The notes under the pieces are model-generated. The model worked only from the letters and a program-made list of their open reading frames with translations, was not told the origin of the DNA and searched no databases. Position numbers and translations under genes: made by a program. 64,000 nucleotides of DNA from an uncultured Bacilli bacterium (GTDB lineage: Bacteria; Bacillota_I; Bacilli_A; RF39; UBA660): assembly GCA_944358705.1 (NCBI GenBank), contig CALVRR010000001.1, positions 40,050 to 104,049 of the forward strand, in the 5' to 3' direction. Positions 1 through 64,000 of the stretch are shown here, piece after piece. Within the stretch, counting starts at the first letter, position 1, and each line of letters opens with the position of its first letter.

Positions 1-573
1 ACGGTTTCTTTTGTTGTTCCTTTGTTTGATAGTTATCACTTTTTATTATTTTTTTGTAGTGTTTTCGTCTATGTTTTGACAAAGATATCTGTTTCTAAAA
101 AGATTTGTTATTTATTTTTAGGATTAAGTATTTTCCTTTCGATTCTTAATTTTTATACTCATCAAGGTTTTTCTAGTAAAAGACTTCAATTTTTGCCTAA
201 TTTAGATTCTTATTTGGTTTCGCAACAGCAGTATAAAATTCTTTCGAATATGAATCAGGTCTTTTTAAAGTATTATGATGGAAAGAAAATTCCTGTAATA
301 TTATCTACTAAAAATAGTTTTATTTATGCTGGTAACGATTTGGATGTTAATTATTTTTTAGTTTTCTTACGTGGAAATTATGGGTATAATGGAATTAATA
401 AGTTAATCAATCGTGTAAAAAAATCTTCGGATATTTATATTATTCACGAAGGAGAATTAAAAGAGCTTGGTAGTCAGGGAGCATTTTTATATGAAGTGTG
501 CGATTATGTGATGAAAAATTTTACGTTGGTAGAGAAGGAAGGAGAGTTTTTGATATATGAAGCAAAAGATTAA
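1..573 (+). CDS. C-terminal part of a polytopic membrane protein, first of four tandem paralogs (putative GT-C / PMT_2-like glycosyltransferase); the 5' end lies upstream of the window
   Basis: Frame 1 is open from nt 1 to the stop at 573. C-terminal motif GNYGYNGINKLI..DIYII aligns with GNYGYDGISKII, GNLGYRGSQWLL and GNFGYDGSRQMI in the three downstream paralogs. Confidence 0.5.
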   Translation, partial: TVSFVVPLFDSYHFLLFFCSVFVYVLTKISVSKKICYLFLGLSIFLSILNFYTHQGFSSKRLQFLPNLDSYLVSQQQYKILSNMNQVFLKYYDGKKIPVILSTKNSFIYAGNDLDVNYFLVFLRGNYGYNGINKLINRVKKSSDIYIIHEGELKELGSQGAFLYEVCDYVMKNFTLVEKEGEFLIYEAKD

Positions 574-1912
574 GAAGAGAACTTTTTTTAAATATTTATT
601 TTTATTTCTATATTTTTTCTATGCCTTAGTACTTGCTTATAACTTGATACGTGGGGATAGTTATGTTAATTTTGGGTTTAGTTATGCGATTACTCGAGGA
701 GAAGTTCCTTATGTTGATTTTAATTTGGTGATTCCTCCTCTTGCCCCATGGTTGTATTCTATTTTACTGTTTTTCCGTTCTTCTATTTTAGTTTTTTATT
801 TAGAACAAGCTTTGTTACTTACTTTGTTTTTTGCTGTTATTTTTCGTTTGATTGGAAATAAGACCTGGATTTATTTTATTTTATTGTCGATTCCTTATCC
901 TATTGCGATGGTATCCGTTTTATTTCCAGGATATAATTTTTTACTTTTGTTTTTTCTAGTATTACTTTTCTATTGTGAAAAAAATAATAAGTCTGATTAT
1001 CTTATTGGTGTTTTATTAGGATGTAGTTTTTTAACGAAACAGACAGTAGGGGGATTACTTACCGTTGCGTCTATTTACTATTTGTTTAAGGATTATAAAA
1101 AAGTATTGAAAAGGGTTCTTGGATTTTTCCTTCCTGTTTCTCTTTGTGTTATTATTTTATTACTTCAGGGGAACTTTTCAGCCTTTTTAGATTTATGTTT
1201 TTTTGGTCTTTTTGATTTTGGATATAGTAATTTACATATTGATTGGTTTTACTTTGTTGTATTTGTTTTAGCAATGATAGTTCTTGTTGTTCGAATTATT
1301 AAAAAGCCAAGGGATATTTGCAATTATTATGTTTTACTTTTCGCTAGTTGTGTTTATCCTATTTTTGATTATTATCATGTTTCTTTGTTTTTAGCTGCTT
1401 TCTTTCTTTTAATTTTATTTGATGGTTCTATTCAAAGAAGTATTTATAAACATTGTATTTTCTTTGTTCTTGCTTTAAGTGTTATTTGGTTTGTTATACA
1501 AAATATGTATTTTGATGATTTACAGATTGTTCATTATCCAAACTTCGAATTTAGTCTACTTTCTGAAAGATATAGTAAGGGAGTTTCCAAATTGGATAAT
1601 TATTTGAATACTTTGGATGATGATGTTATTTATTTTTTAAGAGGTAGTGAAAATTATTTCTTTAAAATAAAGAGTAATTCAGATATTACTTATTTTGATT
1701 TGCCTAATTATGGTAATTATGGGTATGATGGTATATCGAAAATTATTTCTCGATTAAAGGACATTGAACATGGATATGTTGTTGTGGATTCGGATGCGTA
1801 TACTAGTAAGGATAGTGCACAACAATATGTTAAGGAAGCTGTTTCTTATATTATGAAACGTGGAAAAAAGGTTAAAACTATTGGTGTATATGAAGTTTAT
1901 CATTTTGAGTAG
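557..1912 (+). CDS. Polytopic membrane protein, paralog 2 (putative GT-C fold, ArnT/PMT_2-like glycosyltransferase)
   Basis: 451 aa with more than 10 hydrophobic segments. Shared motifs with paralogs: GEVPYVDFN near the N-terminus, LTKQTVG mid-protein, FGLFDF, and C-terminal soluble domain GNYGYDG. Overlaps the upstream paralog by 17 nt. Confidence 0.55.
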   Translation: MKQKIKKRTFFKYLFLFLYFFYALVLAYNLIRGDSYVNFGFSYAITRGEVPYVDFNLVIPPLAPWLYSILLFFRSSILVFYLEQALLLTLFFAVIFRLIGNKTWIYFILLSIPYPIAMVSVLFPGYNFLLLFFLVLLFYCEKNNKSDYLIGVLLGCSFLTKQTVGGLLTVASIYYLFKDYKKVLKRVLGFFLPVSLCVIILLLQGNFSAFLDLCFFGLFDFGYSNLHIDWFYFVVFVLAMIVLVVRIIKKPRDICNYYVLLFASCVYPIFDYYHVSLFLAAFFLLILFDGSIQRSIYKHCIFFVLALSVIWFVIQNMYFDDLQIVHYPNFEFSLLSERYSKGVSKLDNYLNTLDDDVIYFLRGSENYFFKIKSNSDITYFDLPNYGNYGYDGISKIISRLKDIEHGYVVVDSDAYTSKDSAQQYVKEAVSYIMKRGKKVKTIGVYEVYHFE

Positions 1913-1925
1913 AGGAGAAGTTTTT

Positions 1926-3260
1926 ATGGTAAAAAAAGTTGTCAAATATGTTTTTCTGTTTTTTATAATTCTTATTTTTAATTTAATTTGTTCACCTCTT
2001 AATTTGGATGAAGTATGGAATTATGGGTTTGCTAATAATATTTACCGGGGACTTGTTCCTTATGCTGATTTTAATATGGTTATTACACCTTTTTATCCTT
2101 GGTTTATGTCTTTACCATTTCATATCTTTGGTTCTAGTATGCTTGTTTTTCACATTACTAATGCTTTTATTTTAACAGGATGTCTCTTTTTGTTAGAAAA
2201 AATGTATCAAGATAAAATGTGGATATTCTTTTTGTTTTTCTTTTTCCCAGTTACTGCAGCTGCACCTAATTATAGTATTTTTCTATTTGTTTTGTTAGTT
2301 ATCCTTGTTTTTTTAGAGAAAAATTATGTTTCTCGTGATAGTAATCGTATTCATTATTTTATTGGTTTTTTGTTGGGGATTGCTGTTCTTACAAAGCAAA
2401 CGGTAGGGGTGTTTTTACTTGTTCCTAGTCTTGTTTTGTTTTGGAAAAATTGGAAAGTGTTAGGGAAGAGATTTCTTGGCTTTTTGATTCCTATTACTAT
2501 TTTTCTTATTTACTTATTTGTTACAGATAGTTTTTTCTCTTTTATTAATTTATGTTTGTTGGGATTGTTTGATTTTACTGAAAATAGTCGGATATTTAAT
2601 ATTTTTGGTTTGCTATTTTTATTTATGGTTCTTGTTACGATTTATTTTCTTTGGAAGGATAAAAAAAATATAATTCCTTATTATGTGTTATGTTTTTATA
2701 CAATTGTGATTCCAATTATTGATATTTATCATTTCTTTATCGCTTTTTTGGCTTTCTTGCTATTATTTTTATCTCATGTTCGTAAAACTTATTTTCACTA
2801 TTCTTTTTTAAGTATTATAGTTGTTTTTCTTATGGGAATTTTGTTAGCAAATTTTAATCAGTTTAATATTAAAAATTATCCTAATGATTTAAATCGTTTT
2901 CAGTATCGATATGTTCGCATGAGTAGTTATCAATTTACGAAGGAGGTTTTTGCTTATGTGAGGGAGCATGATGATAAAAATATTATGTATATGGTTCCTG
3001 ATGCTTATTATTTTAAAATTATTTTAGATCAAGATTGTGGGTATTTTGATTTGATTAATCAAGGAAATTTAGGTTATCGAGGTAGTCAGTGGTTATTAAA
3101 TAAAATAAAAAATATGGAGGATACTTTGTTTTTGATTGATCCTAGTGAATATGGTTCTGGGAATCAGATTGATCAAAAGGCACTCCAATACATTTTAGAT
3201 TATGGTACGAAAATAGATGAGGTTGGTTTTTATGAGGTGTATGTTTTAGAAGAGGAGTAA
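1926..3260 (+). CDS. Polytopic membrane protein, paralog 3 (putative GT-C-like glycosyltransferase)
   Basis: ATG at 1926 preceded by GAGGAGAAG; the ORF-track start at 1860 lies inside the previous gene. Motifs GLVPYADFN, LTKQTVG, LGLFDF, GNLGYRG. Confidence 0.55.
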   Translation: MVKKVVKYVFLFFIILIFNLICSPLNLDEVWNYGFANNIYRGLVPYADFNMVITPFYPWFMSLPFHIFGSSMLVFHITNAFILTGCLFLLEKMYQDKMWIFFLFFFFPVTAAAPNYSIFLFVLLVILVFLEKNYVSRDSNRIHYFIGFLLGIAVLTKQTVGVFLLVPSLVLFWKNWKVLGKRFLGFLIPITIFLIYLFVTDSFFSFINLCLLGLFDFTENSRIFNIFGLLFLFMVLVTIYFLWKDKKNIIPYYVLCFYTIVIPIIDIYHFFIAFLAFLLLFLSHVRKTYFHYSFLSIIVVFLMGILLANFNQFNIKNYPNDLNRFQYRYVRMSSYQFTKEVFAYVREHDDKNIMYMVPDAYYFKIILDQDCGYFDLINQGNLGYRGSQWLLNKIKNMEDTLFLIDPSEYGSGNQIDQKALQYILDYGTKIDEVGFYEVYVLEEE

Positions 3261-3263
3261 TTT

Positions 3264-4589
3264 ATGAAGAAATGGATTCGTTATATAGTTATTTTTATCT
3301 TTGTTTTTTGTAGTTATGAATTTTTTGGCTTTCCTAATATGTATGGAGATCCAATTAATAATTATATGTTTAGTCATGCCATTGTTATGGGGGAGGTACC
3401 TTATTTAGATTTTAATACGATATCTACGCCGTTATATGCATTTTTAATGGCAATAGGATTATTGTTTTTTGATAATTACTTGATGTTTGTTATTGAACAA
3501 AGTTTACTTGTTACTATTATGTTTTATTTTTTATTTGAATTATATGGAAAAAAGTGTTATTTGGTATTATTAGTTATTTGTTTATTTGCTTTTTTTGGTA
3601 TTAATGCCACTTATAATTTTCTAGCGTTGTTTTTTCTAGTCATTCTTTTATATTTGGAAAAAAAATATTCAGAAAAAGATTATCTTATAGGGTTTGTGAT
3701 AGGATGTACTATCTTAAGTAAGCATACTATTGGGTGTTTATTATTCTTACCATCTTTATTCTATTATTTTAAAGATATTAAAAAAATTGGGAAAAGAATT
3801 GTGGGAATTCTTATACCATGTACTATCTTTTTTATTTATTTATTGGTAAATAATGCTGTTTATCCTTTTATTAATCTTTGTTTCTTGGGATTGTTTGATT
3901 TTTCTTCTAAGAATGGAAATGTTTTTTCTGTTTATGTTTTGTTTAGTCTTGTTTTATTCTTGATTCAATTCTTTATTACTATAAAGAAGAAAAATGATAT
4001 TCGAAATTGTTATTTGATGATGGGAATAGCTTTTATGATTCCACTTTTTGATTTTCAACATTTTGCGATTTATATGATTTGTTTTGTTATTCAACTTTTA
4101 CCGTTTTTACAATATAGAGAGGATTATTTTGGAAATGTTGCCGCTATTTGTTCTGTTGTTGTTAGTATTTTTCTTTTTATAAATTATTGTATTTTATTAA
4201 AACCAGTATTTTCAACGGAACTTTCTCACTTTCAATATAGTTTAGTTAGTCGTTTTGATTATTCAAAATCGTTAGAAGCGTATGATTTTTTTGATCGATA
4301 TGAAAATAAATTGTTACTTACTTATTCGAGTGTTCCTTATGATGTTAGTAGAGATTATCCTATTACTTATTTTAATATTTTTATGAAGGGAAATTTTGGA
4401 TATGATGGAAGTCGTCAAATGATAGAGAAAATTCAGAATATGGAAAACATTTATATTATTGTTGATATGAGACAATATCAAATTCGTTCTATTTATAATC
4501 AATATGATAAGACGATTGTTAAATATGTTATTGATCATTATGAGAAAGTAGATACTTGGAAGGATTTTGTAGTTTATTATAAAAATTAA
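3264..4589 (+). CDS. Polytopic membrane protein, paralog 4 (putative GT-C-like glycosyltransferase)
   Basis: Starts 4 nt after the paralog 3 stop, with GAAGAGGAG upstream. Motifs GEVPYLDFN, LSKHTIG, LGLFDF, GNFGYDG. Confidence 0.55.
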   Translation: MKKWIRYIVIFIFVFCSYEFFGFPNMYGDPINNYMFSHAIVMGEVPYLDFNTISTPLYAFLMAIGLLFFDNYLMFVIEQSLLVTIMFYFLFELYGKKCYLVLLVICLFAFFGINATYNFLALFFLVILLYLEKKYSEKDYLIGFVIGCTILSKHTIGCLLFLPSLFYYFKDIKKIGKRIVGILIPCTIFFIYLLVNNAVYPFINLCFLGLFDFSSKNGNVFSVYVLFSLVLFLIQFFITIKKKNDIRNCYLMMGIAFMIPLFDFQHFAIYMICFVIQLLPFLQYREDYFGNVAAICSVVVSIFLFINYCILLKPVFSTELSHFQYSLVSRFDYSKSLEAYDFFDRYENKLLLTYSSVPYDVSRDYPITYFNIFMKGNFGYDGSRQMIEKIQNMENIYIIVDMRQYQIRSIYNQYDKTIVKYVIDHYEKVDTWKDFVVYYKN

Positions 4590-4656
4590 ATTATTAAAAC
4601 GCTTGGCGTTTTTTTTCTTTTATAGTATAATTGTTTTTAGGATGGGAGATGCGTTC

Positions 4657-5892
4657 ATGAGTCAAGTATATACTGGAATTGAATTGGGTACGGATAGTAT
4701 TAAAGTTGTTGTACTAGAAAAACTTCATAATAAGTTTCATGTTTTAGCATCTGTTCATAGTCCTAGCGATGGTATTTCGAAGGGACAAGTTGTAGATATT
4801 AAGAAGTGTGTTTCTAGCGTACGTGTTGCTTTAAAAAGAGTAAATGATATGTTGGGAATTAAGATTATAAAAGTGATTGCTGTAGTACCACCAACTGGAT
4901 GTATGTTAGATATTGCAGTTGGGTCTGTAGATGTTATGAATTCTTCTGGTATTACTGGAGGAGATGTTAGTCGAGTGTTAAAGGATTCTTTGGTTGGGAA
5001 AATTCCAGAGGATTCTGAACTTGTAACGGCGATTCCTATTAATTTTACTGTAGATGAAGAGGAAAATATTAAAGATCCTAAGGGAATGAGAGGAGCAATT
5101 TTAGAGACTAGGGTTGTTATTGCGACACTTCCTAAAGAACCTCTTTATCGATTCTTAGAAGTTTTAAAGTTAAGTGGTTTAGAAACTTTGGATATTGCAT
5201 TTACTTCTACTGGAGATTATTATGCAGTACGTAGTAGTAGACTTCAGAAGGAAGTAGGGGCAATTATTAATATTGGAGAAGAAATTACCAATGTTTCTAT
5301 TTTTAATAAGGGTATTCAGATTAAAAATGCTACTATTCCTATTGGAAGTCATAATGTTGATCGGGATATTTCTTATATTTTTAAAATAAAAGAGGCGGAT
5401 TCTAGGCGATTAAAAGAACAATTTGCTGTTAGTATGCAGTCTTATGCCGATAGTAATGATATGGTTGAAGTTCCTGTTGGAAATGATAAAAAAGAGATTT
5501 CTCAGGTGGGTATTTCTAAAGTTGTAGAAGCTAGGCTTGAAGAAATTCTCAATTTAGCAAAAAAAGAGATAAAAAACTTAACAAATAGAGAAATACGTTA
5601 TATAATAGTTACAGGTGGCCTTAGTGAGTTGGCTGGATTTCAGTATTTGGTAGAGTCTGTTTTTGGTCTTCAAGCTAAGGTTTGTAATATTAGTACAATG
5701 GGTCTAAGACATAATCGATATAGTAGTGTAATTGGCGCAGTACAATATTTTGATGATAAAATGTCTTTACGTGGGAAAGATGTCAGTATGATATCAGAAA
5801 GTGATGCTCAAACATTGATGTCGCCTGAGGATAAGACAATAAATAGTGATAATATTATTAGTAAAGTGTTTGGACATTTTTTTGATAACTAA
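4657..5892 (+). CDS. ftsA: Cell division protein FtsA
   Basis: MSQVYTGIELGTDSIKVVV actin-like N-terminus, GGLSEL and overall FtsA layout, immediately upstream of ftsZ. ATG at 4657 follows GGGAGA; the ORF-track start at 4603 adds an implausible FFFF leader. Confidence 0.9.
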   Translation: MSQVYTGIELGTDSIKVVVLEKLHNKFHVLASVHSPSDGISKGQVVDIKKCVSSVRVALKRVNDMLGIKIIKVIAVVPPTGCMLDIAVGSVDVMNSSGITGGDVSRVLKDSLVGKIPEDSELVTAIPINFTVDEEENIKDPKGMRGAILETRVVIATLPKEPLYRFLEVLKLSGLETLDIAFTSTGDYYAVRSSRLQKEVGAIINIGEEITNVSIFNKGIQIKNATIPIGSHNVDRDISYIFKIKEADSRRLKEQFAVSMQSYADSNDMVEVPVGNDKKEISQVGISKVVEARLEEILNLAKKEIKNLTNREIRYIIVTGGLSELAGFQYLVESVFGLQAKVCNISTMGLRHNRYSSVIGAVQYFDDKMSLRGKDVSMISESDAQTLMSPEDKTINSDNIISKVFGHFFDN

Positions 5893-5904
5893 GGAGGACT
5901 AGGT

Positions 5905-7020
5905 ATGATAGGTGGATTAGAATTAGATCAATTAGCCAAGATTAAAGTTATTGGTTTAGGTGGCGGCGGTGGAAACGCTGTTAATAGAATGGTAGAATCA
6001 GGTGTTAAAGGTGTTGAATTTATTGCTGCAAATACGGACTTGCAAGTATTAAATTCTTCTAAAGCAGATGTTAAGATTCAAATTGGTGCGTCTTTAACGG
6101 ATGGACTTGGTGCCGGAGCAAAACCAGAAATAGGTAAGGAAGCTGCGGTTGAGTCTAAGAAAGAAATTGAGGATGCTTTGGCTGGTGCGGATATGGTATT
6201 TATCACTTGTGGAATGGGTGGTGGTACTGGTACTGGTGCTGCTCCTATTGTTGCAGAGATTGCCCAGGGGTTAGGTGCTCTTACGGTTGCTATTGTTACG
6301 AAACCATTCTCTTTTGAAGGAAAGCGTCGTATGGACAATGCTTTGAAAGGAATTGAAGAATTAAAACAACATGTTGATACGTTAATTATTATTCCAAATG
6401 ATCGTTTGAGAGAAATTATCGATAAGACTACACCAATGCTTGAAGCATTTAAAGAAGTTGATAATGTACTTCGTCGAGGTGTTCAATCTATTTCTGATTT
6501 GATTGCTGTTGTTGGACTTGTTAACTTGGACTTTGCTGATGTCAAAGCGGTTATGGAAAAGAGTGGTCATGCTATTATCGGTATTGGTATTGGTATGGGA
6601 GAAGACAGAGCTATTGAAGCAGCAAAACAAGCAGTGTCTTCACCACTTCTTGAAACTTCTATTACAGGAGCAACAGATGCTATTATCAATATTACTGGTG
6701 GAGTTAATTTAACGTTATTTGAAGCAGAACAAGCTGCTGAAGTTGTACGTAATGCAGCAAATACGGATATTAATACTATTTTCGGTTCTGTAATTAATGA
6801 GAATTTATCTGATGAAGTCATTGTTACTGTTATTGCTACTGGATTTGATAAGAAAGCTGCACAACCAGAAGTAAAAGAACCAATATTTAGTAATGCTGCA
6901 CCATCGAGAAGAAGTGCTCCAATAAATGAAAATGTACCAGAGATGTTAGATTCTGATGATTCTTCTTCCGATGATGGAGATTTTGATTTACCACCTTTCT
7001 TAAGAGATAGAAATTATTAA
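5905..7020 (+). CDS. ftsZ: Cell division GTPase FtsZ
   Basis: Tubulin signature [32 protein letters not shown], and a C-terminal DFDLPPFLR peptide. Strong RBS TAAGGAGG. Confidence 0.97.
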
Positions 7021-7021
7021 T

Positions 7022-7056
7022 AAAAGTTCACAAATATTGTGAACTTTTTTTCTTTT
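7022..7056 (+). terminator. Rho-independent terminator after ftsZ
   Basis: Stem AAAAGTTCACA / TGTGAACTTTT with loop AATAT, followed by a T-run. Confidence 0.8.
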
Positions 7057-7094
7057 TTAGTGTATACTTTATTTATAGAAAGGATGAGTAATTT

Positions 7095-7259
7095 ATGGGA
7101 ATACCTAATATGCATACTACTATTGATTATGAAAAATTAATTGAATTGCAAGCAAAAGCTGTAGAGGGGAGAATTTTACCAGAAAATCAACCTTCTCGTG
7201 GAAAAATAAGACAAAAGAGTAGACCAGTAAGGAAAAATATGGGTCCTATAAAAAAATAA
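7095..7259 (+). CDS. Small basic hypothetical protein (54 aa), not in the ORF track
   Basis: ATG preceded by GAAAGGATGAG. Open frame MGIPNMHTTIDYEKLIELQAKAVEGRILPENQPSRGKIRQKSRPVRKNMGPIKK ending in TAA at 7257-7259. No family recognised. Confidence 0.3.
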   Translation: MGIPNMHTTIDYEKLIELQAKAVEGRILPENQPSRGKIRQKSRPVRKNMGPIKK

Positions 7260-7305
7260 AAGAATTGTAAATAATTTAACAATCCTTTTATTTTTTTTAA
7301 TTATT

Positions 7306-8208
7306 TTAATATTTTTTATTTACATACTTTCCTTTGTTTTCTACTGCTCTTATCATTTGCGCTAATAGATTTAATGCAATTTGTTCTGTTTTTCTGTCTT
7401 GATCTCTAAGTGGATTAAATTCTACTAAATCGTAAGATACTACTTGATCTAAATGTTTCATAATTAATTCATTGATTTTCATAGCTTCTTCTTCGGTAAT
7501 TCCATCGAATTCTGGGATGGATACTCCTGGAGCTACTTCTGGATCAATTAAATCAAGATCATAACTTATATGAATACCTCTGGTTTTTTCTCCTGCAATT
7601 TTAAATGCTTCTTCTACGACGTTTTCTAAACCTTTTTCTCTGATATCGTCGGTTGTAAATACGGTGATACCAGAATATTTAATATTATCTTTTTCCCAGT
7701 CGTCGATACTTCTTGCTCCTACGACTACTGTTTTTGCTGGTTGAATAATATTACCATCATGAAAATATCTTAATTCATGATTTTTATACCCTGTGATTGC
7801 AGCTAGAGGTAGACCGTGAATATTTCCACTAACGGTTGTTTCATAAGTATTATAATCGGTATGAGCATCAAACCAGATAATGCCTATATTATCATGTACT
7901 TTTGCACTGGCTAGAGCACTAGCGACTGCAACGGAATGATCTCCTCCAACGGTTATTGGAAAATAACCTTCTTTTTCTTTTTCTAGAATTACTTTGTATA
8001 ATTCTGTGTTGAATTTATCGATTTCATATTCATTTTTTCTACGATCTGATAAATTTCTACTTTTAATAATATTTTCATTTTGAATTAAGGAGAAACTTTC
8101 CCCTTTATAAAAACTTTTTAAATCGTTCATTAGTTGAACAGGACCTAAATGAGCACCATCAATGTGAACACCTAAATCACTACCTGCACCTACTATAAAT
8201 GTCTTCAT
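7306..8208 (-). CDS. rocF: Arginase (ureohydrolase family)
   Basis: Mn-binding motifs GGDHSVA, DAHTDYNT, SGNIHGLPLA and SYDLDLIDP closely resemble Bacillus RocF. ATG at 8208 sits 8 nt after AGAGGG; the GTG at 8217 lies within that RBS. Confidence 0.85.
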   Translation of the reverse strand: MKTFIVGAGSDLGVHIDGAHLGPVQLMNDLKSFYKGESFSLIQNENIIKSRNLSDRRKNEYEIDKFNTELYKVILEKEKEGYFPITVGGDHSVAVASALASAKVHDNIGIIWFDAHTDYNTYETTVSGNIHGLPLAAITGYKNHELRYFHDGNIIQPAKTVVVGARSIDDWEKDNIKYSGITVFTTDDIREKGLENVVEEAFKIAGEKTRGIHISYDLDLIDPEVAPGVSIPEFDGITEEEAMKINELIMKHLDQVVSYDLVEFNPLRDQDRKTEQIALNLLAQMIRAVENKGKYVNKKY

Positions 8209-8309
8209 AAATTTCACCCTCTTACATTTTAGAATAAATCCTCTAATATATCAAGAAAAAGTCTTTTTTTTTAGAATTCTTTACTGTATAATTATCTTGG
8301 GTGAAGTAT

Positions 8310-9758
8310 ATGAAAAAGTTAAGTGAATTATATCCTGGAGTTAGTCAGGATGCTTTGATAAAATCTATTAAGATTAATTCAAAAGAATGTAAAGAAGGAG
8401 ATTTATTTGTTTGTACGATGGGAGTTACTGCTGATCGTCATGACTTTATTGATGATGCTATTAAACATGGTGCTAGTGCTATTGTTGTTAGTCGTGATGT
8501 TAATGAAACACGTGTACCAGTGGTAAAAGTTCCAGATACGAATCGAGAACTTCCTTATTTATGTCAAAAATTTTATGATTATCCAGATCATGATTTAAAA
8601 ATCTTGGGTATTACTGGTACCGATGGAAAGACTTCTACGGCTACTATTATGCAAACATTAATTGGAAGTGATGTTTGTGGATATATTGGTACGAATGGTA
8701 GAGGTTGTGCTAAATTTACAGGTGATAATCCAAATACTACTCCTGATACCGATTTACTTTACGCTTACTTTCGTGAGTTTTTAGATTGTGGTTGTAAGTA
8801 TGTTGCGATGGAAGCTAGTAGTGAGGCCTTTTATCGTAATCGATTGAATACCTTCCAATTTGATTTAAGTGTTTATACTAATATCACTTCTGAGCATTTA
8901 AATATTCATGGCACTTTTGAAAATTATGTCGAGTGTAAGTTGCAATTGTTTAAACAGACAAAGAAAGATGGGTATTGTGTATTAAACATGGATGATCCTT
9001 ATTATGAGCGTGTAAGAGAGGCTTGTAATGGAAAAGTAGTTACGTATGGAAAAGGGGATACAGCTGACTTACAAATTGTTGATTATAAGGTTTATCCAAC
9101 GCATACGTTAATTCATTATAAATACAAAGGTGAGGTTATTGAAATTGATAGTCCATTACTAGGAGATTTTAATGTATATAACTTGGCTGCTGGACTTTTA
9201 GCAACACTTTGTGTTGGAATTCCTTTGGAGCAAGCAGTTTCTCGTATTCCAAATATTAAAGTTAATGGTCGACTTGATTTACTTTCTACTAATACTCCAT
9301 ATTATGTTATGGTTGATTATGCTCATACTCCTAATGGTATTACGAAACTTTTAAATTTCGTTCATACCTTGGATATTAATCGTAGTATTGTTGTTATTGG
9401 TCAGGCAGGGGAGAGAGATTATATTAAGCGTCCACAAGTAGGAGAAGTAGTTGTAAAAAATGCAACTCATGCTATTTTTACTTATGAGGACCCTAGAAGT
9501 GAAGATCCAGAGGTTATTTGTCAGGATATTATTAAAACAATTAAAGATACCTATCATAACTATGAAATTGTTATTGATCGACGTGAAGCCATTCAAAAAG
9601 CGATTGATATGGCAGAAGAGAAGGATATGGTTTTAATTCTTGGAAAAGGAAATGAAACTTATCAAAAATTAAAGACAGAAACGATTTACTTTAATGATGA
9701 AGAAGAAGCTTATCAAGCGGTTGCTAATCGAAAAATGCGTGAAGGAGTTCTTAATTAG
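8310..9758 (+). CDS. murE: UDP-N-acetylmuramoyl-L-alanyl-D-glutamate--diamino acid ligase MurE
   Basis: Mur ligase P-loop GITGTDGKTST, DNPNTTPD, VDYAHTP and C-terminal EDPRSEDP (DNPR-like, suggesting a meso-DAP type). Confidence 0.9.
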   Translation: MKKLSELYPGVSQDALIKSIKINSKECKEGDLFVCTMGVTADRHDFIDDAIKHGASAIVVSRDVNETRVPVVKVPDTNRELPYLCQKFYDYPDHDLKILGITGTDGKTSTATIMQTLIGSDVCGYIGTNGRGCAKFTGDNPNTTPDTDLLYAYFREFLDCGCKYVAMEASSEAFYRNRLNTFQFDLSVYTNITSEHLNIHGTFENYVECKLQLFKQTKKDGYCVLNMDDPYYERVREACNGKVVTYGKGDTADLQIVDYKVYPTHTLIHYKYKGEVIEIDSPLLGDFNVYNLAAGLLATLCVGIPLEQAVSRIPNIKVNGRLDLLSTNTPYYVMVDYAHTPNGITKLLNFVHTLDINRSIVVIGQAGERDYIKRPQVGEVVVKNATHAIFTYEDPRSEDPEVICQDIIKTIKDTYHNYEIVIDRREAIQKAIDMAEEKDMVLILGKGNETYQKLKTETIYFNDEEEAYQAVANRKMREGVLN

Positions 9759-9784
9759 AACTCTTTTTATTTTCATTTCTTAAA

Positions 9785-9813
9785 TTGACACTATTTTATT
9801 GGTTTGTTATTAT
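9785..9813 (+). promoter_or_regulatory. Sigma-A type promoter (TTGACA, 17-nt spacer, TATTAT)
   Basis: TTGACA at 9785-9790, 17-nt spacer, TATTAT at 9808-9813, upstream of the small ORF starting at 9836. Confidence 0.55.
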
Positions 9814-9835
9814 ATTATTAATAAATTTTAAAGAG

Positions 9836-10075
9836 ATGATGTTATGGATGGGTAGCGAAGTTTTTGGAATGATGGTAGTTCGAGATTTTTGTTTGGAGGA
9901 TTGTGTATTTTGTAGAAATAGTGAGGATGTGAAAGGCTTATCTTCTGCTTTTCCTACTTATACATGTACGGGAGTTCAACTTTCTTCTGAACATTATGTT
10001 TGGCAAAATCCACTTACTAATGAAAAGGTTGAAGTTATTTATTCTAAGGATAAACCATTTCAAAAAGAGAAATAA
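9836..10075 (+). CDS. Hypothetical small Cys-containing protein (79 aa)
   Basis: ATG at 9836 lies downstream of the promoter; the ORF-track start at 9785 is the TTG of the -35 box. Contains CLEDCVFC. No family recognised. Confidence 0.35.
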   Translation: MMLWMGSEVFGMMVVRDFCLEDCVFCRNSEDVKGLSSAFPTYTCTGVQLSSEHYVWQNPLTNEKVEVIYSKDKPFQKEK

Positions 10076-10121
10076 AGAGAACTTTATAGAAGTTTTGAGA
10101 GTTCCTATTTTCTCATTTTCG

Positions 10122-10150
10122 TTTACAATTTTTTTCTCTTTTGATATACT
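10122..10150 (+). promoter_or_regulatory. Promoter with extended -10 (TTTACA, 17-nt spacer, TGaTATACT)
   Basis: TTTACA at 10122-10127 and TATACT at 10145-10150 preceded by TGA. Confidence 0.5.
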
Positions 10151-10191
10151 AATTTTATAGTATAGTCTAGTGAAAGCATTGAGTGAGATAT

Positions 10192-11442
10192 ATGAAGATA
10201 GAGGAAGAAAAAGAGGTTAAAAAAGATAAGAGGTTTTGGAGTAAAAAGAAAATAATATTTTTTATTATTTTTGTTACTTTTTTTTGTGGTATTATTTTAT
10301 TTTTTTATTTCCAAATCCGTCCTTATTCTTCTAAGGTTTTACCAAATTTTTATTTAGATAAGCAATCATTAAAAGATGTAAATTTTCATTCTTTAGATTT
10401 TATTATTCAATCTTATGAAGATAAAGTTTTGTCCCAAGAGATTATTTTTTTATGTAATGATAAAGAATATGTTTATACTTATCGTGATTTGGGACTTGGG
10501 TTAGATGAAAAGAAAATTCGTAAGGATATTATTACTTATCAAAAAAATCTTAGTTTTTTTGAGAAGTATTCTTTTTTCTTGGGAGATAAAAAACACGTTT
10601 TTTCTTATTCTTTTTCTATCGAGGAAGATGGTTTAAAAAATTTTTTAACGAAATTAAAGTCTACGGTGGATCAAAAGAAGGTAGATGGCTCTTTTTCCAT
10701 GGATAATCAACGGAATCTTAAGTATACTAAGGGAATAGATGGTTATTCTTTGGATGTGGAGAAATCTCTTTCTATTCTTTTAAAAGAGTTAAAGAAACCT
10801 AAAGAGAATCAAAAGATTGTGTTGGAAGGAAAAACTACTCCTGCTACAAATAATGATCAATACCAAACTATTGATACTAAGGTTTCTTCTTTTAAAACAG
10901 AATTTAACCCTTATATTGTTCGAGCAACGAATTTAAAAGTTGCCTTAAATTATATTGACGGGGCTATTGTTATGCCTGGAGAAGTATTTTCTTTTTATAA
11001 ATATGCTGGTCCTTATAATAAGAGTGGGTACGTTTTTTATTATGAGTTTGTTGGTAATGGAGTTTGTCAGATTGCTACCACGGTATATAATGTGGCGTTA
11101 CTTGGGGGATTAGAAATTGTAAAGCGTTATCCTCATAAAGCGAAATCTCCTTATGTTCCTGGAGGGTTGGATGCAACGGTTGCTAGTTATTCTAGTGGAT
11201 GGAATGTTGATTTTCAATTTAAAAACACTTATAAATATCCAATTTATATTTCTGCTTATGCCGTTGGTGGTGAAGCTCATGTTGATTTTTGGTCCAATAA
11301 AGATGCTATGGGAGGAAAAACTTATTCTACGGAATCGGTTCAAATAGGTACGAGAGGTTATACTACATATTTACACACTTATCAGGATGGTGTTGAAATC
11401 AGTCAAAAAAAAATTGCGACAACATGGTATTCTGAGGATTGA
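10192..11442 (+). CDS. VanW family protein (membrane-anchored)
   Basis: N-terminal TM segment. C-terminal VanW-like core: GEVFSFYKYAGPYNKSGY, GNGVCQIATTVYNVALLGGLEIV, YPHK, GLDATV. Confidence 0.8.
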   Translation: MKIEEEKEVKKDKRFWSKKKIIFFIIFVTFFCGIILFFYFQIRPYSSKVLPNFYLDKQSLKDVNFHSLDFIIQSYEDKVLSQEIIFLCNDKEYVYTYRDLGLGLDEKKIRKDIITYQKNLSFFEKYSFFLGDKKHVFSYSFSIEEDGLKNFLTKLKSTVDQKKVDGSFSMDNQRNLKYTKGIDGYSLDVEKSLSILLKELKKPKENQKIVLEGKTTPATNNDQYQTIDTKVSSFKTEFNPYIVRATNLKVALNYIDGAIVMPGEVFSFYKYAGPYNKSGYVFYYEFVGNGVCQIATTVYNVALLGGLEIVKRYPHKAKSPYVPGGLDATVASYSSGWNVDFQFKNTYKYPIYISAYAVGGEAHVDFWSNKDAMGGKTYSTESVQIGTRGYTTYLHTYQDGVEISQKKIATTWYSED

Positions 11443-11450
11443 TTTAAGAG

Positions 11451-11474
11451 AAGTGTCAATTGACACTTTTTTTG
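11451..11474 (+). terminator. Rho-independent terminator after the VanW gene (perfect palindrome)
   Basis: AAGTGTCAATTGACACTT is an 18-nt perfect palindrome followed by TTTTTT. Confidence 0.7.
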
Positions 11475-11488
11475 TTTTGTGATATACT
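11460..11488 (+). promoter_or_regulatory. Sigma-A type promoter (TTGACA, 17-nt spacer, TATACT) embedded in the terminator palindrome
   Basis: TTGACA at 11460-11465 is the 3' arm of the hairpin; TATACT at 11483-11488; strong RBS AAGGAGGGGG at 11521. Confidence 0.6.
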
Positions 11489-11533
11489 ATGCAGCAATTC
11501 AGAAAACTTTTCTATACAGTAAGGAGGGGGAAT

Positions 11534-13927
11534 ATGCAACATAGAATTTCAGAAGAAGTCTACAGGCAAGTGGTATTACAGTGGAAAAGGGAACATCCAG
11601 AAAAAAGATATTTAGATATTAAACAAAAAGAAACTATAGATTTGGAAGGTATAGGAATAATTAATATAGGTTCTCTTGTATGTAAACGAAGAAGTATCTA
11701 TAATGCTATGCGAGAAGGAAAAAGCTATAGAAAGTGTAAAAACTTAACGGAAGAACAAATTAGCTGGGACGAAGAACATGGAATGATTTGGGATTATGAC
11801 GCATGGCAAGAAAAAGTCTATAGAGAAGCAATATTACAATGGAAAGAAGAACACCCAGAAAAAAGATACTTAGATATTAAGTATAAAGAAACTATAGAAT
11901 TAAATGGTATAGGAATCATTAATATAGGTGTACTAGTTCATAAGCGAAGAGGCATTTATAAAGCTATGCAAGAAGGAAAAAGCTATGGAGAATGTAAAAA
12001 CTTAACGGAAGAACAAATTAACTGGGATGAAGAACATGGAATGATTTGGGATTATGACGTATGGCAAGAAGAGGTCTACAGGCAAGCAATATTACAATGG
12101 AAAAAAGAACACCCAGAAAAGAAATATTTAGATATTAGACAAAAAGACATTGTTGAATTAGAGAGTTTAGGGGAAGTTCGAATAGGAAACTTAGTAAGCC
12201 TTAGAAGAAAGATTTATAAAGCTATGCAACAAGGAAAAAGTTATGAAAAGATGAAAAACTTAACGAAAGAACAAATTACCTGGGACGAAGAACATGGAAT
12301 GATTTGGGATTATGAAGACTGGCAAGAGAAAGTCTATAGAGAAGCAATATTACAATGGAAAAGGGAACATCTAGAAAGAAAATATTTAGATATTAGGGCT
12401 ATAGATACAGTAGAATTAGATGGTATAGGAATCATTAATATAGGTACACTAGTTCATAAACATAGAAGTATTTATAAAGCTATGCAAGAAGGAAAAAGGT
12501 ACCGAGTTTACAACAATTTAACGGAAGAACAAATTACCTGGGACGAAGAGCAAGGTATGATTTGGGATTATGACGTATGGCAAGAAGATGTCTACAGGCA
12601 AGCAGTATTACAATGGAAAGAAGAACACCTAGAAAAGAAATTTTTAGATATTAAGGCTATTGAAACCGTTGAGTTAGAGGGTATAGGAATAGTTAGGATA
12701 GGAAGGCTAGTATGTCTTAGAAGAGGTATTTATAAAGCCATGCAGGAAGGAGGAAAATACAAAGCTAATAGCAATCTAACAGAAGATCAAATCACCTGGG
12801 ATACCGAACACGGAATGATCTGGGATTATAAAAAGTATCAGGAAGAAGAAAAGAAACGACAGGAAAAAAGAAAAAGTTCCATAGAAAAATATACGAATCT
12901 TTTTAATGGAGATACTAGTAAAGCAGAAAGAGTTGTCAGATGTTTAGAAGATTTACGAGAAAAAAGAAGAAGTAGAAAAAAACAAACTTGGAGTATAGAT
13001 AATATATTAAAAGAGTTTGATGTTGACGAGGAAAGGTTATTAAAACAACTAGGAAGAGTAAGAGAGCAGGAAAAAGAAAGAAAACCTGTTTTGATGAAGG
13101 GTGAAGAAACTCTTAGAAAGTTCTGTATGGATAACGGGTATAATTATGAAGTAGTATCTAGAGCGGTAAAACTTCATCAAATACTACCAGGTTCTAGCCT
13201 AGAAGAAGTCATGAATAGAGCGATTATTGACTATAATCATCATGGACAAAAAATGCCTTCTACTTGGATATATGAAAAGTATGGAAATTTAGTAAAACAT
13301 ATTTTAACCGATTTAAACCTAGATTCTTCCGCAATAATAAAAAATATGACAGAAAATGTCATAACTCTAGAAGAAGCGATTCGACATGATTCTTTCTTAA
13401 GATGTAGAAAAAATAGTAGTAATTCTTGGTTAGAAGAACCATTTAACTACCTAGTAGAAGAACTAGACAATACGAAAGAAGAAGAACAAGTTGTAGAAGA
13501 TATCGTTGGGATGGGAAAGAAATTAATTGAAGAATATCATTTAATTGGGGAGGAATTTTCTATCCTAGTAGAGTCCTTTGGAAGATATGCGAATGCGATT
13601 CGAGGATATCAAATGTATGATGTAGGACTAGAAACTAATGAAGAAAAAAGACTAGAAAAAATAAAAGATTATAACATGCCAGAAGAAGATATAGAAGAAA
13701 GTTTCTTTGTTCCATTGAACTTTGAAAATGGAGTTTTACTAGGAAGACAAAGTGAACTATATCAAAGAAGAAACTTAATGAGACAATATATTATTGACTG
13801 GAAGGAATATAGTGATTCTGAAAAAGTAGAAGTAATTAGAAAAAATTATTTTACCACTTCCGAAGTAGAATATATGGAAAGAACAAGAAGACAAATTGAT
13901 AAGGCAATAACTTATAGTAAAAAGTAA
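11534..13927 (+). CDS. Cytoplasmic repeat protein: five tandem 86-aa helicase-associated (HA, PF03457)-like repeats plus an unassigned charged C-terminal half of about 360 aa
   Basis: ATG at 11534 follows AAGGAGGGGG. Repeat consensus: VYRxAxLQWKxEHxEKxYLDIxxxxxxELxGIGxxxIGxLVxxRRxIYKAMQEGKxYxxxxNLTEEQIxWDEEHGMIWDYxxWQ. No signal peptide or TM segment. Confidence 0.8.
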   Translation: MQHRISEEVYRQVVLQWKREHPEKRYLDIKQKETIDLEGIGIINIGSLVCKRRSIYNAMREGKSYRKCKNLTEEQISWDEEHGMIWDYDAWQEKVYREAILQWKEEHPEKRYLDIKYKETIELNGIGIINIGVLVHKRRGIYKAMQEGKSYGECKNLTEEQINWDEEHGMIWDYDVWQEEVYRQAILQWKKEHPEKKYLDIRQKDIVELESLGEVRIGNLVSLRRKIYKAMQQGKSYEKMKNLTKEQITWDEEHGMIWDYEDWQEKVYREAILQWKREHLERKYLDIRAIDTVELDGIGIINIGTLVHKHRSIYKAMQEGKRYRVYNNLTEEQITWDEEQGMIWDYDVWQEDVYRQAVLQWKEEHLEKKFLDIKAIETVELEGIGIVRIGRLVCLRRGIYKAMQEGGKYKANSNLTEDQITWDTEHGMIWDYKKYQEEEKKRQEKRKSSIEKYTNLFNGDTSKAERVVRCLEDLREKRRSRKKQTWSIDNILKEFDVDEERLLKQLGRVREQEKERKPVLMKGEETLRKFCMDNGYNYEVVSRAVKLHQILPGSSLEEVMNRAIIDYNHHGQKMPSTWIYEKYGNLVKHILTDLNLDSSAIIKNMTENVITLEEAIRHDSFLRCRKNSSNSWLEEPFNYLVEELDNTKEEEQVVEDIVGMGKKLIEEYHLIGEEFSILVESFGRYANAIRGYQMYDVGLETNEEKRLEKIKDYNMPEEDIEESFFVPLNFENGVLLGRQSELYQRRNLMRQYIIDWKEYSDSEKVEVIRKNYFTTSEVEYMERTRRQIDKAITYSKK
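11552..12841 (+). repeat. Five in-frame tandem direct repeats of 258 bp (unit starts at 11552, 11810, 12068, 12326 and 12584)
   Basis: The TGG of the LQW motif recurs at 11582, 11840, 12098, 12356 and 12614, exactly 258 nt apart. Units are roughly 80-90 percent identical by eye. Confidence 0.9.
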
Positions 13928-13931
13928 GAAT

Positions 13932-13960
13932 AAAAAGCGAATAGATTTTATTCGCTTTTT
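13932..13960 (+). terminator. Rho-independent terminator after the repeat-protein gene
   Basis: Stem AAAAGCGAATA / TATTCGCTTTT with loop GATTT and a T tail. Confidence 0.8.
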
Positions 13961-14473
13961 ATGTTATTATTATGTTTAGGTGATAAAGTGATAAAAAAGA
14001 TTTTAAAAGGGTTACTTGTTATTGTTTGTATGATTACTATCTTTTATTTTTCTTCTGATAATGGAGATGAATCTACTTATAAAAGTGATAGTGTTATTTT
14101 AAGAGTATCTTCTTTTTTTGGAGTAGAAGATTTATCTAAGAAGGAGCAACAAAATTTAATTGATACTTTTGTTGTTCCTGTTAGAAAGAGTGCCCATTTT
14201 TTTGTTTATTTTGTTTTAGGAATTACGCTTGTTAGTTTTTTAAGAGAATTTTCTATTCCTATTTTAAAATTATTATTAATTTCTATTTTTTTAGCCTTTT
14301 TATATGCTTGTAGTGATGAAGTTCACCAATTATTTGTTATTGGACGTACTGGTAGAGTACTCGATGTTATTATTGATACTTTAGGAGCTAGTACGGGAGT
14401 ATTTTTCTATTATTTCTTATTTCGAAAAAAAATAAAGGAGGTATCGTATGAGCAAAAAGAAAGAACTTGCTAA
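13961..14473 (+). CDS. VanZ family membrane protein
   Basis: VRKSAHFFVYFVLG and DEVHQLFVIGRTGRVLDVIIDTLG match the VanZ-like pattern; 4 TM segments. Start uncertain: the GTG at 13988 after AGGTGA is an alternative. Confidence 0.7.
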   Translation: MLLLCLGDKVIKKILKGLLVIVCMITIFYFSSDNGDESTYKSDSVILRVSSFFGVEDLSKKEQQNLIDTFVVPVRKSAHFFVYFVLGITLVSFLREFSIPILKLLLISIFLAFLYACSDEVHQLFVIGRTGRVLDVIIDTLGASTGVFFYYFLFRKKIKEVSYEQKERTC

Positions 14474-15866
14474 AAACACCATTATTATTTTTGCTGGTAA
14501 AGTTTGTACTCAATTAATTTCGTTTTTATTATTACCTTTATATACTAGTTATTTATTAACGGAAGAGTATGGTTTTGTAGATTTAGTTACTACTTATGTT
14601 ACTTTGATTGTTCCAATTATTACTTTGGAACTTGAGATGAGTGTATTTCGTTATTTAGTAGATGCTCGTAAAAAAGAGAATGAAACGAAAAAAGTATTTA
14701 GTAATAACTTTATTATTCTATTAGTTTCTTTACTTATCTTTATTATTGGGTATTTGATTGTTACTTGTTTTTGGAAGTTTGATTATCGATATCTTATTTT
14801 ACTTGATATTGTTATTTGTACTTTTTCTGGTAACTTTTTGCAGATTGCGCGAGGATTAGGTAGAACCCTTGATTATGCGATTAGTTGTATTATTACTGGT
14901 GTTAGTACTATTTTACTTAATATATTGTTAATTGTTGTCTTTAAATTAGGGGCTTTTGGAATGATTACTTCGATTGCTACTGCTAATGGACTGGGTGCCC
15001 TTTATTTATTTGTTCGGTTAAAGATGTGGAAATATATTGATTTTCGTAAAAAGGATAAAAAGTTGATTAAAGAAATGTATCAGTATTCGATTCCTTTAGT
15101 GCCAAATGGAATTAGTTGGTGGATTGTAAATGTATCGGATCGTACGATTATTACGGCTGTCTTAGGGGCTGCTGCTAATGGGATTTATGCGGTTAGTAAT
15201 AAGTTTCCAACTATTTTGTCTAGTTTGTTAGGTATTTTTAATTTATCTTGGAGTGAATCGGCTGCCCTACATATTGACAGTCCGGATCGAGATGAGTTCT
15301 TTTCTGATATCTCTAATACAGTAACTAAGTTATTTACTTGTTTAGGGGCAGGAATGATTGCTTGTATGCCGTTTGTTTTTCCTTTATTGGTTAATCATAG
15401 TTATGATGATGCTTATTACTATATTCCAATATTAGTACTGGGAGCTGTTTTTAATGTAGTAATTTGTTTATATAGTGCTGTTTATATTGCAAAAAAAATG
15501 ACAAAGCAAGTGGCTATGACTTCTATTATTGGAGCGGTTATTAATATTGTTGTAAATATTGGGTTAGTTCGTTTTCTTGGACTTTATGCAGCGGCTATTT
15601 CTACGGCTATTTCTTATTTTGCTATGATGGTGTATCGGCATTTTGATTTAAAGAAATATATTACGATTACTTATGAAAAAGGTCTTCTTGTTAAAACTGT
15701 TTTGATATTTGCTTTTGCAATTATCCTTTATTATCAACGTAATCTTTATTTAGATATTTTAAGTTTGGTTGTTGTAGTCATTTATTCTTTCTTAATGAAT
15801 AAAGATTTTCTACTTGCTAGTTGGAATACGGTTATGAATAAGATTTTTAAAAGAAAAATTCATTGA
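14448..15866 (+). CDS. MOP-superfamily polysaccharide/oligosaccharide flippase (Wzx-like)
   Basis: 472 aa, about 12-14 TM segments. N-terminus KNTIIIFAGKVCTQLISFLLLPLYTSYLLTEEYGFVDL is typical of Wzx/polysaccharide biosynthesis proteins. RBS AAAGGAGG. Confidence 0.75.
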   Translation: MSKKKELAKNTIIIFAGKVCTQLISFLLLPLYTSYLLTEEYGFVDLVTTYVTLIVPIITLELEMSVFRYLVDARKKENETKKVFSNNFIILLVSLLIFIIGYLIVTCFWKFDYRYLILLDIVICTFSGNFLQIARGLGRTLDYAISCIITGVSTILLNILLIVVFKLGAFGMITSIATANGLGALYLFVRLKMWKYIDFRKKDKKLIKEMYQYSIPLVPNGISWWIVNVSDRTIITAVLGAAANGIYAVSNKFPTILSSLLGIFNLSWSESAALHIDSPDRDEFFSDISNTVTKLFTCLGAGMIACMPFVFPLLVNHSYDDAYYYIPILVLGAVFNVVICLYSAVYIAKKMTKQVAMTSIIGAVINIVVNIGLVRFLGLYAAAISTAISYFAMMVYRHFDLKKYITITYEKGLLVKTVLIFAFAIILYYQRNLYLDILSLVVVVIYSFLMNKDFLLASWNTVMNKIFKRKIH

Positions 15867-15891
15867 TTTTTCTTTTCTTTTGTGGTATAAT
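15863..15891 (+). promoter_or_regulatory. Promoter (TTGATT, 17-nt spacer, TGgTATAAT)
   Basis: TTGATT at 15863-15868 overlaps the flippase stop codon; extended -10 TGGTATAAT at 15883-15891. Confidence 0.6.
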
Positions 15892-16104
15892 ATGCTTACT
15901 TTTAAGGGGAAATGCTTATGACAAGAAGGGATAGAATATATGCCTTAAAACAATAAAAGTAAAAGTATTTTGATAGAAAGGTTTTGCTTTAAAAAAATCT
16001 AACAAGTATGGTGAAGAGTACAATCAATTAAAGGATGGTTTTGTTGATTATGAGTAAAGAAGCTGATGCTGTTGTTAAAGGAAAAATTAGATAGTGGGTG
16101 TTTT

Positions 16105-16605
16105 ATGAATAAATTAGAGATTTTGAAAGAAAGAAAAAAGAGTTTAGAAAAAGCATTGTTTTCTAATCAATATAAGATGGATTGTTATGAGAATGATAGA
16201 GAAATATTTGAAGAAGTGTATGATTGTCGAAGAAGAGAATTTGAATGGGTTCAAGGTGTTTCTGATAAGGAAGAACAATTTCATAATGATACTTTGGTAG
16301 CGACTTGTGCTTTTACTGTTGGTATGCTTCCTAAATTTATTGGTAATTATGGTACCGTTGATGTTGCTATTTCTTCTTTGATTGGACTAGCAGTATGTGG
16401 AAGTATTGTTTTACTTAGAAATCAACCTTATTTGTCTAGAAGAATCTTGGATTTTGGAGATTTAGAAGAATTAGAGGTTTCTCTTTATGATACAGAAGAA
16501 AGATTAAAAGGTATTGATTCTGGAACTTCTTTCTTACAGTCTAAGATTCAAGGAATAAAAAGTGAACTTGCTGAGGTTTGCAAACAGCCACCTGTAAAAA
16601 AATAA
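16105..16605 (+). CDS. Hypothetical protein with a coiled-coil N-terminus and two hydrophobic segments
   Basis: Open frame. ATG at 16105 (MNKLEILKERKK) follows GTGGGTG; an alternative ATG at 16066 is possible. No family recognised. Confidence 0.5.
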   Translation: MNKLEILKERKKSLEKALFSNQYKMDCYENDREIFEEVYDCRRREFEWVQGVSDKEEQFHNDTLVATCAFTVGMLPKFIGNYGTVDVAISSLIGLAVCGSIVLLRNQPYLSRRILDFGDLEELEVSLYDTEERLKGIDSGTSFLQSKIQGIKSELAEVCKQPPVKK

Positions 16606-16655
16606 AAAGCTTTATAATTCGACAAAATAAAACATATAATTACTTAGGTGATTAT

Positions 16656-17357
16656 ATGTTTTTTCAATTGTTTTCTATGTTAAAAGATTTGTTATGTTTT
16701 ACAGGTTCTTATTCAAATGAAGTGTTTCCAGAGCCACTTAATGCTAAAGAAGAGGAAGCGTGTATTTTAAAGATGGAACAAGGGGATAGGGATGCTCGTA
16801 ATCAGTTAATTGAACATAATTTAAGACTTGTTGCTCATATTGTAAAAAAGTTTGATCAAAAACCGAATGATACCGATGATTTAATTAGTATTGGTACGAT
16901 TGGTCTTATTAAAGGGGTGGATAGTTTTTCTAATGATAAAGGAGTTAAGATTACTACTTATTGTGCCAGGTGTATTGAAAATGAAATTTTAATGTATTTT
17001 CGTAGTAATAATAAATATAGTAAAGATATTTCTATTAATGAAGCAGTGGGGTTTGATAAAGATGGTAATGAGATAGCAATACAAGATGTACTGAAATCTC
17101 CTAAACCAGATTTTGTTGAGGATATTAATATTAAAGATAATATTTTACTATTAAAAAAATATATGAAAGTATTATTGCCAAGAGAAAAAGAAATATTAAT
17201 TCGAAGATATGGTCTTGGTGATAATGAGGAGGAAACCCAAAAAGAGATTGCGAAAAAGTTACATATTTCAAGGAGTTATGTTTCTAGAATTGAAAAACGT
17301 GCTCTTACTAAAATATTAAGAGAATTTATTAAAGATAAGCAGTATGATATTGAATAA
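16656..17357 (+). CDS. sigK: Sporulation sigma factor sigma-K (pro-sigma-K form, uninterrupted)
   Basis: LIEHNLRLVAHIVKKF, DLISIGTIGLIKG, YCARCIENEILMYFR and ISRSYVSRIEKRAL closely match Bacillus SigK. An N-terminal pro-sequence of about 20 aa (MFFQLFSMLKDLLCFTGSY) precedes the conserved FPEPL. ATG at 16656 follows AGGTGA. Confidence 0.85.
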   Translation: MFFQLFSMLKDLLCFTGSYSNEVFPEPLNAKEEEACILKMEQGDRDARNQLIEHNLRLVAHIVKKFDQKPNDTDDLISIGTIGLIKGVDSFSNDKGVKITTYCARCIENEILMYFRSNNKYSKDISINEAVGFDKDGNEIAIQDVLKSPKPDFVEDINIKDNILLLKKYMKVLLPREKEILIRRYGLGDNEEETQKEIAKKLHISRSYVSRIEKRALTKILREFIKDKQYDIE

Positions 17358-17424
17358 TTCATATACAATATAAATAGACAGTTTTTCTTAAATAAGGTAT
17401 AATTGTGATAGCGAGAGTGGTAGA

Positions 17425-18912
17425 ATGAAGAGAAGAAAATATCATAGAAATAATTATCATCGATATTATGGAATTTATTCCGATATGAATCCTTTAGAAA
17501 AGAAAAGGACTTCTGCTTATCGTTTCCATAAGATTATTATATGTACGATGTTTTTTGTTTTGGGATTTTGTCTTTTGGCTTGTTTTCAAATGTTAGCTTT
17601 GCCTAGAATTCAATTAGATGGGGGAAGTGTTATTGAAATAGAGTATAAAGATAATTATAAGGAACCAGGGTTTGTGTCTAGTTATTTTGGAAAGGATCTT
17701 ACTTCGAAGGTACGTGTACAAGGGAATGTGAATTCTTCAAAGTTAGGAGAGTATCCTATTACTTACCAAGTTTCTTATCATGGATTTCAAAAAACGAAAA
17801 CTAGAATTGTAAAAGTTGTTGATTCTAAAAAACCTAAAATTACTTTTGTTAATCATTCGAAAAAGTTATATATTTGTCCTAAGAGTAAATATTTGTATGA
17901 TGATTATGTAGCTTTTGATAATTATGATGGAGATATTACAGATAAAGTTCAAGTAAAAGAAATTGGTGGAAAGATGCGGTATACTGTTTTTGATTCTTTT
18001 GGAAATAAGACCGTTGTGGAAAGAGGTGTTTTTTATAAAGATGTAGAAGCACCTACATTAACTTTGGATTCTCCTACTACTGTGATGTTGATGGTGGGGG
18101 ACGATTTTTCGGATTCTACTTATCAGGTAGAGGATAATTGTAGTAGTAAGAAAAATATAAAAGTTACTGTGAAGGGAGAAGTGGATACTAGTAAAGTTGG
18201 TGAATATCAAAGACAGTATATTGCGAAAGATCAGGCGGGAAATGTTACTAAAGTAGTTCAAAAAGTAGTTGTTATGGAACCGGTGAAAAGAGGAGTTATT
18301 TATTTGACTTTTGATGATGGTCCTAGAAGTGGTACTACGGATATTATTTTAAATATTTTAAAAGAAGAAAATGTTAAAGCAACTTTTTTTGTTACGAATA
18401 GTGGTCCTAATGATTTAATTAAACGTGCTTATCGAGAAGGACATTCTATTGGACTTCATACTGCGAGTCATGATTATTCTGTAATTTATTCTTCGAAGGA
18501 GAACTATTTTAATGATTTAAAAGAAGTTTCGGATCGTGTTGAAAAACTTACGGGAGAGAAATCTATGTTGATTCGGTTTCCAGGTGGTTCTAGTAATACG
18601 ATTAGTCGAAAATATTGTCCAGGTATTATGAGTTATTTAACTAAAGAGGTTGTTAACCGTGGATATCGTTATTATGACTGGAATGTTGACTCACGAGATG
18701 CAGAAGGGGGAAGATTTTCAGCAGATGAGATTGCTTCTAATGTTACGTCGAGTTTATCTCATGATAGAGTAAATATGGTATTAATGCATGATATAAAAGT
18801 TACAACAAAAGATGCTTTACGTAAAATAATAAAATATGGAAAGGAACATGGTTATACATTTGATAAGATTACTCCTTATACAGATATGGTAACGCAGAGG
18901 GTAAATAATTAG
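17425..18912 (+). CDS. Membrane-anchored polysaccharide deacetylase (NodB domain) with Ig-like repeats
   Basis: N-terminal TM segment and two repeats with the KLGEYPITY / KVGEYQRQY pattern. NodB motifs YLTFDDGP, TFFV, GHSIGLHTASHD, RFPGGS. Confidence 0.8.
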   Translation: MKRRKYHRNNYHRYYGIYSDMNPLEKKRTSAYRFHKIIICTMFFVLGFCLLACFQMLALPRIQLDGGSVIEIEYKDNYKEPGFVSSYFGKDLTSKVRVQGNVNSSKLGEYPITYQVSYHGFQKTKTRIVKVVDSKKPKITFVNHSKKLYICPKSKYLYDDYVAFDNYDGDITDKVQVKEIGGKMRYTVFDSFGNKTVVERGVFYKDVEAPTLTLDSPTTVMLMVGDDFSDSTYQVEDNCSSKKNIKVTVKGEVDTSKVGEYQRQYIAKDQAGNVTKVVQKVVVMEPVKRGVIYLTFDDGPRSGTTDIILNILKEENVKATFFVTNSGPNDLIKRAYREGHSIGLHTASHDYSVIYSSKENYFNDLKEVSDRVEKLTGEKSMLIRFPGGSSNTISRKYCPGIMSYLTKEVVNRGYRYYDWNVDSRDAEGGRFSADEIASNVTSSLSHDRVNMVLMHDIKVTTKDALRKIIKYGKEHGYTFDKITPYTDMVTQRVNN

Positions 18913-18955
18913 ACTATTTTTAAGAATTCGTGTATAATGATTGTTAGGTGATAGT

Positions 18956-19474
18956 ATGGGTATTTTTAAACCAACGATGTATCGAAAGAATATTTTTGAA
19001 ATCGATTATGAGAAGCTAAAGGAAAGAGGCATCAAATGCCTTGTTTTCGACTTAGATAATACCTTGGGATTAATTGATCATGAGAAGTGTCCTAGAAATA
19101 CGAAAAAATTAATTAAAAACTTGCAGAAGGATTTTTTGATATTTATTGCTTCTAATAATAATAAAAGACGTATTCAACCCTATATGGAAGATTTAGGAGT
19201 CGGGGGAGTTAGTTGGTGTATGAAACCGTCTACTAGAGGTCTTCGTAAAATTCAAAAAAATTATCATGTTAAGAAAAAAGAAATGGTTATGATTGGAGAT
19301 CAAATTGTTACAGATATTTTGGCAGGTAAACGATTTCATATTATGACTATCTTGGTAGATCCGTTAGGTAAGAAAGATTTGAAAATTACAGGATTAAATC
19401 GTTACTGGGAAGATAAAATTGTTCGTAGATATGAAAAAAGAGGCGAATTTAGGAGAGGTAGTTATTATGACTAG
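18956..19474 (+). CDS. yqeG: YqeG family HAD-IIIA phosphatase
   Basis: CLVFDLDNTL HAD motif I, IASNN, MIGDQIVTDI. Conserved position upstream of yqeH. ATG follows AGGTGA. Confidence 0.8.
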   Translation: MGIFKPTMYRKNIFEIDYEKLKERGIKCLVFDLDNTLGLIDHEKCPRNTKKLIKNLQKDFLIFIASNNNKRRIQPYMEDLGVGGVSWCMKPSTRGLRKIQKNYHVKKKEMVMIGDQIVTDILAGKRFHIMTILVDPLGKKDLKITGLNRYWEDKIVRRYEKRGEFRRGSYYD

Positions 19475-20477
19475 TGAAAAGAAATGTATGGGTTGTGGTG
19501 TTTTATTACAAGATGAAAATATTTTACAGGAAGGATATACCACTAGTTTAGAAAATGATATTTGTCAGAGATGTTTTCGAATGAAAAATTATGGTGAATA
19601 TCAGATGATTGCAAAATCTAATGAAGAGTATTTATCGATTTTAAAAAGTGTTGGGGAAACGAAAGATTTAGTTTTATATATTACGGATTTATTAAATGTT
19701 GATAAAGATATGGAAGAAATTCGTAAAGCAATACCTAATAAAATGATTTTAGTTTTAAATAAGAAAGATGCTTTACCTAAATCTGTAAAAGAAGAAAAAT
19801 TAATTAATTACTTTAAAGATTTAAATTTAAATTTTGAAGAGATTATTGTTGTTAGTGTTAATAAGAATTATAATATTGATTATTTACTTAAAAGAATTAA
19901 ATATTATCAGACTAGTAAAACAGTTTATGCGGTTGGGCATACGAATGCTGGAAAGAGTAGTTTAATTAATAAGTTAATTAAAAATTATTCGGATAAAACA
20001 CAAGAAATTACGATGTCACCACTTCCATCTACGACATTAAATACGATTACGATTGAAATTAATGATTATTTAACATTAATTGATACTCCTGGACTTGTTG
20101 ATAGTGGTTCTATTTTAAATATTGTGGACCCTAAAATGGTAAAAAAGATTTCTCCTGTGAAAGAAATAAAGCCAAGGACTTATCAGATTCGTCGAAATCA
20201 ATCTATTATTATAGAAGATTTTTTACGAATTGATTATGTAGAAGGAGAGAAGAATAGTTTTACTTTGTATGTTGCAAATGGGTTAAAAGTAAAAAGATTA
20301 TTAAATTCTACTAATAAAGAGGATTTAAAAGATTTGAATAAAACTACTTATCAAGTTAAATATGGTGAAGATTTGGTTGTTTCTGGTCTAGGATTTATTA
20401 AAATGGTCGATAAGTGTGAAATTGATGTTTATATTGATAAACGTGTAGATACTTTTTTAAGACGAAATATGATTTAA
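19467..20477 (+). CDS. yqeH: Ribosome biogenesis GTPase YqeH
   Basis: N-terminal zinc finger CMGCGVLLQ...CQRCF, circularly permuted GTPase motifs LNKKD then GHTNAGKSSLIN and DTPG. Overlaps yqeG by 8 nt. Confidence 0.85.
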   Translation: MTSEKKCMGCGVLLQDENILQEGYTTSLENDICQRCFRMKNYGEYQMIAKSNEEYLSILKSVGETKDLVLYITDLLNVDKDMEEIRKAIPNKMILVLNKKDALPKSVKEEKLINYFKDLNLNFEEIIVVSVNKNYNIDYLLKRIKYYQTSKTVYAVGHTNAGKSSLINKLIKNYSDKTQEITMSPLPSTTLNTITIEINDYLTLIDTPGLVDSGSILNIVDPKMVKKISPVKEIKPRTYQIRRNQSIIIEDFLRIDYVEGEKNSFTLYVANGLKVKRLLNSTNKEDLKDLNKTTYQVKYGEDLVVSGLGFIKMVDKCEIDVYIDKRVDTFLRRNMI

Positions 20478-20479
20478 GG

Positions 20480-20522
20480 AAATAGTTTTGTTTTCTGTTA
20501 TAGAAAATAAAACTATTTTTTC
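20480..20522 (+). terminator. Rho-independent terminator after yqeH
   Basis: 16-bp stem AAATAGTTTTGTTTTC / GAAAATAAAACTATTT with one G-U pair, loop TGTTATA, then a T-run. Confidence 0.75.
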
Positions 20523-20569
20523 ATTGCTTTTTTTCTTGATATTGTATAGAATACTAACTGGGTGATTGG

Positions 20570-21142
20570 ATGAAATTATTTAAGTTTGCTTTGGATGTGG
20601 AAGAGGATTATAAAAACTGGGATAATTCCGTTGATAATGCTTTTGATGATTTTGAACATGCGGAAAAAGTTCTTTCTTGGAATATCGAAGAAATGAAAGA
20701 GACTATTCGCGAAGATTGTATTCAACTTGTAAAAAGTTGTGGTACTTATGCTAAAAGTTTTATGTTGGCACCTTTTGATGGGGATGTTTTACGACCAGAG
20801 GCAGCTTTTGCAAAGATTCAATTTTTAAAGGAAAAGATTTATTATGCGAGAAGAGCTCTTTCTTTTCAAAAAGAAATATTTGCTTCTGTTACGAGGGATA
20901 ATTATGTAGAAGTTGCTAGGTTTAGTGATTATTGTCGAGATTATTGTCTTGATGTGAATTTCGAATTAGATAATAGACAGGACTCTATTTGTCATAATAT
21001 TGATTGTGGATTTGCTGATCGGTTTGATTTTTCTATGGTAGAAGATATCAATTCTTCTTTTTCTAATTTTGAGGATTTCTATTCGATGCAATTAAGAACA
21101 ATAAAAAGTTCACAAACAGTGGAAAAAATTAAAAATTCGTGA
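20570..21142 (+). CDS. Hypothetical acidic protein
   Basis: 190-aa open frame with RBS GGGTGA. No family recognised. Confidence 0.5.
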   Translation: MKLFKFALDVEEDYKNWDNSVDNAFDDFEHAEKVLSWNIEEMKETIREDCIQLVKSCGTYAKSFMLAPFDGDVLRPEAAFAKIQFLKEKIYYARRALSFQKEIFASVTRDNYVEVARFSDYCRDYCLDVNFELDNRQDSICHNIDCGFADRFDFSMVEDINSSFSNFEDFYSMQLRTIKSSQTVEKIKNS

Positions 21143-21175
21143 TATAATTAGTAATGTTTTATAGGAGTGGTGTCA

Positions 21176-22900
21176 ATGAATAATGAACTTGCTAATGAAA
21201 TAAGAAGTAAGTGTGATATTGTTGATATCATTGGTGAGAGAATTCCTTTAGTTGCTCGTGGTAAGAATTTTTTTGGAGTTTGTCCTTTTCATGATGATTC
21301 TAATCCTTCGATGTGTGTTTCTCGTGAAAAGCAGATATACACTTGTTTTTCTTGTCATGCAACGGGGAATGTTTTTACTTTTTTAATGAATTATGAACAT
21401 ATAGATTTTCGTGAAGCTTTACGTTATTTAGGAGAGAAGGTTGGAGTAAATGTTTCTGGTATTTCTATTGCCAGAAAGAATACGAAGTATGATTCTTTTT
21501 ATGAAGCTTATTCCTTTTCTTTAAAATACTTTCAAAATAATTTGCAATCTAAGATTGGAAAAGATGCAAGAAGTTATTTGGCGGCTAGAAAAATTGATGA
21601 GAAGGTTATTAAAGAATTTGAAATTGGATTATCTTTAGATAGTAGTGATGATTTAACAAAATTACTTACTAGTAAGAAGTATGATTTGGGAGTTTTAAAT
21701 AGAATTGGATTATCTAGTGATACTAGAGATATCTATATTGATCGTATTATGTTTCCTTTGTATGACTTAGGAGGAAAAGTTGTTGGTTTTAGTGGAAGAA
21801 TTTATAAAGATAATGGACAAAATAAGTATTTAAATACGAAGGAAACTCCAATTTTTAAAAAAGGACAATTATTATATCATTATCATATTGCAAGAGAAGA
21901 GTGTAGGTTAAAGAAGTCGGTTATTCTTATGGAAGGATTTATGGATGTTATCCGGGCTAGTACGATTGGTATACGAAATACGGTAGCCTTAATGGGAACG
22001 GCTCTTACGAATGAACAATTGGAGTTAATTAAGCGACTTTCTAACAATGTTATTTTATGTTTGGACGGAGATGATCCTGGAGTACATGCGACTCTTAGTA
22101 TTGGTGATATGTTACTTTCTCATGGGATTGAAGCCAAAGTAGTAGTTCTTCCTAATCCAGAGGATCCCGATAGTTTTATTTTGAATCATGGAAAAGAAAG
22201 CTTTTTAAATCTATTGGATAGTGCTGTTACTTTTAATGATTTTAAACTTCGAAAATTAAAGGAAAAAGTTGATTTTCGAAGTGATGAAGAAACAGCCCAT
22301 TATATTAATCAAGTTTTAATGGAAACTACGAAAGTACAAGATCCCATTCGAATTGAAATTATACTTAAAAAACTTGCAAAAGAATTTGATTTGAGTTATA
22401 ATACACTGGAAATGCGTTTTCGTGAATTAGAAAAACCAAAACCAAAAGAGGCACCTGTAGTAGTTACGTATCAGAAGACAAAGAAAAAAACAAAGTATGA
22501 AAAAGCGATGGAACAAATACTTTACTTTATGTTAAATAATGACTGGGTAATTAGTTTATTTGAGAAAGAAAGATTTATCTTTCCTAATGAAGAGAGTCGA
22601 TTATTAGCAAGTGAGATTGTATATTATTATACGACGTATGGAAATATCAATATTCCAGATTTTTATACTTATGTTCAAGATAAAGAAGAAATTGTAAATT
22701 TTCTCAATGAAATTTTGGCTGGAAATTATTCGGAGTCTACTTCTCGAGATGATTTGTTTGAATATTTTGGAGTGGTTCGTGAATATAGTCGTACTCAAGA
22801 GATTAAAAGACTTACAAATTCATTAAAAAAAGAAGTGGATCCTGTAGTTCAGGCAGAAATTGCAGAGAAGATTCGGAAGTTACGGATAGGAGATAAATAA
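21176..22900 (+). CDS. dnaG: DNA primase DnaG
   Basis: Zinc finger [14 protein letters not shown]...[11 protein letters not shown] and TOPRIM region EGFMDV...LDGDDPG. Classic dnaG-rpoD order. ATG at 21176 follows AGGAG. Confidence 0.95.
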
Positions 22901-22902
22901 GA

Positions 22903-23994
22903 ATGGTTGGAGAAATTAAGACAATTGAAGAGAGAAAACAAAAATTACTAGCGTTAGGTAAAAAACAAGGTTATATTACTTATGAACAATTGGCAGAAGA
23001 GTTAAAAGGGTTAGATATTGATAGTGATACTTTGGATGAGTTGTATAATTTCTTAATGGAATCAGAGATTGATATTGTTTCTGAAGATGGTAGTGATGAT
23101 GCTACTGGGGAAGAAATTACAGAGAATGTACCAGTAGAAAATTTGACTTTGTCTAAAGATGTTAAAATTAATGATCCTGTACGTATGTATTTAAAAGAGA
23201 TTGGACGTATTAACTTACTTACTTCCGATGAAGAGTTTGAGTATGCAAAACGTGCAGAAGAAGGGGATGAAGAGGCAAAGAGAATGCTTGCAGAATCCAA
23301 TTTACGTTTGGTTGTTAGTATCGCTAAAAGATATGTTGGACGAGGAATGTTATTTTTGGATTTAATTCAAGAAGGTAATATCGGTCTTATGAAAGCTGTT
23401 GATAAGTTTGATCCAACAAAGGGTTATAAATTTTCTACTTATGCAACTTGGTGGATTCGTCAAGCAATTACTCGTGCGATTGCCGATCAAGCAAGAACGA
23501 TTCGTGTACCAGTACATATGGTAGAAACCATTAATAAACTTGCTCGTGTACAACGTCAATTAACACAAGATTTAAATCGTGAACCTACGGATGAAGAAAT
23601 TGCTAAAAAGTTAGGTATTTCTATTGAAAAGGTTCGTGAAGTTTATAAAATTTCTCAAGATCCAGTTTCCTTAGAAACTCCAATTGGTGAAGAAGATGAT
23701 TCTCACTTAGGGGACTTTATTAAAGATGAGAGAACTATGGGGCCAGAGGAATATGCAACGATTGAAATGTTAAAAGAAGAACTTCAAGGGGTTTTAGGAA
23801 CGCTTACTGATCGTGAAGAAAAAGTATTACGTTTACGCTTTGGACTTGATGATGGACAATGTCGTACGCTAGAAGAAGTTGGTCAAATCTTCGGAGTTAC
23901 ACGTGAAAGAATTCGTCAAATTGAAGCGAAAGCTTTACGTAAATTAAGACATCCATCTCGTTCTAGAAAATTAAAGGACTTTTTAACGGATTAA
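22903..23994 (+). CDS. rpoD: Primary sigma factor RpoD/SigA
   Basis: Regions 2-4: [100 protein letters not shown]. Confidence 0.97.
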
Positions 23995-24665
23995 TGAAAA
24001 TTAATCAGCGCTTAAAGAAAATAGGGGATTTAGTGGAAGCTAATTCCTTTTGTTTAGATGTTGGATGTGACCATGCTTTTTTAGATATTTATTTGGTAGA
24101 GAGAAATGATAATATTCACGCGATTGCTAGTGATGTTAAAGAAGGACCATTAAATCAAGCAAGAGAAAATATAAAAAAATATCATTTAGAAGATAAGATT
24201 GAGTGTCGCTTAGGAGATGGGTTAGATACTTATAGTGATGATGTTGATACCATTATTATTTCTGGTATGGGTGGAAGAGGAATGATTGGTATTTTTAAGA
24301 ATCATTTCGAAGTATTAAAAAAAGTAGATACCATTATTCTTAGTCCTAATAATTATCAGATAGATGTTAAAAAGTTTCTTTGTAAACATCATTTTTATCT
24401 TTCGAATGAGGAATTAGTTAAAGAAGGAAAGTTTATCTATCAGATACTTGTTTTTTCGAAAGGAAAGAGAAAATATACTAAAAAAGATTATTTCTTTGGA
24501 CCAGTTTTATTAAAGAAAAAAGGAAGCTTGTTTGAAGAATATTATAAGAGAGAATTAAAATCTAGAGAAATATTACTTCAAATTTTGCCTAAAAATTATC
24601 GATGGAAGAAGTTTTTAACGAGAAGAGAAATTAAGATGATAAAAGAAGAAATAAATAATAAATAA
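23994..24665 (+). CDS. trmK: tRNA (adenine22-N1)-methyltransferase TrmK-like SAM methyltransferase
   Basis: LDVGCDHAFLDIYL, AIASDVKEGPL, GDGL and IIISGMGG match the TrmK/YqfN pattern. The ATG shares one nt with the rpoD stop, and its position after rpoD is conserved. Confidence 0.8.
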   Translation: MKINQRLKKIGDLVEANSFCLDVGCDHAFLDIYLVERNDNIHAIASDVKEGPLNQARENIKKYHLEDKIECRLGDGLDTYSDDVDTIIISGMGGRGMIGIFKNHFEVLKKVDTIILSPNNYQIDVKKFLCKHHFYLSNEELVKEGKFIYQILVFSKGKRKYTKKDYFFGPVLLKKKGSLFEEYYKRELKSREILLQILPKNYRWKKFLTRREIKMIKEEINNK

Positions 24666-24748
24666 TTTTCTTCTTTTTTTCTTTAATTTAAGTTAAAATA
24701 TATAATATAATTAGGCGTAAGAAAGGTTTTGATTTAAATCTAGATAAG

Positions 24749-25294
24749 ATGGAGATGATTTTGGTGTCCAATAATGAAGAAATACAAATAATGGGATATG
24801 AAGAAAAATATGCAAAGGAAATGTCTGAAATTATATTAAGTAATTTATATACGATTAATATTAAAGATTATGGGAAAGAAGCAATTGATAAAATAGCAAG
24901 ACATTTTACAGAAGATGAGATAAAGAAAAATTTTCCTAATAGAGTTAAATGTTTTGTTGCTTTAAAAGAGGGAAAAGTTGTGGGGACTGCAAGTATTGAT
25001 AGAATTAAAGATATGTATGGGGTTAAAATTGAACATAGGGAAAATAAATATATAATATTAACAGTTTTTACTAGTTTAGAAAATCAACATCAAGGAATTG
25101 GGAAAATGTTAATTCAAAAAATTGAAGAATATGCGTCAGAAAAACAAGCTACGGAATTATTAATTCCTGCTTCAATTTATGGGTGTGAGTTTTATAAAAA
25201 ATTAGGTTATGATTATTATCATGGTATAAAAACACTTAATGAAGACGGGGAATATGTACTATCTAAATGTATAACAAAAGGAAAAAAACTCTAA
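24749..25294 (+). CDS. GNAT family N-acetyltransferase
   Basis: Acetyl-CoA motif NQHQGIGKMLIQKIEEYA followed by FYKKLGY. Confidence 0.7.
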   Translation: MEMILVSNNEEIQIMGYEEKYAKEMSEIILSNLYTINIKDYGKEAIDKIARHFTEDEIKKNFPNRVKCFVALKEGKVVGTASIDRIKDMYGVKIEHRENKYIILTVFTSLENQHQGIGKMLIQKIEEYASEKQATELLIPASIYGCEFYKKLGYDYYHGIKTLNEDGEYVLSKCITKGKKL

Positions 25295-25318
25295 AACTTA
25301 TTAGAGTTTTTTTTCTTT
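25285..25318 (+). terminator. Rho-independent terminator after the GNAT gene
   Basis: Stem AAAACTCTAA / TTAGAGTTTT followed by a T-run. Confidence 0.8.
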
Positions 25319-25320
25319 TG

Positions 25321-25329
25321 TGTTATAAT
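25321..25329 (+). promoter_or_regulatory. Extended -10 element TGTTATAAT upstream of the CDF genes
   Basis: TGtTATAAT at 25321-25329, 26 nt before the CDS at 25355. Confidence 0.5.
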
Positions 25330-25354
25330 CCTTAATAGGATAGGAGTAGATTCT

Positions 25355-26224
25355 ATGACGAGAGAGTTAAAAGCTTTAGCGTTTAGTATGATTTATAATT
25401 TTATTATTTCAATTATTAAACTTTTTGGAGGGGTGTTTTTTCAATTAGGTTCTTTGTTTGCAGATGGTTTGCATACTCTTAGTGACTTTATTACAGATAT
25501 CGTTTCTTTTGTTGGGGTAAAACTTTCAAAGAAAAGACCTACGAAGGCTCATCCCTTTGGTTTTGGAAAAGTTGAGTATCTTACTAATTTGTTTGTTGGA
25601 ATGCTTCTTGTTATTTTATCTATTTATATTATTATTGATGGTTTTTTAGGAGAAGTTCATGTTCCTAGTAATGCGGTTTTCTTTTTACTGCTTACTGTTT
25701 TTTTCTTAAAACTTATTGTGTTACTTTTTTTATCTTATACTATGAAAAAAAATCATAGTCAGGTTTTACTTACTTCTTTTAAAGAAGCAAAGGCGGATTT
25801 GTATTCGACTATTATCGTATTTTTGGTCGTTTTGTTATTAAAGTTTTCTTATCGATATCCGTTTTTAGAATATGCGGATGTTTTGGGAGCTATTCTTATC
25901 GGTCTTATGATATTTCATATGGCATTTCATATTCTTGTTGATAATTCGTTGTGTTTGTTAGGAGAAGCAGAAGTGGATTCTTTGTTAACTGAAAATATTT
26001 TGGAATTTATTCGACAAATTCACGGGGTGGAGGATGCTAAAGTTACTTTGATTAAGTATGGAAATTACTATAAAATTCAAGTAGTTGTAGAGGTGGATAA
26101 AGGACTTAGTTTTCGGCAAATTATGAATTTGGAACATAAATTAAAACAAGAGTTGGTAAGACATCGATCTTTTCATGTGAAGTATCCAACGATTTATATA
26201 ACGAATGATTTAGAAAGGGAGTAG
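25355..26224 (+). CDS. Cation diffusion facilitator (CDF) family metal efflux transporter, copy 1
   Basis: FADGLHTLSDFITDIVSFVG, HPFGFGKVEYL, 6 TM segments and a C-terminal cytoplasmic domain. Confidence 0.85.
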   Translation: MTRELKALAFSMIYNFIISIIKLFGGVFFQLGSLFADGLHTLSDFITDIVSFVGVKLSKKRPTKAHPFGFGKVEYLTNLFVGMLLVILSIYIIIDGFLGEVHVPSNAVFFLLLTVFFLKLIVLLFLSYTMKKNHSQVLLTSFKEAKADLYSTIIVFLVVLLLKFSYRYPFLEYADVLGAILIGLMIFHMAFHILVDNSLCLLGEAEVDSLLTENILEFIRQIHGVEDAKVTLIKYGNYYKIQVVVEVDKGLSFRQIMNLEHKLKQELVRHRSFHVKYPTIYITNDLERE

Positions 26225-26230
26225 TGTTTT

Positions 26231-27097
26231 ATGGGAAAAGAAACAAGTGTTTTGATATTTAGTATGGTTTCTAATTTTATTATTGCGGTTTTTAAGATTA
26301 TTGGAGGTTATGTTTTTCGGTTTTCTTCTCTTTTTGCGGATGGACTTCAAACATTTAGTGATTTTGTTACTGATATTGTTTCTTTTCTTGGAGCTAAGTT
26401 TTCTAAAAAACAACCAACGAAAAGTCATCCTTTTGGTTTTGGAAAAGTAGAATATCTTACGAATTTATTTGTTGGTGTTCTTTTGTTTTTACTAGGAATC
26501 TTTATTATTTATAATGGAATTCGAAGTCGTTGGCATATTCCTTCTCTTACTGTATTATGGTTACTTCTTATTTGTTTTGTTATCAAAGGTGTTGTTTTGG
26601 TCTTTTTGTATACGGTTGGGAAAAGAATTAATAGTCAATTATTAATCACTTCTTTTGAAGAATCTAAAATGGATATGTATGCTTCTTGTGGTGTTGTAGT
26701 TGCAGTTATTTTATTACAATTTTCGGATACGATTGTTTTGTTTCGATATGTGGATCTTGTTGTTGGAGTTTTCATAGGTCTTATTGTTTTAAAGACAGCA
26801 ATTGCTATTTTAGTTGATAATTCTATGAATTTAATTGGGAAAGTTGAAGTGGATTCTAAACTTAGTAAAGAGATTGAAGAGTTTCTTTTAAATATTCCGG
26901 GAGTAGAAAAGGTTAATATATATTTGATTCGTTATGGGAATTATTATAAAATTCAATTGATTGTAGAAATGGATTCTAGACTTACTTTACGACAAGTAAC
27001 GAGATTAGAAGAAAATATAAAAAGAGAATTGGTAAGACATCGTTCTTTTCATGTGAAATATCCAACGATTTATGTTACTAGTCATTTGGACAAATAA
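26231..27097 (+). CDS. Cation diffusion facilitator (CDF) family metal efflux transporter, copy 2
   Basis: FADGLQTFSDFVTDIVSFLG and HPFGFGKVEYL. Tandem paralog of the preceding gene, 6 nt downstream. Confidence 0.85.
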   Translation: MGKETSVLIFSMVSNFIIAVFKIIGGYVFRFSSLFADGLQTFSDFVTDIVSFLGAKFSKKQPTKSHPFGFGKVEYLTNLFVGVLLFLLGIFIIYNGIRSRWHIPSLTVLWLLLICFVIKGVVLVFLYTVGKRINSQLLITSFEESKMDMYASCGVVVAVILLQFSDTIVLFRYVDLVVGVFIGLIVLKTAIAILVDNSMNLIGKVEVDSKLSKEIEEFLLNIPGVEKVNIYLIRYGNYYKIQLIVEMDSRLTLRQVTRLEENIKRELVRHRSFHVKYPTIYVTSHLDK

Positions 27098-27128
27098 AAA
27101 CTTCAGATTTTTTCTGAAGTCTTTTTTT
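27096..27128. terminator. Bidirectional terminator between convergent genes
   Basis: Stem ACTTCAGA / TCTGAAGT flanked by an A-run upstream and a T-run downstream. Confidence 0.75.
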
Positions 27129-27693
27129 AATCATTTATTTTATCTTTATCATATTGTAGAACTTCTCCTGATGTTGATATTTCAAAGTCGTATTCATAAG
27201 TTGCATCGCGCCATTCAATATCATAAATAGCAATACCATCATCTGTATCTTCTTGTTCTTTTATTAATGTTAAATTTTCTTCTTTTAAGTTTGCGTGTTT
27301 TAAAGCAATTTCTTTTGCTTCTTCTAAAGTAATTTCTTTTGTGTTATCGGTTTGGTTGTTATTTTCGTTATTTGTTGTGTTATTAGTTGTATTGTTATCA
27401 CTTTGTTCCTTGGTTCTAAAATCAGTATAGATTACTTTTCCTTCTTTTGCATCTATTTTTGCTTCATATTCTTGGTTGTTGTAGTAGAAGTCTATTTCGT
27501 ATTGATGATTATCCATTTCTAAATCTACGTTTTCAAAATGAATGTCATTTTCTTCTACTTGGATGTGTTTTGCAAGAGTTTCTTTGGCTTCTTCTTGACT
27601 GATGTATGCCGTATTTCTATAGATTAAGAACCCTGCTATAACAATGATTGTAATAACAACTATCCCAATTAAAATTTTTGCCCATTTTGGCAT
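27127..27693 (-). CDS. Membrane-anchored protein with two PepSY domains
   Basis: N-terminal TM segment. Two units of the EEAKE..LKH....YE.DF...YE..ID...G.V pattern separated by an Asn/Thr-rich linker. Confidence 0.7.
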   Translation of the reverse strand: MPKWAKILIGIVVITIIVIAGFLIYRNTAYISQEEAKETLAKHIQVEENDIHFENVDLEMDNHQYEIDFYYNNQEYEAKIDAKEGKVIYTDFRTKEQSDNNTTNNTTNNENNNQTDNTKEITLEEAKEIALKHANLKEENLTLIKEQEDTDDGIAIYDIEWRDATYEYDFEISTSGEVLQYDKDKIND

Positions 27694-27815
27694 ATTATCA
27701 CCTCGATATTATTGTAATATAGATTTTTTTCTTTGTCATTACATTTTGTAAAAATATATATTGTAATTTTTCGCTTTTATGTTATTATATAAAGCACTAG
27801 GAAAGTGGGAAATTT

Positions 27816-28757
27816 ATGTTAACATATAACAATTTTAAGAAGAAATTAGAAAATCGATATGTTGTTGTTTCAAAGGGAAATGAAAAAGTTTATTTTGATG
27901 AAGAGGATAGGATTGCTGCTTATGAAAAGGATAATGCGATTACTACTTGGCATCAATGTCATCAAGATGATCTTTGGAATCATTATGATTGTGTTGCAGT
28001 TACTATTGTGAAGGGTATGGATTTACCATCCAAAAAGAGTTATAAAGGGTATGCTAGATATGATGCTTTATATGTTGTAGGTCTTTGTGGTGCTTATAAT
28101 TATGTAGAACGATTTGGTACTTATGCGGTAAGTTCTGGTTGTAGTTCTTTTATAGAATTAGATCCTGATTTTGTTCCTGCTAGAAAATCATCTTCTAAGA
28201 AGAAACAATCATCTAATATGCTAAAGATGTCATCAAAAACTTATCCTACTTGTGATGGAAAAGAGATTTCTGTTGTTTATCAGCAAGATTTTGATAGATT
28301 GCCTTACGATCAAAAAATTTCTTTTTTACAGGATTCTACAGGTGCTTGTTTTGATGGAGCTATCATTGATCATATTAAAGTTTTGCCTTCTAATCCTGGA
28401 TTACTAAGTATAGAAGAGGGTATTGATGGGGAAAAGACAAACTCCTTGCAATTTTTGCATGGAATTGTTCCGCTTGGAAAGGTCTTTCGTAATGGAGATA
28501 TCTTTCATATCCAAAATGATTTTTTTCAGATGAATATTCCTAATTTACGTGATTATTTTGATGATACACCTATTGTGGAGCCAATCCTTCCTGTTGCTAA
28601 ATTGAAAAAGTATGGGAATGTTTCGCCACCGGATATTGAAATCCCAATAGATCGTTGGGGATATACAGATAAAGTTTATAATTCTATGGTTGATAGTGTT
28701 TGTCCTGGACAAAAGGCTACTATATATCAAAAAAGTCACTCTTTTAGAAGACGATAA
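27816..28757 (+). CDS. Hypothetical protein
   Basis: 313-aa open frame with RBS AAGTGGGA. No family recognised. Confidence 0.5.
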   Translation: MLTYNNFKKKLENRYVVVSKGNEKVYFDEEDRIAAYEKDNAITTWHQCHQDDLWNHYDCVAVTIVKGMDLPSKKSYKGYARYDALYVVGLCGAYNYVERFGTYAVSSGCSSFIELDPDFVPARKSSSKKKQSSNMLKMSSKTYPTCDGKEISVVYQQDFDRLPYDQKISFLQDSTGACFDGAIIDHIKVLPSNPGLLSIEEGIDGEKTNSLQFLHGIVPLGKVFRNGDIFHIQNDFFQMNIPNLRDYFDDTPIVEPILPVAKLKKYGNVSPPDIEIPIDRWGYTDKVYNSMVDSVCPGQKATIYQKSHSFRRR

Positions 28758-28793
28758 TCCATTGAAAAAGAACTACTAATTGATTTAGTAGTT

Positions 28794-29150
28794 TTATTTT
28801 TTATTAATTCCTATCATCCCACCTAAGATAGCGGTAATCATAATAATACTATCATATAAAAGTAGTTTTATTTTTAAGTCTTGTCCTGTTATTAAGGTTA
28901 TGATAAAAAATAATACTATAATAAATACGCCTAGTTTTATTCCTTCTAAATATCCTTTGCTGGTTGCTTTTTTACCAAGAATGATACCACTTATTAAAAC
29001 ATTTCCTAATAAGATTATTAGTTTTAATACTTGATAAATATTACTAGAAATTATATTAAAGTGATATAGGGTTGTTAAAATTAGATAACAAAGTAAAAAT
29101 GCAATTAATGTATATAGAAAGTGTAATCCATATTTTTTTATTTTTGTCAT
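28794..29150 (-). CDS. Small integral membrane protein (4 TM segments)
   Basis: ATG at 29150 follows GTGAGGTG. Hydrophobic throughout and ends with GGMIGINKK. Confidence 0.5.
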   Translation of the reverse strand: MTKIKKYGLHFLYTLIAFLLCYLILTTLYHFNIISSNIYQVLKLIILLGNVLISGIILGKKATSKGYLEGIKLGVFIIVLFFIITLITGQDLKIKLLLYDSIIMITAILGGMIGINKK

Positions 29151-29222
29151 AAAACACCTCACTTAATGTTATGTTTTTGTATAAAAAATATGAAATGATT
29201 TAAACTAATATTAGGTGATATC

Positions 29223-29867
29223 ATGAGTTATTTTACAGTTTTATGGAAAACTTTGTTTTTTTATCTTTTGATTACGGTAATTTATCGTATTATGGGTAAA
29301 AGAGAAGTAGGGGAACTTTCTATTATGGATTTGATTGTTTCTATCTTTATTGCGGAACTTGCGGCGATATCGATTGATAATTATAAACAGAATATCTTTT
29401 TATCTGTTGTTCCTATTCTTGCTTTGGTTATTGTTCAATTAGTGGTTTCTCGTATTTCTTTAAAAAGTAGTAAGGTTCGTAGTATTTTAGATGGGGATCC
29501 TTCTATGATTATTGAACGTGGTAAAGTTAATTTTAAAGAAATGTTAAAGCAAAGATATAATTTGGATGATTTATTAGTACAACTTCGTAATCGAGGAATT
29601 AAATCTTTAGAAGAAGTGGATTATGCTATTTTGGAAACTAGTGGAAAGTTATCTGTTTTTCGAAAAGCAGAAGATAAGAATCGTGTTTATCCATTACCAG
29701 TTATTATTGATGGGAAAGTACAAAAAGATGTATTGTTTCAGATTGGAAAAGATATGCCATGGTTAATGGAGGCGTTATCTAGAGAAAATTATCAATTAGA
29801 AGATGTATTTTATGGTTTTTATCAGAAAAAGAAGTTATTCTTAATTCGTAAAGAGGCAATAAAATGA
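29223..29867 (+). CDS. DUF421 (YetF-like) membrane protein
   Basis: LLITVIYRIMGKREVGELSIMDLIVSIFIAELAA and the C-terminal YetF-type soluble domain pattern. Confidence 0.7.
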   Translation: MSYFTVLWKTLFFYLLITVIYRIMGKREVGELSIMDLIVSIFIAELAAISIDNYKQNIFLSVVPILALVIVQLVVSRISLKSSKVRSILDGDPSMIIERGKVNFKEMLKQRYNLDDLLVQLRNRGIKSLEEVDYAILETSGKLSVFRKAEDKNRVYPLPVIIDGKVQKDVLFQIGKDMPWLMEALSRENYQLEDVFYGFYQKKKLFLIRKEAIK

Positions 29868-29911
29868 CAATTTGCTTCTTTTTTTTGTGCTATTTTGTTG
29901 TTGGTGATGTT

Positions 29912-31078
29912 ATGAAAAAAAAGTATTGGATTATGCTTGGAGTTTTCTTTTTCCTTTTTCTTTTTTTCTTTTCTGAAGAAAAAAGTATGGTATTGCCAGA
30001 AAAGAAACAAGAAAAGAGGGGAGTTTTTGTTAGTTATATTGAACTTTCAAGTTATTTAAAGGGAAAAAGTAAAAAGGAAGCTAACCAAGAAATAAAGAAG
30101 ATGGTATCTAATATTGATGAGTTGGGCTTTAATATGATTTTGTTACAGGTTCGTACTTTTAGTGATGCTATTTATGATTCTTCTATTTTTCCTTGGAGTT
30201 CTACTATTAGTGAGAGGGAAGGAGTTTCTCCTGGGTATGATGTTTTAAAAATTTTTTTGAATTATGCCCATCAAAATCAAATAGAACTATATGCTTGGAT
30301 TAATCCTTATCGTATTCGGGGAGATGAAGATACTAGTGATATTTCGAAAGATAATCCATCTTTTTCTTATCTTGGAAGTGATGTTGTTGATATTAATCAA
30401 GGAGTTTTTTATAATCCTGCTAAGGAAGAAGTAAAAGATCTTATTGTAGATGGTGTTTTGGAGTTGGTACAAAATTATGAGGTGGATGGGGTGTTGTTTG
30501 ATGATTATTTTTATCCAAATTTAGAAATTGATATGGAGGATTATCAAAAGTATCAACAGAAACATCCGGAGGTTAGTTTAGAAGAGTTTCGAAGGAATCA
30601 TGTAAGTGACTTAGTTCAAAGAGTTTATCAGGTTTGTCATGAAAATGATACTTTGTTTGCGGTTTCTCCTGATGGAAATATTGAAAATAACTATCAAAAA
30701 CATTTTGCCGATGTAAAAAAGTGGGGAAGTAGTACTGGATATGTCGATTATTTGATGCCACAGATTTATTATGGTTTTTATAATGAAACACAAGCTTTTG
30801 TTTCGGTATTAGAAGAGTGGGAAAAGTTAGCTTCTAAGGTAGAATTACTTCCAGTACTTGCTTTTTATAAAGTAGGAGCGGTTGATAACTTTGCGAGAAG
30901 TGGGAAGGAAGAATGGATATTAAATGATGATATTATTATGAGAGAAATACTTCTTACAAGAAACTTAAAACAATATGAAGGATTTTCTTTATTTCGTTAT
31001 GATTATTTATTTAATAAAGACTTGGAAACAGCAACCACTATGAATGAAGTAAAAAATATGAAAAAAATTTTAAAATAA
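29912..31078 (+). CDS. Glycoside hydrolase-like 10 (GHL10/DUF187, YngK-like) family protein
   Basis: Signal/TM N-terminus, then RGVFVSYIE, GFNMILLQVRTFSDAIYDSSIFPWS, LYAWINPYRI and VDGVLFDDYFYP. Confidence 0.7.
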   Translation: MKKKYWIMLGVFFFLFLFFFSEEKSMVLPEKKQEKRGVFVSYIELSSYLKGKSKKEANQEIKKMVSNIDELGFNMILLQVRTFSDAIYDSSIFPWSSTISEREGVSPGYDVLKIFLNYAHQNQIELYAWINPYRIRGDEDTSDISKDNPSFSYLGSDVVDINQGVFYNPAKEEVKDLIVDGVLELVQNYEVDGVLFDDYFYPNLEIDMEDYQKYQQKHPEVSLEEFRRNHVSDLVQRVYQVCHENDTLFAVSPDGNIENNYQKHFADVKKWGSSTGYVDYLMPQIYYGFYNETQAFVSVLEEWEKLASKVELLPVLAFYKVGAVDNFARSGKEEWILNDDIIMREILLTRNLKQYEGFSLFRYDYLFNKDLETATTMNEVKNMKKILK

Positions 31079-31089
31079 TTTTTTCTTTG

Positions 31090-31098
31090 TGTTATAAT
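31090..31098 (+). promoter_or_regulatory. Extended -10 element TGTTATAAT upstream of pilin gene 1
   Basis: TGtTATAAT at 31090-31098. Confidence 0.45.
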
Positions 31099-31117
31099 GA
31101 TGATAAGGTGATGATAA

Positions 31118-31669
31118 ATGAAGTTAAATAAAAATGGTTTTACTTTAGTAGAACTACTTGCTGCTATGGTAATTTTGGCGGCAATTATGGTAATTGCAGT
31201 TCCTAATGTTATGGGAATACTAAATAATAGTAGGGCGAATGCTTATGTGGAGGATGCTAAAAAATTAATTTCTTTAGCTGAGTATAAGTTTCGAAGTGAT
31301 AATACTTCTGTTAAAAGACCAGATAAGGGTGGACATTGTATTGTTATGACTTTAGGTTATCTAGATAATTCTGAACTTGAAAATGCTCCTAACAACGGGG
31401 CATATGATAAAGAGAAATCTTTTGTCATTATAAAAAATGCTGGTGTTTCTGGTGGAAAGAATGAATATGTGTATTATGTTCAAATTGTTGAAAACTTAGA
31501 AAAAGGTGGAGGTACTCGTGGAATTCCTATTAAAAGTTATGGAGATTTGTATGGGGAAGAAGCTAAAAATTTAGTTAAAAATAGTATTTCTACTAGTCCA
31601 AATAACGTTAGTGGTATGGCTACTTATTGTCCTGGAGGAAGGGATGGATACTATAATATTTCGTCTTAA
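31118..31669 (+). CDS. Prepilin-type N-terminal cleavage/methylation domain protein (type IV pilin or pseudopilin)
   Basis: MKLNKNG|FTLVELLAAMVILAAIMVIAVP: class III signal peptide with Gly-1, Phe+1 and Glu+5. Confidence 0.75.
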   Translation: MKLNKNGFTLVELLAAMVILAAIMVIAVPNVMGILNNSRANAYVEDAKKLISLAEYKFRSDNTSVKRPDKGGHCIVMTLGYLDNSELENAPNNGAYDKEKSFVIIKNAGVSGGKNEYVYYVQIVENLEKGGGTRGIPIKSYGDLYGEEAKNLVKNSISTSPNNVSGMATYCPGGRDGYYNISS

Positions 31670-31785
31670 TTTTTTAGTTGTCAGATAGGTTGTCAAGCTT
31701 GTGTAAAAATATTTTTTTCAGTATTGCTTTTTAAAAATTTTCATAGTATGATTGATTTGTAAAATAGAAAGAGAGGAAGAATAAA

Positions 31786-32358
31786 ATGAAAAAATTAAAC
31801 AAAAATGGGTTTACCCTAATTGAGTTGTTAGCGGTTATCGTTATCATGGGTATCTTAATGATGGTAGCTATTCCAGCAATGACTCGTTATATTGAGAACT
31901 CAAGAAAGGATACATTTATTTCTACTTCAAAAGAATATGTTAATGCAGTAAGAAATATGTGGGCATCTGACAGTTTATTATGTAAAGATAGTGATGTTGG
32001 TGGTGCAGAAGGTGTTGTTAGTGGGGCTGTAGGTAATGGAGATTACTATATCGAAGTTGATTCTAAAACAAACAAAAATAATATCATCGATCAAGGTGGT
32101 AAGTCATCTTGGGGTAGCCGTGATATTAAGGGATATGTTCACGTATCAGTTGAAACTAAAACAAATGCTGCAGGGACTCCAATTCCTGGACAAACAAAGA
32201 CTACATTTAGTGCATTTTTAACTGATGGAGAACATGGTATGAGTGCTGATACTAACGTTGATAGTATTGTACGTGGTACTATTGAAACTAGTGGAGCTTC
32301 TTATCCAACATTGCCTGCAAAAGTTGCTGGATCAGTATATCACTGTGTAGAACAATAA
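31786..32358 (+). CDS. Prepilin-type N-terminal cleavage/methylation domain protein (type IV pilin-like, possibly the major subunit)
   Basis: MKKLNKNG|FTLIELLAVIVIMGILMMVAIPA. Strong RBS AGAGAGGAAG, its own strong terminator, and a C-terminal Cys pair (C at LLCKD and C at YHCVEQ). Confidence 0.8.
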   Translation: MKKLNKNGFTLIELLAVIVIMGILMMVAIPAMTRYIENSRKDTFISTSKEYVNAVRNMWASDSLLCKDSDVGGAEGVVSGAVGNGDYYIEVDSKTNKNNIIDQGGKSSWGSRDIKGYVHVSVETKTNAAGTPIPGQTKTTFSAFLTDGEHGMSADTNVDSIVRGTIETSGASYPTLPAKVAGSVYHCVEQ

Positions 32359-32364
32359 TTATAT

Positions 32365-32391
32365 AAGACTTCGAAAGAAGTCTTTTTCTTT
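32365..32391 (+). terminator. Rho-independent terminator after pilin gene 2
   Basis: Stem AAGACTTC / GAAGTCTT with loop GAAA and a T-rich tail. Confidence 0.8.
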
Positions 32392-32427
32392 GCTTTTATT
32401 TTTGATATACTGGATAGGGAGGTATAT

Positions 32428-33312
32428 ATGTTATTACTAGGTAGTCATGTTGGATTTAAAAAAGATAGTCAGCTTCTTGGAAGTTTAGAAGAAGCTTTCA
32501 GTTATGGAGCGAATACCTTTATGTTTTATACTGGGGCTCCTCAGAATACGAATCGTTATCCTATTATGGATGGGTTTACGTTAGAAGCAATGAATTTAAT
32601 GAAAGAGAAGGGACTGGATTATTCGAAAGTGGTTGTTCATGCTCCTTATATTGTAAATCTTGCGAATGATAAGGATCCGGATAAATTTATGTTTTCGGTT
32701 CGTTTTCTACAAGAGGAATTGGAACGATGTGAACTGTTAGGAATTCGTTATTTGGTTCTTCATCCAGGTAGTCATGTTGGTCTTGGTGTAGATACGGCTA
32801 TTTCTAATATTGCGAAAGGACTTAATATGATTTTAGGTACACATCCGGTTACTATTTTACTTGAAACGATGGCTGGTAAAGGAACAGAAGTTGGTTCTTC
32901 TTTGGAGGAGATTAAGCGTATTATTGATCTTGTCGATGATAAAGAACATATTGGCGTTTGCCTTGATACTTGTCATTTGAATGATGCTGGTTATGATATG
33001 AGTAAGTTTGATTCTTTCTTAGAACAGTTTGATTCTTTGATTGGTATTTCAAAGATTGGTTGTGTTCATGTGAATGACAGTAAGAATGATTTAGGAGCTC
33101 ATAAGGATCGTCATGAGAACTTTGGTTTTGGAACGATAGGATTTGATAACTTAATTTCCATTATTTATAACGAAAGACTAGAGAATGTTCCTAAAATATT
33201 AGAAACTCCTTATGTTGATAGAGAATTTGCTCCTTATAAATATGAAATTGAAATGATTAAGAATAAAAAGTTTGATTCTCAGTTAATAGAAAAAATAAGA
33301 AATCAGGTTTAA
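32428..33312 (+). CDS. nfo: Endonuclease IV
   Basis: LGSHVG, HAPYIVNLAN, LVLHPGSH, LLETMAGKGTEVG, CLDTCHLNDAGYD, VHVNDSKN, DRHENFGFGTIGF. Confidence 0.92.
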   Translation: MLLLGSHVGFKKDSQLLGSLEEAFSYGANTFMFYTGAPQNTNRYPIMDGFTLEAMNLMKEKGLDYSKVVVHAPYIVNLANDKDPDKFMFSVRFLQEELERCELLGIRYLVLHPGSHVGLGVDTAISNIAKGLNMILGTHPVTILLETMAGKGTEVGSSLEEIKRIIDLVDDKEHIGVCLDTCHLNDAGYDMSKFDSFLEQFDSLIGISKIGCVHVNDSKNDLGAHKDRHENFGFGTIGFDNLISIIYNERLENVPKILETPYVDREFAPYKYEIEMIKNKKFDSQLIEKIRNQV

Positions 33313-33359
33313 GTATTATTTTTAGTCTTTAAAATAAAAAATAGGAGTGGATATTTTAT

Positions 33360-33986
33360 ATGTTTCATATATTTGTACGGTCAAGTTTAATGAAAGCTAT
33401 GGTTCCCAGAGGTGTTAAAAAGGGAATTAAAAATATTAAAACAGATAATTCTGATAAGAAGACGGGGATGGAGTTATTAGCGAAGCAACTCAAAGCCGAT
33501 TATCTTGCTATAAAGATTATAGGAATCCCCCTTATGCTTATTGGATGCTTTTTTCTGTTTATTTTTATCATGTATTTCTATTATGGTGGAAGTTTTGATT
33601 ATCGAATTATTATCTTAGTATTTGTTTTTTCTTTTCTGACTTTGTTTGGTTTGTCATTTATTTATATTGGAATTAGAAACTCTAAAATTGAACGTAATTT
33701 TGTAATAAAAAAACATCCAGAAATTATTGATTTGGTAAAAGATTTATATACTAATACTATTTTTGAAAATCATGATGTTATTGTGTCTAATGAAGCAATT
33801 GCTCCTAAGTTACATCTTATTGGCGCTATTCGTAGGATGGATGTCTATCAGATTGATATTGGTGAGATGTCAGCGGCTTTGAAAACAAAGAATAGAAAAG
33901 TTTATATTATTTATTCTAATTCAAAAACGGAATGTAAGAAGTTTTTAAAAGAGTATTGTCCTAATGCTAAAATTAGAATTCTATAA
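33360..33986 (+). CDS. Hypothetical membrane protein (2-3 TM segments)
   Basis: Open frame with RBS TAGGAGTGG. No family recognised. Confidence 0.5.
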   Translation: MFHIFVRSSLMKAMVPRGVKKGIKNIKTDNSDKKTGMELLAKQLKADYLAIKIIGIPLMLIGCFFLFIFIMYFYYGGSFDYRIIILVFVFSFLTLFGLSFIYIGIRNSKIERNFVIKKHPEIIDLVKDLYTNTIFENHDVIVSNEAIAPKLHLIGAIRRMDVYQIDIGEMSAALKTKNRKVYIIYSNSKTECKKFLKEYCPNAKIRIL

Positions 33987-33992
33987 AATTAT

Positions 33993-34027
33993 AAAAAAGA
34001 AACAAGCTTTTTTGCTTGTTTTTTTAT
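33993..34027. terminator. Bidirectional terminator between convergent genes
   Basis: Stem AAACAAGC / GCTTGTTT with loop TTTTTT, flanked by an A-run and a T-run. Confidence 0.75.
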
Positions 34028-34983
34028 TTTTTATAATTTTCTCTTAATATTTCTACCCCTTCTGGAGTTAGTAATTCTTTGGCATCTTGTACTAGTTTTT
34101 CTTTTTTTTCTGTATATTCTTTTGAAGGTGTTATTTTTATTGTTTTTTTTAATTTGTTTTGATAGGAAGTTATTTCTTCTTCTGGAACTATTCCTTGTAG
34201 TACGTATGGTAGATTATTGATTGCGTATTCATTGGCTTTTCTTTCTAATAATAATGAGTCGTGATGTTTATCATATTCTTCTTTGTTTGTAGCAATTAAA
34301 ATGTCATTAAATAACTCTTCTTGTTCTATATTTTCTGCTCTTTTTAGATATTCAAATTCTCGTATATGAAAACTTTCATGTAATAGTCCAAATGTTATTG
34401 CCATTAATAGTTCATGGAATTGCTTTTCATTTACTTTCTTTTTGTCTTCAAAAATTGATTCGTTTATTTTAATTATATTCTCATTATCTGGTGTTTTTTC
34501 TGCTTCCATTATTGCATTTGCATTTGTATATGTAAATTTTAATTTTGTATTATTTCCTTGGTTTTCGTTTAAATAGTTAAATACATGTTGTGTATATAAT
34601 AATAAATCAGTAGTAGAGAAGGTTTCTTGTGATGAGATATAGTTATTAATAAGTATTGCTAATGCATCCTTATCTACTGTTTTATTACCATAAAGAATAG
34701 TGTTTGCTAGTAGTATTTTTAAGACTTTTTGTTCTTCTTGTGTTAAAGGTTTTTCTTTACATTTTTTATTTAAATTAGCTGCGAATGCATTTGCTTTTTT
34801 TAATACTTCTTTTTCTTCTTCTGTTAAATATTGTTCATTGTTATTTAATGTAGTTATAACTAACAATTTGTTTTCTAGTTCTTCTTCGTCTAATTCCAAT
34901 ATTTTATTTGACTCTATTAGATTACCGAATTTTTTTATTGTATTTTTTGCTCTTATTGCAAATAGCATGAAATCTTCTGCCAT
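34024..34983 (-). CDS. Hypothetical protein with an HExxH motif (possible zinc metallopeptidase-like fold)
   Basis: 319 aa with RBS AAGGAGAAAAG. ITFGLLHESFHIREFEY contains HESFH. No signal peptide; highly charged and helical. Confidence 0.45.
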   Translation of the reverse strand: MAEDFMLFAIRAKNTIKKFGNLIESNKILELDEEELENKLLVITTLNNNEQYLTEEEKEVLKKANAFAANLNKKCKEKPLTQEEQKVLKILLANTILYGNKTVDKDALAILINNYISSQETFSTTDLLLYTQHVFNYLNENQGNNTKLKFTYTNANAIMEAEKTPDNENIIKINESIFEDKKKVNEKQFHELLMAITFGLLHESFHIREFEYLKRAENIEQEELFNDILIATNKEEYDKHHDSLLLERKANEYAINNLPYVLQGIVPEEEITSYQNKLKKTIKITPSKEYTEKKEKLVQDAKELLTPEGVEILRENYKK

Positions 34984-35037
34984 ACTCTTTTCTCCTTTTT
35001 TTTATTATAGTATTCTTGTTTTATTCGTGCAATCTTT

Positions 35038-35289
35038 TTATAAATATTTTGCTTTGTTTTGTTCGTATAGTTTTAATAATTGTTGATATAAGTTAGGATT
35101 TATTTTTTGTTTTAATTCTTTAAAACTTGTTTCATTTCCCTCCAAAATTTCGCTATAATTTTTCATAATAAATTGATATAATGTATTTGCATCTGAATCT
35201 GATAGAGAAATATTTATTTTTTTGGCATAGTCTATTATATTTTCTTTCGTTAGATTTGGAATCCATTTTTTTATTAATTCTTTATACAT
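35038..35289 (-). CDS. Small hypothetical protein (83 aa), possibly DUF2624/YqfT-like
   Basis: RBS GAGGTGA. Same orientation as the HExxH gene and 54 nt upstream of it. The family suggestion rests only on remembered size and pattern. Confidence 0.45.
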   Translation of the reverse strand: MYKELIKKWIPNLTKENIIDYAKKINISLSDSDANTLYQFIMKNYSEILEGNETSFKELKQKINPNLYQQLLKLYEQNKAKYL

Positions 35290-35369
35290 AATTCACCTCA
35301 TTAAAAATATATGAAATAAGTTCATAAAAATGTGGTAGAATATATAGTAATGGAAAAGAGGGATGACTT

Positions 35370-37433
35370 TTGAAGAGACTAAATTTAAATAAAAAAGAGA
35401 AAATAGTTAATTATAATCAAATTATATCGAAAAGATTTCTTGTTTTTTTAGTTGTTCTTCTTATTTTATTTGGGGTTGTTGGTATTAAATTGTATTCTGT
35501 TATGATTGTTAAAAATTCGGATTATAAGAAGCAGTTAAAAGAACTTTCTTATACGAAAGTAGAGGGGACTAGTACTCCAAGGGGAAGAATTTATGATAGA
35601 AATTATAAAATTATTGTTGATAATAAGGCAATTAAAAGTATTACTTATGAAAAAGAAAAGAATGTTAGTACTAGTGATATGATTGAACTTGCTTATGAAG
35701 TGTCTCCACATTTGGAACTTTCTTATACGAAATTAACGGATCGAGCAAAAAGAGAGTTTTACTTGGCTAAATATCCAGAGTTATGTAATAAAAAAGTAAC
35801 CAAAAAGGAAAAAGAAAAAGTAACTACGGGTGAGATTAGTACTACGGATTTGGAAGAGTTAAAAATTGAGCGTATTACGGAAGAAGAGTTAAATAAGTTT
35901 ATGGAGAAAGATTTAAAGGCGGCTTATTTATATTATCTTATGAATCGTGGATATACTTATGATGAGAAGATTATTAAAGAAGAGGCAACGGATCAAGAAT
36001 ATGCATATATTGCGGAACATAATAGTGAACTTGCTGGTTTTAATACCAAGTTAGACTGGGAGAGAGTGTATCCTTATGGAGATACTTTTAAGAGTATTTT
36101 AGGAACGGTTTCTACGACTACGCAGGGATTGCCAGCGGAAGAGAAGAGTGAGTATTTAAAGAAGGGGTATGCTTTAAATGACCGGGTTGGTCTTAGTTAT
36201 ATTGAAAAAGAATATGAAGAGTATTTGCATGGAGAAAAAGCAGAGTATCAGGTTGTGAATTCCCATGAGTTGAAACTTGTAAAAGAGGGAAAACGGGGAA
36301 ATGATATTGTTTTATCTATTGATATTGAACTACAACAAGAGGTTGAGAGAATATTGACAGAACAAGTGTTGAAAGCAAAGAAAGAACCTAATACTGAATA
36401 TTACGATCATTCTAGTGTTGTGATTCAAGATCCTGATACTGGAGAGATATTAGCTATGGCTTCTAAACAGATTGTTGGAGATAAAGTGGTGGATAATACG
36501 ATTAGTATTTTTACTCTTCCTATTACTCCAGGATCTGTTGTTAAAGGGGCTTCTATGCTTGTTGGTTATAATACTGGAGCGGTAAAAATAGGAGAATACA
36601 TGGTTGATGAGTGTGTTAAGATTGCTGGAGCACCTGAGAAATGTTCTTCGGTTAATAATCTTGGAACGATTAATGATATTACTGCTTTAGCTAAGAGTAG
36701 TAATGTTTATCAGTTTAAAGCCGCTATTCGGGTTAATGGACAAGAATATTCTCGTGGTATGAAGCTTAATTTTAATCAAAAGGCCTTTGATACTTATCGT
36801 GATATGTATCATTCTTTTGGATTGGGTGTTGAAACTGGTATTGATTTGCCTGGAGAAGATGATGGTTATGGTGCTAAACAAGATACTAGCTCTGGTAATT
36901 TGTTAGATTTTGTTATGGGACAATATGAATCTTATACACCACTTCAACTTTCGCAATATGTTACTACGATAGCTAATAATGGTAGTAGGCTTACTCCGCA
37001 TTTATTGAAAGAAGTTCATGCTTCTACGGATGATTCTTCGTTAGGAAAGACAATTTTAACCGTAGAACGCCAGGTTTTAAATACGATTGATACGAAACCG
37101 GAGTATATGGCACGTGTTAAAGAAGGTTTTTATGCAGTTATGCATTCTAATGGCGGATATGGTCGTGGTTATATTGACGATAAATGGGATGCTGCTGGTA
37201 AAACGGGAACTTCTCAGAGTTTTGTTGATAATGATAACAATGGAATTATTGATACGGAAACAATTACTTCTTCTTTTGTGGGGTATGCTCCTGCGAATGA
37301 TCCAGTGATGAGTATCGTGGTTACTTCTCCAAATTCTTCGCATCCTAATTCTAGTATTGATTATGCAAGTTTAGTGACTTTGCATATTACTAAGGAAGTT
37401 ACGAATAAATTTTTTGAGTTGTATTATTCTTAA
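35370..37433 (+). CDS. Class B penicillin-binding protein (PBP2/PBP2B/SpoVD-type transpeptidase)
   Basis: TTG start after GAGGGA, N-terminal TM segment, PBP dimerisation region, SxxK (PGSVVKG), SxN (KSSNVY), KTG (GKTGTS). Confidence 0.9.
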   Translation: MKRLNLNKKEKIVNYNQIISKRFLVFLVVLLILFGVVGIKLYSVMIVKNSDYKKQLKELSYTKVEGTSTPRGRIYDRNYKIIVDNKAIKSITYEKEKNVSTSDMIELAYEVSPHLELSYTKLTDRAKREFYLAKYPELCNKKVTKKEKEKVTTGEISTTDLEELKIERITEEELNKFMEKDLKAAYLYYLMNRGYTYDEKIIKEEATDQEYAYIAEHNSELAGFNTKLDWERVYPYGDTFKSILGTVSTTTQGLPAEEKSEYLKKGYALNDRVGLSYIEKEYEEYLHGEKAEYQVVNSHELKLVKEGKRGNDIVLSIDIELQQEVERILTEQVLKAKKEPNTEYYDHSSVVIQDPDTGEILAMASKQIVGDKVVDNTISIFTLPITPGSVVKGASMLVGYNTGAVKIGEYMVDECVKIAGAPEKCSSVNNLGTINDITALAKSSNVYQFKAAIRVNGQEYSRGMKLNFNQKAFDTYRDMYHSFGLGVETGIDLPGEDDGYGAKQDTSSGNLLDFVMGQYESYTPLQLSQYVTTIANNGSRLTPHLLKEVHASTDDSSLGKTILTVERQVLNTIDTKPEYMARVKEGFYAVMHSNGGYGRGYIDDKWDAAGKTGTSQSFVDNDNNGIIDTETITSSFVGYAPANDPVMSIVVTSPNSSHPNSSIDYASLVTLHITKEVTNKFFELYYS

Positions 37434-37509
37434 AGCAAGATATGTATTATTTTGCTTTTTTTTAGTTTTTCTGTTATAATATACGTACTTTTCGAAAGGG
37501 GATTTTGTT

Positions 37510-38046
37510 ATGGGAGATCGTGATTGGTCGGATGATATCTATTTATTGCTTACTTCGATTGGTCATTATTTAAAAAATGGTATTCCAACGGATAAGCGTT
37601 CGATTCCTTTTACAGAACTGGATTTTTATTCTATTTCTAATTCTTCTCCTAGGGATTTATATCATTATTTACGAAATATGTCATCTCGAGAGAAGGTTCC
37701 TTATTATAAAGATTTATTGAAATATTTAAAACAATTTCCTGAACCTGTTACTTCTAGAATTGTTGACCGCCAATATTATAAAGGTCGTCCTTTATTATTG
37801 GTTGTTCGAGGAGGGGTTACTGTTCCTGTAAGATTTGATGATTTTGATCGAGTTTTTTCTATTTTAGAAGAAAAAAATATTCCAACTACTAAGAGTAATG
37901 TTATGACAGCTGTCACCAGACAAGCTTTACAGGAAGATATTTTTCCTATTTTAGGGTTAGAAAATAGTGATAAAAAAGTAGAAAAAGCTCCAGTTTTTGG
38001 TAATCCATATGTAAAAAAGATAAATAATGTTAGAAAAAGTGTTTGA
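37510..38046 (+). CDS. Hypothetical protein
   Basis: 178-aa open frame with RBS AAAGGGGA. No family recognised. Confidence 0.5.
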   Translation: MGDRDWSDDIYLLLTSIGHYLKNGIPTDKRSIPFTELDFYSISNSSPRDLYHYLRNMSSREKVPYYKDLLKYLKQFPEPVTSRIVDRQYYKGRPLLLVVRGGVTVPVRFDDFDRVFSILEEKNIPTTKSNVMTAVTRQALQEDIFPILGLENSDKKVEKAPVFGNPYVKKINNVRKSV

Positions 38047-38061
38047 TTTTAAAAAAAACTT

Positions 38062-38089
38062 TTGCTTTTTCTTTATTTTCTGATATAAT
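38062..38089 (+). promoter_or_regulatory. Promoter (TTGCTT, 16-nt spacer, TGaTATAAT) for rpmG
   Basis: Extended -10 TGATATAAT at 38081-38089. Confidence 0.5.
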
Positions 38090-38117
38090 ACCTATAGGCG
38101 TGTAAGGAGGGATAAAA

Positions 38118-38282
38118 ATGGCTAAAGAAGGAAAAAGACAAATGAAGACTCTTGTTTGTACTGAGTGTAAAAGAGAAAACTATAGAGTACCTAGAAATGT
38201 ACAAAATACTACGGAACGTCTTGAAATTAGTAAGTATTGTCCAAATTGTAGAAAACATACTACACATAAGGAAAAGAAATAA
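38118..38282 (+). CDS. rpmG: 50S ribosomal protein L33
   Basis: [54 protein letters not shown]: 54 aa with the CxxC...CxxC zinc ribbon typical of L33. RBS TAAGGAGGG. Below the ORF-track length cutoff. Confidence 0.9.
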
Positions 38283-38329
38283 AATAAGTTTATTACTTAT
38301 TTTTAATTTTATATAGGGAGTTGAGTTTA

Positions 38330-38887
38330 ATGATTAGTACAAATGATTTAAAGAACGGTATTACTATTGAGGTTGAAGGTGCCATTTATGTGGTTATGGA
38401 TACTCAACATGTAAAACCTGGAAAAGGTGCTGCTATTGTAAAAGCAAAACTTAAAAATTTAAGAACGGGTGCTATTATTGAAAAAACATTTAATGCAGGA
38501 ATAAAAGTTGCTACTGCTCATATTGATAAGCAATTAATGCAATATTTATATACGATGAGTGATGTTTATTATTTCATGAATATGGATACTTATGAGCAAT
38601 TAGAATTATCTAAAGATATTGTTTCTGATAATGCTAAATTCCTTAAAGAAAACTTAGAAGTATATATTACTATGTTTGAAGGGGAAGTATTAGGTATTGA
38701 TTTACCTGATAAAGTAGAACTTACTGTTACTCGTACTGAAGCAGCTGTAAAAGGTAATACTACTAATAATGCATTAAAAGATGCAGAAGTGGAAACTGGT
38801 TATACCGTACGTGTTCCTTTATTTATTGAAGAAGGAGAAAAAATTATTATATCTACTAGTGATGGTAAATATGTATCAAGAGCGTAA
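38330..38887 (+). CDS. efp: Translation elongation factor P
   Basis: MISTNDLKNGITIEVEG, VKPGKGAAIVKAKLKNLRTG and C-terminal VRVPLFIEEGEKI. Confidence 0.95.
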   Translation: MISTNDLKNGITIEVEGAIYVVMDTQHVKPGKGAAIVKAKLKNLRTGAIIEKTFNAGIKVATAHIDKQLMQYLYTMSDVYYFMNMDTYEQLELSKDIVSDNAKFLKENLEVYITMFEGEVLGIDLPDKVELTVTRTEAAVKGNTTNNALKDAEVETGYTVRVPLFIEEGEKIIISTSDGKYVSRA

Positions 38888-38914
38888 GCTCTTTTTTTTA
38901 TGAAAAAAAGAAGA

Positions 38915-39811
38915 TTATTCTTCTTCGATTTCTTTTAATAAATTTAAAAAGGTAAGAGATGCTTTTTTTAATTGTTTTTGTTTTAAATAAGTGGCTCCAA
39001 TTTGTCTTGGTGGGATAGTTGGAGTTGTTTTTATTTCAAAAAGCGTTTGTTCTTTTAAATCTTTTTTTAAAAATTCCTTGGTTGCATAGCCAATTCCTAA
39101 TCCTATTTTGGTAAATGCGGTTACTAAGGAATGACTCGCTAATTCCATTTCCGGAGATAACATGATATTGTTTTTTTCACAGAAGTCGTCTAAAAATATT
39201 CTTGTATTTGATCCTTTTGCTATTAGTATTAATGGATAGTTATTCATTTCTTTTAAAGGTATTGTTTTTCCTTTTAATTCTTTCCAATCTTTGCTTGCGA
39301 TAAAGCAGTCGTTAACTTCTTTTAGTTTTGTTTCTTTAAAATCTGAAGGTAATTGATAGGGTAGATTTAAAATAATAAAATCGATTAGTCCATTTCTTGC
39401 CTGGGTAATTAATTCAAAGGTAGGACTTGTAGAGATTTTTATTTTTATTCTTGGGTATTGTTCATGAAATTTTTTTATATATGGAAGAAGATATTTTCTT
39501 GTTAGAGTGTTACTTACTCCAATTGATAAAGTTCCATAGTCTAGGTTTAGTGTTTCTTGAAGAGTTTCTTCGGCATGTTCTATCATTTCTATTGCTGGTT
39601 TTATATTTTTATAAAAAGTTTCTCCTTCTTCTGTTAGACTAACTCCATATTTGTTTCTGATGAATAGAGTACATCCTACTTGGTCTTCTAATGTTTTTAT
39701 TGATTTACTTACGGCTGGTTGACTAATCATTAACTCATGAGCTGCTTTTGTAATGTTTTTGTTTTTTGCAACGCTATAAAAAGTTTTATATAATTCATAA
39801 TTTACATTCAT
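38915..39811 (-). CDS. LysR family transcriptional regulator
   Basis: N-terminal HTH FYSVAKNKNITKAAHELMISQPAVSKSIKTLEDQVG plus a LysR substrate-binding domain. Divergent from the operon that starts at 39935. Confidence 0.9.
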   Translation of the reverse strand: MNVNYELYKTFYSVAKNKNITKAAHELMISQPAVSKSIKTLEDQVGCTLFIRNKYGVSLTEEGETFYKNIKPAIEMIEHAEETLQETLNLDYGTLSIGVSNTLTRKYLLPYIKKFHEQYPRIKIKISTSPTFELITQARNGLIDFIILNLPYQLPSDFKETKLKEVNDCFIASKDWKELKGKTIPLKEMNNYPLILIAKGSNTRIFLDDFCEKNNIMLSPEMELASHSLVTAFTKIGLGIGYATKEFLKKDLKEQTLFEIKTTPTIPPRQIGATYLKQKQLKKASLTFLNLLKEIEEE

Positions 39812-39934
39812 ATGTTTTGCCCCCCTCAGTTATAACAATTTGTTATTTCTGGTATGAATAAAAAGTATTTTTATTATATTACAAACCCTTTTATAATACA
39901 AGTTGTTAGATGTGAAAGAAGAAAGGAGAGTTTT

Positions 39935-40777
39935 ATGGCATCTTTTGTTATTCACCATATTTCTGGTGAAGCGTTCTTAAATGAACTAGAAAAAGAGGGG
40001 GTAGTGTTATCAGATACAGAAAAAAAACAATTTTTACTAGGAAACTTAATTGTTGATTCTTCTAGAATAAGAAAACAACTTCCAGAAAACTTAAGTCTGG
40101 AAGAACAAAGAGCTTTTAAGAAGAAGTTAAGAGATGAAGTGCAAGAAGAAAAGAAAAGTACTCATTTTCGAGATGAAGATGATTATAAACTTTGTATTCA
40201 GGCACCTAATCTTTCTTCTTTTATCGAGAAGTATCAAGATCTTATTACAAAGGATTATACTGCTCTTGGTTATTTATATCATTTGTATGTAGATAAAATG
40301 TTTTTTAATGATTTGTTTCGTGATACTTTTGTCTGTTTAGATAAGGATGGAAATGAGACAAAATATATTGCAGATTTAGTTTCTATGCAAGTGAAAAAGA
40401 GTGGAGAAGTTTCTCCGGTAGAAGATTTTTGGAGTCATGACAGTAGTGTTAGTATTTATCATGATTATACAGTTATGAATAAGTTATTGTTAGAAAAATA
40501 TGGTACTTGTTTTGATGCGGAAAAATTATTAGAAAATCATGATACTACTTTTGTTAATCCTGGTATTTATGAAGTGGATTATCAGAATGTTACTAGTGTA
40601 GTTTCCAAAACAGCCGCTTATATTGGAGAATCTTATCAGGTTGAAGATAATTCCTTGTATGTTTTTGATCAAAGTAAAGTCGAAAGTTTTATTGAACAAG
40701 TAGCGAAAGGGTTTCTTTCTTCCTATCCAGAAGCTGTACCTAGTAAATTGGATGTAAAGGAGAATAGAAAATGTTAG
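39935..40777 (+). CDS. Hypothetical protein, possibly zinc-dependent phospholipase C-like (PF00882-like) metal hydrolase
   Basis: ATG at 39935 follows AAAGGAGAG. The pattern FVIHHI..., FLLGNLIVDS, KSTHFRDEDD, LGYLYHLYVDKMFF resembles Firmicute Zn_dep_PLPC family proteins as I remember them. Overlaps the next gene by 7 nt. Confidence 0.4.
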   Translation: MASFVIHHISGEAFLNELEKEGVVLSDTEKKQFLLGNLIVDSSRIRKQLPENLSLEEQRAFKKKLRDEVQEEKKSTHFRDEDDYKLCIQAPNLSSFIEKYQDLITKDYTALGYLYHLYVDKMFFNDLFRDTFVCLDKDGNETKYIADLVSMQVKKSGEVSPVEDFWSHDSSVSIYHDYTVMNKLLLEKYGTCFDAEKLLENHDTTFVNPGIYEVDYQNVTSVVSKTAAYIGESYQVEDNSLYVFDQSKVESFIEQVAKGFLSSYPEAVPSKLDVKENRKC

Positions 40778-41367
40778 AGATATTTTCTGCTTGTTGTGGT
40801 CTTATACAGAGTATTTTAATTTTGTTTAAGAGAAAAGAAAATTGGATTTTTTATTTGCTTAATATCCTTACTTTAACAATATTTTCTTTTACTGCTAAAT
40901 TATATGGAGATGTGATTGAAAATTTAGTTTATGTTGTTTTTGGATTTTTAGGGTTATTTACTTGGTATTCTGTTTCTGTTTCTAAAAAAATATTTGGAAA
41001 TGAAAATAACATTCGATACGCCAATTGGAAAGAACGAATATTTTATGTTTTTATGTTTTTATCTATTAGTGTAGGAATGTATTTCTTTTTGAAATCTACG
41101 GATGATCCATTTCCATTTTTGGATGCAATTACTACAGGAATGAGTTTTACTGCGACCTTGATGATGGCCTTTAAGAGAGTAGATTCTTGGGTAGTTTGGT
41201 TTGTGGATGATATATTAATGGCTTATGTTTATTTTTCTTTACCAGAGAAAGCAATTTATTTAATGGCTTTAAATATTATCTGGGTAATACTAGCGGTTGG
41301 TACTTTTTGGACTTGGCATAAAGAAGCAATAGGAAATGGGGATAGAAATGAAAGAAAAAAAGTTTAA
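40771..41367 (+). CDS. pnuC: PnuC family (nicotinamide riboside/nucleoside-type) transporter
   Basis: 198 aa, about 6-7 TM segments. ENWIFYLLNILTLTIF, LYGDVIENLVYVVFGFLGLFTW and WVVWFVDDILMAYVYF match the PnuC pattern. Substrate unknown. Confidence 0.65.
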   Translation: MLEIFSACCGLIQSILILFKRKENWIFYLLNILTLTIFSFTAKLYGDVIENLVYVVFGFLGLFTWYSVSVSKKIFGNENNIRYANWKERIFYVFMFLSISVGMYFFLKSTDDPFPFLDAITTGMSFTATLMMAFKRVDSWVVWFVDDILMAYVYFSLPEKAIYLMALNIIWVILAVGTFWTWHKEAIGNGDRNERKKV

Positions 41368-42706
41368 AGAATTGGAAATTATTTTAAGTGACTTTTCTTG
41401 TGACAAGAATTGTCCGTATTGTACTGCTAAAATTACTAAGTGGGAAGTGGTTCAAGATGATATTCATATGCTTAGTTTGTATGTTGGTCAATTAAAAGAG
41501 CTTGGGTATCAGTTTCATTATGTGACACTTGGTGGTAATGGAGAACCGACAAAACATTCTATTAAAAAATTAAGAGAGATTGTAGAGTTGTTTGATGATT
41601 ATGATATTCCGGTAAAGAGAGTATTAACTTCTGGCAATGTCTTTCGTGAAGAAGAAAGAGAAAAGTATGATCTTTTTACTTCTTATGGTTGGATATTTGA
41701 AGTTACTACGACTTCGATTGATAATGATTTGGATAGGAAAGTTTTGGGATACGATCATAATTATTTTCAAAGTGATGCATTTTCTAAGGCTAGGATTCGC
41801 TTAAATTATGTTTTGTTGAAAAGTAATTTTTCTTCGATGATTGATGAAGTACGGGAGTTTTTTAAGAGGTATCCTAATATTGAAACACTGGCTATTAAAT
41901 TGCTTAATGTGAATACCAAAACAGGTCTTGTGGATAATCCTCGTTCTTCTTGGATAGTAGAAAATGCTATTGCGAAAGAACAAAGAGAAGAAGTGAAGAA
42001 GCTTTTGGATCAGAACTTTACTTATTTAGGAGAAGCGTATGACACTTTTTCTTGGAAGACGGAAGATGGTCATGAAGTTTATTTTTCCTGGAAAAAGATG
42101 AATTATGGTTTTTCTGATTTGGTTTATTATGGTAATCGATTTGTGAATTATCAATTAGAAGAGGTTAGTCTTCCTTTTCTGCCTAAAATTTATTTTGCTT
42201 GTCAATTTCATAAGGAAATGTTAGATGATAAGTGCTTTACTTTGAAAAATGATTTTCGGGCGAAATTGATAGGGAAGGAAGAGGATTTTACTAATTTTAA
42301 TAATCATAGTTTTATTAAGAGTAGTGATGGGAAATTGTTGTATCAATATCTAGGACCATTTTATAATGAGAAGGCTAGTGATGGAGAACTTACTTCTACG
42401 GTATGTTGTGAGGTTGTCCAAACGGAGAATGATTTGATTGATAAATGTGATATTTTTATGGCTTATTTTGATTCTAAATTAAGTCCTGGTAGTATTACGG
42501 AACTTACCTATGCGTCTTTACAAAAGAAGAAAATCGTTATTTTTTATCAAGTGGAGGATAATATTTCTTATGAACTTAAGTCGTCTAATTGGTATCCTAT
42601 TGTATCGGCAAGACTTGTTGCTGGTAGTGAAAATGTAGTAGAGATTCCTGTTCGTGGGACGGATGAAGTTTGTGATTATTTTCGAAAGGGAAAGAAGTTA
42701 TGGTAG
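41348..42706 (+). CDS. Fusion protein: N-terminal radical SAM domain plus C-terminal nucleoside 2-deoxyribosyltransferase-like (SLOG/NDT-type Rossmannoid) domain
   Basis: CDKNCPYC (CX3CX2C; Cys18, Cys22, Cys25) and the LGGNGEP SAM-binding motif. C-terminal KIYFACQF ... DLIDKCDIFMAYFDSKLSPGSITELTYASLQKKKIVIFY resembles the NDT/Rcl pattern with the conserved Glu. Overlaps pnuC by 20 nt. Confidence 0.65.
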   Translation: MKEKKFKELEIILSDFSCDKNCPYCTAKITKWEVVQDDIHMLSLYVGQLKELGYQFHYVTLGGNGEPTKHSIKKLREIVELFDDYDIPVKRVLTSGNVFREEEREKYDLFTSYGWIFEVTTTSIDNDLDRKVLGYDHNYFQSDAFSKARIRLNYVLLKSNFSSMIDEVREFFKRYPNIETLAIKLLNVNTKTGLVDNPRSSWIVENAIAKEQREEVKKLLDQNFTYLGEAYDTFSWKTEDGHEVYFSWKKMNYGFSDLVYYGNRFVNYQLEEVSLPFLPKIYFACQFHKEMLDDKCFTLKNDFRAKLIGKEEDFTNFNNHSFIKSSDGKLLYQYLGPFYNEKASDGELTSTVCCEVVQTENDLIDKCDIFMAYFDSKLSPGSITELTYASLQKKKIVIFYQVEDNISYELKSSNWYPIVSARLVAGSENVVEIPVRGTDEVCDYFRKGKKLW

Positions 42707-43590
42707 TTTTAAGACTTGGAAAGATTAATAATGAAGAGCGAAAATTTATTCCTACTAGATTAGATATTTTAGAAGAATATTTGCAAGGTATGGAAGAAAT
42801 TGAAGAATATGAGTTGACGCAAACTTATCGTGATGGCTATAAATATCGTAGATATTGTGATCATGGGAATATGAAATATACTAGAAATCTTAAAATGGGT
42901 AAAGTTACCGATGTTGTAGAAATTGGTGAAGAGGAGTTTTTAGAAGTTTTGAAGGATACGAAAAAAAGTATTCGTAAGATTCGTAAATATTATCAAGATG
43001 GCGATTATGAAATTGATGTTGATTATTTTATGGAACCAGTTTCTATGATTATGGTTGAAGTGGCTAGTTTGGGTGCTCCTTTAGCTGATTATCAAGCACC
43101 GAAAGGATTTGTTGATGTTACTGGTAATAAAATATATGAAAATAGTAGTATTTATCAAGGAAGTATCTTGTCTAGTTCTACTATTATTGAAGGGACGGAT
43201 GCGGTAGGAAAAAGTACTACGGTTGATAGACTACTTTCTATGGGAATTCTTTGTAGAGAACGTTCTATGGATATGTTTTCTAAGTATATGGAGTTTACGG
43301 TACCTTTAGAAGAGAGGGTAGAACATTATTACGAATATTTAAAAAATCATGAGGAAAAAGTTATTTTTTTAGTAAATCATGATAAGATGGAATTGGAACG
43401 TAGAGTTTCTTTAAGAGATGTTATTAGTGAATTTGATAAAAAAGCATATGAATACAATCAACTTTATTTTGAAACTTATCAATATATGATGGAACATGAT
43501 ATGTTAGAAGGAAAGTTGTTTTTGGTCGATTGTACAAATTTAACATTCGAAGAACAAGTAGAGAAAGTAAAAAATATTATTATAAATTAG
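42700..43590 (+). CDS. Fusion protein: N-terminal CYTH-like domain plus C-terminal P-loop nucleoside/nucleotide kinase-like domain
   Basis: NNEERKFIP (ExExK-like; the first Glu position reads Asn) and IDVDYF...IMVEVAS are CYTH hallmarks. Walker A IIEGTDAVGKSTTV resembles thymidylate kinase or ribosylnicotinamide kinase. The ATG overlaps the upstream stop (ATGGTAG). Confidence 0.55.
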   Translation: MVVLRLGKINNEERKFIPTRLDILEEYLQGMEEIEEYELTQTYRDGYKYRRYCDHGNMKYTRNLKMGKVTDVVEIGEEEFLEVLKDTKKSIRKIRKYYQDGDYEIDVDYFMEPVSMIMVEVASLGAPLADYQAPKGFVDVTGNKIYENSSIYQGSILSSSTIIEGTDAVGKSTTVDRLLSMGILCRERSMDMFSKYMEFTVPLEERVEHYYEYLKNHEEKVIFLVNHDKMELERRVSLRDVISEFDKKAYEYNQLYFETYQYMMEHDMLEGKLFLVDCTNLTFEEQVEKVKNIIIN

Positions 43591-43591
43591 G

Positions 43592-44203
43592 ATGGTTTTT
43601 ATGATTTTTGCAACAAATAATAAAGGGAAATTAAAAGAAATTAGGGAGATATTTTCGGATTATGAAATACTATCTCTTTCCGATGTTGATCTTTCTATTG
43701 ATGTTTTAGAAGATCAGGATAGTTTTTTAGGAAATGCTACTAAAAAAGCGAAAGAGGTTTATTCTATTACTAATCAAGCATCTTTTGCGGATGACTCTGG
43801 TCTATGTCTTGATGCTTTTGATGGATGGCCTGGTGTTATGACTCATCGTTTTTTAGGAGAAGATGCTACGGATGAAGAGAGAAATCTAGCGATTATAGAA
43901 AAATGTAATGAGGTATCTAATCGTGATGCTTCTGTTGTTTGTCAATTGGTTTATTATGATTCTTTAGGAACTCCTATTGTTGGTACTGGAGTTTTAAAAG
44001 GTAAGATTGCTTCTTCTCCTCGTGGAGAAAATGGTTTTGGATTTGATCCTATTTTTGAACTTCCTAATGGGAAGACATTGGCAGAATTAACTGCAGAGGA
44101 GAAGAATCAATGTAGTGCTAGAAGTCTTGCAGCAATAGATTTAAAACAGAAGTTAGATACGCTTTTTCTTAACGATGGTGTAAGTGAAGTTCGTCATAAA
44201 TAA
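43592..44203 (+). CDS. rdgB: RdgB/Ham1 family non-canonical purine NTP pyrophosphatase
   Basis: FATNNKGKLKEI, NATKKAKEV, ADDSGLCLDAFDGWPGV, GFGFDPIF, CSARSLA. Starts 1 nt after the upstream stop. Confidence 0.88.
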   Translation: MVFMIFATNNKGKLKEIREIFSDYEILSLSDVDLSIDVLEDQDSFLGNATKKAKEVYSITNQASFADDSGLCLDAFDGWPGVMTHRFLGEDATDEERNLAIIEKCNEVSNRDASVVCQLVYYDSLGTPIVGTGVLKGKIASSPRGENGFGFDPIFELPNGKTLAELTAEEKNQCSARSLAAIDLKQKLDTLFLNDGVSEVRHK

Positions 44204-44261
44204 AAGTTTCTTGTATCTTTGGTTTAAATCCATTATAATATTTTACTAACAGGTGAAGAAT

Positions 44262-45356
44262 ATGGATTTTGAACATTACCACAAGATACTACCTTTATAT
44301 TGTACGGTTTGTGATATGATCCAACAACATCCGGATGGTATTACTGATTATGAATTAAAATCTTTATTACAGACGAAGGGATTTTCGTTTGATGATGAAG
44401 ATTTTTTTGGCGTTATTTCGATGTTACTTATCTCTGATGGGTGTATACAAAGGGATGATTATTGGAGCCGTGGTGCCGTTTATTCTTATATTAAAAATCC
44501 ACATTTACATGATTCTGCTTACTCTAGACATCATTATTCTTTTACGGTTGATGATAATGTTTCTGACAAGTGTTTTGTTGTTTTGGCCGATACCCATGTG
44601 GGACATCCAGAGTTTGAGGATTTTCGTATGTTAGATGGTATTTATTCTTTTGCGATTGGTGATGGAGCAGATAAATGTTTTCATATGGGGGACTTGTTTA
44701 CTGGAAAAATGGGAGATTGTTTTTCTAAAGAGGAGATGTTAGATCAACTCAATTCTTTTATTTCTTCTTATCCGAAGCCATATCCCTGGGAGATGCGTAC
44801 TTATGTTAATGTTGGAAATCATGATGAGTATCTTCACGGTTTTTTTCATCCAGATGTCAAAAAGGAAGAGCAACCATATCTTTATGATTTGAGAGGATTA
44901 AATACTTATCATCCAGACTTTTTTGTTATTCCTAGGGAAAGATTTCGAACTAAGTTTTCCAATATCGATATGCATTTTGGACATCGTTTGTATGTTAGTG
45001 GAATTCGTCCAGAAGTAAAATTATTTGCTCTTCAAGATATGAATGAAGAAGAGCGATGGTTGGATGAGCGATATGATGTTTTATGGTCTGGACATTTACA
45101 TAATGGATTTATTTATACTACGGATGTTCCCTGGGGAGATAGAAAGCAAATTCTTTTTTTAGGAGTTCCTTCTACTAGTAAATATAATTTAGGAGGCGTT
45201 GTTGCTTATCTTGCTCATTTACATTATGAAAATCAACGTGTTTCTACTATGGATGTCGATTTTTTGAAATGTGATAATAATTACCATATTACGAAGGAAG
45301 AAGGAGTTCACTGGGATTTTTCTGGAAATAATAAGGTTATTAAAAAATTATTATAG
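44262..45356 (+). CDS. Calcineurin-like metallophosphoesterase with an N-terminal extension of about 95 aa
   Basis: VVLADTHVGH, HMGDLF, NVGNHDE and SGHLHNG motifs. ATG at 44262 follows AGGTGA. Confidence 0.8.
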   Translation: MDFEHYHKILPLYCTVCDMIQQHPDGITDYELKSLLQTKGFSFDDEDFFGVISMLLISDGCIQRDDYWSRGAVYSYIKNPHLHDSAYSRHHYSFTVDDNVSDKCFVVLADTHVGHPEFEDFRMLDGIYSFAIGDGADKCFHMGDLFTGKMGDCFSKEEMLDQLNSFISSYPKPYPWEMRTYVNVGNHDEYLHGFFHPDVKKEEQPYLYDLRGLNTYHPDFFVIPRERFRTKFSNIDMHFGHRLYVSGIRPEVKLFALQDMNEEERWLDERYDVLWSGHLHNGFIYTTDVPWGDRKQILFLGVPSTSKYNLGGVVAYLAHLHYENQRVSTMDVDFLKCDNNYHITKEEGVHWDFSGNNKVIKKLL

Positions 45357-45449
45357 TTTTCTTTACTGTTAAATTTTTGTTTTGGTGTTTAGTATTTTTG
45401 TTATTTGTAGTATAATGTGATTGTGAATAGAATATAAGGAGTAATATAT

Positions 45450-47732
45450 ATGGCAAAAAGAAAACGTAAAAAACAATCAAAAAAAGGTTTTGAATATAAA
45501 TTAGAAGTTTATGGACTTATTTTGTTGTTGGCTTCTATTTTAGGAATTGGTAAATTTGGACCAGTTGGCAAAATGATTTCTTCTTTTGCTTTGTTTTTGG
45601 TTGGGTCTATTTATATGGTATTGTTAGTAGTCTTTTTTGTGGTAGGAGCTTATTTATTAGTGAAAAGAGAATGGCCAGATTTTTTTTCTACGAAGTTAAT
45701 AGGACTTTATGTTTTCGTCATTGGCTTTTTAATTATTATGCATCAGGACTTTGTATTACAAAATGATGGTAATATGATGCTTATTTTTCGAACGACGATT
45801 GATCAGTTGGTTGCTTCTTTTAATGGAATTATGAATACTGGTATTTTAGAAGATTGGTATGCCGTTGGTGGAGGTATTATTGGTGGAATTTTTGCAATAC
45901 TTTTTGATAAGTTGTTTTCTTATACTGGTATGCAAATTGTTGCCTGGGTATTTATGATTACCGGATTTTGTTTATTTACCGGATTTTCTATTATTGGTTT
46001 TGTTAAAGATAACTTAGAAAAACAAAAAGAAAAACTTGCTCATGCAAGAGAGTCTAAGGCAGAAAAAGCTAGTAAAAAAGCCGTTATTATCAGCAATGGT
46101 GATGAGGAAGAGGAAGAAGAAAAAGAAAAAGATAAACATATTAAAATTACTAGTATTGATGAACTTACCAAGGTTCCTGTAAAAGATAGTAATGAGGTAG
46201 CAGACGTTTCTAAAGATACGAAAAAGGAAGCTCCACTGGTACAAAATCATAGTTATCAGTTACCTCCGATTAGTTTATTAAATCAACCAAAGAAAAAGCA
46301 GAAAGAAACGGATGGGGCTGCTATTGAGAAGAATATTGAGATTTTAGAGAAAGTTTTGAAGGATTTTAAAATTGTTGGTAAAGTTGTAGAAGTACATATT
46401 GGACCTACGGTTGCTCAATACGAGTTAGAGATTGCTAGTGGTACTAGGGTTAATAAAATTACTAGTATTAATCGTGAAATTGCTTTGGCACTTGCTAAGA
46501 AGGATGTTCGAATTGAAGCTCCGATTCCTGGTAAGAATACTGTAGGAATTGAGTTTGCCAATGATGTTGCGACTCCAGTTAGTTTTTATGAGATTATTAG
46601 TAGTAAGCAGATGATGAATGCTCCAGAGAAAAAACTTATGGTTCCTCTTGGAAAGAGTATCATGGGAGATATTGGTGTGTGTGAGATTAATAAAATGCCT
46701 CATATGTTAGTTGCGGGTACTACTGGTAGTGGTAAATCTGTTTGTATTAATGGAATTATTTGTTCTATTTTGATGCGTGCGAAACCTGATGAGGTGAAAC
46801 TAGTTATGGTCGATCCTAAGGTTGTTGAACTTTCAGTTTATAATGGAGTTCCTCATTTGATGTGTCCTGTAGTTAGTGATCCTAAAAAAGCAGCGGTTGC
46901 TTTAGCAAAGATGGTTGCTGAAATGGAGAGGCGTTACGAAACGTTTAGTGAAACGAAAACAAAGAATATTGAATCTTATAATGCTTATATTGATAAGTGG
47001 AACGAAGAACATAAAGCGGATGATGTGAAAAAAGCTAGACTTCCTTATATTGTTGTTATTATTGATGAGCTTGCGGATTTGATGATGGTTGCTGCTAAAG
47101 AGGTTGAAGATTCGATTTTAAGAATTACGCAAAAAGCACGTGCTGCAGGAATTCATTTGATTGTTGCAACCCAAAGACCATCTACGGATGTTATTACTGG
47201 TTTAATTAAAGCAAATATTCCATCTCGTATTTCTTTTGCAGTTGGATCTGGAATTGATTCTCGTACGATTTTGGATATGACGGGTGCCGAAAAATTGCTT
47301 GGTAAAGGAGATATGTTATTTTTACCAATCGGTGTTAATTCTCCAACTCGTATTCAAGGATCTTTCATTACGGATGATGAGATTAAGAAAATTATTGACT
47401 TTACCGTGGAGCAACAAAAAGCTCAGTATGATGAGTCTTTGATGAATTTAGATGCTGTTGATCATAATGTCAGTAATGCTAGTGGAACGGAATTTGGGGA
47501 TGCTGCTAATGATGAGGATCCACTTTATAATGATATTGTACAGTTTGTTATTGAAACGCAAAAAGCTAGTGCTTCGCTTTTACAAAGAAGATTTAAACTT
47601 GGTTATAACCGGGCTGCTAGACTTGTTGATTTATTAGAAGAACGTGGTATTATTGGTCCTGCGAATGGTTCTAAACCTAGAGAAGTCTTAGTACAATTAG
47701 ATAGTGTAAAAGAAGAAGCAGGGGATGAATAA
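45450..47732 (+). CDS. ftsK: DNA translocase FtsK/SpoIIIE
   Basis: 4-5 N-terminal TM segments, acidic linker, motor domain with Walker A GTTGSGKS and Walker B VVIIDELADL, and a gamma winged-helix LLQRRFKLGYNRAARLVDLLEERGIIGP. Confidence 0.95.
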   Translation: MAKRKRKKQSKKGFEYKLEVYGLILLLASILGIGKFGPVGKMISSFALFLVGSIYMVLLVVFFVVGAYLLVKREWPDFFSTKLIGLYVFVIGFLIIMHQDFVLQNDGNMMLIFRTTIDQLVASFNGIMNTGILEDWYAVGGGIIGGIFAILFDKLFSYTGMQIVAWVFMITGFCLFTGFSIIGFVKDNLEKQKEKLAHARESKAEKASKKAVIISNGDEEEEEEKEKDKHIKITSIDELTKVPVKDSNEVADVSKDTKKEAPLVQNHSYQLPPISLLNQPKKKQKETDGAAIEKNIEILEKVLKDFKIVGKVVEVHIGPTVAQYELEIASGTRVNKITSINREIALALAKKDVRIEAPIPGKNTVGIEFANDVATPVSFYEIISSKQMMNAPEKKLMVPLGKSIMGDIGVCEINKMPHMLVAGTTGSGKSVCINGIICSILMRAKPDEVKLVMVDPKVVELSVYNGVPHLMCPVVSDPKKAAVALAKMVAEMERRYETFSETKTKNIESYNAYIDKWNEEHKADDVKKARLPYIVVIIDELADLMMVAAKEVEDSILRITQKARAAGIHLIVATQRPSTDVITGLIKANIPSRISFAVGSGIDSRTILDMTGAEKLLGKGDMLFLPIGVNSPTRIQGSFITDDEIKKIIDFTVEQQKAQYDESLMNLDAVDHNVSNASGTEFGDAANDEDPLYNDIVQFVIETQKASASLLQRRFKLGYNRAARLVDLLEERGIIGPANGSKPREVLVQLDSVKEEAGDE

Positions 47733-47786
47733 GTGATAGTTAAGTTATTTAATTCATTTTCGGTAATATTTTTATAAGAGTATATG

Positions 47787-47816
47787 AAAGGAAGAGTTTT
47801 TCCTTTTCTTTTTTTT
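47787..47816 (+). terminator. Rho-independent terminator after ftsK
   Basis: Stem AAAGGAA / TTCCTTT followed by a long T-run. Confidence 0.65.
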
Positions 47817-47876
47817 CATTTAGGTGTATATTATAGTAATCCAGTAAGATAATTAAATTATTTGAAAGGAATAAAT

Positions 47877-48782
47877 ATGAATAAATATATAAAGAAATTG
47901 TCTATTATGACAAGTCTTCTTTTTACTAGTTTTTCTCTAGTTGGATGTCAGGAGTCTTCTTCGGATTCTTTGAAAGAAGTTCCTGAAGTATCCGTAGAAG
48001 AAGAACATGGGATTTATGATTTAGGATATGTTAGTCAATTGGCTAATCGCAGAGGAGAAGAATTTGTTGGTTTCTTGCAGAAAGTGTATAATCCTCTAGG
48101 GTATCCGGTTTCTGCTAGTGTTCGTTATGGAGATATTTCTTCTTTTTCGGTTTTAGTATCCGATGTTAATTTTTATATCGTAAAAAATTATCAAGAAGGT
48201 ACTCCTTTAAATACCTATTATGATTTTTTACGTGATAAGAGTGTTCCTAGTGACCTTTCTATTACGAATGTTGTTTCTTTGAAGGATTATCGTAAGAGTG
48301 AAGAAGCTATGTTTTTGAATGCTACTAGTGATAGTTACTCTTCTTTTACTATTTATGATTGTAGTTCTTTATTGCAAGAAGAGGCTTATCATTTTGATGA
48401 TTTAACATCGTATACTAAAGAAAAGTATCTTGGAATTTCTAGGGTTTCTTCGGGAGAGAAAAATACTTGCTATATTACTTATGTTCCTCTGGAGGATGTC
48501 GATGTTGTAGGTAATCGTTATGTTTGTAATTTAGTAGAGAATTATGTTAGTGATCTTTCTACTTCTATTTTTCAAGTGGATTTGTTAGATGGAAAAAAGG
48601 CTTTTTATGGAGAAGATATGACGGTTACTGATTTTTCTGACTTTGTAGAAACGCATTCGGATTCTTTTCCTTTAGAGCTTGTTGATTTTGTTACTAGTGA
48701 TTCCATTACTTCTTATTGTATATTTAATTATGAGTTCCGCGATTTTTATGATGCTAGTATGGCGGTACAAAAAACAAGGTAG
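47877..48782 (+). CDS. Putative lipoprotein
   Basis: Signal peptide with lipobox FSLVGC. ATG at 47877 follows GAAAGGA. Confidence 0.65.
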   Translation: MNKYIKKLSIMTSLLFTSFSLVGCQESSSDSLKEVPEVSVEEEHGIYDLGYVSQLANRRGEEFVGFLQKVYNPLGYPVSASVRYGDISSFSVLVSDVNFYIVKNYQEGTPLNTYYDFLRDKSVPSDLSITNVVSLKDYRKSEEAMFLNATSDSYSSFTIYDCSSLLQEEAYHFDDLTSYTKEKYLGISRVSSGEKNTCYITYVPLEDVDVVGNRYVCNLVENYVSDLSTSIFQVDLLDGKKAFYGEDMTVTDFSDFVETHSDSFPLELVDFVTSDSITSYCIFNYEFRDFYDASMAVQKTR

Positions 48783-48791
48783 GTGTATGTT

Positions 48792-49397
48792 ATGAAAAAA
48801 TTAAAAATGTATCAAGCGTTAAAAGTTGTATTTGCAAGTGCTGGAGTTATCGTTAGTGTTTCCGCTTGTAGTGGGGAAGAGTCAATTTCTACTACTACGG
48901 ATTCTGCTATTGAAAGTGATGTTTCAACTTCTGAAAATACCGAATCTTTTGATTATTTTTCTTCTGATTTGAGTGAGATAGAGAGTTTAATTAATGAAGA
49001 AAAAATTGAAGATGCCAAGAAAAAGGTGAAAGATGTTTTTGTTACTGGTGTTGATTTTATTTTTTATGATCAACCGATAGGAGATGTTTATTTTGATGAT
49101 TTAACTGCTGCTGGTAAAGAGATGACTATGGATGCACTAGATACTCTTTCTGGTTTTGCGGATCAAATCGCTCCTAATTGGAAAAGTGAGTTATCTGAAA
49201 AATATCAAATAACGTCTGAATTTGTTGGAGAGGAATATTTGGCTTTTTTAGATTCTATAAGAGAATATTTGGGTGATGAAAACTATGAAGCCTTAGGAGA
49301 AGTGAAAGATCAGGTGGCAGGTGATGTGAAAGAAAAAGTTCAGGATGGTAAGGAATACCTTAAGAATTGGTATGAGAATTTTCGGAGTAATAATTAG
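48792..49397 (+). CDS. Putative lipoprotein (acidic)
   Basis: Signal peptide with lipobox VSVSAC. ATG at 48792 follows AGGTAGGTG. Confidence 0.65.
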   Translation: MKKLKMYQALKVVFASAGVIVSVSACSGEESISTTTDSAIESDVSTSENTESFDYFSSDLSEIESLINEEKIEDAKKKVKDVFVTGVDFIFYDQPIGDVYFDDLTAAGKEMTMDALDTLSGFADQIAPNWKSELSEKYQITSEFVGEEYLAFLDSIREYLGDENYEALGEVKDQVAGDVKEKVQDGKEYLKNWYENFRSNN

Positions 49398-49462
49398 TAC
49401 TCTTTTTCTTTGTTTTTTTATTTATTCTTGATATAATAATTATTGTAGAAAGAAGGTATGTT

Positions 49463-50176
49463 ATGGCTACACCACATATAGAAAGTAGTTTAGAAGATAT
49501 TGCAGAAGTAGTACTAATGCCAGGAGATCCATTACGTGCGAAATATATTGCTGAAAAATTTTTAACGGATGTGAAGTTAATTAATACCGTTCGTAATATG
49601 TTTGGTTATACTGGATATTATAAAGATAAGAGAATTACTGTCTTTGCTTCTGGTATGGGAGTTCCTAGTATCGGAATATATTCTTATGAATTGTATAAGT
49701 TTTATAATGTAAAGAAGATTATTCGAATTGGTACTAGTGGTTCTTTTCATAAAGATGTAAAAATATTAGATGTCATTTTATCTACAGGAGCTTATTGTAA
49801 AAGTTATTTTGATCAGTTACTGGATAATCAAGATATCAATTATGTTGAAGCAAGTCACTTATTAAATCAAACTATTGAAAAAGTTGCAAATGATGCACAT
49901 ATTCCTTTAAAAATTGGAAAAACTATTACTAGTGATGTATTTGATTTATATAGTGATAGTGAAGATGTGTTTAAAGCTAATTTTCCAGGAGATGATTATT
50001 TAGCTGTAGAGATGGAAGCTTTTGGATTGTTTTATATAGCTAAAAAATTAGGAAGAGAAGCTAGTTGTTTGATGACTGTTGTAGATTCTTTTTATGACAA
50101 ACGAAGTCTTACTAGTGAAGAGAGAGAAAAGTCATTAGATCAAATGATTCAGTTAGCATTAGATGCAGTAATATAA
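49463..50176 (+). CDS. deoD: Purine nucleoside phosphorylase, DeoD type
   Basis: MATPHIESSLEDIAEVVLMPGDPLRAKYIAEKFL, GMGVPSIGIYSYEL, VEMEAFGLFYIA. Confidence 0.9.
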   Translation: MATPHIESSLEDIAEVVLMPGDPLRAKYIAEKFLTDVKLINTVRNMFGYTGYYKDKRITVFASGMGVPSIGIYSYELYKFYNVKKIIRIGTSGSFHKDVKILDVILSTGAYCKSYFDQLLDNQDINYVEASHLLNQTIEKVANDAHIPLKIGKTITSDVFDLYSDSEDVFKANFPGDDYLAVEMEAFGLFYIAKKLGREASCLMTVVDSFYDKRSLTSEEREKSLDQMIQLALDAVI

Positions 50177-50196
50177 AATATAGAATGGGGTGAAGT

Positions 50197-51468
50197 ATGG
50201 AATACATAAAAAAAGATTTAGGTTCTTATCAGTTACATTTAATTAAAACCAATAAGTTTAAAACTATTACTGTAAGAATTGCTTTTCGTAGTCCTGTTAT
50301 TAAAGAGGAAATTACGATACGTAATGTTTTGTGTGATATGTTTTTACAGTCTAGTAGTAAGTATCCAACGAAAAGAGATTTGACTATTGAAGCGCAAGAA
50401 TTATATGCAGCGGATATTCAAACTTATAATTCTAGACTTGGTAATTATAATAATTTAGATATTTATTTGTCTGTTTTGCATGATCGATATACGGAAGATG
50501 GAAACTTTAAAAAAGCTTTGGAATTTTTGAATGAAATTGTTTTCCATCCGGATATATCTTCCAAGGCTTTTTCGAAAGAAAAATTAGATGTTGTGAAGAG
50601 TACCATGAAGAGTAATCTTTCTTCTTTAAAAGAAGATGGAGCTAGTTATAGTTTACTACGATTGTTTGAAGCGATGGATAAAACAAGAGTTTCTTCTTAT
50701 CGTATGGTTGGTTATTTGGAAGATTTAGAAAAAGTTACTCCAGAGTCTTTATATCAATATTATCAAAAAATGATTCGTAGTGACTTGGTAGATGTTTTTG
50801 TTATTGGGGATATTGATTTTAAAGAAATGACTGGTCTTATTCGGGATATGGTTCCTATTAAGACTGTAAAACGTCAGAAAATTCCTTATTTATTAGAAGA
50901 TGTAAAACCTCGTAGTAGAAGATTGTTTGCTAAAGAGGTAATTGACACTTCTCAATCAAAACTTGCGATTGGTTGTCGTACTTATGGTCTTAGTGATTAT
51001 GAGAGAAATTATGCTCTTACTTTATATAATGTTATTCTAGGAGGTAGTGGAGATTCTAAATTATTTAAAGAAGTAAGGGAAGAATATTCTTTATGTTATG
51101 TAATTAATTCGGTTCCTAATAAATTAGATCATTTAATTTTAATACGTGCTGGTATTGATAAAGAAAATTATTCTAAGACGTTAGAGTTAATTGATAAAAT
51201 TTTATTAGATATGCGTAAAGGAAAATTCAGTGATAAAGATATCAATATTGCGAAAGAATACTTTTGTACCGCTTTGGATGAAGTATTAGATAGTCCAAAC
51301 CGTATTTTGGATAATTATTATATGATGGAATTGATTGGTACGGATACCTTAGAAGAGAAACGTCGTAAAATTATGAGTGTTACTAAGGAAGATATTATAA
51401 AAGTAGCTAAGAAAGTAAAAATGGATACTGTGTTCTTATTAGAGGGGGATAGTCATGAAGAAAATTAA
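50197..51468 (+). CDS. M16 (pitrilysin) family protein, non-catalytic subunit-like
   Basis: Insulinase-like two-domain length and pattern, but no HxxEH motif near the N-terminus. Overlaps the next gene by 14 nt. Confidence 0.75.
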   Translation: MEYIKKDLGSYQLHLIKTNKFKTITVRIAFRSPVIKEEITIRNVLCDMFLQSSSKYPTKRDLTIEAQELYAADIQTYNSRLGNYNNLDIYLSVLHDRYTEDGNFKKALEFLNEIVFHPDISSKAFSKEKLDVVKSTMKSNLSSLKEDGASYSLLRLFEAMDKTRVSSYRMVGYLEDLEKVTPESLYQYYQKMIRSDLVDVFVIGDIDFKEMTGLIRDMVPIKTVKRQKIPYLLEDVKPRSRRLFAKEVIDTSQSKLAIGCRTYGLSDYERNYALTLYNVILGGSGDSKLFKEVREEYSLCYVINSVPNKLDHLILIRAGIDKENYSKTLELIDKILLDMRKGKFSDKDINIAKEYFCTALDEVLDSPNRILDNYYMMELIGTDTLEEKRRKIMSVTKEDIIKVAKKVKMDTVFLLEGDSHEEN

Positions 51469-52735
51469 TTTAAAAGGACTAGATTTGGTGGCTTATACGG
51501 AAACTCTTTCTAATGGGTTGGATGTTATTTTTGTTCCTTTTGAGAAAAAGGCAAATTATTTTATTAGTTATGCTACTAGATTTGGGGCTGACGTTACTAG
51601 TTTTACTCCGGGGGATGAAAAGAAAGTATGTAAGGTTCCAGATGGAATCGCTCACTTTTTAGAACATAAGATGTTTGAACAGGAATCTGGTGAAGATCCT
51701 TTTGCTTATTTTTCTAATAGTGGGACTGGTTCGAATGCTTCTACTACTTACAATAGTACGCAGTATATTTGTTATGGTACGAAGAATTTTTTGGATAATT
51801 TACGTTATTTGATACAGTTTGTTAATGCTCCATATTATACAGACCAAAATGTAGAAAAAGAAAAAGGGATTATTGCGGAAGAGTTAAAAATGTATGCTGA
51901 TCTTCCTGATTTTCAATTAGAAAATAGACTTCGTGAAGCTATTTATCATGTTCATCCTAGAAGAATTGATATTGGCGGAACCGTTGAGGAGATTAATAAG
52001 ATAACCAAAGAAGATTTGTATTTATGTTATAATAATTTTTATAGTCCTAATAATATGTTTTTGTTAGTTGTTGGTAATTTTCCTATGGAAGAGGCTATGA
52101 CTGTTATTCATGAAGAACTAGATCATAGAGAGAATTTAAAAGAAGCTAAAATAACTCCTATTAAGGAGAAGAAGACGGTTTGTAAAAAAGAAGATAAATT
52201 TACAGGAAGTATTCAAGTTCCTAAAATTGGGGTAGGATTAAAAATTGCTATTTCTGATTTAGGTGAATATGATGATTTAGAACTTGATTTATACTTAACA
52301 ATGCTTACTACGATGTTATTTGGTTCTTCTTCTTTGTTCCGAGAAAAAGTTCGTAGTGAAAAACTATTAAATAGCTTTTTTACGGATTGGGATAATACCG
52401 AGAATTACAAAACATTTATGATTTTAGCATCTACGAATGAACCTGAGAAGTTGATTGGTGAGATAAAACAAGAATTTATTCATCACTCATTAGATGAAGC
52501 AATGTTTCAACGAATGAAAAAAGTATGGATTGCGAATGAAGTAAAAATGGCAGATTATATTGATTCTACCGTTAATAATATTTATGATGATATGATTCGT
52601 TATCATAAAGTTATTCCTAATAAGGTAGATATTATTCGTCGTATGGATATGAAAACTTTAGAGAAAATTGTTTCTTCTATTGATTTTCATAATATGAGTG
52701 TTGTTACGATGATGCCACAGGAAGAAGTTTTATAA
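51455..52735 (+). CDS. M16 (pitrilysin) family zinc peptidase, catalytic subunit-like
   Basis: GIAHFLEHKMFE carries the inverted zinc motif HxxEH, with a downstream glutamate region EKGIIAEELKMY. Confidence 0.85.
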   Translation: MKKINLKGLDLVAYTETLSNGLDVIFVPFEKKANYFISYATRFGADVTSFTPGDEKKVCKVPDGIAHFLEHKMFEQESGEDPFAYFSNSGTGSNASTTYNSTQYICYGTKNFLDNLRYLIQFVNAPYYTDQNVEKEKGIIAEELKMYADLPDFQLENRLREAIYHVHPRRIDIGGTVEEINKITKEDLYLCYNNFYSPNNMFLLVVGNFPMEEAMTVIHEELDHRENLKEAKITPIKEKKTVCKKEDKFTGSIQVPKIGVGLKIAISDLGEYDDLELDLYLTMLTTMLFGSSSLFREKVRSEKLLNSFFTDWDNTENYKTFMILASTNEPEKLIGEIKQEFIHHSLDEAMFQRMKKVWIANEVKMADYIDSTVNNIYDDMIRYHKVIPNKVDIIRRMDMKTLEKIVSSIDFHNMSVVTMMPQEEVL

Positions 52736-52762
52736 AACTCGTTTGTTGCAAGCGAGTTTTTC
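52734..52762 (+). terminator. Rho-independent terminator after the M16 pair
   Basis: Stem AAAACTCG / CGAGTTTT followed by T residues. Confidence 0.6.
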
Positions 52763-52798
52763 TTTTGGTATGGTATAATAATTTTAAAGGAGAGTATT

Positions 52799-53350
52799 AT
52801 GGAAAAATATTTTATTATTCATGGTTCTTATGGGAATCCTTATAAGAATTTTATTCCTTGGCTAAAAAAAGAATTGAGTAAAAGGGGTAAGATGTGTATT
52901 GTTCCTCATTTTCCTAGTTTGAAGTTTCAAAGTTATGAAAATTGGAGTCGTATTTTATCTAGTTATTTAGATATAGGGTTCATTGATTCTGATACTATAT
53001 TCATTACTCATAGTTTAGGATCGGTATTTGTTATTAAATTTTTGTTAGAGAAAAAAATAAAGATAAAGAAATTAATTACGGTAGCTGGTTTTAATCAGGT
53101 AGCGTTTGATGATGATTCTACTCTTTACACATCTTTTTATTTAGATTGGGATTTATTAAAGAAATTTCCTTTGTTTTGTGATGATAGAATTTGTTTTTAT
53201 TCTGATAATGATCCTTATATTTCTTGTTTAGAATTAAGAAAGTTTTGTGAAAGTATTTCTGCAGTAGAAGTTTTTGTTCCTCAGGCAGGACACTTTAATG
53301 AAAAGAGCGGTTATTTAGAATTTAGAGATATTCTTTCTTATATTGGATGA
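52799..53350 (+). CDS. RBBP9/YdeN family alpha/beta serine hydrolase
   Basis: IIHGSYGNPYKNFIPWLKKEL, nucleophile elbow THSLGS, C-terminal GHFN. Confidence 0.65.
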   Translation: MEKYFIIHGSYGNPYKNFIPWLKKELSKRGKMCIVPHFPSLKFQSYENWSRILSSYLDIGFIDSDTIFITHSLGSVFVIKFLLEKKIKIKKLITVAGFNQVAFDDDSTLYTSFYLDWDLLKKFPLFCDDRICFYSDNDPYISCLELRKFCESISAVEVFVPQAGHFNEKSGYLEFRDILSYIG

Positions 53351-53358
53351 GGTGAATT

Positions 53359-53760
53359 ATGAAAAAAGTAGTTATTGCTGGTAGTGTGTCTTTACAGGAT
53401 AAGATTAATTATTATCGAAATTATTTTAAATTGAATCATTATTATGTTCTTGATTATCCTAGACCTATAAAAGAACAGGAATTTTTAAAGTTTTATCCTG
53501 ATATTCATCAAGATTTTTTTAAAAATATTATGTCTTGTGATATTTTGTTTATTATGAATGAAGATAAAAATGGAGTAGAGGGGTATCTTGGATATGAGAC
53601 TTTTGCGGAACTTAATTTTGGTGTGATGTTAAAACTTATTTGTCATAAAGATATTAAAATTTATCTTTTAAAGATGCCTAGTTCTAGTGTTGGGTGTTAT
53701 CGTGAGATTTGTTTATGGTTAAAACTTGGTTGGATTAAAATATTTGATAAAAATGTTTAG
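53359..53760 (+). CDS. Small protein with a nucleoside 2-deoxyribosyltransferase/Rcl-like pattern
   Basis: KKVVIAGSVS ... CDILFIMNEDKNGVEGYLGYETFAELNFGV resembles the NDT/DNPH1-type arrangement (N-terminal glycine-rich strand, later GY..E). By-eye call only. Confidence 0.35.
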   Translation: MKKVVIAGSVSLQDKINYYRNYFKLNHYYVLDYPRPIKEQEFLKFYPDIHQDFFKNIMSCDILFIMNEDKNGVEGYLGYETFAELNFGVMLKLICHKDIKIYLLKMPSSSVGCYREICLWLKLGWIKIFDKNV

Positions 53761-53862
53761 GTATTATATTTTTTCTTTTGTTAAGTTTGGTTGACAAAAT
53801 TCCATGTTGTTTTGGTAGTGTGCAACCGAAATATTTAATATAATGTTTTTGAGGTGAAGAAG

Positions 53863-54525
53863 ATGAGTTTAGGTGAAAAATTATTAAAACTGAGAAAAAA
53901 GAAAGGACTGTCTCAAGAAGAAGTTGCGGACATTTTACATGTTACTCGTCAGACGGTATCGAAATGGGAGACGGATCAAAGTATGCCTGATTTTGATAAA
54001 GTACTTCCTATTTGTAATTTGTATGAGATAAGTACGGAAGAGTTATTTCATGATGAAGTATCTACGGTTAGGGAAGGAGAAGAGGTATTAGAAGAAAATA
54101 CTATTCTTGATCAAAATTATAATCGTAAAAAAGCACTTTTTACTACTGTTGCGGTTATGTTATATATTTTATCTGTTGTAGTGATTATTTTCTTTTCTAC
54201 TGTATTGCGCAGTCCTATCGTAGGTGTTTGTGTATTCTTTATTGTGATTGCGATTGCGACTGGATTATTAATTTATATTGAAATGACGAAGCCACTTACT
54301 AATGAAAAAAAGAAAGAAAAAGTATTAACGAGGGAAGATAGATTATATAAACGGATAACTAGTGTATTAGCTTTATTCGTACTTGCTATTTATTTAATTG
54401 TCAGTTTTCTTACGATGGCTTGGGGAGTTACTTGGATTTTATGGATTGTTTATGTTCTTCTTACAGAGATTATTAAGTTGGGATTTTCTTTGAAAGGAGT
54501 GGATATTCATGAAGAAGACGAATAA
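53863..54525 (+). CDS. XRE family HTH transcriptional regulator with C-terminal transmembrane segments
   Basis: LRKKKGLSQEEVADILHVTRQTVSKWETDQSMPDFDKVLPICNLYEISTEELF, then 4 hydrophobic helices. ATG follows GAGGTGA. Confidence 0.85.
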   Translation: MSLGEKLLKLRKKKGLSQEEVADILHVTRQTVSKWETDQSMPDFDKVLPICNLYEISTEELFHDEVSTVREGEEVLEENTILDQNYNRKKALFTTVAVMLYILSVVVIIFFSTVLRSPIVGVCVFFIVIAIATGLLIYIEMTKPLTNEKKKEKVLTREDRLYKRITSVLALFVLAIYLIVSFLTMAWGVTWILWIVYVLLTEIIKLGFSLKGVDIHEEDE

Positions 54526-55351
54526 AACAAAAACAATTATTTTGATTATCTTATTATCTATTCTTTGTATTGTCTTAATTGGTTTCTTGATTGCCTTTAT
54601 TTGTGGGGTTATTCCTATTTGGAGTTTTAATGTTGGAAGCTATAAAGTAAGTAATCACTTGGCATATGAGGAGATATATGATAGAAATATTCAATCAATA
54701 GAAGTAGATTCTACTCTTGGTGATATTGAAATATTGCCTTCTAATGATGATAATATTCATCTTTCTATTTACAGTGATGATCATTTATTTGAAGTTAATG
54801 ATAGTAATTCTTCTTTGGTTGTTAAATTTCAAGAAGAAGAAGGATTTCATTTTCAATTATCAAGAACAAAAGATTTAGTACGATTATATGTTCCAGAAGA
54901 TTGTGATATTCTTTTTGGGCTTGCGAGTGATTCTGGTGATGTTGAGGTTATGGATTTTTCTAATGCTAGTTTTGATATTAGTGTTGATATGGGTGAAGTG
55001 GCCATTGATTCTTGTGATACTCTTGATATTGAAAGTGATATGGGAGATGTCCGTATTGGAACGGTTAGAGAACTGGATGCGGTTTTAGATTTTGGAAATT
55101 TAGAAGTTACTTCTATTACAGAGAGTTTATCGATTGAAGCTGATATGGGAAAGGTTAGTTTAGATGAAGTTCATTTACTTAGTGATTCTACTATTACTCT
55201 TTCTTTAGGAGATTTAGATATTAAACAGCTTTCTAATGCGTATGTTGATGCGAAAACTGATTTAGGAAATATAGATGTAGAAAATAATGATAGAAATGCT
55301 CCTTATACATTATCAATAAAAAATGATATGGGGGATGTTACTATTGGGTAA
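54509..55351 (+). CDS. DUF4097 family beta-helical protein with an N-terminal membrane anchor
   Basis: Nine copies of a short G(D/E/N)(V/I/L)x(V/I) motif (LGDIEI, SGDVEV, MGEVAI, MGDVRI, FGNLEV, MGKVSL, LGDLDI, LGNIDV, MGDVTI). Overlaps the XRE gene by 17 nt. Confidence 0.7.
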   Translation: MKKTNKTKTIILIILLSILCIVLIGFLIAFICGVIPIWSFNVGSYKVSNHLAYEEIYDRNIQSIEVDSTLGDIEILPSNDDNIHLSIYSDDHLFEVNDSNSSLVVKFQEEEGFHFQLSRTKDLVRLYVPEDCDILFGLASDSGDVEVMDFSNASFDISVDMGEVAIDSCDTLDIESDMGDVRIGTVRELDAVLDFGNLEVTSITESLSIEADMGKVSLDEVHLLSDSTITLSLGDLDIKQLSNAYVDAKTDLGNIDVENNDRNAPYTLSIKNDMGDVTIG

Positions 55352-55485
55352 TGTAATATAGAAATTTACATTTTCTATATTATGGGTATACATAAGAAAT
55401 AATTTATGCTATACTTTATTTAGAGAAGCGCTAGTATAGGCTTTTGTCTTTACTGGCGCTTTTTATTGTCGGTGGGTGGTAAAAT

Positions 55486-55650
55486 ATGAAAAAAAGATGT
55501 AGTTTTTGTAAAAAAGAAATTGGTTTTTTTGTAAAAGAATGTCCTTATTGTTATGAAACACTAAAAGTACCTATTCTTATTTGGGTTTTATTATTGATAG
55601 TATTACTTATATGCTTAGGAGTGGGACTTTATTTAGGAATGCAGGGTTAA
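55486..55650 (+). CDS. Small zinc-ribbon plus TM protein (54 aa), not in the ORF track
   Basis: MKKRCSFCKKEIGFFVKECPYCYETLKVPILIWVLLLIVLLICLGVGLYLGMQG: CxxC...CxxC followed by one TM helix. RBS GGTGGGTGG. Confidence 0.4.
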   Translation: MKKRCSFCKKEIGFFVKECPYCYETLKVPILIWVLLLIVLLICLGVGLYLGMQG

Positions 55651-55665
55651 GTTCTATGTGTCAAC

Positions 55666-55695
55666 TTGACATTTTTTCGTTTGTTATGGTATAAT
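55666..55695 (+). promoter_or_regulatory. Promoter (TTGACA, 18-nt spacer, TGgTATAAT) for the GH25 gene
   Basis: TTGACA at 55666-55671; TATAAT at 55690-55695 preceded by TGG. Confidence 0.6.
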
Positions 55696-55721
55696 TTGCC
55701 TACACGAATGGGGGTAGTGTT

Positions 55722-57446
55722 ATGGCTAAATTGAAGCTTAATAAAGGAAAGCTAGCAGGAGTACTAGCAGGACTTGTTTTAACTGGAACAATTGGTGGAC
55801 TTACTTATCAATATTTAACTTCTGAAGATGGTGATACTAAGCAAGAAAATCAAATTGGACATCATGATCTTATACCTCTTCCTTTTCTTTCTGTAGATGA
55901 TGAAGATTTTGTGGTTTTAGATATTGGTGATCATCAAGATATAGGAACTTATTTTCAAAATCAAAAGATGAAGTTTTGTAATGAAAATGATATTTCTTTA
56001 GGTGTTATTGTATCTACTACCGCAACAGATGAAGCTGCTATTTATGATGATGTTGAATATGTAAAAGGAGTATTGTCTCAGTATCAAGTGGATTTTCCTG
56101 TTTATTTAGATATTAATCGGTTAATGGAAAATAAAAGTCTAAATACAGAAATGAAAACTAAAATTGCTAAAGACTTTTTAGAAAAATGTGCTTCTAATGA
56201 CATTTATGTTGGAGTTTATGGAACAGATACTAATTTATGTCGTTTTAAAAAGTATTGTAATATTTTTTCGTATGATGCTTTCCTAGTTATGGATCAAGAA
56301 AATATTCAATATGATGGTATTTACTATGTTGTAGAAGATTTGGAAGGTAATATTACTGCTAGTACTGATTTAGCGGTTGCTATTGATAATAATGGTAATA
56401 ATACTAGTGATGGATTTGTACAAGATGGTTCTTATACGGTAGGAGCAGAAGATGATTTGATTGATATTGCTTTGCAGAGTGGTATGAGTGTCGATGAGTT
56501 GCTAGCATTTAATGAAATGAGAGACTCTGAGGTTAGTGAGGGTGTAAAACTTCGTATTCCTAGTAATGTTGCTCCTGCCGTTGGTACGGGTGAATATGTA
56601 CGGGTTGATACACCACTTATTGGTTGTGATATTTCTTATGCTCAAACAGATAATATTGATTGGGGTAAAATGAAAAAAAATTTTGAATTTGTAATTATTA
56701 AGTGTTCAGAGGGAACTACGTTAGACAGTTACTTTGATACTAATATTAAAAATTGTAATACTTATGGTATTCCTGCTGGTGCTTATTGTTATAATGGATT
56801 TCATCTTGATAATACTGCTTCTTTAGATAATTTTATTCTTAATCAAAGAGAACAAGCAGATTTTGCGATTGAAGCATTAAAAAATAAAAAGATTGATTAT
56901 CCAGTTTATTTGGATGTAGAAATTCCAAGTGGAATGAAATGGGAAGACCTTTATAATAAAGAATATGTTTCTACGATGTTTAATATTTGGGTAGAAAAGA
57001 TGGAGAAAGCTGGATATATTCCTGGACTTTATTGTAATCAGAGTGGTCTTAATTTTTTACAGAGTTGTGTTGATTATGACTTGTCTGAAAAATTTGAATT
57101 ATGGGTTGCTGGTGGAGATCAATATACTGGTGAGACTCGTGATATTGAGTTTAGTGATGTTCGTCCATCTTCTGTCTTAGATACTCTTGAAAATGTTACT
57201 ATCGCTCAGGCAACAGATAGTGCAGTTAATGCGGGTGCTGGTAATGGCAGAGGACATTTGGATATTAATTATTCCGAAGTGGATTATACTCAGGAGATTA
57301 CTGAATATGAGGGGGATACTTTTCCATTAAAAGAATTTACTCGTATTCCGGATGAAGAAATTTTGGCTGGCTGTGGTCTTGGTTTTGCAGGTGTTTTAGG
57401 TGCGACTATTTGTCACCGGATAAAAAGTAAAAAAAGAAGTAAATAA
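55722..57446 (+). CDS. Membrane-anchored GH25 muramidase with a LysM domain and an additional degenerate GH25-like domain
   Basis: Active-type domain: GCDISYAQTDNIDW, FVIIKCSEG, GAYCY, YLDVEIP (DxE). LysM: YTVGAEDDLIDIALQSGMSVDELLAFN...KLRIP. The upstream domain has VLDIGDHQ and YLDINRL (the Glu position reads Asn). TM helices at both termini. Confidence 0.8.
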   Translation: MAKLKLNKGKLAGVLAGLVLTGTIGGLTYQYLTSEDGDTKQENQIGHHDLIPLPFLSVDDEDFVVLDIGDHQDIGTYFQNQKMKFCNENDISLGVIVSTTATDEAAIYDDVEYVKGVLSQYQVDFPVYLDINRLMENKSLNTEMKTKIAKDFLEKCASNDIYVGVYGTDTNLCRFKKYCNIFSYDAFLVMDQENIQYDGIYYVVEDLEGNITASTDLAVAIDNNGNNTSDGFVQDGSYTVGAEDDLIDIALQSGMSVDELLAFNEMRDSEVSEGVKLRIPSNVAPAVGTGEYVRVDTPLIGCDISYAQTDNIDWGKMKKNFEFVIIKCSEGTTLDSYFDTNIKNCNTYGIPAGAYCYNGFHLDNTASLDNFILNQREQADFAIEALKNKKIDYPVYLDVEIPSGMKWEDLYNKEYVSTMFNIWVEKMEKAGYIPGLYCNQSGLNFLQSCVDYDLSEKFELWVAGGDQYTGETRDIEFSDVRPSSVLDTLENVTIAQATDSAVNAGAGNGRGHLDINYSEVDYTQEITEYEGDTFPLKEFTRIPDEEILAGCGLGFAGVLGATICHRIKSKKRSK

Positions 57447-57475
57447 CTTTTTGTTGCTATTTTCTGATTGTTGAT

Positions 57476-57507
57476 AAATAAGTAAGATTATTTACTTATT
57501 TTTTTAT
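57476..57507 (+). terminator. Rho-independent terminator after the GH25 gene
   Basis: Stem AAATAAGTAA / TTACTTATTT followed by a T-run (AT-rich stem). Confidence 0.6.
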
Positions 57508-57587
57508 TTTATGAAGTTTTTTTCTGCTAAAAATCAGTTTTAACTATTATGTAATACATGTTATAATATTTTTAAAAGGAGAGTATT

Positions 57588-58148
57588 ATGAGAAAAATAA
57601 CTTATGTTACGGGAAATTGGTCGAAAATATTAAGTGCGAAACAAATATTGGAACCTCTTGGTATTGAAGTTTCTAATGTTAAGATGGAAACTACAGAAAT
57701 TCAGGCGGATACAGTGGAAGAAGTCGCAATGCATTCTGCGAAAGAAGCAAGTGATAAATTAAAATGTAGTGTATTAAAAAATGATACAGGATTATATGTG
57801 GAAGCTTTAAGAGGTTTTCCTGGTCCTTATACTCATTATGTTGATGAAAAACTTGGTGAAGATGGGATATTAAAACTTTTAGAAAATGTGGAAAATAGAA
57901 ATGCTTGTTTTATTGAAGCGTTTGCTTATTGTGAGTATGGAAAAGATCCTATTGTTTTTAAATCTATTACGAAAGGTACTATTGCTAAAGAAAAGTCAGG
58001 AAAGTATGGTTGGAGTTGGGATTTTATTTTTATTCCAGATGGTTATGATAAAACTATGGGAAACTATCCAGATGAAGAAAGGTGTATGGTTTGGAATACC
58101 GATGCTTATTATGAAATAGCTAAATATTTCAGTGATAAGGATAAATAG
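57588..58148 (+). CDS. Ham1/ITPA family non-canonical NTP pyrophosphatase (second copy, divergent subtype)
   Basis: ITYVTGNWSKILSAKQIL, EIQADTVEEVAMHSAKEA, NDTGLYVEALRGFPGPYTHYV, YGWSWDFIFIPDGYDKTMG. Confidence 0.8.
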   Translation: MRKITYVTGNWSKILSAKQILEPLGIEVSNVKMETTEIQADTVEEVAMHSAKEASDKLKCSVLKNDTGLYVEALRGFPGPYTHYVDEKLGEDGILKLLENVENRNACFIEAFAYCEYGKDPIVFKSITKGTIAKEKSGKYGWSWDFIFIPDGYDKTMGNYPDEERCMVWNTDAYYEIAKYFSDKDK

Positions 58149-58152
58149 GATT

Positions 58153-59124
58153 ATGAAAGAAATTGGATGTCATTTTAGTTTTGAATCTATTTATGGTAAT
58201 CCTTATCACGCTACGGATTTATTATTTAGTTCTGGGCGTAATTGTTTAAGATATATTTTACGAGAAAAACATATTACTACTTTGTTTCTTCCTTATTTCT
58301 TATGTGAGTCGTTAAGTGAAGTATCTAGTTTTGAAGGAGTTCAAATAAAATATTATCACGTCAATCAAAATCTTTTTCCAGAAGGAATTTGTGAGAAAGA
58401 TTTTCATGAAGAAAGTTATTTATACTTGGTTAATTATTATGGGTTATTAAGAGATGAAATTGATGATATTATTCGTAAATATAAATATGTTATTGTAGAT
58501 AATACGCATGACTTTTTTGATACTAAATTTCATGATGCAGATGTTATATATAATTATAGAAAGTATTTTGGAGTTCCTGATGGTGCTTGTATTGTTAGTC
58601 AAGATTTGACTTTAAGTTCTGAATATAAAAATGGAAAGAGTTTAGGAAAAATTATAGAAATGGTAGAAAGAGATGAGAGTGATAAATTTCTACATTATCC
58701 ATCTTTTTTAGAAGCTGACAAATTTTTTAGAAATGAAGAATTGGTTTATATGTCGAATTTTACAAGAAGTTATTTAAATGCCTTGGATTATGATAGTATA
58801 CGTGATAGAAGGTTAGAAAACTTTCGATTATTAAATTCTATGTTGTCTAGTTATAATGAATGGGAATGGGAAGAGAAAGAATTAAGTTATATGTATCCTT
58901 TTCTTATACAAGACGGGGAGCGTTTGAGAAGGTATTTAAAAGAAAAAAATATCTATGCTGTTAAATTATGGCCTAATGTATTATGGAATGGAAGTAATTC
59001 TAGTGAGAAAGAAAGAGTAGAAAATATGGTTTTGTTACCTATTGATCAAAGATATTCGAAAGATGAAATGGGATATATTTCGAAAACAGTGAAAGAATAT
59101 TGTTATCAGTATCAGCGAAAATAA
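58153..59124 (+). CDS. Hypothetical protein, possibly a DegT/DnrJ/EryC1-like PLP-dependent aminotransferase fold
   Basis: SGRNCLRYILREKHITTLFLPYFLCESL, VIVDNTHDFF and YNYRKYFGVPDGACIV (candidate PLP lysine). By-eye similarity only. Starts 5 nt after the Ham1 stop. Confidence 0.4.
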   Translation: MKEIGCHFSFESIYGNPYHATDLLFSSGRNCLRYILREKHITTLFLPYFLCESLSEVSSFEGVQIKYYHVNQNLFPEGICEKDFHEESYLYLVNYYGLLRDEIDDIIRKYKYVIVDNTHDFFDTKFHDADVIYNYRKYFGVPDGACIVSQDLTLSSEYKNGKSLGKIIEMVERDESDKFLHYPSFLEADKFFRNEELVYMSNFTRSYLNALDYDSIRDRRLENFRLLNSMLSSYNEWEWEEKELSYMYPFLIQDGERLRRYLKEKNIYAVKLWPNVLWNGSNSSEKERVENMVLLPIDQRYSKDEMGYISKTVKEYCYQYQRK

Positions 59125-59165
59125 ATATGATATTTATTTTTTTGATATTCTTGGTTAGAAAAAAG

Positions 59166-59193
59166 GTTTAGTAAATTGTTACTAAACTTTTTT
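59166..59193 (+). terminator. Rho-independent terminator
   Basis: Stem GTTTAGTAA / TTACTAAAC with loop ATTG, then TTTTTT. Confidence 0.7.
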
Positions 59194-59203
59194 GTGGTAT
59201 AAT
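59176..59203 (+). promoter_or_regulatory. Promoter (TTGTTA, 16-nt spacer, TGgTATAAT) overlapping the preceding terminator
   Basis: Extended -10 TGGTATAAT at 59195-59203; the -35 lies in the terminator 3' arm. Confidence 0.5.
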
Positions 59204-59221
59204 ATTTTTGAGGTGATTGTG

Positions 59222-60451
59222 TTGCGAAAGGTAGCAATTATAGGAGCTGGAGCTGCTGGTTTAATGTGTGGAATTCATGCCGTTAGCAAACATACAGAAG
59301 TTGTTTTGTTTGATAAAAATAGTGTGGCTGGAAAAAAGCTTTTAGCGACGGGAAATGGTCGTTGTAATTATTGGAATAGTGATCAAGATTTCTCTCATTA
59401 TCATAGTAGTGAAGAGGATTTGTTACCTTCGATTATTACGAAGGATTTGCAAGAGGAAGTCTTAAAGTTTTTTGATTCTTTAGGTGTTGTTCCTAATATT
59501 AAGAATGGTTATTACTATCCATATTCTAATCAAGCTAGTAGTATTCGAGATTTATTAGTAATGGAAGCTCGTAAGAGAGGAGTTTTATTTTCTTTTGATA
59601 CGGAAATTTTAGATTTATATAAAGAACAGAAAAAATTTGTTGTTGTAGATTCTCAAGGAAAAGAGTATTTTGATGATTTAGTAATTGCTACTGGGTCGAA
59701 AGCTAGTCCTAAGACTGGTTCTACTGGTGATGGATATTCTTTTGCTGAAAAATTTCATCATCGTATTTTTCCGGTGAAACCTGCCTTGGTTCAATTAAAG
59801 ACGGATGGGAAATTTTTGCAGGAATGGTCTGGTGTCCGTGCTAGTTGTTGCGTTTCTTTGTATGAGGACGGGGAGTTTGTAAAGATGGAAGAAGGAGAGA
59901 TACAACTAACAGATTATGGAGTTAGTGGAATATGTATCTTTAATTTAAGTCGTTATGTTTCTTTAGGAATACCTTCGAAAAAAGAAAGTTTAAAAATTTC
60001 ATTTTTGCCTTTTCTTAAAGATAAAACGAAAGAGGAAATTTTTTCTTGGTTGGATCAAAGAGGAGAAAAGTTAAAAGACTCTTCTATGGTAGAGTTTTTG
60101 GAAGGATGTCTTCCTTATAAATTGATTTCTGTTCTCTTGGATTGTGCCCATATTTCCAAGCGAGCTACTTGGAAGCAGTTATCTTCTTTGGAGAAGGAAA
60201 GGTTTTATTCTACTGTTTTTTCTTTTCCATTAAATATTCTTGGGACGAAAGATTTTTCGCATGCTCAGGTTTGTTGTGGTGGTGTTTTGTTATCGGAAGT
60301 TTCTTCTAAGTTAGAATCTAGACTTGTTCCGCATTTGTATTTTGTTGGAGAAGTTTTGGATGTCGATGGAGATTGTGGAGGATATAATTTAGGATTTTCT
60401 TGGATGTCTGGAATTTTAGTTGGGAAAACAATACGAGGTGATCAGTTATGA
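59222..60451 (+). CDS. HI0933/BaiN-like FAD-dependent flavoprotein (aminoacetone oxidase family)
   Basis: VAIIGAGAAGLMCG, GKKLLATGNGRCN, C-terminal FVGEVLDVDGDCGGYNL. TTG start at 59222, 5 nt after GAGGTGA and downstream of the promoter. Confidence 0.8.
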   Translation: MRKVAIIGAGAAGLMCGIHAVSKHTEVVLFDKNSVAGKKLLATGNGRCNYWNSDQDFSHYHSSEEDLLPSIITKDLQEEVLKFFDSLGVVPNIKNGYYYPYSNQASSIRDLLVMEARKRGVLFSFDTEILDLYKEQKKFVVVDSQGKEYFDDLVIATGSKASPKTGSTGDGYSFAEKFHHRIFPVKPALVQLKTDGKFLQEWSGVRASCCVSLYEDGEFVKMEEGEIQLTDYGVSGICIFNLSRYVSLGIPSKKESLKISFLPFLKDKTKEEIFSWLDQRGEKLKDSSMVEFLEGCLPYKLISVLLDCAHISKRATWKQLSSLEKERFYSTVFSFPLNILGTKDFSHAQVCCGGVLLSEVSSKLESRLVPHLYFVGEVLDVDGDCGGYNLGFSWMSGILVGKTIRGDQL

Positions 60452-62031
60452 TTCGTGTTCGACAAGTAAAAGTAAAGCTTGCAGAAGAGGATCTTTTACG
60501 ATTTGAGATTGCTAAAAAATTACATATTTCGGAAAAAGAGATTTTGAAGTTTGTTATTCAAAAGAAATCTTTGGATGCTAGAGATAAGGCAAATATTCAT
60601 TATGTTTATGAAGTGGATGTTGCTGTAGAGAATGAAAAGAAGCTCTTAAAAAGAAAAAATAAAGATGTCTTTTTAACTCCAAGAGAAAAGTATCAGATGC
60701 CTGTCCAGGGAAAGGAAGTTCTTTCTTCTCGACCAGTGGTTGTGGGAAGTGGGCCAGCGGGACTTTTTTGTGCTTATATGTTGGCGGAACAAGGGTATCG
60801 TCCTTTGATTATTGAACGTGGGGAGAGAATAGAAGATAGAGTTTCTAGTGTTTCTAAGTTTTGGAAAGATGGAGTATTAAATATTAATTCTAATGTTCAG
60901 TTTGGCGAAGGTGGTGCTGGTACTTTTTCGGATGGTAAGTTAAATACTTTAGTTAAAGATAAGTATTTTCGTGGTAAAAAAGTATTTGAAACTTTTGTAA
61001 AACATGGAGCTCCAGAAGAAATTATGTATTTGCAAAAGCCTCATATTGGGACGGATTTACTTCGTGATGTTGTGAAGAATATGAGGGAAGATATTATTCA
61101 TAGGGGTGGAGAATTTCGTTATTCTTCTTGTCTTACAGATTTATCTATCGAAGATGGAAAATTGGTAGCTATTGAGATTAATGGTAAAGAAAAGATGGAT
61201 TGTTCTGTTTTGGTGTTAGCTATTGGCCATAGTGCGAGAGATACTTTTTCTATGTTGTATGATAAAGGTGTTTCTATGGTTTCTAAACCTTTTGCGGTAG
61301 GTGTTCGTATTCAGCATCCACAAGAGATGATTCAACTTAGTCAGTATGGAACTCTTGATAAAAGATTACCGGTTGCGGATTATAAACTTACTTATACTAC
61401 GAAAGCTGGACGTGGTGTTTATTCCTTTTGTATGTGTCCTGGTGGTTATGTTGTTAATAGTTCTAGTGAAGAAGGACGGCTTGCGGTTAATGGTATGAGT
61501 TATCATGCGAGAGATAGTAAAAATGCGAATAGTGCTTTGGTAGTATCGGTTGGACCAGATGATTTTGGACATCAACCACTAGATGGTGTAGAGTTTCAAA
61601 AAGAACTAGAAGAAAAGGCTTTTTTCTATGGGAATGGTGAGATTCCTGTACAGTTGTATGGTGATTTTAAAAACGGTATTTTTTCTACTTCTTTTCTTGG
61701 AGTTTCTCCGGTTATGAAGGGGAATTATCAATTTAGTGATTTAAACCAAATTCTTCCAGAGATTGTTTCTAATTCTATTAAAGAAGCGATGCCTGTTTTT
61801 GGAAAGAAGATTTCTGGGTTTGACCGGGATGATGCGATTTTGGCAGGTGTTGAAAGTAGAACTTCTTCTCCTGTTCGAATTTTACGTAACGAAGAAGGAC
61901 TTTCTAATATTTTAGGACTTTATCCATGTGGAGAAGGTAGCGGATACGCTGGAGGAATTACTACTGCGGCGATGGATGGAATTAAAGTTAGTGAATGGAT
62001 TATTCGTAAATATCAATCTTTTTCTAAATAA
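60448..62031 (+). CDS. FAD-dependent oxidoreductase (COG2509-like)
   Basis: PVVVGSGPAGLFCAYMLAEQGYRPLIIERG, FGEGGAGTFSDGKL, CGEGSGYAGGI. ATGA overlap with the upstream gene. Confidence 0.8.
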   Translation: MIRVRQVKVKLAEEDLLRFEIAKKLHISEKEILKFVIQKKSLDARDKANIHYVYEVDVAVENEKKLLKRKNKDVFLTPREKYQMPVQGKEVLSSRPVVVGSGPAGLFCAYMLAEQGYRPLIIERGERIEDRVSSVSKFWKDGVLNINSNVQFGEGGAGTFSDGKLNTLVKDKYFRGKKVFETFVKHGAPEEIMYLQKPHIGTDLLRDVVKNMREDIIHRGGEFRYSSCLTDLSIEDGKLVAIEINGKEKMDCSVLVLAIGHSARDTFSMLYDKGVSMVSKPFAVGVRIQHPQEMIQLSQYGTLDKRLPVADYKLTYTTKAGRGVYSFCMCPGGYVVNSSSEEGRLAVNGMSYHARDSKNANSALVVSVGPDDFGHQPLDGVEFQKELEEKAFFYGNGEIPVQLYGDFKNGIFSTSFLGVSPVMKGNYQFSDLNQILPEIVSNSIKEAMPVFGKKISGFDRDDAILAGVESRTSSPVRILRNEEGLSNILGLYPCGEGSGYAGGITTAAMDGIKVSEWIIRKYQSFSK

Positions 62032-62109
62032 TATTTACGTCAAATGCTTTTTTCTACTTTCTTTTTCTTTTTTTATCCTCTATAATGAAGATAATAGGAG
62101 GGATTAAAA

Positions 62110-62982
62110 GTGGATGCTATTTTAAAATTTATTATTGATGCTTTCCCAGCTATTATGATTATTGCTTTCTTTTTTGGATTCACCATCTTTACTATTTTTT
62201 GGTTGAGATGTGGTCCTACCGTTGTTGGTGGTAATAATATATTTTTTCCGAAGAAGAAAAAGGTTCTTCCTACTTCCGTTCCTTCTACGAGTGAACTTGT
62301 TTGTCGGGAGGATTATTTGCATGTCTTTTGGCTTTCTGTTACGTATCGTCTTGTTCCAGATGGTCGAGGAATCCTTGGTGTTTATCTTTTAAAATGGTTA
62401 TTTTCTGGTCAAATTTCTGTAGTTCCTAATTCTACGGACTTTGATTTTACCAAGTTACTTGCTAGTGAAAATTCTTTGGAAAATGTTTTATATAATTATT
62501 TTCTTGTAACAACAAACGATGGAATTGTTCATTTAGAAGATGTAAAGAAATGGGTTTCTAGCAATTATATTATTGTTGTAAAAACAATTGATGATTTTTT
62601 AGATACCGAAACTACGAAATTAAAACAAGAAGGGAAAGTAGTAGATAAAAAAATACTTTCTAATAGTTTTCAAATTGTTAGTGATGATTTATATCGCGAA
62701 GCTAGTGAATTAAGAGGATTACGAATGTTTTTTAAAAGTGCAGAAAAAACGAATTCTCAAGATCAATTTACTAGTGGTCTTTTTCGATATTATATAGTTT
62801 ATGGTCAATTGTTAGGGGTAGAGGATGAAGTGATTTCTTTATTAAAGAAATTTCATCCTGAGTATCTTGATAGTGCTAATTACACGTATGATGATATTTT
62901 AAATGTTATATCCTTGGGAAATTGTGTTTATGAGGAAATTTTATCTGCAAAACGTTGGGCTAGTAATACTATGAATGATTAA
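62110..62982 (+). CDS. Hypothetical membrane-anchored protein
   Basis: GTG start after AGGAGGG. N-terminal TM helix. No family recognised. Confidence 0.5.
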   Translation: MDAILKFIIDAFPAIMIIAFFFGFTIFTIFWLRCGPTVVGGNNIFFPKKKKVLPTSVPSTSELVCREDYLHVFWLSVTYRLVPDGRGILGVYLLKWLFSGQISVVPNSTDFDFTKLLASENSLENVLYNYFLVTTNDGIVHLEDVKKWVSSNYIIVVKTIDDFLDTETTKLKQEGKVVDKKILSNSFQIVSDDLYREASELRGLRMFFKSAEKTNSQDQFTSGLFRYYIVYGQLLGVEDEVISLLKKFHPEYLDSANYTYDDILNVISLGNCVYEEILSAKRWASNTMND

Positions 62983-63008
62983 TATTAGAAGAAAAGGGGA
63001 GATATGAT

Positions 63009-63917
63009 ATGTACGTACCAGATGATGATAACTATATCGTAGATGGAGAAAATTATGCTCCACCGAAGCCACCGCAAGAAAAGAATAATAAAGATAATAA
63101 TTTTATTGTTAAGATTATCCTTTTAATAGTTATTGTGTTGGCGTTAGGATTTGGGGTTTATTTTCTTAGTAGTTTATTCTTTAATGGTGGAAAGAAGGAA
63201 GCACCAAAAGAATCTATTTCTACTACTTTAAGTGTTGATGATCCCGAAATAAGAGAACTTTATGAAAAAGTAACTTATGGAAGAGATAGTAATACTTTAA
63301 ATAAGTATTTAAAAGAACAATTTGTATCGTTAAAAGATTTTAGTAATTACGAAAAATATTATTTTGCTCTTTCTGGGTTAAAAGAAAAAGATTTGGAGGA
63401 GGGAGAAGAAAAGGGATATTACAGTATTTCTGACCGTCGGATGGAAGAATTGATGCAGTCTTACTTTGGAAAGAAAGTTTCTTACTTGCAACAGGGAAGT
63501 ATTCCTATTGTTCTTATGGAAGGTTTTCAAGCAGGAAATACTTTATCTCTTACTTATGATGTTAATCAGAAAAAATATCAAACAACACTTACTACCACAC
63601 CTCCATTAAAAGAGAAGATAATTCCTGTTTCTATGTATTCTTTAGAAAGTGCTAGTATGGAAGATGATGTTATTACCTTGGTTGAAAGAGTTATTTATAT
63701 TAAAAGTAGTATTTCTAAAAATATAGTAAATTATCAAGTCTATAGAGATTATAATCATACCATGTTAATTGACAGTGGTAAGAATATTCCATATGCGGAT
63801 TATCAGAAGGATCCAATTACGATTGATCAATATAAGAAGCAGGGAAATATTATTACTTATCAGTTTAAGAAGAGTAGTGATGGTTATTATTTTTATCAAA
63901 GTTCTATCGAAGAATAA
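63009..63917 (+). CDS. Hypothetical membrane-anchored protein
   Basis: RBS AAAGGGGAG. One TM helix after a short cytoplasmic N-terminus. No family recognised. Confidence 0.5.
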   Translation: MYVPDDDNYIVDGENYAPPKPPQEKNNKDNNFIVKIILLIVIVLALGFGVYFLSSLFFNGGKKEAPKESISTTLSVDDPEIRELYEKVTYGRDSNTLNKYLKEQFVSLKDFSNYEKYYFALSGLKEKDLEEGEEKGYYSISDRRMEELMQSYFGKKVSYLQQGSIPIVLMEGFQAGNTLSLTYDVNQKKYQTTLTTTPPLKEKIIPVSMYSLESASMEDDVITLVERVIYIKSSISKNIVNYQVYRDYNHTMLIDSGKNIPYADYQKDPITIDQYKKQGNIITYQFKKSSDGYYFYQSSIEE

Positions 63918-64000
63918 GGAAACGTTACTCTTGGGTAATGTTTTTCTTTGTTATAAAAGAATAGAAAATATTTGTATTCTTTGGTATACTAGTACATGAG

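Follow-up and report, generated by a model that had tools for sequence, protein, structure and literature searches.

Organization of the locus

Within the 64,000-nt stretch of DNA that was analysed (the window), which comes from an uncultured Bacilli bacterium, six co-directional genes lie divergent from a gene for a LysR-family transcriptional regulator. All seven open reading frames were present as the first-pass annotation had described them, and the packed, overlapping or abutting junctions of the six forward-strand genes were confirmed. Gene 1 overlaps the PnuC gene by 7 nt (40771–40777), and the latter overlaps the radical SAM fusion gene by 32 nt if the fusion is read from its first ATG (41336) or by 20 nt if it is read from the ATG at 41348, the start taken in the first-pass annotation. 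The fusion gene and gene 4 share a further 7 nt (42700–42706), a single nucleotide separates gene 4 from the Ham1 gene, and a 58-nt gap precedes gene 6. No intrinsic terminators were found within the operon except for two weak consensus matches inside the Ham1 coding sequence. The single transcript, the enzyme activities and the assembly of an iron–sulfur cluster are all inferred from sequence and models, and none has been shown.

The start of gene 1 had been placed at 39854. We corrected it to 39935, because a ribosome-binding site, AGAAAGGAG, lies 6 nt upstream of this position and nearly all of the 150 homologues among the matches listed begin at query residue 28. The correction leaves a divergent control region of 123 nt (39812–39934), in which direct reading of the sequence revealed a perfect LysR-type T-N11-A dyad, ATAACAA-T-TTGTTAT, at 39832–39846. 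An Rfam search of the window returned no element, the control region included, and a riboswitch search of the window and 22 related loci was also negative. The regulator itself (38915–39811, reverse strand) matched PF00126 (E = 5e-20) and PF03466 (2e-31), both above cut-off; an NCBIfam equivalog search gave none at cut-off for this gene. The locus lies between efp and ftsK, the GC content is flat over the region (0.28–0.34), and in this bacterium the locus resembles core genome.

Predicted gene products

Profile and structure tests bore out every domain call of the first-pass annotation. Gene 1 (39935–40777, forward strand) appears to encode a metal-dependent hydrolase of a family with 221 representatives, in which H7, D41, H77, H116 and D120 are invariant. 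It had been described as zinc-phospholipase-C-like, of which only a remote relationship could be upheld: of 32 family members, 12 matched PF00882, none of them reaching the gathering score (best E = 1.7e-5), and there was no sequence match to gene 1 in the PDB. The PnuC, Ham1 and LysR calls all passed curated cut-offs. The PnuC-family (Pnu-type) riboside/vitamin uniporter (40771–41367, forward strand) matched PF04973 (1e-33) and scored 72 bits against TIGR01528, where the cut-off is 42; its sole match in the PDB was a nicotinamide riboside transporter, 4qtn (1.3e-8).

The third gene encodes the radical SAM–NDT-like fusion that the first-pass annotation had proposed, a call borne out by motifs, an AlphaFold model (pLDDT 90.3, pTM 0.88) and Foldseek matches. 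The radical SAM domain (residues 1 to ∼285; 41336–42190, forward strand) has invariant C22-x3-C26-x2-C29 and GGNGEPT motifs, with no conserved cysteines beyond these three. Foldseek placed MoaA first (1tv7, 1e-8), followed by SuiB, anSME and BlsE; matches in Pfam and NCBIfam were all sub-threshold, and there was a weak PADLOC match to pVip (5.7e-6). The remainder (42191–42706, forward strand) is an NDT-superfamily domain of the nucleoside-5′-monophosphate N-glycosidase (MilB/BcmB/DNPH1) type. A profile of its fused and free forms matched BcmB (4jen, 9e-8) and also BlsM (5vto) and MilB, and Foldseek returned MilB, BcmB and NDT. Three residues are invariant (Y286, S383 and E389), the Ser…Glu pair of the monophosphate-specific branch is kept, and SPGTHVEIGWA of MilB is the counterpart of the SxGTxxELxxA motif in the alignment. 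The nearest folds to the radical SAM domain, MoaA and BlsE, are nucleotide-binding, and in the synthesis of blasticidin BlsE partners BlsM, a homologue of MilB. The pTM value predicts a fixed packing of the two domains.

Gene 4 (42700–43590, forward strand) likewise matched its earlier description, a CYTH (triphosphate-tunnel) domain fused to a P-loop kinase, here of thymidylate/deoxynucleoside-kinase-like type. In the AlphaFold model (pLDDT 94.3), residues 1 to ∼145 matched SaTTM (7ns9, 6e-7), NE1496 and CyaB by Foldseek, and the rest matched guanylate kinase (2anc) and the kinase–TTM tandem of AtTTM1 (7z67). The IEGTDGVGKTT, (D/E)R(S/C) and RxxxR motifs are invariant and the CYTH motif is N-x-E-x-K. 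The 159 family matches all lack both a Pfam domain and a functional name. The RdgB/Ham1 non-canonical purine NTP pyrophosphatase (43592–44203, forward strand) matched PF01725 (1e-54) and TIGR00042 (160 bits; cut-off, 145). Gene 6 (44262–45356, forward strand) encodes a metallophosphoesterase with an N-terminal extension of ∼90 residues; we took the ATG at 44262 as its start because the upstream GTG (44253) falls within the AGGTGA ribosome-binding site. The translation has the five signature motifs DxH (ADTH), GD (MGDLF), GNHD, H and GHxH (SGHLH), and a homologue in locus L008 (28% identity, E = 1e-40) matches PF00149 and PF12850, both of which confirm the earlier assignment. Weak PHROG phosphoesterase matches were also seen.

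Conservation and distribution of the gene cluster

We compared ∼100 related loci and took counts from 20 non-redundant loci whose flanking sequence reached 6 kb or more. The gene-neighbourhood check that the first-pass annotation had suggested was passed. An NDT-like protein was present in all 20 loci and PnuC adjoined the radical SAM gene in 19, usually as the first gene of the core; gene 4 was found in 9, Ham1 in 10 despite rearranged gene order, and a divergent LysR gene in 6. The invariant core is thus PnuC, the MilB/DNPH1-type N-glycosidase and the MoaA-like radical SAM enzyme. This trio persists across three gene arrangements and one fusion and is retained at identities as low as 37%. 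The radical SAM and NDT-like proteins, fused here, are elsewhere separate and translationally coupled; NDT-like is a gene of its own where radical SAM identity is 37–44%, and also on a virus-classified contig (51%). Three MAGs share the whole seven-gene efp–ftsK layout at 81–85% identity; in one of them, L003, a DHH phosphoesterase takes the place that Ham1 has in the others. Given this layout and the depth to which the trio is retained, the gene arrangement is not due to chance.

The other genes are recurring, interchangeable accessories: the CYTH–kinase fusion, Ham1, phosphohydrolases, PurA, an NMN-adenylyltransferase-like (NMNAT-like) enzyme and a LysR or NrtR-like regulator. Gene 4 shares 55–70% identity between lineages whose radical SAM proteins share only ∼40%. 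The phosphohydrolases are of five unrelated kinds (PLC-like and metallophosphoesterase here; DHH, HD and histidine phosphatase elsewhere). PurA is embedded in the cluster in five lineages, and the NMNAT-like gene heads it in four (NF002243, 3e-16 and 2e-15, below cut-off). In at least five lineages LysR is replaced by NrtR-like regulators matching a model of an ADP-ribose-responsive repressor, although these matches are far below family cut-offs and cover only the DNA-binding domain. L042 has a NadE-like motif upstream. The trio occurs without a kinase of its own in L004, L020 and L006 and on the virus-classified contig.

The module is carried by uncultured Bacilli/Mycoplasmatota of the gut or rumen and by Alphaproteobacteria MAGs. 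The description of the operon as sitting among core genes holds for the efp–ftsK site; in other lineages the module is at other chromosomal sites, and the trio is also on a 416-kb contig classed as viral by IMG/VR. A distant radical SAM clade adjoins a protein of metallo-beta-lactamase fold similar to Apyc1, which is an anti-Pycsar protein. The radical SAM family comprises 341 clusters, all metagenomic and none with a named or characterised member, and it was absent from GenBank phage and plasmid records. We found no description of the family or of the operon in the literature and no match to a curated family that would name a pathway. The operon recurs in dozens of uncultured lineages and corresponds to no described pathway, as the first-pass annotation had supposed.

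A model for nucleoside uptake and its alternatives

The interpretation that we prefer, with about an even chance of being correct, is a substrate-inducible operon through which a small-genome gut bacterium imports and breaks down a ribonucleoside from outside the cell, probably a non-canonical one; the substrate is unidentified. Pnu transporters work by facilitated diffusion followed by trapping of the substrate by a kinase, and for the known members other kinases perform this step. Their known cargo is nicotinamide riboside, thiamine and riboflavin, with deoxynucleosides predicted (PMC7749635). Here a riboside would diffuse in through PnuC, whose family is established but whose direction and substrate are inferred, and the kinase-like domain of gene 4 would trap it as the 5′-monophosphate. 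The MilB/DNPH1-type domain, in which the catalytic Glu and phosphate-binding Ser are present, may then cleave or exchange the base of this monophosphate. The radical SAM enzyme would act, by a chemistry that is unknown, either on the intact nucleotide or, after cleavage, on the free base or sugar-phosphate, giving a usable fragment. Ham1, CYTH and the interchangeable phosphohydrolases would stop the foreign nucleotide accumulating as triphosphate and restore it to the monophosphate pool, and the products would join the normal nucleotide pools; PurA (IMP to AMP) or the NMNAT-like gene in sibling clusters points to purine or pyridine nucleotide output. Induction, by the substrate or an intermediate, would be through LysR here and the NrtR-like regulator elsewhere. 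A precedent for this logic is queK-qrtT-queL, in which a hydrolase and a transporter are combined with a radical SAM lyase (PMC11477304, PMC12632869).

This reading is favoured by the tight gene coupling and the LysR box, the invariance of the trio across arrangements, the PnuC score above the curated cut-off taken with the known Pnu cargo, the Ser…Glu pair of the glycosidase, the predicted packing of the fusion, the invariant kinase motifs and high identity of gene 4, the tracking of the cluster by Ham1, the embedded PurA and NMNAT-like genes, the metabolite-sensing regulator types and the gut or rumen hosts. It is weakened by the lack of a ligand-naming riboswitch in the window or the 22 related loci, by output clues that conflict (PurA and Ham1 suggest IMP; the NMNAT-like and NrtR-like proteins suggest NAD) and by the absence of the kinase from the minimal trio. 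Pnu uniporters are moreover bidirectional in principle, and cytoplasmic phosphohydrolases beside a trapping kinase suit export at least equally well.

The cluster might instead make a modified nucleoside, an antimetabolite or signal, and export it; this is the leading alternative, which we consider unlikely. The kinase would supply a nucleotide, the radical SAM enzyme would alter the sugar or the base of this nucleotide in the manner of viperin, oxetanocin and 4′-thiothymidine synthesis, the NDT-like enzyme would swap or release the base, a phosphohydrolase would remove the phosphates, PnuC would export the product and Ham1 would guard the producer from the toxic triphosphate. In thmABC, a radical SAM enzyme, a nucleoside kinase and a self-resistance NTPase yield 4′-thiothymidine (PMC12691670). 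Every cluster variant has at least one cytoplasmic phosphohydrolase, and the five unrelated folds look like a single generic dephosphorylation step replaced time after time; the MoaA/BlsE-like fold, with the BlsE–BlsM pairing, and the PADLOC match to kinase-associated viperins agree with production too. However, Pnu-family exporters are unknown, and PnuC is the most tightly linked partner and usually first in the core, as is typical of uptake operons. The regulator types, the small host genomes and the presence of PurA and NMNAT-like genes within clusters suit nutrition better than antibiotic production, and several lineages keep the trio alone, with no kinase, phosphatase or Ham1. Both hypotheses of the first-pass annotation survive, salvage being favoured over production of modified nucleotides.

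Two further readings were also weighed. A specialised nicotinamide riboside/NAD branch, which we think improbable, would start from nicotinamide riboside or a related compound (nicotinic acid riboside, or an oxidised or reduced form) imported by PnuC. Gene 4 would act as a ribosylnicotinamide-type kinase, the NDT-like domain would cleave NMN or use it as phosphoribosyl donor, and the radical SAM enzyme would repair or convert the pyridine moiety. The PnuC score, which exceeds the cut-off of the NCBIfam model for nicotinamide riboside transporters, and its one PDB relative, the NMNAT-like genes, the NadE-like motif and the NrtR-like regulators fit, NrtR being known to regulate nadR-pnuC operons (PMC2330246), but the NMNAT-like and NrtR-like matches are the weak ones noted above. 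Ordinary nicotinamide riboside salvage needs neither a radical SAM enzyme nor an N-glycosidase, PurA and Ham1 are left unexplained, and no NAD riboswitch was seen in the window or the 22 related loci. Non-orthologous queuosine salvage is more doubtful still: after Pnu import and phosphorylation, the NDT-like domain would release queuine from queuosine-5′-monophosphate, as Qng1 does, and the radical SAM enzyme would convert it to preQ1, as QueL does. The three-part logic is that of C. difficile queK-qrtT-queL, one known queuine-releasing enzyme is monophosphate-specific (PMC11130926), and a replacement for missing QueL has been explicitly proposed for streptococci (PMC12632869). Queuosine is available in the gut, and as it is a 7-deazapurine, Ham1-type clean-up is plausible. 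Yet the window and the 22 related loci yielded no preQ1 riboswitch, Pnu transporters go unmentioned in a survey of transporters for queuosine precursors, and neither PurA nor the NMNAT-like and NrtR-like proteins are explained; the lack of a TGT or QueA signature in the sequences searched is weak evidence, these being genome fragments only. Least probable, and very much so, is a viperin-type anti-phage defence or counter-defence module making chain-terminating nucleotides. The other genes had no PADLOC matches, no NCBIfam viperin model was matched, and viperin was absent from the best 50 structural matches. A transporter and a glycosidase are unknown as obligate partners in viperin systems, the regulators are metabolite-sensing transcription factors, and the efp–ftsK position and flat base composition are those of core genome. 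Such a module is suggested by the weak pVip match, the kinase adjoining the radical SAM gene, the virus-classified contig and the Apyc1-like neighbour of the distant clade.

Organization of the operon and its control region

The ORF map places a LysR-type regulator gene on the minus strand at 38915–39811, beside six plus-strand genes encoding a phospholipase C (PLC)-like hydrolase (gene 1), a PnuC-family transporter, a radical SAM::NDT-like fusion protein, a CYTH::P-loop kinase (gene 4), Ham1 and a metallophosphoesterase (gene 6). Gene 1 overlaps PnuC by 7 nt, PnuC overlaps the fusion gene by 20 or 32 nt depending on the choice of ATG, and the fusion gene overlaps gene 4 by 7 nt; gene 4 and Ham1 are separated by 1 nt, and Ham1 and gene 6 by 58 nt. 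These junctions are the same as those read in the first-pass annotation. The start of gene 6 is the ATG at 44262, as an upstream GTG falls within an AGGTGA ribosome-binding site. The start of gene 1 was corrected from 39854 to 39935, because a strong AGAAAGGAG site lies 6 nt before the latter position and nearly all of the 150 homologues listed start at query residue 28.

With this correction the divergent control region is 123 nt long. It contains a perfect T-N11-A dyad, ATAACAA-T-TTGTTAT, at 39832–39846, which, judged from its sequence and without binding data, is a classical LysR box. The regulator thus shows the features expected of its family, with HTH_1 and LysR substrate-binding domains above the curated Pfam thresholds, a divergent gene and a T-N11-A box. 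No convincing terminator was found inside the operon and none between gene 6 and ftsK; there was no Rfam element in the window and, the base composition being flat, no compositional island at the operon. There is no experimental evidence for co-transcription of the operon or for its enzyme activities, both of which are inferred.

A hairpin followed by a T-run lies at 38878–38893, where efp and LysR converge; it resembles a terminator of efp and may be shared with LysR. Of the ORFs in the window (1–64000) that have 150 residues or more, 59 in all, 55 are plus-strand, and the profiled part, 30000–52000, of this low-GC (30%) genome shows a strongly positive GC skew (about +0.3). The strand bias and positive skew place the window on the leading strand of one replichore.

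A divergent radical SAM domain joined to a putative N-glycosidase

The fusion protein has 456 residues and is under threshold for every Pfam model. Its sequence is divergent, scoring 16 bits against the gathering score of 29.5 for PF04055, and so membership of the radical SAM superfamily rests on motif and fold. The CX3CX2C cluster motif, C22-x3-C26-x2-C29, is invariant in 35 fused and 18 mixed sequences, and GGNGEPT, corresponding to the GGE SAM-binding motif, is invariant in 35 homologues. An AlphaFold model built on the 35-homologue alignment had a pLDDT of 90.3 and a pTM of 0.88. Foldseek searches with its N-terminal 285 residues gave MoaA as the best match (E 1e-8), followed by SuiB, anSME and BlsE, and the model also matches HydE and BioB, in keeping with a partial TIM-barrel fold.

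In Foldseek, the C-terminal 170 residues gave nucleoside 2-deoxyribosyltransferases as well as the CMP N-glycosidases MilB and BcmB, and a profile built from NDT-like sequences, both fused and free, matched BcmB (9e-8), then BlsM and MilB. The radical SAM::NDT-like fusion proposed from the sequence is therefore borne out by motifs, the pLDDT-90 model and the Foldseek matches. The expected catalytic glutamate is E389, conserved without exception whether the domain is fused or free; it aligns with the MilB sequence SPGTHVEIGWA. Six residues ahead of it is the invariant S383, which aligns with the serine of the SPGT motif in BcmB, BlsM and MilB. In DNPH1 and MilB we take such a serine to replace the aspartate of true transferases and to contact the 5′-phosphate. 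Based on the S383–E389 alignment and such a contact, we read the NDT-like domain as a putative nucleoside-monophosphate N-glycosidase, for which hydrolysis is inferred; the domain appears to be specific for monophosphates.

The likeness to MilB, BlsM, BcmB and DNPH1 covers the fold, the catalytic glutamate and the serine, within a S-x-G-T-x-x-E-L/I-x-x-A motif. Unlike those proteins, the domain described here has an insertion of about 65 residues with its own invariant D306, R308 and G340-P-F, is joined to a radical SAM enzyme by fusion or translational coupling, and scores below the Pfam thresholds. The high pTM of the predicted structure indicates a fixed interface between the two domains.

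The radical SAM family contains 190 clusters when queried with a single sequence and 341 when queried with a profile, almost entirely from metagenomes, and its annotations are limited to ‘hypothetical protein’, ‘4Fe-4S cluster-binding domain-containing protein’ and the automatic ‘organic radical activating enzyme’. No pathway-level assignment was found for the radical SAM protein in Pfam, NCBIfam, PADLOC or PHROGs, the structures in BFVD yielded radical SAM and NDT matches of a generic kind only, and the family had no match in GenBank phages or PLSDB plasmids. The literature search found no paper combining PnuC with radical SAM and NDT. Since neither the core enzyme nor the gene combination has a curated model, a named homologue or a paper, the earlier statement that this is no characterised pathway stands.

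The transporter, kinase and hydrolases

Pnu transporters work by facilitated diffusion, with trapping of the substrate left to a cytoplasmic kinase. The transporter in the operon exceeded the thresholds of two curated PnuC models (PF04973, 117 bits against 27; TIGR01528, 72 bits against 42); only one solved structure was available for comparison. Known Pnu substrates are nicotinamide riboside, thiamine and riboflavin, with deoxynucleosides predicted, and they differ by subfamily (PMC7749635). Ham1 exceeded its curated equivalog model (TIGR00042, 160 bits against 145) and matched PF01725 at 1e-54, so that the first-pass calls of PnuC, Ham1 and LysR are all above curated thresholds.

The reading of gene 4 as a CYTH::P-loop kinase was likewise supported, by an AlphaFold model with a pLDDT of 94.3 and by Foldseek. 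Residues 1 to about 145 have the eight-stranded CYTH/triphosphate-tunnel fold (SaTTM at 6e-7, NE1496 and CyaB); of the basic residues expected to line such a tunnel, K48, R50, K65, K93 and R95 are invariant. The ExExK metal-binding motif is not met, the sequence being N11-x-E13-x-K15 with an invariant asparagine, and the domain may bind triphosphate without the usual hydrolysis. The remainder is a P-loop kinase with an invariant IEGTDGVGKTT loop, a (D/E)R(S/C) motif and an RxxxR lid; at the sequence level these motifs are as in thymidylate and deoxynucleoside kinases, and a profile search did not resolve the subfamily. Gene 4 proteins are 55–70% identical between lineages whose radical SAM proteins share only about 40%, and so the kinase is more strongly conserved than the core.

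The sole solved analogue of this arrangement in Foldseek is the plant TTM1 kinase-TTM tandem. Arabidopsis TTM1/TTM2 (PDB 7z67) also join a uridine-kinase-like P-loop domain to a triphosphate-tunnel domain, but they have the reverse domain order, are eukaryotic and membrane-anchored, and differ at the first glutamate of ExExK, the position of the invariant asparagine in gene 4. An apparent homology between gene 4 and the NrtR-like regulators was rejected as an artefact of single-linkage clustering through one ORF. This ORF, of 557 residues at 8839–10512 of the related locus L066, runs from a gene 4 (CYTH::kinase) homologue into an NrtR-like regulator and is either a real fusion or a sequencing read-through.

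The five metallophosphoesterase motifs (DxH, GD, GNHD/E, H and GHxH) are readable in the translation of gene 6. Gene 6 itself has no Pfam match; a homologue in another locus, L008, matches PF00149, and the metallophosphoesterase call is upheld on these two grounds. Gene 1 belongs to a family of 221 representatives in which H7, D41, H77, H116 and D120 are invariant. Its zinc-PLC-like label is less secure: PF00882 (zinc phospholipase C) was matched by 12 of 32 sampled members, but the relationship is remote and every match, the best at 1.7e-5, is below the gathering score. It is thus plausible from sequence that gene 1 is a remote zinc phospholipase C relative. PDB sequence searches gave no match for gene 1 and nothing useful for gene 4 or gene 6, and none of the three has a pathway-level assignment in Pfam, NCBIfam, PADLOC or PHROGs.

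A conserved core trio with interchangeable accessory genes

We gathered 99 related loci and clustered their neighbouring ORFs, giving 50 non-redundant groups. In 33 of the 50 the radical SAM protein is at least 37% identical to that of the window, and these define the core family. Accessory counts out of 20 refer to the core-family groups with at least 6 kb of flank; other counts refer to all groups. PnuC, the NDT-like enzyme and the radical SAM enzyme (the core trio) occur together in the 33 core-family groups wherever the contig is long enough, with NDT in 20/20 and PnuC in 19/20 of the groups with sufficient flank, so that conservation of the gene neighbourhood, on which the first-pass annotation had made its proposal depend, is confirmed for the trio. 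Three arrangements were seen: PnuC followed by the fusion gene, PnuC-NDT-rSAM and PnuC-rSAM-NDT. A 364-residue ORF in L041 (5377–6471) appears to fuse PnuC to the NDT-like enzyme, a second kind of fusion within the trio.

The same annotation had asked whether PnuC, the CYTH-kinase and Ham1 co-occur with the radical SAM gene. This is so for PnuC, but the CYTH::kinase was found in only 9/20 groups and Ham1, in variable positions, in only 10/20. LysR (6/20), NrtR-like regulators (5/20), the PLC-like hydrolase (6/20) and the metallophosphoesterase (5/20) also recur; three others are each present in fewer loci, namely a DHH/DHHA1 phosphoesterase, a histidine phosphatase and a small protein of the HD type, which in L043 is fused to DHH. 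A bona fide PurA (573 bits against 402) is embedded in five lineages and an NMN-adenylyltransferase (NMNAT)-like protein in four, three of which have a CofE-like ligase beside it. The accessory genes are recurring yet interchangeable, and it is unusual for one operon slot to be filled by five unrelated phosphohydrolase folds.

Three MAGs (81–85% identity), which carry the labels Bacilli or Mycoplasmatota, preserve the entire arrangement from efp to ftsK, in agreement with the core-genome setting noted earlier; one of the three, L003, has a DHH phosphoesterase at the position of Ham1. Elsewhere that setting is not kept: in other lineages the cluster adjoins valS, secA or tuf, and these different neighbours imply that it moves as a unit. 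A bare PnuC-rSAM-NDT trio occurs at 5427–7340 of L019 (IMGVR_UViG_3300011005_001194) and at 6430–8343 of L010. The first of these, followed by a DUF7338 protein, is on a 416-kb contig that IMG/VR classes as viral; the contig has 94% nucleotide identity to a 166-kb metagenome scaffold, and small ORFs neighbouring the trio match PHROGs of unknown function. This may be a giant phage using the trio as an auxiliary metabolic function. A phage origin for the closest fused relatives (L020, L024 and L012) was rejected, as their PHROG matches are a housekeeping sigma factor and polymerases; these loci are probably bacterial.

A model for the operon and its alternatives

Family and motif assignments and the linkage of the genes are direct observations. 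On these we place an import-trap-cleave-remodel model to which we would give an even chance, with transport direction, substrate and all activities inferred. A nucleoside would enter through PnuC, the gene 4 kinase being the natural candidate for trapping it, and its base would then be cleaved by the monophosphate-specific N-glycosidase. The fusion or translational coupling of the two enzymes and the high pTM suggest that the radical SAM enzyme should share its substrate molecule with the glycosidase and act on it immediately before the base is cleaved or immediately afterwards. For Ham1, the CYTH domain and the varying phosphohydrolases, the best reading is a housekeeping role that would keep a foreign nucleotide out of the NTP pool, and the presence of PurA and the NMNAT-like enzyme suggests that the product is fed into the pools of purine or pyridine nucleotides. 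The more specific proposal, that the radical SAM/N-glycosidase pair performs a previously undescribed radical transformation of a nucleotide with PnuC delivering the substrate, is tentative, and we hold it with less than even confidence.

In logic, the closest precedent by analogy is queK-qrtT-queL of Clostridioides difficile (Yuan et al. 2019), which couples a transporter to a nucleoside hydrolase and to a radical SAM lyase (as set out in PMC11477304 and PMC12632869). Both systems have a dedicated transporter, base removal from an imported modified nucleoside and radical SAM remodelling, and belong to gut bacteria unable to make the compound themselves. The parts differ: the operon has a Pnu-type uniporter rather than an ECF S-component (QrtT/QueT), an apparently monophosphate-specific glycosidase of the NDT/MilB fold rather than the IunH fold, LysR or NrtR-like control rather than a preQ1 riboswitch, and the CYTH-kinase, Ham1 and phosphohydrolases in addition. 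A salvage route specific for queuosine would explain part of the accessory set and leave the rest unexplained; no preQ1 riboswitch was found by Rfam in the window or 22 related loci, which contained no other riboswitch as a clue to the ligand, and the transporter is of the Pnu type. We consider this version improbable. Salvage specific for NAD is also doubtful, if slightly less so, and would likewise account for some accessory genes and not others. As in PnuC-NadR and other Pnu-kinase pairs, a PnuC-family gene stands beside a P-loop kinase able to trap the substrate, and sibling clusters have NrtR-type regulators and an NMNAT-like enzyme. However, there is no NadR, the kinase is fused to a CYTH domain, and we know of no role in nicotinamide riboside salvage for either of the obligate partners, the radical SAM enzyme and the N-glycosidase. 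A motif scan for TGT, QueA, NrdD/NrdG, NadD, PRPP synthase and Hpt found no signature but covered genome fragments only and is uninformative; a NadE-like motif in L042 was its sole find.

The cluster could instead serve the synthesis and export of a modified nucleoside, the strongest of the alternatives but still unlikely. Photorhabdus thmABC (4′-thiothymidine) groups a radical SAM enzyme with a nucleoside kinase and an NTPase for self-resistance (PMC12691670), and the ever-present cytoplasmic phosphohydrolases would fit a final dephosphorylation before export. Several points count against this: the Pnu transporter is an obligate partner, the regulators are of the metabolite type, the hosts are auxotrophic, and the minimal trio lacks both kinase and phosphatase. 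Both thmABC and viperin/CMPK2 resemble the operon in pairing a nucleotide-acting radical SAM enzyme with a nucleoside or nucleotide kinase and a protective NTP-hydrolysing enzyme; unlike it, they have neither a Pnu-type transporter nor an N-glycosidase. Their roles lie in biosynthesis or defence, whereas the setting of the operon speaks for uptake, and no sequence relationship was shown. A viperin-like defence role is the least credible reading. Its only support is a weak match to PADLOC pVip (5.7e-6) across the generic cluster-binding half of the domain; the radical SAM domain has no match among the viperin models in NCBIfam, and viperin is absent from the top 50 PDB structural matches in Foldseek.

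If the radical SAM/N-glycosidase pair does perform such an undescribed transformation on a substrate delivered by PnuC, no Pnu-coupled radical SAM pathway would have preceded it, and through it small-genome uncultured gut bacteria and at least one giant phage would use an otherwise unusable modified nucleoside of the gut lumen, converting it to IMP-type or NMN-type building blocks; the CYTH::kinase fusion, a bacterial architecture brought to light here, would be a new type of trapping kinase. To our knowledge, radical SAM enzymes acting on free nucleotides are few (MoaA, viperin, QueE, OxsB, QueL and AbmM) and each revealed new chemistry. The present family is well delimited, with 341 clusters and no characterised member, and its fixed, informative partners narrow the substrate search to nucleoside monophosphates able to enter via a Pnu channel. 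As it is limited to uncultured gut and rumen lineages heavily reliant on salvage, the identity of the substrate would uncover an exchange of nutrients within the gut ecosystem and might aid culturing of the hosts. We do not regard the operon as categorically new, because there is precedent for the logic of transporter-coupled nucleoside processing with a radical SAM enzyme and the chemistry has yet to be established.

Variant and distant loci

Several related loci have features of their own. The fusion protein of L012 (P0080, 654 aa, 3038–5002) is extended at its N terminus by a domain of about 200 residues that has no detected similarity to PnuC or anything else tested; this locus lacks PnuC, and has a tRNA gene directly downstream and a MazG-like pyrophosphatase nearby. 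Upstream of the cluster in L043 (1018–3718) are an HD-like::DHH fusion phosphohydrolase, a CoaD-like nucleotidyltransferase and a CoaE dephospho-CoA kinase. In L004, a 66.8-kb contig carrying the PnuC and fusion pair, a gene called as one 303-residue product (5342–6253) holds two in-frame stops (table 11), the first being TAG at 5471–5473. Recoded stop codons are used by some gut phages and bacteria, and the in-frame TAG raises the possibility that this contig may use one.

A distant radical SAM clade (31–35% identity; L047, L049, L051–L063 and L070, for example L052:7411–9468) has neither PnuC nor NDT. It is always flanked on one side by a protein of 80 residues and on the other by one of 223 residues that has a class II aminoacyl-tRNA-synthetase (SerRS-like) core, with many small ORFs around, and looks like a different, also undescribed, system. 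Some distant radical SAM homologues are also adjoined by a metallo-beta-lactamase-fold protein (L064:5007–5714, L068:881–1588 and L051:518–1252), whose best Pfam match is to the anti-Pycsar protein Apyc1, at 48.6 bits against a cut-off of 50.

Follow-up and report, generated by a model that had tools for sequence, protein, structure and literature searches.

A radical SAM (rSAM) domain fused to a nucleoside 2-deoxyribosyltransferase (NDT)-like domain, encoded within the 64-kb window (the whole stretch of DNA analyzed), belongs to a three-part PnuC/NDT-like/rSAM module that is conserved, undescribed, and absent from named families, solved structures, and published papers. We propose tentatively, and at a little under an even chance, that the three parts make up a transporter-coupled nucleoside salvage module, which would be analogous but not homologous to the QueT/QueK/QueL system of queuosine salvage. 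The strict conservation of a transporter, a glycosidase, and an rSAM enzyme in housekeeping regions would imply that a specific exogenous nucleoside is taken up and remodeled.

The open frame runs without interruption over 41336–42706 (+). The start at 41348 (MKEKK) appears more likely than the one at 41336, since GGGGA, resembling a Shine-Dalgarno element, stands 5 nt before it and the database protein P0001, 99% identical to the window protein, is 452 aa long. The ORF from this start (41348–42706, +) likewise encodes 452 aa, and residue numbers are counted from it. CDKNCPYC occupies residues 18–25 (nt 41399–41422), GGNGEP residues 62–67 (nt 41531–41548), and SPGSITELTYA residues 379–389 (nt 42482–42514), and KIYFACQF begins at nt 42185. 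An earlier note on this DNA had read such motifs as an rSAM domain joined to an NDT-like domain; motif conservation, a family profile, an AF2 model, and Foldseek searches agree in confirming the fusion, and the conservation of the C-x3-C-x2-C, GGNGEP, and NDT-like motifs excludes chance occurrence.

Pfam searches with the single window sequence matched both expected domains, but each below its gathering threshold (Radical_SAM PF04055, 16.0 bits versus 29.5; Nuc_deoxyrib_tr PF05014, 18.8 bits versus 28.8). Because these scores are sub-threshold, the domain calls are drawn from the family profile against PDB sequences, a confident AF2 model of the full protein (pLDDT 93, pTM 0.90), and Foldseek. 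In the rSAM domain (residues 1–278; 41348–42181, +), the [4Fe-4S] ligands C18-x3-C22-x2-C25 and the SAM-binding GNGEP are invariant in 100 homologs, which reach down to 40% identity. Foldseek matches to this domain are rSAM partial TIM barrels (SuiB 1.3e-6, anSME, BlsE, PFL-AE, QueL), and the AF2 model aligns with SuiB, anSME, BlsE, HydE, BioB, and PFL-AE at probability 1.00 over a partial (beta/alpha)6 TIM barrel, so that the N-terminal assignment holds. The low PF04055 score reflects a divergent branch of the same fold, and the gathering score is passed by some homologs and paralogs (P0123, 33.8; L073, 32.6). Likeness to characterized rSAMs extends only to the superfamily level (~15% identity; generic NCBIfam matches only), and any chemistry assigned to this domain is for that reason a guess. 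The family is small, comprising only 177 representative clusters among 1.84e9 proteins, and so distinct a clade, with its nucleotide-domain fusions, is worth searching for new radical chemistry on nucleotides.

The C-terminal domain (residues 279–452; 42182–42706, +) is an NDT-superfamily N-glycosidase/transferase-like domain, in line with the NDT/SLOG-type fold that had been suggested for it. Its family profile retrieves BcmB (4.3e-9), MilB (2.7e-5), BlsM (2.2e-4), and NDTs (~5e-3) from PDB sequences, and Foldseek matches its Flavodoxin/Rossmann-like NDT fold to BcmB (4jen_C, TM 0.76) and MilB (TM ~0.6), both at probability 1.00; phage NDTs in BFVD match it structurally as well. The CMP/hmCMP N-glycosidases BcmB, MilB, and BlsM (PDB 4JEN, 4JEM, 5VTO) are its best relatives in both sequence and structure, sharing the Rossmann-like fold, an S-P-G-x-x-x-E-[IL]-x-[WY]-A nucleophile motif, and an N-terminal [FY]-[FL]-A-[GA]-x-F strand. 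Alignment with BcmB and MilB together with published work (PMC4081090, PMC10603095, PMC7308715) predicts Tyr282, Glu360, Ser379-Pro-Gly381, and Glu385 as the key residues. In HMMER alignments Glu385 pairs with the Glu of SPGTH(I/V)EIGWA in BcmB and MilB; in MilB this is E103, the position changed to abolish its activity (PMC4081090). The ITELTY Glu singled out by the earlier note was thus the right residue, and we regard it as the catalytic nucleophile. Across 23 diverse NDT-like domains this Glu, the Tyr of IYFA, and the Gly of SPG are invariant, and the Ser of SPG (S-[PV]-G) is at least 90% conserved.

Two of these positions bear on the substrate. Tyr282 aligns to the Phe of BcmB RVFLAAPF, the position of MilB F17, and the Phe associated with ribo specificity in MilB is replaced by an invariant Tyr throughout the family. 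In characterized enzymes the choice between Tyr and Phe sets sugar specificity, Phe permitting a 2'-OH, and Ser97/Gly99-type residues contact the 5'-phosphate (PMC4081090, PMC10603095, PMC7308715). Tyr282 would thus predict a 2'-deoxy or otherwise 2'-unsubstituted sugar, by a rule drawn from MilB, DNPH1, and classical NDTs, from which the present branch is divergent. The phosphate contacts of MilB, BcmB, and BlsM are kept in the family, where Ser379-x-Gly381 predicts a 5'-phosphate on the substrate. The Tyr-for-Phe signature had been overlooked in the earlier account of the sequence.

Other determinants set the family apart from the CMP/hmCMP glycosidases. The hydroxymethyl-recognition position P-F-(R/K) reads [GC]-[KQ]-F-[NH], the Arg/Lys being replaced by His in the window and mostly by Asn in relatives, and, unlike BcmB, MilB, and BlsM, the family carries a ~25-residue insertion (GPFYxExASxGxxTSTxC) whose Cys is nearly invariant. 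A ThyA-like MilA/BcmA gene is absent from all ~80 loci, this linkage being replaced here by the rSAM and PnuC partners. Identity as a CMP/hmCMP glycosidase was rejected on the Phe, the P-F-(R/K) motif, and the ThyA-like gene, despite the retained phosphate contacts. The predicted combination of Tyr282, Ser379, and Glu385 is instead that of Y24, S98, and E104 in DNPH1 (Rcl; PMC10603095), a 2'-deoxynucleoside 5'-phosphate N-hydrolase that also acts on non-canonical nucleotides. We read this as an active-site resemblance and not orthology, since there is no direct significant sequence match: DNPH1 is absent from the PDB match lists of both the sequence and the profile searches. It is also a eukaryotic stand-alone dimer with neither an rSAM nor a transporter partner.

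The genomic distribution of the two domains ties them together. An NDT-like gene followed by an rSAM gene, adjacent and separate, was found in 48 loci from ~48 gut MAG species (median gap -2 nt), and the fused rSAM-NDT form is a minority among prevailing split genes. The earlier note, working from the fused copy, had missed this minority status. Fusions are known in both orders, rSAM-NDT in the window and NDT-rSAM in P0121 and P0123, and the two orders arose independently; P0057 is a triple fusion that adds X296, a TTM-kinase protein encoded downstream of the window's fusion gene. Some rSAM paralogs are fused to a Cytidylate_kin domain (7e-14) or a PRA-PH/MazG-like domain, from which we take the clade to act on nucleotides, and the fusion partners of the clade are nucleotide-handling domains only (NDT-like, cytidylate kinase, MazG-like). 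By this comparison the rSAM and NDT-like domains belong together. That they would share a nucleoside or nucleotide substrate, as had been conjectured from the window alone, is strongly backed by the split adjacent genes, the fusions in both orders, the triple fusion, and the nucleotide-domain fusions of the paralogs. The architecture itself matches no family of NCBIfam or Pfam at threshold, its PDB relatives come no closer than the superfamily level, and our literature searches turned up no description of it, and the statement that no characterized enzyme shares it still stands.

The third part of the module is a PnuC-family nucleoside facilitator (40771–41367, +; PF04973 1e-33), whose gene overlaps the start of the rSAM-NDT gene at its 3' end. 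Such a gene immediately precedes the pair, in the same orientation, in each of the 59 loci with rSAM and NDT-like domains (median gap -21 nt) and in 0 of 17 loci whose rSAM paralog has no NDT-like domain; the three-way linkage is obligate. The PnuC partner had gone unnoticed in the earlier note. In one lineage, seen in two independent samples, PnuC is fused to the NDT-like domain (P0486), which would place the glycosidase at the transporter exit; a Metallophos gene follows this fusion and rSAM is absent within 6 kb, so the radical step may be dispensable for the glycosidase. This fusion and the predicted 5'-phosphate site give conflicting cues, the former for an unphosphorylated and the latter for a phosphorylated substrate. 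PnuC-NadR and PnuT-thiamine kinase systems likewise co-transcribe a Pnu facilitator with a cargo-trapping enzyme, but the PnuC-NadR trap is a kinase, whereas here it would be a glycosidase/transferase-like domain with an rSAM. The PnuC::NDT fusion would represent an unreported mode of trapping Pnu cargo, by glycosidic cleavage and not phosphorylation.

This linkage bears on two other explanations of the pair. 5'-Deoxyadenosine inhibits rSAM enzymes and is usually cleared by MTA/SAH nucleosidase, and fusion would set such clearance beside its source if the NDT-like domain served only to remove this by-product while the true rSAM substrate was unrelated to nucleosides. We give this explanation hardly any weight: co-occurrence of the NDT-like domain with PnuC is perfect, the PnuC::NDT fusion exists with no rSAM nearby, a substrate without a 5' oxygen would leave the conserved 5'-phosphate-type Ser-x-Gly with no purpose, and the Tyr signature disfavors the ribo sugar of 5'-deoxyadenosine. 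Alternatively, because PnuC facilitators are bidirectional, a product could be exported, and Pnu facilitators have been proposed to release vitamins (PMC5749112). The pair would in that case make an antimetabolite, a signal, or a cofactor precursor, in the form of a modified nucleobase or nucleoside, for PnuC to release, much as MilB/BlsM glycosidases and MilG/BlsE rSAMs serve peptidyl-nucleoside antibiotic pathways, and the C-domain's nearest solved relatives are indeed BcmB, MilB, and BlsM, with BlsE among the best rSAM matches. The chance of this seems slim, given that the cassette has no glycosyltransferase, ThyA-like hydroxymethylase, or peptide-forming genes, that the CMP/hmCMP Phe and Arg/Lys determinants are replaced by Tyr and by His (window) or mostly Asn (relatives), and that the carriers are uncultured gut MAGs with AT-rich, housekeeping-type contexts and related chromosomes of only ~1.5 Mb.

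The first gene of the operon, up307 (307 aa; 39854–40777, +), has no Pfam, NCBIfam, or PADLOC match; homologs lie upstream of pnuC in 11 loci, and judging by its H..., GNL..D, HF, and GYLYHLYVDK motifs it may be a metal-dependent hydrolase. The ATG of X296 (42700–43590, +) overlaps the rSAM-NDT stop codon (ATGGTAG), and such overlapping start and stop codons in the window indicate translational coupling. An AF2 model of X296 (pLDDT 94.7) and Foldseek (SaTTM 6.5e-7; NE1496 TM 0.6; the kinase-plus-TTM protein AtTTM1 at rank 33; Gmk at rank 38) identify it as a TTM/CYTH triphosphate-tunnel domain fused to a P-loop kinase-like domain with the Walker A motif GTDAVGKS, and full-length X296 (~290–310 aa), of which 19 sequences have that length, lies directly downstream of rSAM in ~19 loci. 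The cassette continues with a HAM1/RdgB non-canonical NTP pyrophosphatase (43592–44203, +; PF01725 1e-54; TIGR00042 160 bits versus a cutoff of 145), which adjoins it in 17 loci; a second HAM1 paralog lies at 57588–58148 of the window. Probably the last operon gene encodes a metallophosphoesterase-like protein of 367 aa (44253–45356, +), for which the window sequence has no Pfam match; its homolog in locus L006 (29% identity, E 1e-40) carries Metallophos, and homologs occur in 13 loci. A DHH phosphoesterase is also among the accessory genes, all of which (TTM-kinase, HAM1, metallophosphoesterase, DHH) handle nucleoside phosphates.

Other loci add NrtR-like proteins (up to 16 loci, one fused to X296), a NadM-like NTase (25 loci; NF002243 8e-14, TIGR01527 1.6e-12), and a CofE-like ligase (19 loci). 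The NrtR-like regulators and the NadM-like NTase point to nucleotide or NAD-type metabolism, with matches far below the family cutoffs, and their proximity recalls the nadR-pnuC-nrtR clusters known in streptococci (PMC2330246), where NrtR-type regulators and an NMNAT-like NTase are also nearby. These genes raise the possibility that PnuC imports nicotinamide or nicotinate riboside and that the NDT-like domain acts as a glycohydrolase on NR/NMN or as a base-exchange enzyme to feed nicotinamide salvage, like yeast Urh1/Pnp1, with the rSAM handling a modified pyridine nucleoside or ribose and the kinase and the NadM-like NTase, an NMN adenylyltransferase type, completing NAD synthesis. PnuC does pass the equivalog cutoff of TIGR01528, "nicotinamide riboside transporter" (42.45), with 72.1 bits in the window and 60.7 bits in an alphaproteobacterial locus, and the CofE-like ligase could amidate the nicotinate carboxylate. 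We nevertheless judge this version unlikely. NR and NMN are ribo compounds, yet by the Tyr rule a 2'-OH should not fit beside the invariant Tyr282; NR salvage has no known radical step and needs none; the NTase and NrtR scores are far under cutoff, and NTase and kinase occur in different locus types. NrtR-family regulators control pentose pathways too, and TIGR01528 may, we assume, fail to distinguish NR transporters from the PnuT (thiamine) and PnuX (riboflavin) branches.

In the salvage module that we favor, one polypeptide of the window carries two enzymes that are adjacent gene products in most relatives. PnuC, on family knowledge, would admit an exogenous nucleoside by facilitated diffusion, and the NDT-like domain would then trap it metabolically: Glu385 would attack C1' to form a covalent (deoxy)ribosyl-enzyme intermediate, and the N-glycosidic bond would be broken or exchanged. 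The co-transcribed kinase domain could supply the predicted 5'-phosphate, and HAM1 would turn over-phosphorylated NTP back into NMP. The rSAM domain, docked stably on the glycosidase, would use its single [4Fe-4S] cluster to cleave SAM reductively, and the resulting 5'-deoxyadenosyl radical would tailor the base or sugar of the same nucleoside or nucleotide, whose product may enter normal nucleotide or cofactor metabolism. Our results establish which domains are present, their catalytic residues, the obligate genomic linkage of the three parts, and the nucleotide-centered fusions of the paralogs; from these we infer the direction of salvage, the order of the steps, the radical chemistry, and the cargo. 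A pyridine nucleoside like nicotinamide riboside, or else a 2'-deoxynucleoside or nucleotide of the cytosine type, would be the leading candidate for the cargo.

The closest precedent in logic is salvage of queuosine and queuine, in which gut bacteria without de novo synthesis use a QueT/QrtT importer, the N-glycosidic hydrolase QueK, and the rSAM lyase QueL (PMC11130926). There, too, a dedicated importer and an N-glycosidic hydrolase are combined with a small single-cluster rSAM that remodels the cargo, and the fold of QueL (6P78) can be matched by Foldseek (TM 0.54, 12% identity), at rank 47 with E 1.4e-3. The parts are non-homologous, with PnuC in place of an ECF/QPTR importer, an NDT fold in place of an IUNH fold, and an rSAM only 12% identical to QueL. 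Moreover, queuosine is a ribonucleoside, while the Tyr signature here predicts a deoxy sugar. Identity as QueL was rejected, there being no sequence match even at E < 10 and no queuosine genes (queK/queT/tgt) in the loci.

The same Tyr signature, joined to Ser-x-Gly, is that of 2'-deoxynucleoside 5'-phosphate enzymes, and it raises the alternative that the module supplies deoxyribosyl units. PnuC would import a nucleoside, the rSAM would remove or re-tailor a ribose hydroxyl by dehydration (cf. viperin, AprD4, RNR), and the Tyr-type NDT would move 2'-deoxyribosyl(-5-phosphate) onto other bases, yielding deoxynucleotides independently of or in addition to RNR, with HAM1 clearing dITP/dXTP formed from hypoxanthine or xanthine. 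Co-location of HAM1 in 17 loci is consistent with this, as are the paralog fusions to Cmk (a CDP/CTP source) and the MazG-like domain (dNTP to dNMP), the nearly invariant Cys of the NDT-like insertion, and the widest-coverage Foldseek match, to the sugar-tailoring rSAM BlsE. NDT-based deoxynucleoside salvage in reduced genomes has a precedent in Lactobacillus and in Borrelia BB0426. Stoichiometric use of SAM for each deoxynucleotide would be costly, there is no specific likeness to RNR or viperin (the latter lies outside the top 50 Foldseek matches), and transglycosylation was not observed for dNMP glycosidases (PMC7308715), and we hold this alternative to be quite improbable. Still more of a long shot is its bolder form, in which the rSAM itself deoxygenates the sugar of the imported nucleoside or nucleotide and the NDT domain redistributes deoxyribosyl-5-phosphate among bases, a radical-SAM route to 2'-deoxyribosyl units; if true, reduced-genome gut bacteria would gain deoxynucleotides independently of ribonucleotide reductase. 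A weaker version, still new, would have the pair carry out a previously unknown radical tailoring of a nucleoside that these uncultured lineages depend on and that derives from diet, host, or microbiota.

Every carrier found is an uncultured animal- or human-gut MAG, with record labels of Bacilli/Mycoplasmatota, Alphaproteobacteria/Enterousia, and Gastranaerophilales, and the two related complete chromosomes in the set measure only ~1.5 Mb; we take the carriers to be reduced-genome gut lineages of the RF39-like and RF32-like kind. Such lineages largely resist cultivation, presumably through nutritional dependencies. Once identified, the cargo nucleoside of the proposed salvage module could reveal a currency of gut cross-feeding and a growth factor for isolating the carriers. 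The module's neighbors are housekeeping genes (EF-P, L33, PBP2, FtsK), only 1 match was found among 2.9 million viral contigs, and PADLOC returned no meaningful match for the module, which together favor metabolism over defense.

Viperins and prokaryotic viperins are also small, nucleotide-acting, kinase-associated rSAMs, and rSAM paralogs here carry the Cmk fusion. By analogy, the rSAM might make or destroy a chain-terminating nucleotide, with clearance of non-canonical nucleotides left to the DNPH1-like domain and HAM1, as DNPH1 sanitizes the nucleotide pool (PMC10603095). The PADLOC model pVip ("viperins associated with kinases") is matched at 5.7e-6 (24 bits), NF038283 weakly matches 18 of 100 family members, and in the paralog system of loci L070–L078 CYTH domains and an Apyc1-like MBL accompany a true viperin-like rSAM (2.3e-28) and a Cmk fusion. 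This role in defense or sanitation nonetheless strikes us as highly improbable: the best NF038283 match is 2.8e-5 against a cutoff of 180 bits, viperin structures are outside the top 50 Foldseek matches, the neighborhood is a housekeeping one with no defense island, viral contigs are nearly devoid of the module, and the strict linkage to a nucleoside importer would be left unexplained. Membership in the viperin family was itself rejected, on scores far below the cutoffs, the lack of any viperin in the Foldseek top 50, and the non-defense, transporter-linked context.

Upstream of the operon we found no riboswitch or other ligand-specific element. A TTGCAA-17-TATAAT promoter-like site (39765–39794, +; 10/12 consensus matches) lies between the operon and a divergently transcribed LysR-type gene, and it is suggestive only, as the total number of sites in the consensus scan was not above shuffle expectation. 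The LysR-type protein (38915–39811, -; Pfam HTH_1 5e-20, LysR_substrate 2e-31) probably regulates the operon, and genes of this type, likewise divergent, closely precede the cassette at L006 and L008–L015, loci of the fused lineage, and at L051.

The radical SAM (rSAM)-NDT gene lies in an uninterrupted open reading frame at 41336–42706 on the forward strand; the earlier note starts it at the second Met codon, 41348. We consider 41348 the more likely start because a GGGGA element lies 5 nt upstream and a 99%-identical homologue (P0001) is 452 residues long; numbered from this Met, the protein carries CDKNCPYC at residues 18–25, GGNGEP at 62–67, PKIYFACQF at 279–287, and SPGSITELTYA at 379–389. 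Scanned against Pfam as a single sequence, the protein matched both anticipated profiles, Nuc_deoxyrib_tr (E = 1.8e-3; also Nuc_deoxyri_tr2, 2e-3) and Radical_SAM (0.014), each of them below threshold, while the NCBIfam scan of this one protein gave no meaningful match and the PADLOC scan sub-threshold matches only. Among 5.8 billion proteins searched, 190 relatives were identified, none with an informative name (one is called "4Fe-4S cluster-binding domain-containing protein"); ~80 are full-length fusions with 45–99% identity, and the remainder are stand-alone rSAMs of ~275 aa. In a 100-member alignment, the three Cys residues, GNGEP, and ~35 further positions are invariant, and AlphaFold2 run from this alignment returned a confident two-domain model (pLDDT 93, pTM 0.90). 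Foldseek comparison to the PDB matched the N-domain to the barrels of SuiB, anSME, BlsE, HydE, BioB, PFL-AE, and QueL (~10–16% identity) and the C-domain to the CMP N-glycosidases BcmB (TM 0.76) and MilB (~0.6). Twenty-three diverse C-domains were combined into a profile, which recovered BcmB (4.3e-9), MilB (2.7e-5), BlsM (2.2e-4), and classical NDTs (~5e-3). Because the homologue alignment, the AlphaFold2 model, Foldseek, and the C-domain profile agree, both domain assignments are confirmed: the radical SAM domain proposed in the earlier note is borne out by its invariant cysteine triad and GNGEP motif and by the rSAM barrels, and the NDT-like domain by its profile and by its structural match to the NDT superfamily.

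To locate the active site of the C-domain, we used HMMER alignments, which pair the family signature S-[PV]-G-x-[IV]-x-E-L-x-[WY]-A with SPGTH(I/V)EIGWA of BcmB and MilB. Glu385, the Glu that had been singled out from the sequence alone, is therefore the counterpart of MilB E103, whose mutation served to inactivate that enzyme (PMC4081090), and Ser379 and Gly381 align with the phosphate-binding Ser97 and Gly99 of MilB. The N-terminal strand (KKVYFAGKF) aligns with KRVFLAAPF of BcmB, which places an invariant Tyr, Tyr282 in the window protein, at the position of MilB Phe17. Three independent studies show that this position sets sugar specificity: an F17Y substitution in MilB reverses its preference from CMP to dCMP (PMC4081090), DNPH1 has Tyr24 here (PMC10603095), and the sole natural ribo-specific NDT has Phe (PMC7308715). 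With these catalytic residues present in the alignments, the C-domain is an NDT-superfamily member with a complete set of catalytic residues. CMP N-glycosidases are its closest relatives; however, the features that define the MilB/BcmB-type CMP/hmCMP glycosidases (the Phe, an Arg/Lys, and a linked ThyA-like gene) are absent, and the domain carries a DNPH1-like Tyr, Ser, and Glu signature instead. This signature predicts a substrate that is 2′-deoxy (or 2′-unsubstituted) and 5′-phosphorylated. An account in which the rSAM domain would deoxygenate the sugar and the NDT domain would redistribute it, as a supply of deoxyribosyl groups, we regard as distinctly improbable; that the protein serves to clear 5′-deoxyadenosine is the least probable of all the functions considered.

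To place the fusion in its genomic context, one genome per GTDB species was scanned, which gave 80 loci; in these, ORFs were called, their products clustered, and neighbourhoods mapped. Most commonly (48 loci), pnuC, a gene for an NDT-like protein (~170 aa; checked by translation and tblastn), and an rSAM gene (~275 aa) are consecutive and usually overlap; the fused rSAM-NDT form occurs in 11 loci, the window counted. Whenever a locus has both domains (59 loci), a PnuC-family gene lies immediately upstream on the same strand (median gap −21 nt), and PnuC is absent from all 17 loci whose paralogous rSAM has no NDT partner. The window rSAM-NDT gene overlaps its neighbours at both ends, its start with the stop of pnuC and its stop with the start of the following gene (ATGGTAG). 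The parts are also joined in other ways: two proteins (P0121 and P0123) are fused in the reverse order, NDT-rSAM; a 703-aa protein (P0057) combines a TTM-kinase, an rSAM, and an NDT-like domain; and in a 347-aa protein (P0486), found in two independent samples (L091, 6001–7044; L092, 233–1276) with a Metallophos gene downstream, PnuC continues in frame into the NDT-like domain. This last fusion surfaced in a homologue search with the window PnuC, which returned only cassette-type PnuCs, at identities of at least 56%. Independent fusions of this kind constitute Rosetta-stone evidence, suggesting that the transporter, the glycosidase, and the rSAM act on a single molecule, and would put the glycosidase directly at the transporter. 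The carriers are uncultured gut MAGs, with a single possible exception, and their records are labelled Bacilli/Mycoplasmatota/Erysipelotrichaceae, Alphaproteobacteria/Enterousia, Gastranaerophilales, and "Clostridia".

We tentatively propose, at a probability somewhat short of even, that these genes form a transporter-coupled nucleoside salvage module. The analysis establishes the domains, their catalytic residues, and the linkage of the genes, whereas which way the module runs, how its steps are ordered, what the radical reaction does, and what cargo is carried are inferences. PnuC would admit an exogenous nucleoside, which the NDT-like enzyme would trap through attack of Glu385 on C1′, with cleavage or exchange of the base, possibly after 5′-phosphorylation by the TTM-kinase; over-phosphorylated forms would be brought back to the NMP by HAM1, and the docked rSAM would carry out radical tailoring of the same molecule. 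Queuosine salvage by QueT/QueK/QueL follows the same logic with non-homologous parts (PMC11130926). The parts of the module come from known superfamilies, and its logic has this known analogue. Homology to QueL was itself considered and rejected, as the fold match is at superfamily level only (Foldseek rank 47) with no sequence match, and the analogy is retained. Three points count against the salvage module: the PnuC-NDT fusion lineage has no rSAM within 6 kb, the predicted phosphate site is awkward for a transporter-fused enzyme, and Pnu facilitators are bidirectional. A pathway running the other way, from biosynthesis to export, seems to us quite improbable. Neither the fusion nor the three-gene module is described by any Pfam or NCBIfam family, by a solved structure, or by a paper in the literature library searched, in keeping with the earlier note, which knew of no characterised enzyme of this architecture. 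The module is strictly conserved in uncultured gut lineages and validated by fusions, and it probably conceals radical chemistry of a new kind acting on a nucleoside, as well as a nutritional dependency open to direct testing.

Directly downstream of the rSAM-NDT gene, a 296-aa TTM-kinase (X296) combines a triphosphate-tunnel (CYTH/TTM) domain with a P-loop kinase-like domain (AlphaFold2 pLDDT 94.7; Foldseek SaTTM 6.5e-7, NE1496 TM 0.6); the structure and fold searches that resolved these domains gave no substrate class for the kinase. Its full-length form follows the rSAM in ~19 loci. Next come genes for a HAM1/RdgB NTP pyrophosphatase (17 loci) and a metallophosphoesterase-like protein (13 loci). 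Other lineages carry NrtR-like regulators (a Nudix-like domain plus a winged helix), a divergent NadM-like NMN adenylyltransferase (25 loci), a CofE-like ligase (19 loci), and a DUF5662-like protein, at times fused to DHH. A NAD-specific version of salvage, with NR as the cargo, is supported by the NadM-like and NrtR-like genes as well as by the passing of TIGR01528 by PnuC, but it is contradicted by the deoxy signature of the C-domain and has no need of a radical step, and we hold it to be unlikely. At one locus (L024, 9353–11026), a single protein joins the TTM-kinase to a whole NrtR-like regulator, with both its Nudix-like domain and its NrtR winged helix (2e-14). In the alphaproteobacterial and Gastranaerophilales loci (L019–L061), the NadM-like NTase, the CofE-like F420_ligase-family protein (~397 aa, enlarged by a sizeable insertion), and the DUF5662-like protein form a conserved upstream trio, a porin-like gene follows the rSAM, and no F420 genes were seen in these neighbourhoods.

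The rSAM clade is small and sharply delimited: when 1.84 billion representative proteins were searched exhaustively with HMMER, only 177 clusters were recovered (E ≤ 1e-3). No named rSAM family could be assigned because, among 100 members, NCBIfam matches were confined to generic rSAM models (HxsC, Mmp10, TrsS, NrdG2, viperin, and QueE) far below cutoffs; profile searches of PDB sequences returned no rSAM at a meaningful E-value. All identified fusion partners are nucleotide-handling domains, including a cytidylate kinase in one paralog group (L070–L078; PF02224 7e-14) and a C-terminal PRA-PH/MazG-like domain in another paralog, and two further multi-domain relatives (P0150 and P0172) have extensions with no Pfam match. 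These partners lean toward cytidine, which fits the CMP glycosidases as nearest relatives of the C-domain. The cytidylate kinase-rSAM fusion neighbours a viperin-like rSAM (NF038283 2.3e-28), two CYTH proteins, a LysR regulator, and an Apyc1-like MBL hydrolase. At L073 (4900–10300), the order is CYTH, viperin-like rSAM, LysR, the fusion (492 aa), the hydrolase, and a CyaB-like CYTH; this system occurs in RF39-like Bacilli MAGs, is free of PnuC and the NDT-like domain, and resembles a pathway that modifies cytidine nucleotides or signals with them.

That the PnuC cassette itself serves viperin-like defence or pool sanitation is, in our estimation, a shade less probable even than export; we down-weighted this reading given weak profile matches, no defence-island context, and a single IMG/VR match, on a 416-kb contig bearing the same cassette. 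The best viral structural matches (BFVD, aligned over ~340 columns of the two-domain model), the unnamed UPI001E6AD6B5 (467 aa; E 3.5e-9) and UPI001CE4C174 (379 aa; 3.7e-8), could be phage two-domain rSAM proteins. One "Tenericutes" MAG (CANRVY01) holds both a fused PnuC cassette (L012) and a separate 281-aa paralogous rSAM (L080), and thus both systems can coexist in one genome. The only carrier in the scan without an obvious animal-gut origin is a Candidatus Uhrbacteria (CPR) contig (L063, 3688–5530), in which two tandem rSAM paralogs (320 and 304 aa) have neither an NDT-like nor a PnuC partner.

The window module is surrounded by housekeeping genes (PBP2, L33, EF-P, FtsK, DnaG, and sigma-70), and the precomputed Pfam annotations of the window show housekeeping genes only, with no RNR, tgt, or NAD biosynthesis genes to tell the substrate hypotheses apart. 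Riboswitch searches gave no match at E up to 1 in window positions 37000–46000 and only tRNAs in eight diverse loci. A further nucleoside-salvage gene near the module, 4 kb beyond the operon on its downstream side, encodes a purine nucleoside phosphorylase of the DeoD type (49463–50176, forward strand; TIGR00107 241 bits, above cutoff). The window has a second HAM1/RdgB paralog (57588–58148, forward strand; archaeal-type PRK14821 3.5e-52), 13 kb further downstream than the cassette HAM1, and the cassette copy may therefore be specialised. Across positions 1–64000, nearly all ORFs longer than 150 aa are on the forward strand, GC content is ~30%, and GC skew stays above zero in each 2-kb bin (0.12–0.41), in line with a stretch of leading strand in a low-GC chromosome of the Bacilli/Mycoplasmatota type.
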